Shown here: piece by piece, positions 1 through 64,000 of the stretch
Position numbering within the stretch: position 1 is the stretch's first letter
How the letters are laid out: every line of letters starts with the position of its first letter
Assembly: GCA_002269645.1 (NCBI GenBank)
Contig: NIVC01001794.1
Coordinates: 1-64,000 of the forward strand
Reading direction: 5' to 3'
Length of the DNA stretch: 64,000 nt
Source: Macrostomum lignano
Taxonomy: Eukaryota
The notes under the pieces: model-generated
Database searches by the model: none
Seen by the model: only the letters and a program-made list of their open reading frames with translations
What the model was told of the DNA's origin: nothing
Translations under genes and position numbers: made by a program

Positions 1-900
1 AACTACACCACTGGCCTCAACTGCCACCACTGACACAACTGCCACCACTGACACAACTGCCACCACTGACACAACTACACCCACTGACACAACTGCACCA
101 CTGACACAACTACCACCACTGACGCAACTACACCACTGACACAACTGCCACCACTGACACAACTACCACCACTGACACAACTACCACCACTGACACAACT
201 GCCACCACTGACACAACTACCACCACTGACACAACTGCACCACTGACACAACTACCACCACTGACGCAACTACCACCACTGACACAACTGCCACCACTGA
301 CACAACTACCACCACTGACACAACTGCCACCACTGACACATCTACCACCACTGACACAACTGCCACCACAGACACATCTACCACCACTGACACAACTACC
401 ACCACTGGCCCAACTACCACTACTGACACAACCGCCACCACTGACACAACTACCACCACTGACACAACTGCCACCACTGACACAACTGCCACCACTGACA
501 CAACTACCACCACTGACACAACTGCCACCACTGACACAACTACCACCACTGACACAACTGCCACCACTGACACAATTACCACCACTGACACAACTACCAC
601 CACTGGCTCAACTGCCACCACTGACACAACTGCCACCACTGACACAACTGCCACACTGACACAACTGCCACCACTGACACAACTGCCACCACTGACACAA
701 CTACCACCACTGACACAACTGCCACCACTGACACAACTACCACCACTGACACAATTGCCACCACTGACACAATTACCACCACTGACACAACCGCCACCAC
801 TGACACAACTACCACCACTGACACAATTGCCACCACTGACACAACTACCACCACTGACACAACTACCACCACTGGCTCAACTGCCACCACTGGCAGAACT
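1..900 (+). repeat. 18-bp coding tandem repeat (ccaccactgacacaact[g/a]) encoding a TATTDT mucin stalk
   Basis: Directly visible, about 50 units. A few single-base indels shift the frame. The minus-strand VVSVVA and plus-strand PPLTQL ORFs are off-frame readings of this repeat. Confidence 0.95.
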
Positions 901-3744
901 AACACCAGTGGCACAAGTATGTTTTCAATATTATTTAAAATATAGTATGTCCGTATTAAATTTGCCTGCATATAGTTGTTTAAAATCAGATATTTACAAA
1001 GAAAATTTTATTGTGAGAAAAAGAGCTTGCTAGTGTCCAGATCGCAGTAGCCGATATACACTGGCTTGTCCAGCACAACATTTGTCTTGAGAATGTGCAC
1101 TAGAACTATATGTGGATCCTCATTGAAAATCATCTGCTCGCGGAACGCTGGCTTGGCCACAGGCTTTCCTGCATAATTAACCAGCCCACTAGGTAGTCCA
1201 CTTGCTTGCGAACATTCTCCATGGTCTTTCTAAATAAAAAAAGACCATGGTCTAAGTCTTTGTTGAACTTATTGTTGGCCTTTTGCACGACGCTCCATGC
1301 GGTAGATAATAACTTGCGGTCGAGTGGTCATGATTACCCAGCCACTGCCATTGCGTAGGTACTTCTCTATCCGGCTGAGGATAGTCTGCATGTCGTCAGA
1401 GAAGTAGCGCTCCTCCTCACTCCGGATAAGAGAGTGGACCTTAGCAGCAAACCAGGCGGTGGTTCCTGGCGGTTCCTGGCGGTTCCTGGCGGTTCCTGGC
1501 TCACGTTGATGCTGGGTGATCAAGTTAATGAAAGCTTGACGAGTGTTTTCCAACACATTCCTCGGGTCTCCATATGCACTGGCCTGGTAAAATCGGGACC
1601 TGCCATTAAACGCCCAAGCACAACTTAAGATACATAATATATGTTACCTAGTAGTCCTTGTAAACGCCTCCTTGATCAGTTGGAAATGAATCGTTGGGAG
1701 TCATCTAACTCAAATAGTGCTGGTATCGCAGGGCATACCCCATATATAGTGCTCCTCAATGCCCTCGATTACTGATGACTCGCAGAAGTCCCAAGTTATT
1801 TCGCATTTGCATTTTTGTTTTATGTTAAATTTATTGTATTAGATTTTATCTAAAATAAAAAATCTATGCGGCCCTATGAGTCCTGGTTGCTTTATTTATA
1901 AAGGGGTATTGGAACCTCTCGAGTAATAAAATCCCTTCCCCACATTACTCGGAAATTCGAGGAAATCACTTCAAATGCTTTCTCGACCAATAGAATCTCT
2001 TTACCCTCTCTACTCGAAAATTCCAAGCAATCGGACTCTCTACCCATTGACCGATCACATTGAAACTCTGTCTTGCGTGTCACCACACGCGGGTAGAGGA
2101 TACTCACCAATGGACACTCATTCACATTTCGATGTCCACCGTTGGACACTCACATCTCGAAACTCACCCTTGGGCACTCACCCAGGCATTCCGCTGTCCG
2201 ACCCGTCATCTGGCCTGCTCGACCGGCTTGCTCGACCCTACCCCTGGGCTTTAAACCCAACCCCACCTCTGACCTCGCCGACCCCACTCCTGGGCCTGCC
2301 CGACCCCACCTCTGGGCCTGCCCCACCCTTGACCTACACCACTTCCGGCCTACCCCGCTTCGCCTCCGGGGCTTTCTTATCGCTGATTGGCTCCCCCTCG
2401 CTGATTAGCCAGCCAATCAGCGACGTGGGCCAGACTGTACCATTTTCCTACTACTCATCTCAACCTTGAGGAGTTTTATTCTTTTGAATCTGTTTCGGTC
2501 ATAGCAAGGTTAGAATTATTCACTCTCTGTGCCTGTGGGGGTTGGGTTGGCCCTGATGGGTGCGAATCGCATGACAACCGGCCCTGGCCAATTTTCTTGG
2601 CACACAAACCCCAAATGACTGCAGCAGCAGATGGAATCCAATCAATGGTTCGTGACGCGAGAGTCAGATGCATTCATTACTCAGCTCAAATTTTACAACT
2701 GTCCTTAAATATTGTCTAAGAGGTGAAATCACCCGCTGCTTTTACACGCGCAGACTCGAACAGAACCACAATCAGCCAGCCGACTACCTCGACGCTGCTG
2801 ACGACCACGCCTTCAAACCAGAACGGCACAGTTGTGAACCCTGACACAATTTTCGGTCTGCAGATGTGGCAAATCATTGCCATCCTGGTTGGCGCCGCGG
2901 GCGTTTTCATCCTCCTAGTGATCATTTCCGTCAATGCGCGCTGCTCCATCCGCAACCAGCGCCTCCGTCGGGCTAAAAGAACCGCCAGGCCGGCACCGCC
3001 ATCGCAGCATCCGCCACCCTCCAGGCAGCAGTCGCAACATCCGCCACCCTCCAGGCAGCTAACGCGACAACAACCATCGCTGCCACAGCCGCCTCCCAGG
3101 CCAGATTTTCTCCGGGCTTCGCCGTATCTAGCGTACAAGCCAGCGTTTGTGCTTGACGATTTCACTGCAGTGAGCTTGCGGATATTGTCACAGTTCGTTT
3201 GTGACAGAAGAAGGGCAGAGAGACAGAGGCGTGTACAGTGCCCCTGACTGTCTTATGGTCAGGCATGCACATTCTCTGTGCCTTGGGGAGTACCAAGCAA
3301 ATTTTTAATCTTTACCAAGTTCAGCGTGTAGCTCTGAAGTTAAATACTTGAGTTAGTTACTTGGACACTACCTACGGCATTTGATGCAGTATAAACGAAA
3401 ATTGCATAAAGGAAACAGATAAAACTTCAGAGCCACAATCCCAGTCAAGCATTTTTAAACAATCAATCCACGGCTACTACAAACAGAGGCTATGCAAGCC
3501 ACGAGGAGCTGAAAGCAAGTTTCCTGTAGATCGTATAAGTAGAGAGGCGATGGCACACAGGTACACAGAAGCTATATCTGATTCATAATTCACGAAGCAC
3601 TTTATTCCCAATTTCCAGCCTCCGCCACCGGCTTGGCCTCCGCCGCCCTCGTTCAGAACGGCCGCCCCGTCTGTGTACACCCTGCCCTCGCCTCAGGCCT
3701 GGCCGGAGCGAGAATATACCATGAATATGCCAAGATACTTCTGA
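1..3744 (+). CDS. 3' part of ADAM-like metalloprotease copy 0: Thr-rich mucin stalk, single TM helix and Pro-rich cytoplasmic tail (5' end outside window)
   Basis: Exons are <1-916 (TATTDT repeats ending ...GRTNTSGT, donor gtatgt, phase 1), 2754-3169 (acceptor cgcag; NSNRTTISQPTT...VVNPDTIFGLQMWQIIAILVGAAGVFILLVIISV TM helix, then RNQRLRRAKR and PPxP runs; donor gtgagc, phase 0) and 3619-3744 (acceptor ttccag; PPPPAWPPPPSF...MPRYF*). Phases are compatible. The 18-bp stalk repeat is the same as in copies 1 and 2. The catalytic part is not in the window, so the ADAM assignment is by paralogy. Confidence 0.75.
1020..1560 (-). mobile_element. Degenerate Polinton/Maverick (adintovirus-type) protein-primed PolB remnant inside an intron of copy 0
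   Basis: The minus strand, with frameshifts, reads IEKYLRNGSGWVI, ...ANNKFNKD..., TMENVRKQVD and KPVAKPAFREQMIFNEDPHIVLVHILKTNVVLDKPVYIGYCDLDTSKL. These match from memory the pPolB motifs GSGW, KNxFEKD..GKTMENVR and LNKPIYVGxxILDLSK. Confidence 0.7.
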
Positions 3745-4339
3745 ACAACTCAAGCTGGTAGAACTGGATGATTTAATTGATACAGCAGTTTCGATTTTTT
3801 TTCTCATGCCTGTTTCGTTTCTTTAGTGAACATTGAGATCTCATCTTTAGCTCGAGTCTGATGCAACCAACATGCTACGTCGTTAATAATTCAAGTAATC
3901 TTCCTTAAAGTGATACAAATCAACAAATTCGTGCCTCAAAAGTGCTCATTGGTATTTTATATTTCTATTTGTGTTTCCATTCAATGGAATTTTCGCGCCT
4001 GTGAAATATGAAAGTATTTTTGGCTCTATTTTTTTAATATTACGCTCGTATATCTTTTTTTCCTGAATTCAACATTTAAGAGTATATTTTCTGCAGATAC
4101 TACTAAAGATACTATTTTAAAGATATTCACCTTTTTACACATGATTTGCAAAAATTCTTTACTAGCATACCGTTTCGACACATTGATAATGTACAACTTC
4201 AAGTGTAATGCAGGCAGGAATGACTTACAGTAAGTTTATCTTTTCTGCCTTCTCTTTAAGTAGTTATTGTTTGGAGCAGGAATGCAGCCAGTGCCTTCAA
4301 TGCATACGTGAAGGCGCTCAACTTCTACTCCAGATTCGA

Positions 4340-5215
4340 CATTCCAAATACAATATTGACTGCGTGGCATCTTTATCGCCAAGAGAAAAACAGTTCGTTT
4401 CATTGTGTGTGATTACTCGTAATTTATATCGCTGAGACCACTTCAAGCCAAAGCCGAACCCGGATGCAGAATCTCGGCTGATAGTACAAGCTGCGAAAAC
4501 TCAAACTGCTTTCACGTTTGCTTTTATAGCAAACAAGTAGTGCTTATTAACTAGTCATATTGTTAATCTCTTCAGGAGACGATGTTCAAAGCAAGAAGCA
4601 TCCGCCCTGGAAGCCTAGCCTAAGATATTACTTAGATCCCCTAGGAGTTTCGGATCAAAGCATCTGAGCGACCCCCGTGAGCATTTCAGCAATACCCTCA
4701 GTACCTTGACATTATAACAATTCCCTCTGAGCCACAGAATTTCAGCGACTCCCCATGAATTATGATTGGTAGACAAGGCGATTCTTTTATTAATGAACCC
4801 TAATCCTAACCCAATCCCCATGACGACCCTTGAGTCACAGCGCTTTAGAGAAATCGGTTGAGCCGTCTTTTTTTTTACTAAAATCAGTTACATAAATCGA
4901 TTCAAAAGCTTAGTCGAAGCTGAAAAAAAAGTAAAAAATGAAACTAGCAACTCTGGTAATTTGGTAGAAGAGAAATCAAAAGAAGAAAGAAATGAAGAGA
5001 ATGGAGGCCGAGTTATTCTTGTTTAGAATAATTTTATGCATAAGTTCGTGAAGTGGGGACTCTAAAACGAATTTTTTTATAATATATAGGTTTGGTGATT
5101 ACGTCGTAAAAAAAGGAGACAAAGAGGCAGGGGGCAGGGCAGCCCGGGTGCGCAAAAACCACTCAGAGGGTTGGGGGTGGGGCGGCTCAAGCACCCACGC
5201 CCGCAGGACAAAGAG
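4340..5215 (+). repeat. Intergenic segment homologous (diverged) to 19040-20000 and its inverted copy
   Basis: Shared blocks include aaatacaatattgactgcg, aatcggttgagccgt, tggtagaagagaaa and ctcaagcacccacg. In addition, 6448-6506 matches 19996-20053 (gacagcactgaa..gaattaaatgcagct). Confidence 0.75.
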
Positions 5216-5523
5216 AGCACACAGCAAGACAGAGGAAGACAGCGTTCGATAAACCCGAAGTGGCTACATGCAAATCTTCACATAGTAGCAACAATGACAA
5301 TAACGCCCTAGCACAAAGCCTGCGGTTACATTGTCTCACAACCAGCGCTGAGGCGACTCTGACCATTCCGCTTGATTTCATAAGCGCATACTAATACTGT
5401 ACGCAGCCTCGCATTCATACGCAAAGGGTGTACAGCGGCCCTGACTTTCTAATCATCAGGCATGTACACTCTCTGTGCCTTGTGGGTATGAATGTGGATG
5501 TGAATGTGAATGTGAATGTGGGT

Positions 5524-6052
5524 GTGGCACAGTGGGTGTGAGTCGCAAGATAACCCCTCGGTTAATACTCGTATGTTGTGCATGATTTGTGGCACAGTGG
5601 GTGTGAGTCGCAAGATAACCCCTCGGTTAATACTCGTATGTTGTGCATGATTTGTGGCACAGTGGGTGTGAGTCGCAAGATAACTCCTCGGTTAATACTC
5701 GTATGTTGTGCATGACTTGTGGCACAGTGGGTGTGAGTCGCAAGATAACTCCTCGGTTAATACTCGTATGTTGTGCATGATTTGTGGCACAGTGGGTGAG
5801 TCGCAAGATAACTCCTCGGTTAATACTCGTATGTTGTGCATGACTTGTGGCACAGTGGGTGTGAGTCGCAAGATAACTCCTCGGTTAATACTCGTATGTT
5901 GTGCATGACTTGTGGCACAGTGGGTGTGAGTCGCAAGATAACTCCTCGGTTAATACTCGTATGTTGTGCATGACTTGTGGCACAGTGGGTGAGTCGCAAG
6001 ATAACTCCTCGGTCAATACTCGTATGTTGTGCATGACTTGTGGCACAGTGGC
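5524..6052. repeat. 65-bp minisatellite, about 8 copies
   Basis: Unit is gtggcacagtgggtgtgagtcgcaagataac(c/t)cctcggttaatactcgtatgttgtgcatga(t/c)tt, with a period of 65 (5524, 5589...). There are no unique spacers. Confidence 0.95.
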
Positions 6053-6902
6053 CGCCCACTGAATAGAACCAGGGGTCGCAGCAACTCTTGCATTCTATGC
6101 GGGTAAACTGCTTTTGTGATGCAAAGGTAAAAGCCAAATTGATGGTCTGTGAGTGCAGCAGAGGTCACGAGGGAGAGGGCTGCAGTGTCAGGCCAGGGCG
6201 GGTGACTTGGAAGAGAAAACCTCCGAGTGCTACACTGGCACGGTTGTGTAATCGTGCATGAGTTCAATATTTACAGTATGAGTCATAGCTCCTACGAGCG
6301 TACATAGGCATACGAAATTAGAAACATACTAATCTAAGGGGGGGTTGCTGCCATTGAAAAATGATTTAAAACGATTGAAAATTTCTAATCAAAGTTTGCT
6401 TTTTAAGTTCCCGTACTGCGAGTGACGGGAATAAGGACTGTTTGATTGACAGCACTGAAAAGAGGAGATGCTGCTTATAAAGAGATGAATTGAATTAAAT
6501 GCAGCTATTGACTATCTTCGTTTGTCAATTAATACCTGTGCAGTTGTTGAGCTCTGCTTTAGGCTCAATCTCAGCTCCAACCTGAGAATGCTGAAGTATT
6601 TTATAATAAGACACAAAATGCAGGTCATTCAGGTTTTAAAGCTTCTAATGACTGGGCGTTTCCTTACTTGTTTCACCCTTAAGAAGTAGCGCAATTGGAA
6701 ACCAGCAAGAGATACGCAAAGATGTAGTCTCAAACTTCATCAGAGTTCTTTATGTCATTGTATCTAATGGCTTATTTTCTGTTCAATTCTACGAAGTAGC
6801 AAAAATATAATCGGACTTTTGTGTCTCACTGTCTCGTGCTAATCAGTGCTAATTCGTAACAAATAACCATGCAGTACTAACCAGTATCAAATTAGCCCAG
6901 TA

Positions 6903-7240
6903 GGGGTTGTAGCCTTGTGATTTGATCGTTGGACTCACGACTGAAAGGTCGGGGGTTCGATTCTCGACCCACTCTAAAATATTTGTGTCATAGAGCAACA
7001 CACTTAACTCTGCATTGCTTCAGTTCACCCAGCTGTAAAATGGGTGCCAGCATTAGCTGGGGTAATTGAGGGTGTGTGGCGACCCCCCCCCAGTCCTTGG
7101 ACTGAACAGCCGTACGCAGCCTTCAGTTGTGTCGCACAGTAGCTGCGGCTGAGCTGTCGGTTGAACATCTGGCCTCGCAATAAGGCCAGGCTCGAACCTC
7201 TCGTGCCAACTGTTTCCACTTCGTTTCGGCTTTGTCAAAG
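6903..7240 (+). mobile_element. tRNA-derived CORE-type SINE
   Basis: An A-box-like gtagccttgtga and a B-box ggttcgattc are followed by cacttaactctgcattgcttcagttcacccagctgtaaaatggg, which resembles the MIR/CORE central domain. Confidence 0.65.
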
Positions 7241-7421
7241 GCTGAATTTGTCTTGATATGGTATGAGAACTCCAACAGCAGCAGTAGCAGCACTTAGCAA
7301 ACAGTAATGACTAGTCTTAACGAGACGAAGACAGGGCGTTTTTTACGACTCAGTTTAAGTACTGTCAGTCAGTAGTCTCGTCATGAGCAATGTTATGTTA
7401 AAGACTAATTCTAAAGCACTC

Positions 7422-7494
7422 CAATCTCACTTGGCCAATAGGGGGAAACGGTTATTTTTGGCTCTCTTCATGACTCAGCAGAGGGCTATAAAAG
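7422..7494 (+). promoter_or_regulatory. Putative core promoter of ADAM copy 1 (CCAAT x2, AP-1, TATA)
   Basis: ccaat occurs at about 7422 and 7435, TGACTCA at 7471-7477 and TATAAAAG at 7487-7494, about 75 bp upstream of the ATG at 7568. Confidence 0.55.
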
Positions 7495-7567
7495 AGACTG
7501 TCCACTGCACTCGACCAGTTGAGAGATTGTAATACTGGAACAACTGAATTTTTTGATACATTTTCGC

Positions 7568-13689
<6,122 letters not shown>

Positions 13690-14301
13690 GCGAATAGTTC
13701 TGGAATTGAAATCAATATTTCACTGAACACAATGCAAATCTGACAGTTAGAATAGAATATTTAAGCAGATTTAAATGCCATTTATATTTTTGTACCGGAA
13801 TATTTAAAAAAACATTTTTTGCAACTGGCCGGAAATTTTGCTGGAGGCTTTCGTTGCAAAATGCATTGGCGAGAGAAAAAAATTCAGTTTTTAGGACTAC
13901 GTCGTAAATTAGCAATGTGTCACCATCTGGACTTCCCCTAGCAGAAGCGTCTTTGTGCTTCAGTTGTCTGTGCTGTTCTACTGTATACCGAATTGCAGAC
14001 AGATTAAATATACAGAGCCTCTCAGGTAGAGTTGCTTGCTTTGCAAATAATGTGAATAAAAAACCCACAATCAACATTTGTAAGTCGACGCGTTTCGCGT
14101 GACGCAAAAAATTGATGAGTAAATAATTATTCTGCACATTATTATTGATGAATAATTATCGACCCATGTACATCTGACCATAAAATTGAGATTCTTTAGG
14201 CCATGCACATAAAAGCTTTGTCCCCCAACCTCAACACTCAACTCCAACATAGTGGCGCAGGCCATGTTCTCCGTGATTTTTAAGTTTTGAGAGAGAACGC
14301 G

Positions 14302-17300
14302 CACAGCACCCATGGAACATCTTTTAGGGAGAAAAAAAGTACGAAGCAATCCATTCAACTTTTCTTGTTCCATAGACACCTGTAGATGAAAAAAATGAAA
14401 AACAGAAAAAAAATTGCGATAGCTTCATGTTTTATAGCACTTTTTGAATTTTCATGTACTTTTAATTGGCAATAGAGGAAGATATTCCATAAAAACTGCC
14501 ATTTCAGCTTACAGGTCATTAGCGAAATAAATTCAGCTACCTTTTTATCCCATACAGCCAAATAAATAACTAAAGACTTGTTTACATTGAAGCTAGTATC
14601 TCCGCGAGTCACACACTAGTCAAATTAAAGTACCACTAGTCTTGCACAAAGTCTAGATTGATTTGAGTATTCAATGATCTACAGAGTAACTAAACCTTTA
14701 TTTCTGGCTCACATAATCGATAGCATTTGATTGGCCAAATCATTGTACACGCAGCTAAGCTGAATGAAATCAACCAATCGATTGCTTAACTTTAGGCGGC
14801 CAGTTTTTAACTTAACAGATGTACATCCACAAGACATTCACAATGCTGCACTCGTCTGAAAATTTCATGCCCGCAAGCAGGCCAACTATACGGTTCAATT
14901 AAAATGTACAATCATGCACTACAAACTCAGTAAACATCTCACAGTGATTGGAAAATCCACTCTATCCTAGCATAAAATAACGTCAACAAACTTCAAACAA
15001 AGTTATATTCTATCATCAGTTTTTATAGCACTTTTGATAGCTCTGCAATGCCTTCAACGGCTTTAACTCATTCGGAGAACCAATTGAAAGTATGCCTAAT
15101 CTGCTTTAAAAAAGGAGCATCTCATGAACCTATTCGTGACGCAAATCTACAACGCATCAATCGAAATTTTATCGAAGATATTGACATCACTGATGAAAGT
15201 CTTCCAGCATCTTTGTGCGCTCGGTGTCGCAAACTTCTTCTTGATGTCGACAGTGGTAGAAAGCCAGTGGATGCTCTGCCCCAACCATATGACTTCTCAA
15301 AAGTGAAGCAGACAGCAGTCACACGACAGAATCCCCTGTGCCATTGTGATCTGTGTGAAGTCGCCCGGATGACTCCTATTGGTCAGGAGCTTGGCTCTGT
15401 TAAAGTTCCGGCTCACCCGATTGGCCGGCCGAAGACATCCAACGACCAGCTGCCTGTAGCTTTACCAGCCAAAATCTGCCGACGCTGCCTTTGCATCCTC
15501 CGGCGAGGAGTCAGTCACTGCTGTACCACCACTCAACGCAGGGAAAACCTGTGCACAGAGTACTCTGTGGACCAGCGAGGGGCTGAGATGCACGCAGCCA
15601 AAGTAATCAAAAGAAAATCTGTCGATGCGCACGGTGCTGCTCCAATTCAACTGGCAACTCGTGGGTGTAATCTAACACTCAGTCTCCCAGCCCCATCACA
15701 AGCTAAAAACTCGGCTGCTTTTTACGATTCGCCGATCTCAGCATCTGAAATGAGCTGCTTTCAGCAGGCGCTGAGTCTAAGCAGACGGCAAACGAGGACT
15801 GCAGCGCAATTCTTCCATAAGTGGAAAGGGCGGAAGTCAATTGAAGCAGGCCTGGAGTCGAAGTTGCAGCAGCTGGACAGCAGCCTCAGCGAGTATTTTT
15901 CGGTGACCGATGCAGAGTTTGAGATCAGCGGCGGTCAGAAGAAGCGCTGCTCCGTCATATTCTGCAGGGACCCAGCAGGTCTCATTGATTACATGCTGCA
16001 ACACCGGAGGGCGCCTTTTGGTTCTGAGTTCGTTGCAAAAGTTGGAATGGACAGTGGTGGTGATTTTCTGAAAATCTGTCTCAGCCTCATAGTTGACACA
16101 TCAACTGATGCAAGTGACTTCGAGACTCAGGCTGCCGATGTCTGCTCAAGCCACTTTGCCGAAGGAGGTGTCAAGAGACTCATGCTACTAGGAATTGTTC
16201 AAGGAGTGAAAGAAACGTATGCCAACCTTAAGACCATGCTGGATCTTTTGAATATGAAAGGCGTCCGATATTACTGCTCGATGGACATGAAGATGGCCAA
16301 CATCTTCCTTGGGCTTCAGGCATGCAGCAGCTTGCATCCGTGTCCTTGGTGCGAGTGCAGGCGGAACCTTTTTGGTGATGCGCATCGTGACATCCAGCTG
16401 CGGACGCTCGGTGCCATTCGAAGAAATGCAGCCCAGTATCAGCAGGCAGCTCAGTAGCATCGGGGCAGTTTGCAGCTTGGAGCTGCCAACTTCAAGAATT
16501 GTGTGCATGATCCACTAACAGATCTGCCTGACGACACCGAGGTTCTAACGATCGTGCCTCCAATGGAACTGCACCTGATGCTGGGAATTACCAACCGGCT
16601 GCTGGAAGAACTGGACACGCGACTCCAAGCGACAAATGACTGTTCGGTGCGCATTGATGACTGGCTTGCTCGACTGGGAGTTCAGCGACAGCCTCAGAAT
16701 GGCAGGCAAATAAACGGAAATGACTGCGCGATAGCTTCGAGACCGCCGTGGCTCACTTTGCTCAGGCTTACGCGGATCTCGGTATTAGCACCACGCCGAA
16801 GGTGCACGCGCTGATTGAACACGTGGTGCCTTTCCTCTCAAGCGCTGACAACAGGGAAGCCCGACGTGGACTAGGCTTTTGGTCTGAGCAAGCTGGCGAA
16901 GCTGTGCATCGCGATTTCAACAGCCTGTGGTGCCGCAGCTACAAAGTTAGTCCTACAAATTCTCAGTATGCACAACAGCTGCTGAAGTGCACTGTTGCGT
17001 ACTGCTCGCGGCATTTGTGACCTGCTTTAATAGTAAGAACATTTTCTTTTTCTAAGTCTTTTTTTGTTTGCAATGGCAGATAGAAAAAATGTGTCTTTAA
17101 GCTATCTATAATATATTTGTTTATGGTAAAAACTTATTTAAAAAACACTATTTAAATTAGCCTCACACTCTGCATAAAGTTTTTTTTCTTCGGCCTGATA
17201 GTTAGAGTTAAGCAGGTAGCTGAATTTAATTCGCTGATGACCTGTAAGCTGAAATGGCAGTTTTTATGGAATGTCTTCCTGTTTTGCCAATTAAAAGTAC

Positions 17301-17455
17301 ATGAAAATGCAAAAAGTGCAATAAAACATGAAGCTATCGGAAATTTTTTTTCTGTTTTTCATTTTTTTCATCTACAGGTGTCTATGGAACAAGAAAAGTT
17401 GAATGGATTGCTTCGTACTTTTTTTCTCCCTAAAAGATGTTCCATGGGTGCTGTG
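14302..17455 (+). mobile_element. Transib/Chapaev-type (RAG1-related DDE) DNA transposon with ~245-bp TIRs starting CACAGCA
   Basis: TIRs at 14302-~14545 and ~17213-17455 are near-identical inverted copies, with termini CACAGCACCCATGG / CCATGGGTGCTGTG. They enclose the transposase pseudogene. Confidence 0.85.
15048..17020 (+). pseudogene. RAG1-core-like DDE transposase with N-terminal Chapa-like zinc finger; one in-frame stop and an internal deletion/frameshift
   Basis: The N-terminus has H-x7-C-x2-C (HSENQLKVCLIC) ... P-x3-C-x2-C. Candidate catalytic residues are GMDSGG (D), SMDMKMAN..CPWC (D plus Zn ligands) and SEQAGE (E). Other motifs are LHLMLG, NGNDC and TPKVHALIEH. A TAG at 16455-16457 is followed by in-frame sequence. 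The frame changes near 16735, where NGNDC-to-TPKVH looks too short. Confidence 0.82.
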
Positions 17456-17575
17456 AACGCCGACTACGGACTGCACTGCTCTGCCAAAGTCTCCGTCCGT
17501 GTGCCATCAATTTTTTGCGTCACATAAAAAAATATTATCGTTAGCTTCGGTTTTTTTCGTTCTAATAAAATAAAC

Positions 17576-17610
17576 CTGAAGATGCACCCCGGAGTGCGAA
17601 ACGCGTCGAC
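17576..17610 (+). ncRNA. Minimal type I hammerhead-ribozyme-like core (Penelope-type), possibly degenerate
   Basis: The sequence is CUGAAGA-U-[GCAC cccgga GUGC]-GAAA-CGCG-UC, with a palindromic stem III (ACGCGU) and a GUC cleavage triplet. Stem I has only one clear pair (C17575-G17608). Confidence 0.45.
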
Positions 17611-19015
17611 TTGCAAGTGTTGACTGTTGGTTTTTTATTCACACAGAGCCTCTAACGAGTTTTCCAAAATCAAATCTATGAAGTAAAAATCGCTAAGAGA
17701 TATGCGTCTCCATAAATCAATCTGAAACTTAATGCAAGCAGGGATTAATTACAGTATGTTTATGTAATGCCGTCGCTTCCGACTCTTTGATGACTACTGC
17801 TGCTGCCTACTAACTCTCCCTCTGGCTGTCCTTAACAACTTGCACGGCAGGTAGCTGGCCTGAGTGGTCTAGCACTATGGTCCGAGAACCCTCGCTTAGT
17901 CTCTATCAGGTTACAATTAGATATTAAACTGAGTTGGTAGTTGGGTTGCTGCCACCTTGTAGGTCTACAGGTGTCGAATAGACAATAAACTAAAACTAAC
18001 AATATGTGATTGGTGGTGCAGAAAGGAAGGAGGGGAAAGAAGTGAAGGACCTAAGCCGCGGGTTGAAGTTGTATTTATACTAACAATGATGAACAGGCCA
18101 GCCAAATTGTCTGTGGTAAATGAACGGTTACGATAGTCTGTGGGAAAGGCATGGTAGACAAAGGGAGACGGCTAACTGAAAAGTACAAGGTAATAGAAAG
18201 TACAAATATTTGGAGGATGGAAATCCGACAACAGGTAATATCCTTGACAGGCTATCCCTAGGTAGGCCTACTGTAAGTAGAAAATAAATAAGACAAGGCA
18301 AGTCAGTTAAACGTTTATTAATGTGAGTAACGGTCACAGGCCGATCCTAAATTATCGTTCAATTGCTCAGCTGGTGTCGCAGTAACCAGCCCTAAGCCTT
18401 ATTAGGTGTCAATTTGATGTTGCCCCATAGCGTAGGTTGTAGGCCTTGAGACCAGACGGGTCCAGACGGTGTTGAAGGTCTGGCGTGCTGTCGACACAAT
18501 AGCCTGCGGCAGTCTTAATGAGCAATGGCAGCTGCTAGGTTATCCCTAGGAAAAGCGTCTAGCGAATCTGCCTAAGCTAGTCCGTCTAGGAAAAGCATCT
18601 AGGAATACTAGCTCTTGCTCGAAGCCAAGCAGGCGGTCTCCGAACGGATGGTCTCTTTTGGGCCCTCACCTACTCCGTATTTATACTAAAATCTGGGGCG
18701 GGCTCAGGGCCAATAGAAAGCTCAGAATCAGTTCCGTGGCAGATCTCGAGGCAGTTCCGTGGACTACCCGGAGCCAGGAACGATCTCGGAGATGTCCATA
18801 AGACATCTGCCTCATCACGAGTGCTCCGCATGGCCTACTGGTACACTGCTTACATGTTGCAGCATGCAAGGAGTGCAACCAAGACCCCACGAGAGCCTAC
18901 CCCGGGCGGAGAGCTATGCTCTCGTTCCCGCAGACTAACAGAGACTGTACTAAGGGAGAAATATCCCACTGACTAACATTCTATTTTTAGCCCATTGCAG
19001 CCTGCGCCAGGGCTC

Positions 19016-21917
<2,902 letters not shown>

Positions 21918-21972
21918 TGGCACTGAAGAAGATCAGCTGCATTCTTGTTCTAGCAAAGAACTACTTAACAGT

Positions 21973-24295
21973 AGGAATACCAAGCCATTTTTCCGCTCGT
22001 CGAACTACCAAGAGGGGGGGAAAAATTCCCCCCCCCCTGACAATTTTTTTGCTGCGCCGGAACGGAGCAACGCAACAAAATTCAAGAACACGGGCTAACT
22101 TTTTGTTGCGCGCCAGTGTATTCAGTACACCCCTGTGCGCCAAATAGCACTGCGCCTCAGTGCAGCCTTGCCAAGTCTCCAAATTTCATCAGCACGTCGA
22201 CCAAATGTGTCTGCATCAGTTCTGACTTCGTTGGTTACTGGCCTTCACCGAGACGGAGCTTCTAGACCTTCAACAGGTGGCAACAGGTGACTATGAACAC
22301 CTTGATGCGAATTTCTCTAGTTTCGCCGATCAAGCCTCGACAGTAGGCAAGCCTCAACTGCCAGACACCCTCAGCTAGTCTCCTGAGCATTCCTTCATCA
22401 TCCCGACACCGTCGGCACCTTCAACAGGTGGCATCAGGTTACTATGGACGTCCTGTTGCAAATATGTCAGGTCTTTCTTACCAAGCTTCAATAATGGGCA
22501 AACCTCAACCGACGGACATTGTCAGCTAGTCTCTCAAGCATTCCGTCATCATCCCGATGACGTCGGCACCTTCAACAAATGACACCAGATGACTATGGAC
22601 AACCTGATGCTGATTTCTCTAGTTTCGCCGATCAAGCCTCGATAGTGGGCAAAAATCAACTGCTGGAAATTCTCAGCTAGTCTCTCAAGCCTTCCGTCAT
22701 CATCCCGACGCCGTCGGCTCCTTCAACAGATTACACCAGGGGACTATGGACAGCCTGATAAGAATTTCTCTAGTTTCGCCGATCAAGCCTCGATAGTGGG
22801 CAAACCTCAACTGCTGGACATCCTCAGCTAGTCAGTCAAGCATTCAGTCATCACCCCGACGCCGTCGGCACCTTCAACAGGTGGCACCAGGGGAGTAAGG
22901 ACACCTGAGCGTGATTTTTCATCATGCTCTTAACATTTCTGAATCATTAAAAAATGAAAAAACGGATTGAATTTACTGGCTTCTGTAGGGCGTAGGCCGT
23001 GCGCTGCACTCTCTGCCCCACATTATTATTCATGACTCATTCTCTCGCCTAAACTTGTTTACCAATTCTCGACCAATCGCGCATCGCTGCACCCCACCCC
23101 ACAATATTGACTAATAAATATATTGAGTAAACAGAGCCACACAGAGGCCACCTTTTCGGCACGCAAACCCAGACTTCACAGCTTCTTAGAAGCATAACCC
23201 TTTCTGCATAAAAATTGAGTTCAATATTATAGTTGAATAAACTAAACAGCTTTTCGAATAAAATATGTATGTAGCTCGTATGCATAAAAGTATGTGTAAT
23301 AATAATATAAATATACAGCAACATGAGTTCAAGCTTAACTATAGCAATGTCCGTGCTTTAAAAATTCAATTTAAAAAAATCACGCTCAGGTGTCCTTACT
23401 CCCCTGGTGCCACCTGTTGAAGGTGCCGACGGCGTCGGGGTGATGGCTGAATGCTTGACTGACTAGCTGAGGATGTCCAGCAGTTGAGGTTTGCTCATTA
23501 TTGAAGCTTGATAAAAAAAACCTGACATATTTGCAACAGGCTGTCCATAGTCACCTGGTATAATCTGTTGAAGGAGCCGATGGCGTCGGGATGATGACGG
23601 AATGCTTGAGAGACTAGCTGAGAATGTCCAGCAGTTGATTTTTGCCCACTGTCGAGGCTTGATCGGCGAAACTAGAGAAATCAGCATCAGGTTGTCCATA
23701 GTCATCTGGTGTCATTTGTTGAAGGTGCCGACGTCATCGGGGTGATGACGGAATGCTCGAGAGACTAGCTGACAATGTCCGTCGGTTGAGGTTTGCCCAT
23801 TATTGAAGCTTGATAAGAAAGACCTGACATAGTTGCAAAAGGACGTCCATAGTCACCTGATGCCACCTGTTGAAGGTGCCGACGGTGTCGGGATGATGAC
23901 GGAATGCTTGAGAGACTAGCTGAGAATGTCCAGCAGTTGAGGCTTGCCTACTGTCGAGGCTTGATCGGCGAAACTAGAGAAATTCGCATCAGGGTGTCCA
24001 TAGTCACTTGGTGTCATCTGTTGGAGGAGCCGACGGCGTCGGGATGATGACGGAATGCTTGAGAGACTAGCTGACAATGTCCGTCGGTTGAGGTTTGCCC
24101 ATTATTGAAGCTTGATAAGAAAGACCTGACATATTTGCAACAGGACGTCCATAGTCACCTGATGCCACCTGTTGAAGGTGCCGACGGTGTCGGGATGATG
24201 AAGGAATGCTCAGGAGACTAGCTGAGGGTGTCTGGCAGTTGAGGCTTGCCTACTGTCGAGGCTTGATCGGTGAAACTAGAGAAATTCGCATCAAG
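21973..24295. mobile_element. Foldback-like element: two oppositely oriented arrays of a ~130-bp unit flanking an AT-rich core
   Basis: Plus-oriented units run 22230-22920 and minus-oriented units run 23376-24295. Segment 22805-22920 is an almost perfect inverted copy of 23376-23490. The left terminus is homologous to the reverse complement of 12740-12817. Confidence 0.7.
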
Positions 24296-24691
24296 AAAAG
24301 AAAAATGATAAACATATTGTAAATAATCCTTGCTTGCATTACGCTCGAAGCTGTACATCATCAACTTGTCGAAACGGCTTTCTTGGTAAAGAGAATTGTT
24401 GCAACATCATGATTAAAATCTGAATACCTTCAAAAGATTATGTTTAGTATTCGCCGAAAACATACTCTTGAATCTTCGATTCAGGAATAAATGAGATGTA
24501 ATATTCGAGGGCAAAAAAACAGCCAAAATTTCTTTCATGTTTTACATCCTGCGAAAAATGAATTGAATGGAATCTGAAATAGAAAAATTAAATATCGATG
24601 AGCACTTTTAGTCACGAATTTGCTGATTAGAGTTCCAACGGCTTGAGAGTTCAGAGATACCTCGGCAGCGGCCGCTCGGGCCAGGCCTGAT

Positions 24692-24820
24692 GCGAGGGCA
24701 AGGTGTACCCAGGCGGGGTGTACCCAGACGGGATGTACCCAGGCGGGGTGTACCCAGGCGGGGTGTAAGATCTATTACGGGGTGTACCCAGGCGGGGTGT
24801 ACCCAGGCGGGGTGTACCCA
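24692..24820. repeat. 15-bp minisatellite (gtacccaggcggggt)
   Basis: Directly visible, about 7 units. Confidence 0.9.
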
Positions 24821-24894
24821 GTCATTCAGAAAATTTTCCGATTGAATTCTTTTTGACTGGTAGAGATTAATAAACACCCTCTACCAGGTCGCTC

Positions 24895-25090
24895 CTTATT
24901 GCTTGGCATGGACAGAGAAGCCACCTACCTCACTCTAATCACTTCTCATAGGCTAATATGAATAGGGAAGCCACTTGCCTCACCCCAGTCGCTTCTTATT
25001 GGCTTTACTAAATAGAGAAGTCACCCAACTCACTCCAGTCACTTTTCATTGGCTGAGATGAATAGAGAAGCCACCCACCTCACTCCAGAC
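24895..25090. repeat. 50-bp CCAAT-containing minisatellite (same family as 58945-59345), abutting the truncated start of ADAM copy 2
   Basis: Units are cattggctgagatgaatagagaagccacccacctcactccag, about 4 degenerate copies. Confidence 0.8.
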
Positions 25091-25574
25091 GAATAGGAAT
25101 CCTTCAGTGCCCAGGACTTTGACGGCGGCAAAACCCTCGGTTTAGCATGGCTAAGGGCTACCTGCAATAAGTTGTTCTCGTGCGGATTGGGTGATGTGAG
25201 TACAGGTTCGTAACCGTTGCTTTCTTCTTACCTGGTTGAGAGATACAAACCAATTCACAGAAGACAAGTTTGCATGAACCCGGAGGAGATCTCCACCGCT
25301 CTGGTTCTGACCCACGAGATCGGGCACAACCTCGGCTTCATGCACATGCAGGACTTCACTGCGTGCCAGTGCAATCGGTCGTCAACCGGCTGCATAATGA
25401 ACTCTTATCTCGCGTCCGAAACGCGGTGAGTGTGGAAATTTAACAGTTTACAGAAATTTGAACAGCTGTGAGCTGGTATCGGTTTTACAATCGATTTCCC
25501 ATGCTCCACTGCTGCACGGAAGCTCTGGGCTGGTCATCCTGCACCTTGGACACCTGGAGCTCGCAAGCCAGCGA

Positions 25575-25860
25575 GACAGACCGACACAAACAGACACAGA
25601 CAGACACAGACAGACACACAGAGACACAGACAGACACAGACAGACACACAGAGACACAGACAGACACAGACAGACACACAGAGACACAGACAGACACAGA
25701 CAGACACACAGAGACACAAACAGACACAGACAGACACAGACAGACACACAGAGACACAGACAGACACAGACAGACACAGACAGACACACAGAGACACAGA
25801 CAGACACAGACGCAGGCAGACACAGGCAGACACAGACAGACACAGACAGACACACAGACA
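25575..25860. repeat. (GACACA/CAGA) compound microsatellite at a deletion junction
   Basis: It joins ...SQASE of the post-catalytic exon directly to [10 protein letters not shown] of the Cys-rich exon. Confidence 0.9.
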
Positions 25861-27279
25861 GTGAATGCTTCACGAGGCTGAACGTCGAAAGCGAGTTCTT
25901 AAAATATTTTTTTACATCAATGAACTGGTTCTGATTTCGTAATTTCTATAACTGAATCTGTTTTCTCACTGTGAGGCGCACGCCAGGTAGGAAAAGGTTG
26001 GCGTAGTTGAATCCGAGACTGATAAGTTCGTAAGCCGCATGTGGCAGTGGCCGTAGAGGTACTCGCTTCTGACGTTTAGCCTGGTGAAGCATTCGCTGTC
26101 TGCGCTTCTGGCTGCGGAAGAGAACAGCCGCTGGCACTGGGCGGTTGAGGACCTGCACTGTCCTTTGTAGCAGAAGGCCTGGAGAACAGCGAGCGGTCGG
26201 AAAAGGTTAGTATAATGTTGTAGGCCCAATTTAAATTCTCGCGTCACTATGGAAACATAACTCGGAAAATAATTTTTGTTTAAATGAATCTGGTCCCCCA
26301 CCCCAATCTTATTATAAATACACGGGAGTTTTGCGCCCAGAGAGGGAACCGAGTTCCGACCGAGACTTTTCAGTTATATCTTTGGTTCATAGGCGAATTG
26401 CCTATAAAATTGAAGAAGTGTTCCAAGCCTTCCTTCATTTGCTAGAAAAGCTAAGAGCGAATGCTCATTGGACAGAAAGTAGAAATTACCAAGAGCAAGA
26501 GACGAATAGTCTAAAAGCCAATTGCGTACTTTCAAAGAGCAGAGGCGTAGCCAGCCAATAGAAAGGGGAGATATATCCCAATAGAAATATTCGAACTGAA
26601 CAACCAATGGGAAGTCGTATATGACAAGAGCAAATCCGTAAGAGGAAATTGAAACTCACCGGGCAACCTCGATCCATTGGAGGACGCTGCTTTAGGACTT
26701 AGTCATCCCCCCTCTCTCCCTAGCTAAACAGTGTCTTGCCGCTCGGGCACTGCGCGCTACCAGGGCAATCCGTGCTTACGTGAAAGCCCATAATCTTAAC
26801 TCCGTGACACCGTATTTTAATAGTCCACAACGAACCTAATAGCTAAATTTATGAAATTCTAGAATTATAGCAAATTTTATCCTAATACAACATGGTGATT
26901 GCGGTAAAATTTAGAGAATAATAATGGTCCCCTACAACAACTTGGTGACAGCTGTAGAATTGTGAATAGGCAGAGGAATTCCCCTACAACAACTTGGTGG
27001 CACAGCGAGATAAAATACAATAATAGTAAAGAGGCCTACAACAATAATGCTTTTGTTACTAGTACGTACCTCACTTTTGAAGGTGATGTGAGTTACAAAA
27101 TTATTAATGTAAAAAAATATTACATCAATAGAAATTACGAAATCAGGACCAGTTTATTTAATGTAAAAAAATATTTTTAGTATGGAGCTTTTAGTAAGTC
27201 AGTTGGCTTACTAGGAGAGTATTTATCTTCAAATTAATTTTCGAGTACAGAAGATCTATGAGAACTAAAATAGGGTTCT

Positions 27280-28240
27280 TTGCTGCGCAGGAACGGAACA
27301 AAGCAGGCACAGGAAATTCAAGAACATGGGATCATATTTTGTTGCGCACTTCGACCACATGTTTCGGCATCAGCTCCGACTTCGCTGGTCACTGACCTTC
27401 ACCCAGGCGGAGCTTCTGGACCTTCAACAGATGGTACCAGGTGACCATGGATACCCTGTTGCGAAATAACTTTAAAAAATGGCAACCTCAACTGCTGGAC
27501 ATCCTCAGCCAGTCTCTCAAGTAGTCTGTAGTCATCCAGACGCCGTTGGCTCCTTTAAAGGGTGACAAAAAAGTGATCAAGGACGCCCAATTTCATTTCT
27601 GAAGCTCGTAAAACTTCTGCGCATAAAGGTGGCTTTAATTAAGTTTAACCTTTCATTTCATTAAGTTTAACCTTTTTAACCTTTCAAACGAAACCTCAGA
27701 AAACGTAAAAACTGCTAAAACAATCAAAATCAAAATAAAATTAGTGCGAAGGTATGACAGCTGCTACTGTACACTCGACAGAAGCTATTACTTACATGTG
27801 GACGAAATTGTTTCTGATCGTAATAAATTCTTTCTCAATTTCATGTGCCGCCTGCGTATCAACTTTTTAAAATCCTGCTCAGGTGTCCATAGTCCCCCGA
27901 TGCCACCCGATGAAGGTGTCGACGGCGTCGAGGTAATGACGGAACGCTTGCGAGACTAGCTGAGAATGTCCAGCAGTTGAGGTTTGCCCACCGTCGATCC
28001 TTGATTAGCGAAACTAGAGACATTTGCAATAAAGTGTACACAGTCCCCTGATACCACCTATTGAATGTCTGGAAGCTCCACCTGGATTAAGGCCAGTGAC
28101 CAACGAAGTCAGAGCTGATGCAGACACATGTGGTCGACTTACTGATGAAATTTGGAGGCTTGACAAGGCTGCAGTGAGGCGCAGTGCTGATTGGCACACA
28201 GGGGGGGGGCATTGAATACTCTTCTAGGAAAAGCCGACGA
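27280..28240. mobile_element. Further member of the TIR/foldback ~130-bp-unit family
   Basis: The left arm gctgcgcaggaacgg..aaattcaagaaca and the right arm tgatgaaatttggaggctt..gcgcagtgctgattggc match 11855-12740. Fragments also occur at 32440-32680, 38835-38885 and 52610-52830. Confidence 0.6.
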
Positions 28241-29214
28241 ACGTTCGTACAAGATAAAACCAGGCAAGTCATTTTTGAACCCAAAACCAACCCGTAGATG
28301 TGCGTGAATTCGACCTGCACGCTGTTAAGCACGGTGCGCGCCTGCAGTTCATGTCCTGACTGCGGCGCCAACGGGGTGCTCACTACAGGCAGCGTCTGCT
28401 TCTGCAATCCGGGCTTCGCTCCGCCAAACTGTTCCACTGTAGGCTGCGGCGGCTCCGTGACGTCACCGCTGACCTGTTCCGGTGAGTATGCCGATGCAGC
28501 TCCAAACGCAATACCTTTGAAGAGCAAACAGAAGCATTTTAATTTCCTCATTTGATTTATAGGACCTGTGGGCACTACAGCGACACCGACTCGTGCATGG
28601 ACAACTGCCACCACTGGCACAACTGCCAAGACAGATGCGACTGCCACCACTGGCACTGCCAAGACAGATGCGACTGCCACCACTGGCACAACTGCCACCA
28701 CTGGCACAACTGCCACCACTGACACAACATTTCTTCTGCAAAGATTCACACTCAATCCCGATGGTGGAGTGAACTGTGGCGATCAGTTAGGCGCAGCCAT
28801 CAGCTCAATTATTTTCATGACATTGTCGACACTGACAATCATGATGAAGCGAGTAGTTCTGGAATTGAAATCAATATTTCACTGAACACAATGCAAATCT
28901 GACAGTTAGAATCCAATATTTAAACAGATTTAAATGCCATTTATATTTTTGTACCGGATTATTTAAAAAACATTTTTTGCAACTGGCCAGAAACTTTGCT
29001 GGAGGCTTTCGTTGCAAAATGCATTGGTGAGACAAAAAAATTCAGTTTTTAGGACTAAATTTCCAATGTGTCACCCTCTGGACTTCCCCTAGCAGAAGCG
29101 TCTTTGTGCTTCAGTTGTCTATGCTGCTCTACTGCACACCGAATTGCAGACAGATTAAATATACAGAGCCTCTAACGAGTTTTCCAAAACAAATCGATGA
29201 AGTAAAACTGGGTA

Positions 29215-29867
29215 TGCGACAGTGTGGTTCGTAGAAGGCATGTATCAAAGCTCGTATCGTATTTCCTTATTTCGCACGCATACCGTACTACTTGTAATCC
29301 TTCATTCATTTCAACAATATTCTATACGTATTAATATTGCGCTTATGTTACTTTTGTATCTGTAGTTATTGGTCGCCTCGCATGTATTTATTCTATTATT
29401 TTTATTTCATGCATATCGTGTTACTTCTCGTAAAGTAGTTCCTATTATGTACATGTATTTAGTTTACAGTATTCTAGCACGAGTTTGTACAGTTCGCTTG
29501 GGGGGTTGCCTGATTAGGCCTGTTTATCAATTGTTATCATGTTTACATGTACATTATACTCGTAAATATACGCTTGCAGTCAGCGGCCGCTTTCTCACTT
29601 CTTCTCTGCTCGCGGGTCCTTAGCCGTCTGGCTTTTCCTCGCCCTCACAAGTTTACCCTTCCGCCGCCTACTTCGGCCCACCAATCAGCAGGGTCTCGAC
29701 CGGCCTTCGCAAGGCGCAACCAGAGCTCATTGGATTAAAGCCCATTAAAGTACCCACTTACAATTACGCTAGTGTGAATTCGGCTGCTGAGCTGGATCGT
29801 AGACTTAATCAAATTAGTTAATAAATTAACCGCTACACCAGAAAAGTCTTCCGCCGTAATCGTCACA
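29215..29867. mobile_element. Candidate solo LTR
   Basis: This block is absent from the paralogous flank of copy 1 (17680-17720). Its termini are TGCGAC...GTCACA and it has an internal ccaatcagc. The flanks ggta/gcta are only an imperfect 4-bp TSD. Confidence 0.4.
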
Positions 29868-31239
29868 GCTAAGAGGGACGCGTCTCGATAAATCAATCTG
29901 AAACTTTTAGGAAGCGATGACAAAAATATTAATGACGTTGAGACCTGACAAAGAATAACGAAATTGTAACAAACAGCTTGTAATTTATTTGATCGCGGAT
30001 CGCGGACATTCGAGGAAAAATTTATTGGTCCTCAAGATAAAGCCAATAATCCCAATTGTAATTGACTTAAGGGAACGCGAAAAAGTTAGATCTTGGTGCT
30101 TATAGCAGTGTTTTTTTGCATTGTTTAGCAATTTGACGATCATTATTCGCATTTTTTATGCAGAACAATACATTACTACAAACAATGCATTGTTTTTAGG
30201 ACCTTCAAACAGAAAAAAATGCAAAGAATCAGCGGTCGCAGCACGTGACAACGATTAGTCTATGGCTCGCGCTTACCGGCGCTCGCCAGACAATCGTTGT
30301 CACGCACTGGGACCGCTGATTATTTATCCATGGTTGCTCGAGGGTTGCTGTAATAATTATTAAATGTAATTTTGAGTGACTGCTTTATTCTACTTACCTT
30401 GTACTTACTCTCTCTCTCTCTCTCTCTCTCGGAAAAAATGAGTTGGTTTGCTATGTCATGGTGACCCATATTATAACGTCCATGACTGGCAAGAATTTTA
30501 AGCACATTTTTTCGAAACTGGCTTATAAAATGTGTAAATATCTGCTTATATTATCAATCAAAACCTGCTTTGACAATAAGACACTAGTCACAGAGATAGA
30601 CTATAAATAGATGCCCTGACACCAGGGCACTCTAGTCACAAAAATAGGAATTCAAAATGTAGACAATCAATAGAATGTTGTAGGATTTTGCTTTGCTACT
30701 TACTGATGGAACTAGTAAGTAGAATGCCAGGACCTGTGCGTCAATAAATATAGTTTGGGGTCCCTGCAGCGCGTCCTCCGCGCCCTATTTTAGGAAACAC
30801 TGACTGGGTGCTAATGGATATTAAATATTGGCTAGGATGATTCCCTCGGTAAATACATACAGTGTAGTTTCTCATATTTGATCGGCAAAAACTGATGAGA
30901 GGGACTCCAGGCCAGGTACTGCGAGATTTTCTCGATATACTGACTGTTTGGCAAGGCAATTAATCACACAGAGGCAACGTTTCTGCTTGCGGGCCGTTCC
31001 CGTGCAAACATAGCTAGCAGCTAGTTGATGACTTCTCTGAACTCCTCGGCTGGCCAATTACTGAATGGGACAGCTGGGGGTCGTCTGGTTGATGCAGCAT
31101 CGGAGTTAGGAAAATTCCTGCATTTATTGACAGGCGGCAATGCAGATAAAAGTGAGAAAATTTTGTGGACTTTGCGAATTCGGCCTGAGCCCATAATCTA
31201 AGGCAGCTCTGATCGCACGCAGCCCAGTCTGCAAGCAAA

Positions 31240-34200
31240 ATGTCAAAGAATCAAGTGGCAGCCTGTTTCCACGTTAAGGCGGACTCTGGGATGCCAGGCG
31301 AAGCGCCTCATCAGCCAGCGGCATCAGTTGAGGAGATTCTCTCCAGCTTCATCAAGTACGCCAGCCACAGCGGCATGCTGCCCGGCATGCAGAGGCAGGG
31401 TGCCAAGCGCACCGTGTTGACCGCTCTGGCAGTGCTGGCCAATGTCTTGATCTATGCCGAGTGTCTGGCTACCATGGTGATGTTCTTGCGCCTGCCAACG
31501 GCCCTGGATGCAAGCACAACTTTGCTGGTTGTGTCCATCATCTTTCACTCCTACTGTGCCTCGATCAGCTCTCTGTTCATATGGTCCAGCTGCTCGGGAA
31601 GGCTGAGCAGCTTTCTGCTCGATGTGGACGCAATACTGGCTGATTCGAGAGGCGTGCCTCAGCTGGAGGCGGCACTGCGACAGCGGTTCTTTCAGTACAA
31701 GGGTCTGCTCAGGAAGTTCTTTGCAGCGTTTTTCACTGCCGTAGTGATCAACTCGATCATGAGCGTGACCCTCATCATCATGGCTCCGAACCAGGTTCCT
31801 TTCATGTTCAACATCCGCATTGCGATGTTCGGCTCTGCAGGGACCGGTCACCTGCCAGCAGTCCACCAGGCTCCCTGGGCGCAGGTGGCCAGCCAGGTTG
31901 CCGCTTCGGTCTGGTGGATCTACAAGTCACTCCTGTGGAACTTCGGGTTTCTGCTCTTCTTCACCCTAGCTTGCATCCCTACCCACCTGCTGCTGGGCTA
32001 CAGTTCGGGGCTCGCGGCCCAAGTTCGAGAATCCCAGGGACTCACGGGAGACGCAGCCGCGGCCTATCGACTTTTCTATTTAAGGATCGCGGGCGCAGTT
32101 GAATCCGCTGACGCCATCGTACGCCTGTACCTGTGCGCCACCTTCCTGTTTAGCATCGTGGCCGTGATGTTCAACGTCAATGCTTTGATAGACATGAGCC
32201 AGGTGGATCAGCTGGTGACCTCAATCCTGGCCGTGTGGATCGGATCCAGCCTTCTGCTGCTTTGCCTGCCAGTTTTCATGTGCGGCAGAGTTTTGGTTCT
32301 GGTGAGGGCACGAAGCAGCTGCAAATCTTGTAGCTTGCGAGCTTCTTTGGATTAGTTTGTCAAGATTTATTTGGATTAAGGTCTTTTCTTATCTAGGTGT
32401 TATTTCAACTTTTGCTACACCAGAACTGAGCAAGACATTCACATGAAATTCAAGGACACGGGCTAAAGTTTTGTTGCGACAACTTCTCAAAAAAGAATCA
32501 GGAGTGTCCTTTGAATTCCCTTTGGAATTCAACGATTCTGCCAGAAGTTCGGATTTTTCCCATAAATACACTTCTGTGTGCCAATCAGCACCGCGTCTCA
32601 GTGCGGCCTTGCCAAGCCTTCAAACTTCTTCAGCATGTCAAGCGCACGTGTCTGCATCATATCTGATTTCGGTGGCCTCCGACCTTCAAATCCTCAAAAA
32701 TGGCTCAACCGATTTTCTTCAAACTTGCACCATTCGATCAGAAATTTTCCTGGGACGGTACATGCATCTTGGCTAAGAAATTGCTCAATGTTAAAGGGAT
32801 TAAATATTCGAAAAACATGCTTTTTTGAAAAGGTCAAGCCAAATTTTTGACTTGAATTGCATTGTAAGAATGCTAGAGAAAAAACTGACTGACTGAATTT
32901 ATATTCTGATAAATATTACATCACAACAAGTTGAAAACAGTGTCGAAGAAATGCGCACAAGACTTGATTAAAATTGCGTAACCATATTGCTAACTTCAAT
33001 TGAGACGGATACTGGCTGACTGAGAAATTGATTATGTCATACCTTTTTACACTAAACGACTTGCTGTAAGTATTGAATTATAAGGGCCAAAATTCATGTT
33101 CTCCAATTGAAAAGAGATAGTCTAGATGCGAACAGACTGGACTGCTAATGTAGCGACCTGGGTTCGAATCTTAGTAGTGCAAAATAATTTTTATATTAAA
33201 GCACCTTAAAAACACGAAACTGCTAAACATAAAAGAAGCACAATGTCAAACATTGAAGAGCCACCATGTAAAACATAAAAGAGTCACTATTTCGAACATT
33301 AAAGAGCCACCACGTCGAACATTAAAGTGCCACTATGTCAAACATTAAAGCGCCATCATGTCAAACATGTATGTGACTGCATGTCAAACATAAAAGAGCC
33401 ACCATGTCAAACATTAAAGAACCACCATGTCGAACATTAAAGAGCCACCATGTCGAACATTAAAGAGCCACCATGTAGAATATTAAAGAGCCACTATGTC
33501 AAACATTAAAGAGCCACTATGTCAAACGTAAAAGTGACTTTATGTCAAACATATCAGTGTTTTTATGTCAAACATTAAAGAAGCACCATTTCGAACATTA
33601 AAAAGCCACCATTTCGAATATTAAAGAGCCACCATGTCAAACATTAGAGAGCCACCATGTCAAACATAAGAGAGCCACCATGTCAAGCATAAAATATACA
33701 CAATTTCAAACGTAAAAGTATTGCAAGCCAATGCCAATTTTTAGTCATGCCAATTTTTAGGAGCCACTATAAAGCTAAGGAAATTGTCGCACTAGCTACT
33801 TTTGTCTGGTGGATGCTTGCTATTTGGGGATACTTGCTATCTGGGGGGGGGGTGCTTGCTATCTGGGGGATGCTTGCTATCTGGGGGTGCTTGCTATCTG
33901 GGGGATGCTTGCTATCTGGGGGATGCTTGCTATCTGGGGGATGCTTGCTATCTGGGGGATGCTTGCTATCTGGGGATGCTTGCTATCTGGGGGATGCTTG
34001 CTATCTGGGGGATGCTTGTTATCTGGGATGCTTGCTATCTGGGGGATGCTTGCTATCTGGGATGCTTGCTATCTGGGGGATGCTTGCTATCTGGGGGATG
34101 CTTGCTATCTGGGATGCTTGCTATCTGGGTGATGCTTGCTATCTGGGGGGTGCTTGCTATCTGGGTGATGCTTGCTATCTGGGGGATGCTTGCTATCTGG

Positions 34201-37200
34201 GGGGTGATTGCTATCTGGGTGATGCTTGCTGTCTTGGGATGATTTCTTTTTGCATTGCACTTCATTTGAGCAGTTTGTCGGTTTTCTTTGTGAAGGTTTT
34301 TTTGTATGTCAAATATTAAACAGCCACCATGTCAAACATATACGTGACTACATGTCAAACATAAAAGAGACACCATGTCGAACATAAAAGAGCCACCATG
34401 TCGAACATTAAATAGCCACCACGTCAAACATTACAGAGCCACCATGTCGAACATTAAAGGGCCACTATTTCAAACATTAAAGAGCCACCATGTCAAACAT
34501 TAAAGAGCCACCATGTCAAACATAAAAGAGCCACTATGTCAAAAAAACACGTGACTTCATGTCAAATATTAAAGAGCCACCATGTGAAACATACACGCGA
34601 CTCCATCTCAAACATTAAAGAGCCACTATGTCAAACATAAAAGAGCTACCATGTCAGACATAAAAGAGCTACCATGTCAAATATACAAAAGCCATCATGT
34701 CAAACATAAAAGGGACACCATGTCGAACATAAAAGAGCCACCATAGAGAACATTTAAGAGCCACCATGTCAAACAATAAAGAGCTACCATGTCAAACATA
34801 GAAGAGCCACCATGTTAAACATAAAAGAGCCACCATGCCAAACATAAAAGAGCCATCATGTCAAACATATATGTGACTCCATGTCAAACAGTAAAGAGCC
34901 ACCATGTCAAGCATAAAAGAGCCACCATGTCAAACATAAAAGAGCCACCATGTCAAACATAAAAGAGCCACCATGTCAAACATAAAAGAGCCACCATGTC
35001 GAACATAAAAGAACCACCAAGTCCAACATAAAAGAGCCACCATGTCAAACATTAAAGAGCCACCATGTCAAACATTAAAGAGCCACCATGTCAAACATAT
35101 ATGTGACTCCATGTCAAACAGTAAAGAGCCACCATGTCAAGCATAAAAGAGCCACCATGTCGAACATAAAAGAGCCACCATAGAGAACATTTAAGAGCCA
35201 CCATGTCAAACATTAAAGAGCTACCATGTCAAACATAGAAGAGCCACCATGTTAAACATAAAAAAGCCACCATGCCAAACATAAAAGAGCCACCATGTCA
35301 AACATATATGTGACTCCATGTCAAACAGTAAAGAGCCACCATGTCAAGCATAAAAGAGCCACCATGTCGAACATAAAAGAGCCACCATGTCGAACATAAA
35401 AGAGCCACCATGTCGAACATAAAAGAACCACCATGTCGAACATAAAAGAACCACCATGTCAAACATTAAAGAGCCACCATGTCAAACATTAAAGAGCCAC
35501 CATGTCGAAGATTAAAGAGCCACCATGTCTAACATTATAGAGCCACCATGTCGAACATTAAAGAACCACCATTTCAAACATTAAAGAGCCATCATTACAT
35601 TAAGGTGCCACCATGTCAAACATTAACGAGTCACCATGTCAAGTATATTCGTGACTCCATGTCAAACATAAAAGAGCCACCATGAAGAACATTAAAGAGC
35701 CACCATGTCAAACATTAAAGAGCCACCATAAAAGATACACAATTTCAAACGTAAAAGTAAGCGTCATGCCAATTTTAAAGGAACCACTGTAGAGCTAAGG
35801 AAATTGTTGCACTAGCTACTTAATGTCTGGGGGAAGCTTGCTATTTGGGGGATGCTTGCTATCTGGGGGATGCTTGCTATCTGGGGGATGCTTGCTATCT
35901 GGGGGATGCTTGCTATCTGGGGGACCTGGGTTCGAATCTTAGTAATGCAAAATAATTTTTTTATTAAAACACCTTGAAAACACGAAACTGCTAAACATAA
36001 AAAAAGCACAATGTCAAACATAAAAGAGGCACCATGTCAAACATTACATGGGCACCATGTAAAACATATACGTGACTCTATGTCAAACATTAAAGAGCCA
36101 CCATGTAAAACATAAAAGAGTCACCATTTCGAACATTAAAGAGCCACCACGTCGAACATTAAAGTGCCACCATGTCAAACGTAAAAGAGCCACCACGAAG
36201 AACATTAAAGAGCCACCATGCCAAACATAAAAGAGCCACCATGTCAAACATTAAAGATCCACCATGTAGAATATTAAAGAGCCACTATATCAAACATTAA
36301 AGAGCCACTATGTCAAACGTAAAAGTGACTTTATGTCAAACATATCAGTGACTTTATGTCAAACATATAGGTGTTATTATGTCAAACATTAAAGAACCAC
36401 CATTTCGAACATTAAAGAGCCACCATTTCGAACATTAAAGAGCCACCATGTCAAACATTAGAGAGCCACCATGTCAAGCATAAAATATACGCAATTTCAA
36501 ACGTAAAAGTATTGCAAGCCAATGCCAATTTTAAGTCATGCCAATTTTAAAGGAGCCACTATAAAGCTAAGGAAATTTTCGCACTAGCTACTTATTGTCT
36601 GGTGGATGCTTGCTATTTGGGGATACTTGCTATCTGGGGGGGGGGTGCTTGCTATCTGGGGGATGCTTGCTATCTGGGGGATGCTTGCTATCTGGGGGAT
36701 GCTTGCTATCTGGGGGATGCTTGCTATCTGGGGGATGCTTGCTATCTGGGGATGCTTGCTATCTGGGGGATGCTTGCTATCTGGGGGATGCTTGCTATCT
36801 GGGGGATGCTTGCTATCTGGGGGATGCTTGCTATCTGGGGGATGCTTGCTATCTGGGGGATGCTTGCTATCTGGGGGATGCTTGCTATCTGGGGGATGCT
36901 TGCTATCTGGGGGATGCTTGCTATCTGGGGATGCTTGCTATCTGGGGGATGCTTGCTATTTGGGGGATGCTTGCTATCTGAGGGGTACTTGCTATCTGGG
37001 GGATGCTTTCTCTCTGGGTGATGCTTGCTGTCTTGGGATGATTTCTTCATTTGAGCAGTTTGTCGGTTTTCTTTGTGAAGGTTTTTTTGTATGTCGAATA
37101 TTAAACAGCCACCATGTCAAACATTAAAGAGCCACCATGTCAAACATTAAAGAGCCACCATGACAAACATTAAAGAGCCACCACGTCAAACATTAAAGAG

Positions 37201-39590
37201 CCACCATGTCGAACATTAAAGAGCCACTATGTCAAACATTAAAGAGCCATCATGTCAAACATTAAAGAGTCACCACGTCAAACATTAAAGAGCCACCATT
37301 TCGAACATAAAAGAGCCACTATGTCAAACAAACACATGACTTCATGTCAAATATTAAAGAGCCGCCATGTGAAACATACACGTAACTCCATCTCAAACAT
37401 TAAAGAGCCACTTTGTCAAACATAAAAGAGCTACCATGTCAGACATAAAAGAGCCACCATGTCAAATATACAAAAGCCATCATGTCAAACATAAAACAGC
37501 CACATATACGTGACTTAATGTCAAACCTTAAGGAGCCACCATGTCGAGCATTAAAGAGCCACCATGTCGAACATTAAAGAGCCACCATGTCAAACGTAAA
37601 AGAGCCACCATGTCAAACATAAAAGAGCCACCATTTTAAACATATACGTGACTCCATGTCAAACATTAAAGCGCCATCATGTCAAACATATATGTGACTG
37701 CATGTCAAACATAGAAGAGCCACCATGTCAAACATAGAAGAGACACCATGTCAAACAAAAAGAGCCACCATGTAATATATAAAAGAGCTACCATGTAAAA
37801 TATAAAAGGGCCATCATGTCTAACATTTACGTGACTCAATGTCAAACATTAAAGAGCCACCATGTCGAACATTAAAGAGCCACCATGTTAAACATAAAAG
37901 AGCCACCATGCCAAACATAAAAGAGCGACCATGTCAAACATATACGCGACTCCATGTCAAACATTAAAGCGCCATCATGTCAAACATATATGTGACTGCA
38001 TGTCAAACATAAAAGAGCCACCATGTCAAACAAAGAAGAGACACCATGTCAAACATAGAAGAGCCACCATGTCAAACATAACAGAGACAACATTTCAAAC
38101 GTAAAAGGGCCGCCATGGTGAACATAGAAGAGCCACTATGTCAACATTAAAGAGCCACCTTTTTAAACATAAAAGAGACAACGTTTCAAACATAAAAGAA
38201 GTGTCATGCCAAACAAAATGGAGCCACTATAAATCTAAGGAAATTGTTGCACTAGCTACTTTCTCTGGTGGATGCTTGCTATTTAAGGATGGATACTTGC
38301 TATCAAGGGGATGCTTGCTATCGGAAGGATGCTTGCTACTGGGGTAACTTGCTATTGGGAGATGCTTGCTCTTGGGGGTGGAGGGTAATTGCTATCTAAG
38401 AGGGGGTTGCTAGATATCTATAAGGTCTCTTTGTATCCAGGTTAATGCTTGCTATCTGGGGGATGCTTGCTATCTGGGGGATGCTTGCTATCAGGGGTTG
38501 CTTGCAGTCTCGGGGATGCTTACTATCTGGGGTCTGGGGGATGCTTGCTATCTGGGGGATGCTTGCTATCAGGGGTTGCTTGCTATCGGGGGGATGCTTG
38601 CTATCTGGGGGATGCTTGCAGTCTGGAGGATTTCGCTATTTGGGGATCGATGCTTGAATGCTGTCTGAGGATGCTTGCTGTCTTGGGATGTTTTGTTTTT
38701 AGAGGGAATGTCTGTTGTTTTTTATGAAGGCTTTATTTTGCTGTCTATTTGTTATTTGTAAAGAACAAGGATTCTATCCAGATGTCCCCCATCGGGGGGC
38801 AAATATTGCTAGTTCTTAACTAAATTCTTAACTAGTCTCTCAAGCATTCAGTCATCATCCTAACGCACTTTCTGCAGATAGCACCTGTGACTATTGTCTG
38901 GCAATAAAAAGTTAATCCTGACCTTGAGTTTCGTATGCCTGCGAGAAGGACTGGACAGCGCGGGAAACGTATTTCGATTGGTTGCATAAGAGAAGTTAAG
39001 TTACTGGGGCTATGAGACTCAAGATACGAGCTAGCAACACACAGTCGCTAATATGAGGATTGTCCAACGCGTATTGCACTATCGCCAGGTTCCACGAACC
39101 GCGCATGCAGTTAGCAAAGGTTTCACTGTCCGGTGAATTAAGAAATCTGCTTTTAATTTGCAGGTCAAGAAGCCTTTAAACGTTCTGCAGCGGCAAGAGA
39201 TCACGAAAAATAACTTTAAAGAGGTAAATCGGTTATCAGCATCAACTATTTAGCTTATCCAAGCATTCCTACGCACCTTACCGGTTGAATTCAATTCCCA
39301 GCTTCTAGTGCTTCTGGAGGTGGTGAACAGCAGCAGCTGCGGCATCACCTGCGCCGGCCTCTTCACCATTGACTATTCGCTGATTCCAAGCGTGAGCCAC
39401 ATCAACCTCGTGTTGCTTCTTTACTCCGAAATTAGGTTATAAACTTGATGCTGCAGCTGTTTTATTATTGAAATTTCAGCTCACCGGACTGCTGCTGACG
39501 TACTTCATTCTGATTGTGCAGACACGGCAGGGCGCTGGCGGCCCCGGCTGTCCCAGTGGGGGCGGCGCTTTCAACGGCTCAGCGCTCTGA
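31240..39590 (+). CDS. Gustatory receptor-like (GRL / 7tm_7-type) multi-pass membrane protein, about 440 aa
   Basis: Exons are 31240-32301, 39164-39223 (VKKPLNVLQRQEITKNNFKE), 39302-39391 (LLVLLEVVNSSSCGITCAGLFTIDYSLIPS) and 39480-39590 (LTGLLLTYFILIVQTRQG...*). All three introns are phase 0 with GT-AG ends. There are about 7 hydrophobic segments and the GR-type motifs AGLFTID and TYxxxxxQ. Confidence 0.82.
33160..38700. repeat. Higher-order compound minisatellite in GRL intron 1: two ~2.76-kb super-units, each A-B-A-B
   Basis: A is a 22-bp unit (aaacattaaagagccaccatgtc-like) and B is an 18-bp unit (tgcttgctatctggggga). A recurring linker (..gagccactataaagctaaggaaattgtcgcactagctact) precedes each B block. 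Both super-units start with gacctgggttcgaatcttagta (about 33162 and 35924). Confidence 0.9.
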
Positions 39591-39747
39591 GTGACAGCTG
39601 CATGAATGAAAAGAGAGTGGAGAAAATTGACAGCAAACAAAATCTTCACTGATGATCAATGGAAGACCGCTTGAACTAGATCTACCATCTAAGATACAAT
39701 TGAAACCGAAGAATAGCCAATCATCCTGCCGGGCATTCCACTGTTGA

Positions 39748-39803
39748 CCCTAAACCTAACCCTAACCCTAAACCTAACCCTAACCCTAACCCTAACCCTA
39801 ACC
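39748..39803. repeat. Interstitial telomeric repeat (CCCTAA)9
   Basis: Seven CCCTAA plus two ACCTAA units, starting about 160 bp after the GRL stop codon. Confidence 0.85.
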
Positions 39804-40399
39804 TACATCGTCGGCAGTCGCAGGGCTGGCAGTCAAAATGGTTCTTTTCTACAATATCAAGCACGCAACATCAAAGACAAAAAACACAAGTCTGTGGCGA
39901 CCAGACTGTACGCGACCGGCAGCACCAGTGCAGCCGCACTGGAAACCCCCCAACCTCTGTCTAGCTGAGGTGGGGTGGTTGCGCACCGCGCTAGCCGGCT
40001 CGCTAAGCCAGAGGGTTGGCGTAGCCAATCACGTCACGCGCCACCTGTTTCGCACCTCCCTTGGCTTAGCCCCTCAATCTGGCGTTGTTTGTAAATATAT
40101 AAATACACGCGCAAAGCAGCACAAACTCTTCGCTGCCATTCCATCTATTGAAACAAAAATGCCTTCCGTCTCAAGTCGTTAATATTGCTACCTGGCTCTT
40201 GAAATAACGGCTATGATTTGCTCTAAAATACATTTTACTTTCGTCAAAAGATATGCGTGAAAGTTGACTTGAAATTCTGCAAAGCTATCACTTCTGGACA
40301 ATGACCTGTTTATAACGCGTTCAAAGCTGCCACAAGTGAAATCACAGTGCAGTGTCGAATATACTGTAGAAACTGCTTCAGTCGCGAATGTATCAAGCC

Positions 40400-40580
40400 C
40401 GTATATTTGTGTTGAACAGCAACTCCTGTGGAAGTTCGAGTTTCTGTTCTTCTTCACCTTAATTTGCATCCCTACCCACCTGCTGCTGGGCGACTGGGTT
40501 CGCGGCCCAAGTTCGAGAATCTCAGGGTCTCACGGGGGACGCAGCCGCGACTTATCGATTTTTCTATTTAAAGATCGCAT
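40400..40580 (+). pseudogene. Frameshifted fragment of a second GRL paralog
   Basis: LLWKFEFLFFFTLICIPTHLLLG matches LLWNFGFLLFFTLACIPTHLLLG (about 31930-32000). DNA similarity continues to ttttctatttaaagatcgc. Confidence 0.8.
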
Positions 40581-41010
40581 CCTGAAGGAAAGCCAGCGTG
40601 GACCACTGAAGCCCGCATCGCCAGATCTCGACTAAAAAACGGATGTACGAGACTTACTACAAGTAACAAACTATCGGCTGTGGCTCCGACACCGACACGG
40701 TGGCTGTGACACCCTGCATACAGAGACCACAGTGTGAATGAATGTGCGTGAATGAACTCATGGACCAAGCCGCCCACCTCGACCAGGCGGACGTCCCAAC
40801 GACCCTCCGCGCCGCCAGCCAGATATGACAGCCACTGGCTTATCCAGACCTGCACTTATCAGCTTATCAACCAGTTGCTCGTCGGGGCGAGCACCCCCGA
40901 CGGCAGCACGCACCACCGCATGGGCCCCGCGGATACGCCCAACTGCCCGGACTGTGATGAACCCAAGAAGGTGTAGCACATCCTGCAGTGCTGGCCACGT
41001 GGCGACCGCT
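40580..41010 (+). mobile_element. Degenerate non-LTR retrotransposon 3' fragment (zinc knuckle)
   Basis: HRMGPADTPNCPDCDEPKKV*HILQCWP resembles the H.G...P.C..C...E...HIL..CP knuckle of LINE ORF2. Confidence 0.5.
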
Positions 41011-41607
41011 AACGCCGGATCGGGGAGAAGAAGAACCTTGGCGCTAGTGCTGTCTCCTTGTACTCGTACTGTACCTCTATGCTACTCCATTGGCACATTT
41101 ACAAGTTACATGTATTTTTCACGATTCATATTCTCATAACTGGATTCTCAAGTTAATGTCGGATACCATGAAGGAAAGACTGCAAAGAATTATCTTCTTT
41201 TATTTTTCGTCCTTATCTTACTCTTACGTATTACTAATATATTCTAACCATAAAAATATCCCAATTTCTTCCATAGGGTAGCCAACACAGTCTGCGATTG
41301 GGATCTGCGATTGGAAATTAAGCCAGTGGCTAATACGGTCTTGCTTTTGTCAGCTTTAAATTGTTTAAATTGGTTGGCTAGTTGTATAGTAATTACTATA
41401 AAAAGCGTTCATAGCAATGTGAAGCCTCTTTTGTGCACCGCATAGAAACTGCGTTAGTACCGTATGTGAAGATCATGCTGACTAGCTGTTTGTACTGTGA
41501 ATTCAGCATCAGCAATGTTTAGCTCTACCGAACTTGCTAGCTGAATCGTTTTTCTCGCTGTACCGGTTCTCTCGCTGAGAATGTTTTGTCACGAGTGCAA
41601 GCGAGTG

Positions 41608-41827
41608 TGACTCACATCTAAAACAATTACACATCTAGAAGCAGCGCACACGGCGCACTTAAAAACATTGCATGCTAAAAAAAGAAATATGCGGATGGAA
41701 AAATAAATAAACACACAAAAATGTTGTGCAAGAAAATACAAATGTTCTTAGTAAAAAACGTTTTCTTAGAAAAATGCATTTTTACATCCCTGTTATTAAT
41801 GAGCCCACTCATTTTTTCTCTATAAAT
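41608..41827 (+). promoter_or_regulatory. Putative promoter elements of ADAM copy 3 (AP-1, TATA)
   Basis: TGACTCA at 41608-41614 and TATAAAT at 41821-41827, about 120 bp upstream of the ATG at 41946. Confidence 0.45.
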
Positions 41828-41945
41828 ATAAGCAGAGTTCAGCCCCCAAAAGGCCATGCTGCGGGCCCTCGGCTAAAGCCACAGGAGTTTCCCAAAGTTT
41901 TCCATCTGTCTGAGGATCTGCTACACCGCTGTGCCTCTTCCATTC

Positions 41946-51460
<9,515 letters not shown>

Positions 51461-51654
51461 GTATGATTACAAAATACTAAAAACTGAAAACTGTAGACAT
51501 TGAAGAAAGATTTAAATTCAGACTCAAAATTCAAACAAAATCAGACTTACTTCATAATCCACAAAGGTCGTGAACTCAAATGTTTATGCTTATTGACTTT
51601 CAAAATCACAATTTTTCAAAGCAAGTTAAAGGATACGAAGATTGCGGAGATGAA

Positions 51655-51760
51655 GATTGGGGAGATGGATATTGGGGATATGCATATTGGGGATATGCAT
51701 ATTGGGGATATGCATATTGGGGATATGCATTTGGATATTGGGGGTATGCATTTTGGGGAT
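51655..51760. repeat. 15-bp repeat (ggggatatgcatatt), also at 53745-53830
   Basis: Directly visible in two dispersed, locally similar regions. Confidence 0.8.
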
Positions 51761-51834
51761 TAGAAAGACAAAGCCGACAAGAAACATTTTCTTTTCCAAG
51801 TATTTGTGGATACCGATGGCGAATAAAACTAAAA

Positions 51835-52200
51835 TGTCCCGTTGAAGCTGCAATTGATCTTGCGTGCCGGAACGTGTACAGCGACAACAATACCAATGAA
51901 CCGCTGTTCGATGCTCGAAAGTTTAAAAAACTACTCTAATTGAGCACTAACATATCTTCATGTTTCAAAATAAGTTATATCGTCAAACTGATGGATGTGC
52001 GATGGGCAGCTCGCTGGCTCCAACGCTAGCTAACTTATGCCTGGCGCACCTTTTGCCTGGCAGGGTCTGAGTGGTTAAAGAGTAAATCCGCACCACGGAT
52101 GTACTATCGATATGTCGATGACACGTTCGCCATTTTTGATTCTCAAACTCATGGTGAGCTTTTGGACATGCTCAACCATTTTAAAATTTTCGATCGCACT
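51835..52200 (+). mobile_element. Penelope-like element reverse transcriptase remnant
   Basis: PVEAAIDL..KFKKLL* is followed by FMFQNKLYRQTDGCAMGSSLAPTLAN and PRMYYRYVDDTFAIF, with stops and frameshifts. These match the PLE-type YxQxxGxxMGS and RYVDD motifs. Confidence 0.8.
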
Positions 52201-55184
52201 GAGCACCATAATAAACTTTCTATATTGGAAGCTTTGCACGTTTAAGACTGCCAACCCTCTTTTAACAGTAGAAAGACCAGGGGGTGTATTTCAAATACAC
52301 ACTTTTTTCTTTTGTCTGGATCTCCAAAAATATTCAACCAATTGTCATGAAAATCCAGAACACGTGCTAAAATGTTCCGCTCTATTCGATGGAGCAACTT
52401 TGAGAATCACGAAAAATCGGCATTGTCGAGATATTCAACGATTCTCCTCGGGGTGTCTGGTGGAAAAAACCACCAACATTGGTAAAATTTTTCTGCTCAC
52501 AAAAATCTCATCATGAAACTACGTCGGCTCAACAAACTATGCATATCAGTCGTAGAGGCCTTTGTTATCAGCATCCCAGGAACCAGGGTCCCCTTCATCA
52601 CCGTCTGGAGCATCGGCGACGACCGTCGGGACCTTCAACAAAAGCACCCGATCGGCATCTCAGAGACGGCTGCGTTCCCAAAACTGAAATGGAAGAATCC
52701 TCTTCAGCATGCAGCATTCAGTCAGTAGACATAATCGGTGAATGAAAGGGACGATGGCGACCCTCCTAGGCTGAACTGTAGACATACAGACGACCTTCGA
52801 GACCTTCAACAGAGTGCCACCACGCGACCCCGACAAGCTGACACCGCTAACATCGTGATTTTTCTCACAAGGCACCAAACCAGGCATGTTTGCATATTAT
52901 ACAATGGTCCTGCACCATGTTCAGCAAGGTGCGGGAGCCAGCTCGTCAGGGCACCCCGTTGAAGATCCCGAAGGTCGTCCAGATGGAGCTGTTAAATCGA
53001 CTAACTCTTCGAAACCGAAAAATAACTAAGTAGGCAAAAATCGGATGCTTGTAGCCTTCAATACCTCTGCGTTCTCGCGCAGGCAAACAAATCAAACAAG
53101 TTAGCAAGAACACGCTTACCAAAAATCACGCCCTTTTTAATTATTATTATTTAACGTGGGGTGGGGTTAGCAGATTGAGGGGGGTTGGCTCATGTACATT
53201 AAAGAGAAAATACATGTACAATTAAATAAGTAAAACCCCAAAAATATGACAAAAATGAACCTCCAGAACAGGAGCTGAATGCTGAATTTCGATCCAAATG
53301 GCAGACTTTTACGAAAATCGGTAATTCGGTTTGCGAGCTATCGTGAAATGGGTCGTGTGTATTTGTAATACACCCCGTGGTCTTTCTACATGTTTAGCGT
53401 TCAATTAGCAGGGAGAGGCAGCATGCAGTGTGCACTTTAGTTCTATCGACTCTGTAATTTTAATGTTGTTCAATTCTAGCTTTTTGGTACACCATGCTCT
53501 AATTGATAAAATATATATTTTTGCGTCTTTCTTACCCCGTTGGTCTCACAAATATTTTATTCTACCTGACGATGCTGTATGTTCAACGAAACATGTTGTA
53601 CAAATAAAGTTTTAGTTTTATTCGCCATCGTTATCCACAAATACTCGGAAAAGAAAGGGTTATCTTGTTGGCTTTGTCTATATAATATTATTAAAGAAAT
53701 GTAGCCTGCCTCAATTCTACGTTGCATATTGAGGATATTCATATAGGGGATATGCATATTGGGGACATTGGGGATATGCATATTGGGGGCATGCATATTA
53801 GGGATGGGGGTATGAAGGTTGGGGATATGTAGTTTTGAAGGTTATGCAGCTAAGTGTCAATGAATACGGGGATTTTTGCAGATGTTGTAGCCCCTTCTTT
53901 TTAGTTGCACCCCAATACCCGGGATCCGGATGCAGAGCCCTAAACCCTACAGTCCCATCGGGCTTCAACTTCGGCCAATCTGATTATAAAACATTATAAA
54001 TATACATTGATGCTGTTTTATCTTTTAAGCGTCTTACGAGCTTTGCAGCAGCAAAGTGCTTTATATTGCGGCGGTTGTTGTAAAACCGCAGAGCAACCAT
54101 AAAGCATTACTTCGATGCTTCTTCACAGTAATGTATTGGAAAGTTGCACATGTAAATCGAAAGTACAAGATAATAGTAACATGAAAAGCGCATTTAATTA
54201 GTATGCTCAGCAACATTGATAACTCGCCACCCTTTGCTCCAGTAAGCAACTTCTCTCGGACCTCACTTTAAGAGTGTAATAATACTCTTAGAATCATTTC
54301 GATGCAGCTTTGGTATCGTTGCCAATAGCTACGCGTGCACGCACCACTGACCTTCTCGGTCCCCGGATACGAACCCAGTCGAGCATGTCTGGAGCACCCT
54401 GGAGCAACGCTTCTCCTAACCATCGAGTTGTCAGGCAATTCTCCTCATTCCGCTTGAGCACACAGATGCAAGCGCGCCAATACTGTACGCAGGCACTGCA
54501 CTCATACACTCAGCGGCCGACTTTCTAATTGTAGACATGTACACTCTGTGCAGTGGGGGTTGGCCCTCACGCATGTGCACAACCTCATGCACAACCCTCC
54601 GGCCAATTTTTCAATTTCTAATATCATTTAAATAAACCAAAACCCTGCTTCTAATCTTTTTCAAAACAGTTGGAAATCAATTCTGAAAGCAGGAAGACGG
54701 TAAAACATATCAATATAGAAACATGAACCACAAAGGAAAGATTTAAAGCAGCATAACGCACAACTTGGCTTCTGCCAGATTTCCTCTGGCAAACAATTGT
54801 CACACATTAATTTATTTAAACTTGTTTGATTAAGATGATTACAGATATAATCTTACATTTTTATTAACATAAGCCAAGAACCAAGCCTGCTGCAAAAGTT
54901 TGCAAGAGTTTCCCGCGTCAGGGCTGTCACTGAACAGTCCATCAATAATATCAGCACCAAAACAGTTAGCATTTTTATAACACAACTCAAACGCAAACCG
55001 AACAGAGAAGCTGAGAGAGCGAGTAAGTTGCAGTTAAGGACTTTAATTTTGCATGAAAGAGCAACACAACACTACTGTAAGCACTAAATAGTCTATGTGA
55101 TTATTTGACACTGAGAATTGGTATTTCAGTAACGATAGAGAGACTCGGACAGTAAAGTAACTCAGCATTGGAAGTGCTAGTAGT

Positions 55185-55420
55185 TATGCACCCAATGAAA
55201 GGACCGGAAGTGGTTATACACCCAATGAAAGGACCGGAAGTGGTTATACACCCAATGAAAGGACCGGAAGTGGTTATACACCCAATGAAAGGACCGGAAG
55301 TGGTTATACACCCAATGAAAGGACCTTCATGACCTATGGAAGTGGTTATACACCCAATGAAAGGACCGGAAGTGGTTATACACCCAATCGAAGGACCGGA
55401 AATGGTTTATATTCCAAAGG
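55185..55420. repeat. 30-bp minisatellite containing ETS (CCGGAAGT) and CCAAT motifs
   Basis: Unit is ggaagtggttatacacccaatgaaaggacc, about 7 copies. Confidence 0.9.
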
Positions 55421-56029
55421 AACTGAAATGGTTAAACACCCCACTAAAGTACCATAGGTAATTAAACATTTTACTAAGGAACTGAAAGTGACTACGAATA
55501 TAAGATATATAATTAAACAATTCAACCAGCAAATTTATCGATAAATTGCTTTCAGAAACTGTCATTTCTAGGGCCTAACAAAAACATAACGAGCAAACCT
55601 ATCTAGAGTACACAGTACAAATAACAAACGACTTTTTGCAAGAAAACAATCAAAATATTAATGATAAAATAATTGATACGTAAAATTAAATAGCAGAATA
55701 CTTCTGATGCAGCAAAGCAGATCAACATTTATAGTTGGCTAATAGTAAAGGGAAGGCGATTTACAATACAAAAAAGCAGAAACGCCCATTAAATATGCAA
55801 CACAGCTAGGATAACTGATCAGTGAGTGCACTGGGATATTCGGTGAGGAAACAAACAACTACAGAAAAAGCATTGAAAAAGCAGCAATTAGCAGTTATTA
55901 TCAAGACATCCGAAGTCTACTAAGACTAATGATGGCGACAGACGGCACAGTTATCTTAAGTGAGATTTTTTAGCACCGGAATTTTAACTGAAAGTATCTG
56001 AGTTCTCACTCAGATTATAATGAGTACTT

Positions 56030-56590
56030 CTGAGATCTCACCTATGAGACAGTAGCACTGAGATCTCACCTGTGAGACAATAGCAGTGAGATCTCACCTA
56101 TGAGACAGTAGATCTATGATCTAGACAATGAGACAGTAGATCTAAGATCTCACCTATGAGACAGTAGATCTAGTATCTCACCTATGAGACAGTAGATCTA
56201 GTATCTCACCTATAAGACAGTAGATCTAAGATCTCACCTATGAGACAGTATATCTAGTATCTCACCTATAAGACAGTAGATCTAGTATCTCACCTATGAG
56301 ACAGTAGATCTAGTATCTCACCTATGAGACAGTAGATCTAGTATCTCACCTATAAGACAGTAGATCTAAGATCTCACCTATGAGACAGTAGATCTAGTAT
56401 CTCACCTATGAGACAGTAGATCTAGTATCTCACCTATGAGACAGTAGATCTAGTATCTCACCTATAAGACAGTAGATCTAAGATCTCACCTATGAGACAG
56501 TATATCTAGTATCTCACCTATAAGACAGTAGATCTAAGATCTCACTTATGAGACCTATGAGACAGTAGATCTAGTATCTCACCTATAAGA
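56030..56590. repeat. 28-bp minisatellite (ctcacctatgagacagtagatctagtat), about 19 copies
   Basis: Directly visible, starting about 190 bp downstream of the UBE4B stop. Confidence 0.93.
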
Positions 56591-56775
56591 CTTATCACCA
56601 ACGTCTAATAGAGAAGTCACCTCACCTGAGGCAGTCAAGCCTTGTCTCGCACATTACTTCAGTAAGGGCCTTCGATTTTAACTAGTGTGGACAGGACCTC
56701 AACAAAGAAATGCATCAAAATGTAATAAAAAGATTTGATGACGCAATCATTCCGTGGGTACTACACCAGCCCAGC

Positions 56776-59700
56776 TCAGTGCTGCATTGGCTCACCTCGA
56801 GCTCCGCCTCGTCTCTCGGCGTCCCGTTCGGCTTTCCAAGCGGCAATTCGATTGCGAAGCTCAGGCAGCTCTTTCAGATCGGACTCGGACATGGGCATCT
56901 TCGAGTAGGGATTGGTGGCCGAGTTCAACAGGTGGCGTCTGATGGTGGCTCGGTCCAGAATCTGAAAGTTTGGGAACGGGGAGACAGCAGGGGGATCAGG
57001 CTGCGGCAGACAGTTGAAGAGGATCTGGCACAGTGAAGATCTGAGAGGCTGCCCTAGCAACTGAGAAGGCTGGCCTATGTAATGTGAGTATCTTTCGGAT
57101 TGGTGGCATTTTATTAGTTAGTTACTCGTAGTTTCTGTATTATTGTTGTTAATTATTCTATTTTGCTTTAATTTAGTCACGCGGTTCAATGTACTTTTTG
57201 TCTAGTTTAGAGTTTGTTTTGCGTAAACAGGCTAGAAGTCAGACGCCAATTCTGTGACCCAGCGGAGGGTTGAGTTTCCTGCGTACCCCAAGCTTTGCGC
57301 GACCAGCTAATCAGAATCGGCCTGGACCCTGGCACGCGGCAAAATCCAAGTCTACCCGGCGCCGCGGGCCCAGTGCAAATCAGCTTAGCGAGCGGCCGGC
57401 CAGACGACCACCACCCGGCTTGAGGGGGGTCACTTCTCTTTCCCCTTCTGTTTTCTGGCCTTTGGTTTTGTCCCAACTTTTCGGCCGTTTTGCCCTATTT
57501 GTTTCGCGCTTTGAGGCGCCTGGTTGTTCGTCACCCCCAGTCCGTGATTTGTTCCCCTGCCCAACCGTTTCAGTCTTGTAGCGTAACGTCTACGGCAAAT
57601 TGTTGTCTGAAGGCGTCGTTATTAAGCGCGGTCTAGTTAGAGACTGACGGATTCGACCAAGTACGTGGCCTCGACCCCGAGGGCCTCAGTGTGGCACTGA
57701 GGGGCAGCGCTGATAGAACTTAGCCAGAGCTCCGCTAAACGGTCGATTCGTCAGGGCTCTCGTTTGAGCGTAGGTTCTGGTTTAGGCCAGTGGTTAGGAG
57801 TCTTTCTCCGTGGTCCCGTGTTCGGTTCCTTCTTCTTCAAGCTGAGATCCGCTCACCAATTGCGTAATTAATTATTATTAATCGTTGTATCGTTATTGTT
57901 TCGTTATCATCAGTGCTCAATTTATCTGCATCGCGAATTACGTATTAAGGATTGTAATCAACCTAAATTCATTATATTATATACTCCGAGTCAAATTAGC
58001 CATTCTTGAACTAGGATTATCACTCTCTAAATCTATTCGATCGTGTTCACCTGTGTTCCTTCCTTTTCTTGTACCGTACTGCGACTATTGGAGAAAGATT
58101 GGTAGAACTCGCCGACCGGCGATAGGCAAATAGGCCAATAGTTTTAAAATCTTCGTACGCTCCGAAAATAGGTTCGTCTAGGGCCTAATTTATTTGCCGT
58201 ATCGTATTTCGTATATTCGTATTTATCACACCTAGCAACTGAGAAGGCTGGCCTAGCAACCGAGGATCTGGAAGGGTGGCCCAGCAACAGAGGACCTGAG
58301 AGGCTGGCACATTGAGAGACATGCAGACAAAACGCACCTGTCCAGTGGGCAGCTCCACAGGGTCGGACATGAGAGTGAACATCATCTCGTCCATGAACTC
58401 GTCCGGCGCATTGTCATAGTCCAAGTCAACCTGCCGCCTGGCATTGGCGATCTCGTCTGTCCGCTTCCGCAGCCGCTCCAGCACCTGCAGATCCATCTCG
58501 GAGCGAATGCCGGCCCGTCGGATGCGTTCGATAGCCTGGGGGAGCAGCGACTCCGAGTAGCTGCGCTCGTCATTCACAATGGCCTCCTGGAACTCGGGCT
58601 GGGCGGCCAGATTCAAGTAGATGGTGATAAAGTTGCTCAGCATGGACCTCGGCTCCCAGCCGTATTTGTCCGGGCTTCGAACTTTCAAAGTGTTGCACTT
58701 GCTGCCGCAGAGCTGCTTGAGATTGTAGTTGAGCATAGTTGCTAACCGCTCTACTAGTTCGCCGTTCATGAAAGCCCTGGGCAGCTCTTGAGTCAGGTAG
58801 TTGAACATTTCCACCGTTTTTAGCGACAGGGTCAGGTAGGATTTCACCTGCAGGTTGGTGTTAGTCATTCCTTAAGTTTTCTAAAGCAGTTTGTGAAAGT
58901 TTTGGCTGCGAGAAATCAATAATAACCCGCTACGAAGTCGCTCCTTATTGCCTGGCATGGACAGAGAAGCTATCCACCTCACTCCAGCCGCTTCTCATTG
59001 GTTGAGACAAACAGAGAAGTCACCCACCTCATTCCAGCCGCTTCTCATTGGCTGAGACAAACAGAGAAGCCACCCACCTCACTCTAGTCGCTTCTCATTG
59101 GCTGAGACAAACAGAGAAGCCATCTACCTCACTCCAGCCGCTTCTCATTGGCTGAGACAAACAGAGAAGCCACCCACCTCACTCCAGTCGCCTCTCATTG
59201 GCTGAGACAAATAGAGAAGTCACACAACTCACACCAGTCATTTTTTATTGACTACAGCGAATAGAAAAGGCACCACTTCACTTCAGCAACTTCTAATTGG
59301 CTGAGATGAATGCAAAAATTACCCACCCAACTCCACATTTTATTGGCGCTGAACATTTCATTGGCTAACACCGTCCAAACCAACTGTTCCTTACAAGTCT
59401 TTCACCCGTATAACATAAACGCACCTGTCTCTCATTGTTATTCAGCTCCTGTTTAAGTTCTCCCTGCTGTTCGGCGGTGCAGCCTTGAAAGCCGGAATCT
59501 GCAAGGTCCTGAATCTCTCGGATTCGTTTCAAACAGCCGAGACTCTCGTCCAACAGGTAGGTGGCATCGTTAATTAACACGTTGACAAATCGTACAAATA
59601 CGGGATTCTGAGACTGTCGACGGAACTGCTCCCTGTGCAGGTGGGTCGCCCAGAGGCTGTGAAATATAGTGGCCAGGTGATAGCGAATGGTGAACTTGTC

Positions 59701-62700
59701 GTAGAACTCGCTGCTCGAGCCCGTGCTTTCAACTTCCACGTAGAATTGCAACAGGCTAGTGACTAATCCGTCCAGACTCCACTGCTGCATCACCAGGTCT
59801 TGGAACTGAGCCTCCATACGAGGCTGCACAGTGGGATCAAGATAAAATAGTATCTCAACTAGCTTGGAAACCAGATGGGGATTGCGCACCAGCGGATACG
59901 GATGAGACAGAGCCGCAATCACCAGGCGGAAGCAGCGTGGCACAGGGGTCTGCTTGAAGTAGCCGGGCTGGAATTCGATTACCAGCACGAGCAGTTCGCA
60001 CATGTCCTCTAGAAAGAACTCAGGCAGGCTGCGCAGCTCTTTGCACTGCTGCGGCTCGCCGTACTGCAGCAGGGAGAGCAGCCAGTCGGCCAGCTGATCG
60101 TAGTAGAACATGGCGTCTCTCAGCAGCGACTCGTGGTAGATTGCCGCCTAGCAGAGATGGATCAGCGTAAGCAATGCCAACTTAGCGACAATTGTTAATT
60201 GTCTTCATAACCCGAGCTTAGTCTTCATAAGCACTATTATTCTCTAAATACTAAAGCAGAGTCAATCCGATGAAAACGGTACCTAGGCATAGAAGCTTCC
60301 TAGCGTCACTTGCGTCGCCCCATAGTCGTTGCAGGTAACACAGGTAAAATACGATAAAGATGTCTCGGTACAAGTCGACAAAAAGTCGTCAATGAGTCAA
60401 TTTGAGGTGTTCTAATATCTGCGACTCTGAAAAGACTCTTGTGCGACAACAGTCACTCTGGTAGATTTGTATCTGAGGCGTGGTGGAGTCGCTGTAGAAT
60501 CACTGAGTTGCATCTCTAAAGCGCATCTGCGTCACTTTATGAATAAGACAACCTACTGCGCATAATCTACTTGAGTTAGTAGAAAGTTAAGCGCTAACAC
60601 AGCGATTTTTAGACGACTTTCTGCAACTCAGGCGTGATGCGCTCGTGACCCAACAGTCAATTGAGCCGGTAAAAAGTTACAAGATTCGCCCCAGAGTCGC
60701 TAGAGCCACTAGTTTGCAATGACTCCTTAGCCATTCTTGTCACGGTTTTAATGCTTTTAACGGGTGAGTTAATAAAGGATTCAAAGACACCGGTACGGAA
60801 CTTGAATTATTCACGGAACGCTCACCTGATCGCACAGTTTAGCTCGCTTCTGACTGTTGAGAAATGTCCGAATCCTGTCGGCATTTTGCGCCTGCTCTCC
60901 GCTGTCCAGGATGCGTTCCGCTTCACGCAGATTGCGCAGTCTGCGCTTATGCTTGCGCAGCGTCGCAATCAGGCCGATGTGGTGCGCGTAGGCGGCCAGA
61001 AAGAAGCCCTGCGTGTTGAAGCTGGCCGCCTCGGTGCCCAGCTCGCCTCGCCAGGCCGCCACCTCGCCGGCGTTCGCCATCAGGCGGGCATCGTCATCCT
61101 GATAATTAGTTATTTATGGGTGATGATGGACCTAGTGATGATGCATTAATCCACCTGCCCCTTGATGCACCACCTGTCCCTTGCACCACCTGGACCACCT
61201 GCCCCTTGATGCACCACCTGCCACCTGCATCACCTGGACCACCTGTCCCTTGCACCACCTGTCCCTTGCACCACCTGTCCCTTGCACCACCTGTCCCTTG
61301 CACCACCTGACCCTTGATGCACCACCTGTCCCTTGCACCACCTGTCCCTTGCACCACCTGACCCTTGCACCACCTGACCCTTGCACCACCTGCCCCATGA
61401 TGCACCACCTGCCCCTTGATGCACCACCTGTCCCTTGCACCACCTGCCCCTTGATGCACCATCTGACCCTTGCACCACCTGACCCTTGCACCACCTGCAC
61501 CTTGATGCACCACCTACCCCTTGATGCGCCAGTGCACTGCACTGAACTCACTTTGATCGGAAACGGGCAGTCGGGCCTCAGCAAGAATGCCCGATCAACT
61601 TTGTCCAATGGAATCTTAGCGGCCAATTTGCACAGAGTCGCCTGCAGATTCAACAGGAAGCCTTCGCTTAGAGCGGACGATTCGTCGAATTGCATCTGGC
61701 CGCGGCTGGAGCCGAGCCGGCAGCAGCGCCAGAGCAGACGCAGCACCTCCGGGCGGCACTGCGGCTCGCGTAGCAGCGAATAGAGCAGCTGGTACTGCCG
61801 ATCGCGGGCCACGTCCAGAGCCGTGTGGATAACTCGATGACTCATCAAAACCTCTTCTGGGCTCAGATTGTCCACCACTGGGAACAGTTCCTCGGCCACT
61901 TCAAACTAGGTAACACGATGATGCGATGGTGCACATTGAGTTTGCTTTTTAAATTATCGTTGAGCTCCGCTAGGTTGCATAAAATCATTTCACTTCTACA
62001 CATGGTACCCAACCCATTTTTATTGAAAGCGTTATTATTTTAAGTCGCCATATGCCCAAGTAAATAAATATTTGCATGATTTGTAGGCATTCAAGCAGGC
62101 GCACAACCAACAGTGACTGTGAGGCAATTCTGCTCATTCAGCTTTCTACTAACTACGCTCGTATTTCTGGTTTAAGTGACCAATTAATTACAGCAACTTA
62201 CAGACTCCGACGCGAACGGAGATAAGCAGAGAAACGCGGGCAGAAAAGACAGCCGTTCGAACAGCACCGGCACCTCAGTATTGTAATTCCAGTTCTCCAT
62301 CTGAAGCAGGAATCTGGCAAATACTCGGACACCATCAATTTGCAATTCGACCAATTCAATAATCATCTGCAGGACAGCTTTGTAGAAAGTCTCAGTCAGT
62401 CTTTGACGCTTCATCAGCGTGTGCAAATCGGTGAATAGCCGGCTAAAGACCTCGGCTCGGACGTCAGCTGGCAGCTCTTGCCACAGAACCGTAACCAGGC
62501 CAGAGTCGCCAGACTCGAGCAGATGTGGCGTCAGCGGACTCAAGGCCGACATTGGCGCAGTGAAAGTGCCGGCAGCCAGCAGGCCCAAGTAGTGAACAAG
62601 GATTGCCCGGACTTCGGTCGGATGCGACCGGGACAGCAGCTCGGAGATGTGAGTAACTCCGGCTACACCGTGGACTCGAAGGCCGCATAAGGGGCGGCCA

Positions 62701-62794
62701 GCAGATAGAAACTGACTGCTTGGACCGCCCACCTGGCTAGCAAGGTAATCTAATGCAGAGTCAGCATCTCGCAGCTCTATGTTAGTGCTCATGT
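56776..62794 (-). CDS. UBE4B: Ubiquitin conjugation factor E4 B (Ufd2 core + U-box); possibly 5'-incomplete
   Basis: Exons on the minus strand are 62202-62792/62794, 61552-61905, 60826-61098, 59425-60147, 58338-58847 and 56776-56961, all phase 0, giving 878 aa from the ATG at 62792. Motifs include RNPHLVSKLVE, SEFYDKFTIRYH, FVRFVNVLINDATYLLDESL, LATMLNYNLKQLCGSKC and the U-box APDEFMD..LMSDPV..ILDRATIRRHLL. A possible acceptor (ctaag) just upstream of the ATG means further upstream exons cannot be excluded. Confidence 0.93.
57078..58230. mobile_element. Solo LTR (probably Ty3/Gypsy) in the last UBE4B intron
   Basis: It begins TGTAAT and ends ATCACA, with a perfect 4-bp TSD CCTA (57074-57077 and 58231-58234). 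It interrupts a short ctagcaactgagaaggctggc repeat. Confidence 0.8.
58945..59345. repeat. 50-bp minisatellite with one CCAAT box (ATTGG) per unit in a UBE4B intron
   Basis: Period 50 (cattgg at 58996 and 59046), about 8 units. Confidence 0.9.
61140..61530. repeat. Intronic short-unit minisatellite (gcaccacctg[t/a]ccctt[gat])
   Basis: It fills the UBE4B intron 61099-61551. Confidence 0.9.
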
Positions 62795-62974
62795 CTTAGC
62801 CAAGTACTGTAGCACATGAAATTTTAATATAGTTAGTTATACCAATTAACATATAGTGGACACATTATATAGTGCACAAGTAACTTCCACATTACTACTT
62901 ATATCTAGTAATATGATGAAAGTTTCATCTAGATTTTAGACTGTTAAAAGATTATGGTAATAAATACTACCCAA

Positions 62975-63279
62975 CAGTGGCGGATCCAGAGTTTCATTTG
63001 GGGGGGGCGGTCCAAGTTTGGGGCGCCAACATGAGTGTAAGGGGCGCCAATTTTTAAGCTAGGGGGCGCAAAAATGCGTGTAGGGGCGAAAAATCAAGCT
63101 TAGGGGCGCTAAAAAGGCGTTTGGGGGCGAAAAATCAAGCTTAGGGGCGCTAAAAAGGCGTTTGGGGCGAAAAATCACGTTTAGGGGCGCAAATTTAGGT
63201 TTTTTGGGGGGCGCAATATGTTTGGTTAAGCTATTTTGGAGGGGGGGGGGGCGGCCACTCCCCCCAAAATCCGCCCCTG
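62975..63279. mobile_element. hAT-type MITE
   Basis: Imperfect TIRs are CAGTGGCGGAT / ATCCGCCCCTG, with a perfect 8-bp TSD CTACCCAA (62967-62974 and 63280-63287). Confidence 0.85.
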
Positions 63280-64000
63280 CTACCCAATTAAAAATGCCAA
63301 ACTTGAACACAATTTTATTTAAAACTATAGTGACTTCAAAACTATTTCTAAGCAAAATGCAAATGCACTTTTGTCTATTTGCTAACAGTTTTATATTGAT
63401 CATTTGTAATAATTTAAATGTCAATTAAACAGTTTTTAAAAAATAACTTTAGGAAAATTTTAGCTATCAATAAGTATGTTTATAGAAAAAATGACTATCT
63501 ATTGCTAGATGGATCAGTTTCAAGATGGAAGGATAGAACAGCCTAGGACAGGTTGCCACATGTTTGTGACTCTTTGCCAAAACTACCCTCAATAATCTAG
63601 ATAAAGACTATTGAATAGCAATCTAAGGTGTTTAAGAGGCTCAATATTCCACAGTTGACCATTCACTAAAGCCATGGATTATGAATCAGCATTGATGCTG
63701 GTCATCACACTTTTCTAAGCAACACTTAAATGTATATATATGGTTTTTGGCACTCAAAAAAGGAGGGAATAAAAAGCAATGAAGCTAAAACCGAAGTCTG
63801 AAATATTTTGCTATTTTAAAAGGCTTAAATTTTTTTTAGTTTTTCTATAAACATATTTTTGTCAAAGTAGCCTACAAAGAAGTTTGAGTGCATTCAATCA
63901 AAAGTACTTTTTGCTACTTTCTGCTATATTTTTGTTTATAACTTTTGTTTCCATTGCCTATTTTAAAATATATTAAATTTAATATGAAGAAGAGAGTTGC

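Follow-up and report, generated by a model that had tools for sequence, protein, structure and literature searches.

Gene structure of the locus

The window, i.e. the whole 64-kb stretch of DNA that was analysed, carries a candidate gustatory receptor-like (GRL) gene composed of four exons on the forward (+) strand. Exon 1 (31240..32301; 1062 nt) extends from the start codon to aa 354, ends at the donor CTG/GTGAGG and is predicted to encode a cytoplasmic stretch at the N-terminus, which includes the re-entrant helix S0, followed by TM1-TM6. Intron 1 (32302..39163; 6862 nt) separates it from exon 2 (39164..39223; 60 nt; acceptor tttaatttgcag/G, donor GAG/GTAAAT), the product of which (aa 355-374, VKKPLNVLQRQEITKNNFKE) corresponds to the predicted cytoplasmic TM6-TM7 linker. 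Exon 3 (39302..39391; 90 nt; acceptor ttcccag/C, donor AGC/GTGAGC) follows after intron 2 (39224..39301; 78 nt) and covers aa 375-404, that is helix S7a, a beta-hairpin and the start of S7b. Intron 3 (39392..39479; 88 nt) lies directly before the exon with the TM7 motif, a position that is characteristic of the last intron of GR and GRL genes. Exon 4 (39480..39590; acceptor aaatttcag/C) encodes aa 405-440 and the stop codon; its product comprises the pore helix S7b with T411-Y412-FILIV-Q418-T419 and, thereafter, a Gly-rich tail with an NGS sequon that is predicted to be extracellular.

All three introns have GT..AG boundaries and follow aa 354, 374 and 404, and since each exon length is divisible by three they are all in phase 0. 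The spliced CDS of 1323 nt contains no internal stop codons and translates into 440 aa ending in CAGLFTIDYSLIPS/LTGLLLTYFILIVQTRQGAGGPGCPSGGGAFNGSAL and the stop codon, i.e. the protein terminates with TYFILIVQT plus the Gly-rich tail. The coordinates, the phase-0 introns and the peptide given in an earlier note on this DNA were all reproduced. Its remark that the gene was invisible among the open reading frames (ORFs) was mistaken: exon 1 is a 371-aa ATG ORF that ranks third in length among the open frames of the window, and only the three 3' exons are easily missed. Given the base composition of the window, the number of 371-codon open frames expected by chance is about 2e-5, and GC3 of the whole CDS is 0.72 vs. 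a GC content of 0.41 for intron 1. The junction between exons 1 and 2 (32301 to 39164) is predicted from homology and from the conservation of the intron position. An antisense ORF of 180 aa (31324-31866) lies wholly within exon 1 on the opposite strand and was set aside.

Intron 1 and the surrounding sequence

Intron 1 is mostly built of 23-bp and 18-bp minisatellite arrays in alternation, with a higher-order duplication of approximately 2.3 kb (33155-35427 vs. 35923-38200, 87% match), and its satellite-filled 6.9 kb are unusual beside the 78- and 88-nt introns of the same gene. Downstream, on the same strand, part of a paralogous exon 1 is present in frameshifted form (40422..40578; matching aa ~227-284) and shows 87% nucleotide identity to 31929-32090 with a length difference of 5 nt; its tblastn match is divided between two frames and its profile match is located at 40463-40582. 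This fragment, 0.8 kb from the end of the gene, is a decayed duplicate. Apart from it, no further or alternative GRL exons were detected by tblastn and a six-frame profile search of the 64-kb window, nor were alternative first exons of the kind that occurs in some insect Gr loci.

A TTAGGG-type repeat adjoins the gene. The neighbouring UBE4B gene has its best-scoring match in the protein collection in a snail (49% identity), and for the UBE4B exon no match above 59% local identity was found in that collection. Exact look-ups of three ORFs of the window likewise retrieved no contig on record. The proteome of the source genome thus seems to be missing from the collection, which speaks against M. 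lignano itself as the source without being proof.

Family membership by sequence

The protein matches a single Pfam family, 7tm_7 (PF08395; E 1.9e-5), with aa 182-419 aligned to positions 141-366 of the 370-position profile. This is the family proposed in the earlier note, though the score of 24.6 bits is 2 bits below the curated cut-off (gathering score 26.6). An exhaustive phmmer search of 1.84 billion representatives returned 11 matches, among which only one flatworm cluster is present; the ten that were examined belong to M. lignano, molluscs, annelids, a nemertean, a nematode and a tardigrade, with no arthropods. The proposed non-arthropod origin is supported by a nearest relative that is a flatworm protein, by the TTAGGG-type repeat beside the gene and by a UBE4B gene that is at best 49% identical to anything in the protein collection.

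Alignment A1, which also takes in M. lignano and Patella cluster mates of the phmmer matches, has 11 members, all of which match 7tm_7 at E<=0.001 (best 1.7e-20). An independent profile, made from nine non-flatworm GRLs with the query left out, scored the spliced protein with 130.7 bits over aa 66-424 and exon 1 alone with 68.7; in the six-frame translation it picked up exons 1, 3 and 4, each on its own. Moreover, when the A1 profile was searched against the PDB, all 15 matches at E<=2e-6 were insect Gr64a, Gr43a, BmGr9, Orco and ORs (best match E 9.2e-14, profile positions 22-403). Using the single protein, phmmer found nothing in the PDB at E<=10 and a word-indexed search of 5.8 billion proteins found nothing; the same word-indexed search with A1 returned only P0009, which is already an A1 member. 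As these two single-protein searches were empty, membership in the GR/GRL family depends on profile and fold evidence.

Predicted fold, topology and intron positions

The AF2 model was made with A1 as the alignment (only 11 rows) and has a pLDDT of 71.7 and a pTM of 0.70. It comprises S0, seven long helices and the S7a / hairpin / S7b arrangement, with helices at 369-384 and 401-423 and strands at about 390-396, and is weak at aa 1-53, 180-209 and in the tail. Prediction with AlphaFold on the single sequence gave a useless model (pLDDT 44), which was discarded. With Foldseek, 23 of 23 matches at E<=5e-4 were insect GR, OR or Orco chains (TM 0.53-0.75) and the next match had E 0.07 and TM<0.2; the structural check suggested in the earlier note therefore recovered only Orco, OR and Gr structures. 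The seven TM segments and intracellular N-terminus expected there also agree with our predictions, a topology that is not that of a GPCR. Specifically, seven hydrophobic segments are present, and 19 K+R residues lie on the side of the N-terminus and the TM2-3, TM4-5 and TM6-7 loops vs. 3 on the opposite side, a distribution that predicts the N-terminus inside and the C-terminus outside.

Three phase-0 introns towards the 3' end are a family hallmark (PMC9998090), and those of the present gene coincide in position and phase with introns of nemertean, annelid and tardigrade GRL genes. Intron 1 falls at A1 column 576, as in Lineus P0008 and Ramazzottius P0009; intron 2 at column 604, as in Lineus P0008 and Owenia P0003; and intron 3 at column 634, as in Lineus, Owenia and Ramazzottius. 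Hence the identical positions and phases number three of three in the nemertean Lineus and two of three each in the annelid Owenia and the tardigrade Ramazzottius. The gene confirms the retention of all three ancestral phase-0 introns in this lineage.

That the product belongs to the GR/GRL family of 7TM ion channels, as had been suggested, is supported by its sequence profile, by the predicted fold and topology, and by the positions of the introns. We consider it very likely that the locus is an intact four-exon nuclear GRL gene of a non-arthropod invertebrate, with a channel mechanism that would follow that of insect GR structures.

The TM7 motif and a putative channel mechanism

The TM7 motif is present as T411-Y412-F-I-L-I-V-Q418, of which T411 and Q418 are shared by all A1 members and Y412 by nearly all of them. 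The family positions G388, F395, T411, Y412 and Q418 are kept, and among the conserved positions only the terminal F of TYhhhhhQF is missing: position 419 is occupied by Thr, which the M. lignano relative has as well, while Ramazzottius has Met. The replacement of F by T and the short Gly-rich extension that the earlier note had described are therefore both borne out. Drosophila Gr36 and Gr59c/d have Y/F/W and a variant motif (PMC9998090), the TM7 motif is weaker in ORs (PMC11100771), and divergence of the motif is held to be compatible with channel function (PMC7746228). Since the terminal F is not universal in the family, T419 was treated as a variant and not as grounds for exclusion.

By analogy with insect GRs, the protein would most likely function as a subunit of a tetrameric ligand-gated cation channel. 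Roles were assigned to the motif residues after BmGr9 (PMC11100771; reviewed in PMC12635824). On the basis of the insect structures, four subunits would surround a central pore, with helix S7b as its lining; T411 and S404 would form hydroxyl rings, Y412 would touch lipid head groups, and L415, the hydrophobic residue at the centre of the motif, would constitute the inner hydrophobic gate. As the pore opens, Q418 would swing into it, a movement that would be driven by a ligand bound in the S1-S6 bundle, within its extracellular half, and that would let cations pass.

In closed insect GRs a phenylalanine plugs the outer mouth of the pore (F444 in BmGr9; PMC11100771). With T419 in place of this plug, only the inner gate would be left to close the pore, and gating or basal conductance is probably not the same as in insect GRs. 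More tentatively, and less likely than not, the Q-T ending that is shared with the Macrostomum protein might mark a flatworm-lineage GRL clade that has lost the outer Phe plug and gates solely by the inner hydrophobic ring. The channel of such a clade would differ in resting conductance or in ion access and might be tuned to a stimulus other than taste. The clade would then amount to a natural experiment on the F/Q gate switch that is known from insect GRs.

Alternative interpretations

A sensory role, chemical or otherwise, is our default guess. It is possible, though less likely than not, that the protein is a genuine GRL that does not work as an external chemoreceptor, given the non-chemosensory GRL roles and the sparse functional data outside insects summarised in PMC7746228. 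The 64 kb hold one intact copy and one fragment, and one flatworm cluster is found among the database matches; copies this few are unlike a large, expanded chemoreceptor repertoire. However, the sequence holds nothing that separates these roles, and the majority of the family members that have been characterised are ligand-gated chemoreceptors.

That the copy is silent or decaying, i.e. intact by chance or recently inactivated, with splicing blocked by the satellite-swollen intron 1, appears improbable. The 6862 nt of minisatellites with their higher-order duplication would fit such a history, as would the frameshifted paralog fragment 0.8 kb downstream, which is in keeping with the birth-and-death turnover of chemoreceptor genes. 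Against this, a frame of 1323 nt is open over four exons with canonical splice sites, the GC bias between codon positions is strong, all conserved family positions but the terminal F are retained, and the intron boundaries are kept to the codon.

We regard it as still more doubtful that the model is a chimera, in which exon 1 and the 3' exons derive from different copies with their true partners lost or outside the window. The two parts are 6.9 kb apart and the nearby paralog fragment testifies to local duplication, but the six-frame profile search finds one copy of each exon, colinear and on the same strand, and no other candidate exons between or upstream of them. Moreover, the exon 1 donor is at a conserved intron column, and the M. 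lignano homolog runs through the junction without a break.

A GPCR, or a multi-pass membrane protein unrelated to GRs and similar to them in composition only, would share the seven hydrophobic segments, but GPCR chains reach only TM 0.14-0.22 in Foldseek at E above 1 (vs. 0.53-0.75 for GR/OR/Orco), the charge bias predicts the N-terminus inside and Pfam gives no GPCR family even at E<=10, so that with fold, predicted topology and Pfam all against it this identity is refuted as far as computation allows.

Comparison with known GRs and GRLs

Non-arthropod GRLs are already well documented, and UniProt already names the Macrostomum relative 'Gustatory receptor'. A survey covers annelids, nematodes, molluscs, echinoderms, hemichordates, cnidarians and placozoans without naming flatworms (PMC7746228), and a planarian study reports that it found no homologs of LITE-1 or Gr28b in Schmidtea (PMC5533540). 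Our literature search found no paper discussing flatworm GRLs, which is weak evidence as subscription journals were mostly outside its scope. GR-like proteins outside arthropods are catalogued and almost untested. The gene reported here leaves the known distribution and mechanism of the family unchanged, and adds a complete, full-length flatworm-type GRL gene to a record in which its public relative is represented by no more than a C-terminal fragment.

The closest relatives are two M. lignano entries annotated as 'Gustatory receptor', the isoform A0A1I8J111 (P0001; best phmmer match, E 8.5e-21, 44% identity) and A0A1I8J294 (P0012; 43% identity over its 180 aa in A1). These are C-terminal fragments of 132 and 180 aa, whereas the query is full-length. 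A0A1I8J294 aligns to the query free of gaps across all three splice junctions, as does the exon 2 peptide to M. lignano AKKPLEILHRLEITSKNDKE, and P0001 reads through exactly at the position of query intron 2, which suggests that the gene of the relative has an intron at this place. Query and relative share TYF(I/V)LI(V/I)QTRQ, with T replacing F, and an IDYSL segment; the tail is Ser/Ala-rich with NCS in the relative and Gly-rich with NGS in the query. At only 43-44% identity, the M. lignano relative would be a paralog, or an ortholog from another species.

Among spiralian and ecdysozoan GRLs we compared those of Lineus longissimus (XP_064619349), Owenia fusiformis (CAH1789215), Solemya velum (KAL5017309), Patella caerulea (KAK6173002), Ramazzottius varieornatus (GAV04482) and Plectus sambesii (A0A914UTV3). 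They resemble the query in length class, 7tm_7 match, identical C-terminal intron positions and phase, and a short tail after TM7, often with an N-x-S/T sequon. The identity between the query and the non-flatworm A1 rows (which also include Dimorphilus P0007, Lineus P0010 and P0011) is 15-23%; nearly all of these GRLs end in QF (QM in Ramazzottius) whereas the query has QT, and the TM3-TM4 loop is longer in the query, where it is poorly modelled. C. elegans LITE-1, GUR-3 and an egl-47-type homolog, together with a Nematostella GRL, are further non-arthropod family members, here likened by description (PMC7746228); they have documented non-taste roles and are absent among the 11 phmmer matches.

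With the insect proteins (Bombyx mori Gr9, Drosophila Gr43a and Gr64a, Orco and ORs) the query shares the fold (TM 0.53-0.75), a near-full-length profile alignment, the S0 re-entrant helix and the S7a / hairpin / S7b arrangement at a sequence identity of 9-14%. The residues of the ligand pocket differ from those of insect GRs, and hence no ligand can be deduced for the query. The T, the Y, the middle hydrophobic residue and the Q of the pore motif are common to insect GRs and the query; the outer hydrophobic plug, F444 in BmGr9, is Thr in the query, and this exchange of the gate Phe is a natural variant by which the gating model worked out on BmGr9 and Gr43a could be put to the test.

Structure of the GRL gene

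The GRL gene (gustatory-receptor-like, 31240-39590 on the plus strand) was assembled by script from window positions 31000-32600 and 39000-39800, and the four-exon model proposed in the earlier note was reproduced exactly. Exon 1 (31240-32301, 1062 nt) ends at the donor CTG/GTGAGG and is followed by exon 2 (39164-39223, 60 nt; acceptor tttaatttgcag/G, donor GAG/GTAAAT), exon 3 (39302-39391, 90 nt; acceptor ttcccag/C, donor AGC/GTGAGC) and exon 4 (39480-39590, 111 nt including the stop codon; acceptor aaatttcag/C). The introns are 6862, 78 and 88 nt long, all three in phase 0, and the product is 440 aa with the C-terminal end ...AGLFTIDYSLIPS/LTGLLLTYFILIVQTRQGAGGPGCPSGGGAFNGSAL. Part of the gene does show up in the ORF track, contrary to its description as invisible there: exon 1 forms a 371-aa ORF, the third-longest open frame of the window; approximately 2e-5 frames of this length are expected in the window by chance, and the exon 1 frame is therefore not a chance one. 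The GC3 of the coding sequence is 0.72, compared to GC contents of 0.41 (intron 1) and 0.47 (whole window).

Relatives of the GRL product

The sole Pfam match to the GRL product was 7tm_7 (PF08395; E 1.9e-5; score 24.6 bits, below the cut-off of 26.6), with aa 182-419 aligned to profile positions 141-366 of 370. Neither a word-indexed protein search nor a single-sequence phmmer search against PDB gave any match to the product, and exhaustive phmmer against 1.84 billion representatives matched 11 proteins, for ten of which the origin was looked up in the clusters. The best match was Macrostomum lignano A0A1I8J111 (UniProt; 44% identity, E 8.5e-21), which has a longer cluster mate, A0A1I8J294, named "Gustatory receptor" in the database; the others looked up came from Solemya (bivalve), Owenia and Dimorphilus (annelids), Patella (limpet), Lineus (nemertean), Plectus (nematode) and Ramazzottius (tardigrade). 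Judged solely by this affinity of the GRL product, the window most likely comes from a flatworm, possibly another macrostomid.

Alignment A1 comprises the product and ten relatives, among them the longer cluster mates from M. lignano and Patella, and all 11 members match 7tm_7. G388, F395, T411 and Q418 are invariant and Y412 nearly so, and the M. lignano fragment is colinear without gaps over all three splice junctions of the GRL gene. An independent profile, built from the nine non-flatworm sequences only, scored the spliced protein at 130.7 bits (aa 66-424) and exon 1 alone at 68.7 bits, and in the six-frame translation it detected exons 3 and 4 separately.

Intron positions

That three phase-0 introns are a GR/GRL feature, as the earlier note had stated, was tested directly at the genomic loci of three relatives (Lineus, Owenia and Ramazzottius), where exons were mapped exactly and their boundaries placed on A1. 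The GRL gene has introns at columns 576, 604 and 634, and the Lineus gene has all three; two of the three are present in Owenia (604 and 634, not 576) and two in Ramazzottius (576 and 634, not 604). All introns at these columns are in phase 0 in the four genes. In M. lignano, read-through of the shorter isoform sets in precisely at column 604, so that an intron is implied at this position as well. As far as sequence comparison goes, these common positions provide strong and independent support for the predicted junction between 32301 and 39164.

Predicted fold and topology

Searching all PDB sequences with the A1 profile gave 15 matches with E≤2e-6 (best E 9.2e-14, nearly end to end), all of them to Drosophila Gr64a and Gr43a, Bombyx Gr9, Orco and MhOR5-type ORs, with the next match at E>0.1. 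An AlphaFold2 model of the product, with A1 as the alignment (pLDDT 71.7, pTM 0.70), has a short N-terminal helix (S0), seven long helices with the last one split, and a hairpin between the helices at 369-384 and 401-423; the modelled last helix has the same S7a/beta-hairpin/S7b arrangement as described for GRs (PMC12635824). The Foldseek comparison of the model with PDB, proposed earlier as a check, gave 23 matches with E≤5e-4 (TM 0.53-0.75), all to insect GR, OR or Orco chains, and the next match had E 0.07 and TM<0.2. A GPCR fold was rejected for the model, the Foldseek TM of GPCRs being only 0.14-0.22. Together, the PDB profile and Foldseek matches, being to insect GR/OR/Orco, support the assignment to the GR family.

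The N-terminal segment together with the loops TM2-3, TM4-5 and TM6-7 contains 19 Lys and Arg residues, versus 3 on the opposite side, which predicts an N-in, C-out topology, the inverse of a GPCR and in keeping with the anticipated intracellular N-terminus. An NGS sequon lies in the Gly-rich tail, on the side predicted to be extracellular, and N-x-S/T is present in the same tail of several A1 relatives.

Repeats, a GRL relic and other content of the window

Intron 1 consists almost wholly of alternating 23-bp and 18-bp minisatellite arrays; this composite satellite (33225-38645; 23-bp unit ATGTCAAACATAAAAGAGCCACC, 18-bp unit TCTGGGGGATGCTTGCTA) makes up most of the 6.9-kb intron and includes a higher-order duplication of an approximately 2.3-kb block (33155-35427 and 35923-38200, 87%). 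A frameshifted 157-bp fragment of a paralogous exon 1 (40422-40578, 87% identity to 31929-32090) sits 0.8 kb downstream of the gene. It is what is left of a second, duplicated GRL copy and shows that duplication and decay have taken place locally; the profile search of the six-frame translation found no further GRL exons in the window. An interstitial (CCCTAA)n run of approximately 9.5 copies (39747-39803) begins approximately 160 bp past the GRL stop codon; it is a telomere-like repeat of the TTAGGG type and differs from the TTAGG repeat of arthropods.

The rest of the window is ordinary animal nuclear DNA, with UBE4B, two reprolysin-type fragments, a mucin-like repeat ORF and transposon debris. 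Exons of UBE4B (ubiquitin conjugation factor E4 B; 58185-62792, minus strand) cover Ufd2P_core and the start of the U-box; the best-scoring database match of a UBE4B exon is from a snail (49% identity), and local identity never exceeds 59%. The ORF at 61132-61899 is a true Ufd2P_core exon running into a 16/35-bp minisatellite (61151-61531), which is probably intronic. The reprolysin (ADAM-type M12B metalloprotease) exon fragments (8827-9228 and 43240-43413, plus strand), whose flanking DNA is also alike (8490-8788 and 42737-43035, 79%), resemble pieces of two ADAM-like paralogs or of a segmental duplication. The mucin-like open frame (47856-51460; 948 aa, then 247 aa) is built on a 90-bp repeat (approximately 34 copies), is rich in Ser, Thr, Pro and Glu with a hydrophobic stretch at its end, and has no Pfam match.

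A 1.08-kb inverted repeat (19016-20094 and 21917-20842, 99.3% identity) probably represents either a transposable element of young age or a retroelement that has undergone rearrangement; the ORF at 20015-20431, which matches RNase H at E 1.5e-5, extends from the left arm of the repeat into the 0.75-kb spacer. Dispersed repeat pairs (9251-9773 and 25073-25577, 87%; 13036-14022 and 28244-29173, 89%; 10628-11395 and 45808-46584, 94%), which contain (TGTC)n and 18-bp coding-like minisatellites, indicate a genome rich in repeats, or else partial segmental duplications. The second-longest open frame (15048-16457, 469 aa, Cys-rich N-terminus) has only a weak DUF1280 match under the cut-off (E 0.009) and may be transposon-derived.

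Comparison with known GRs and GRLs

GRLs are documented in Protostomia, some Deuterostomia, Cnidaria and Placozoa, and non-taste roles are documented for non-insect family members (PMC7746228). A planarian study did not find a homolog of LITE-1 or Gr28b (PMC5533540), and our literature search, incomplete in its coverage, found no discussion of flatworm GRLs; in UniProt the M. lignano relative is already labelled "Gustatory receptor". The interpretation given in the earlier note is supported; the gene belongs to a family already known, and its sole unusual feature is the Thr-for-Phe gate variant.

The pore of Bombyx mori Gr9 (BmGr9) is lined by the motif 436-TYLVILIQF-444, in which T436 makes up a hydroxyl ring, Y437 touches lipids that penetrate the pore, I440 serves as the inner hydrophobic gate, F444 plugs the outer side in the closed state and Q443 swings in on opening (PMC11100771). 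Ungapped alignment of the motifs places T411, Y412, L415, Q418 and T419 of the GRL product at these positions, the last being the replacement of Phe by Thr that had been noted earlier. S404 corresponds to T429 of BmGr9, which forms its second hydroxyl ring. By analogy, the motif would line the pore of the GRL channel as in BmGr9, with T411 as a ring and Y412 in contact with lipid, and L415 may act as the inner hydrophobic gate with Q418 swinging in on opening. The F444A substitution in BmGr9 raises the EC50 and reduces the currents (PMC11100771), and Thr at position 419 should thus alter gating and not abolish the channel. The M. lignano relative has the same Thr at the plug position, which suggests, from the sequences compared, a lineage feature and not a lesion. 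Compared to BmGr9, the GRL product keeps every functional element of the motif except the outer plug (F444 replaced by T419).
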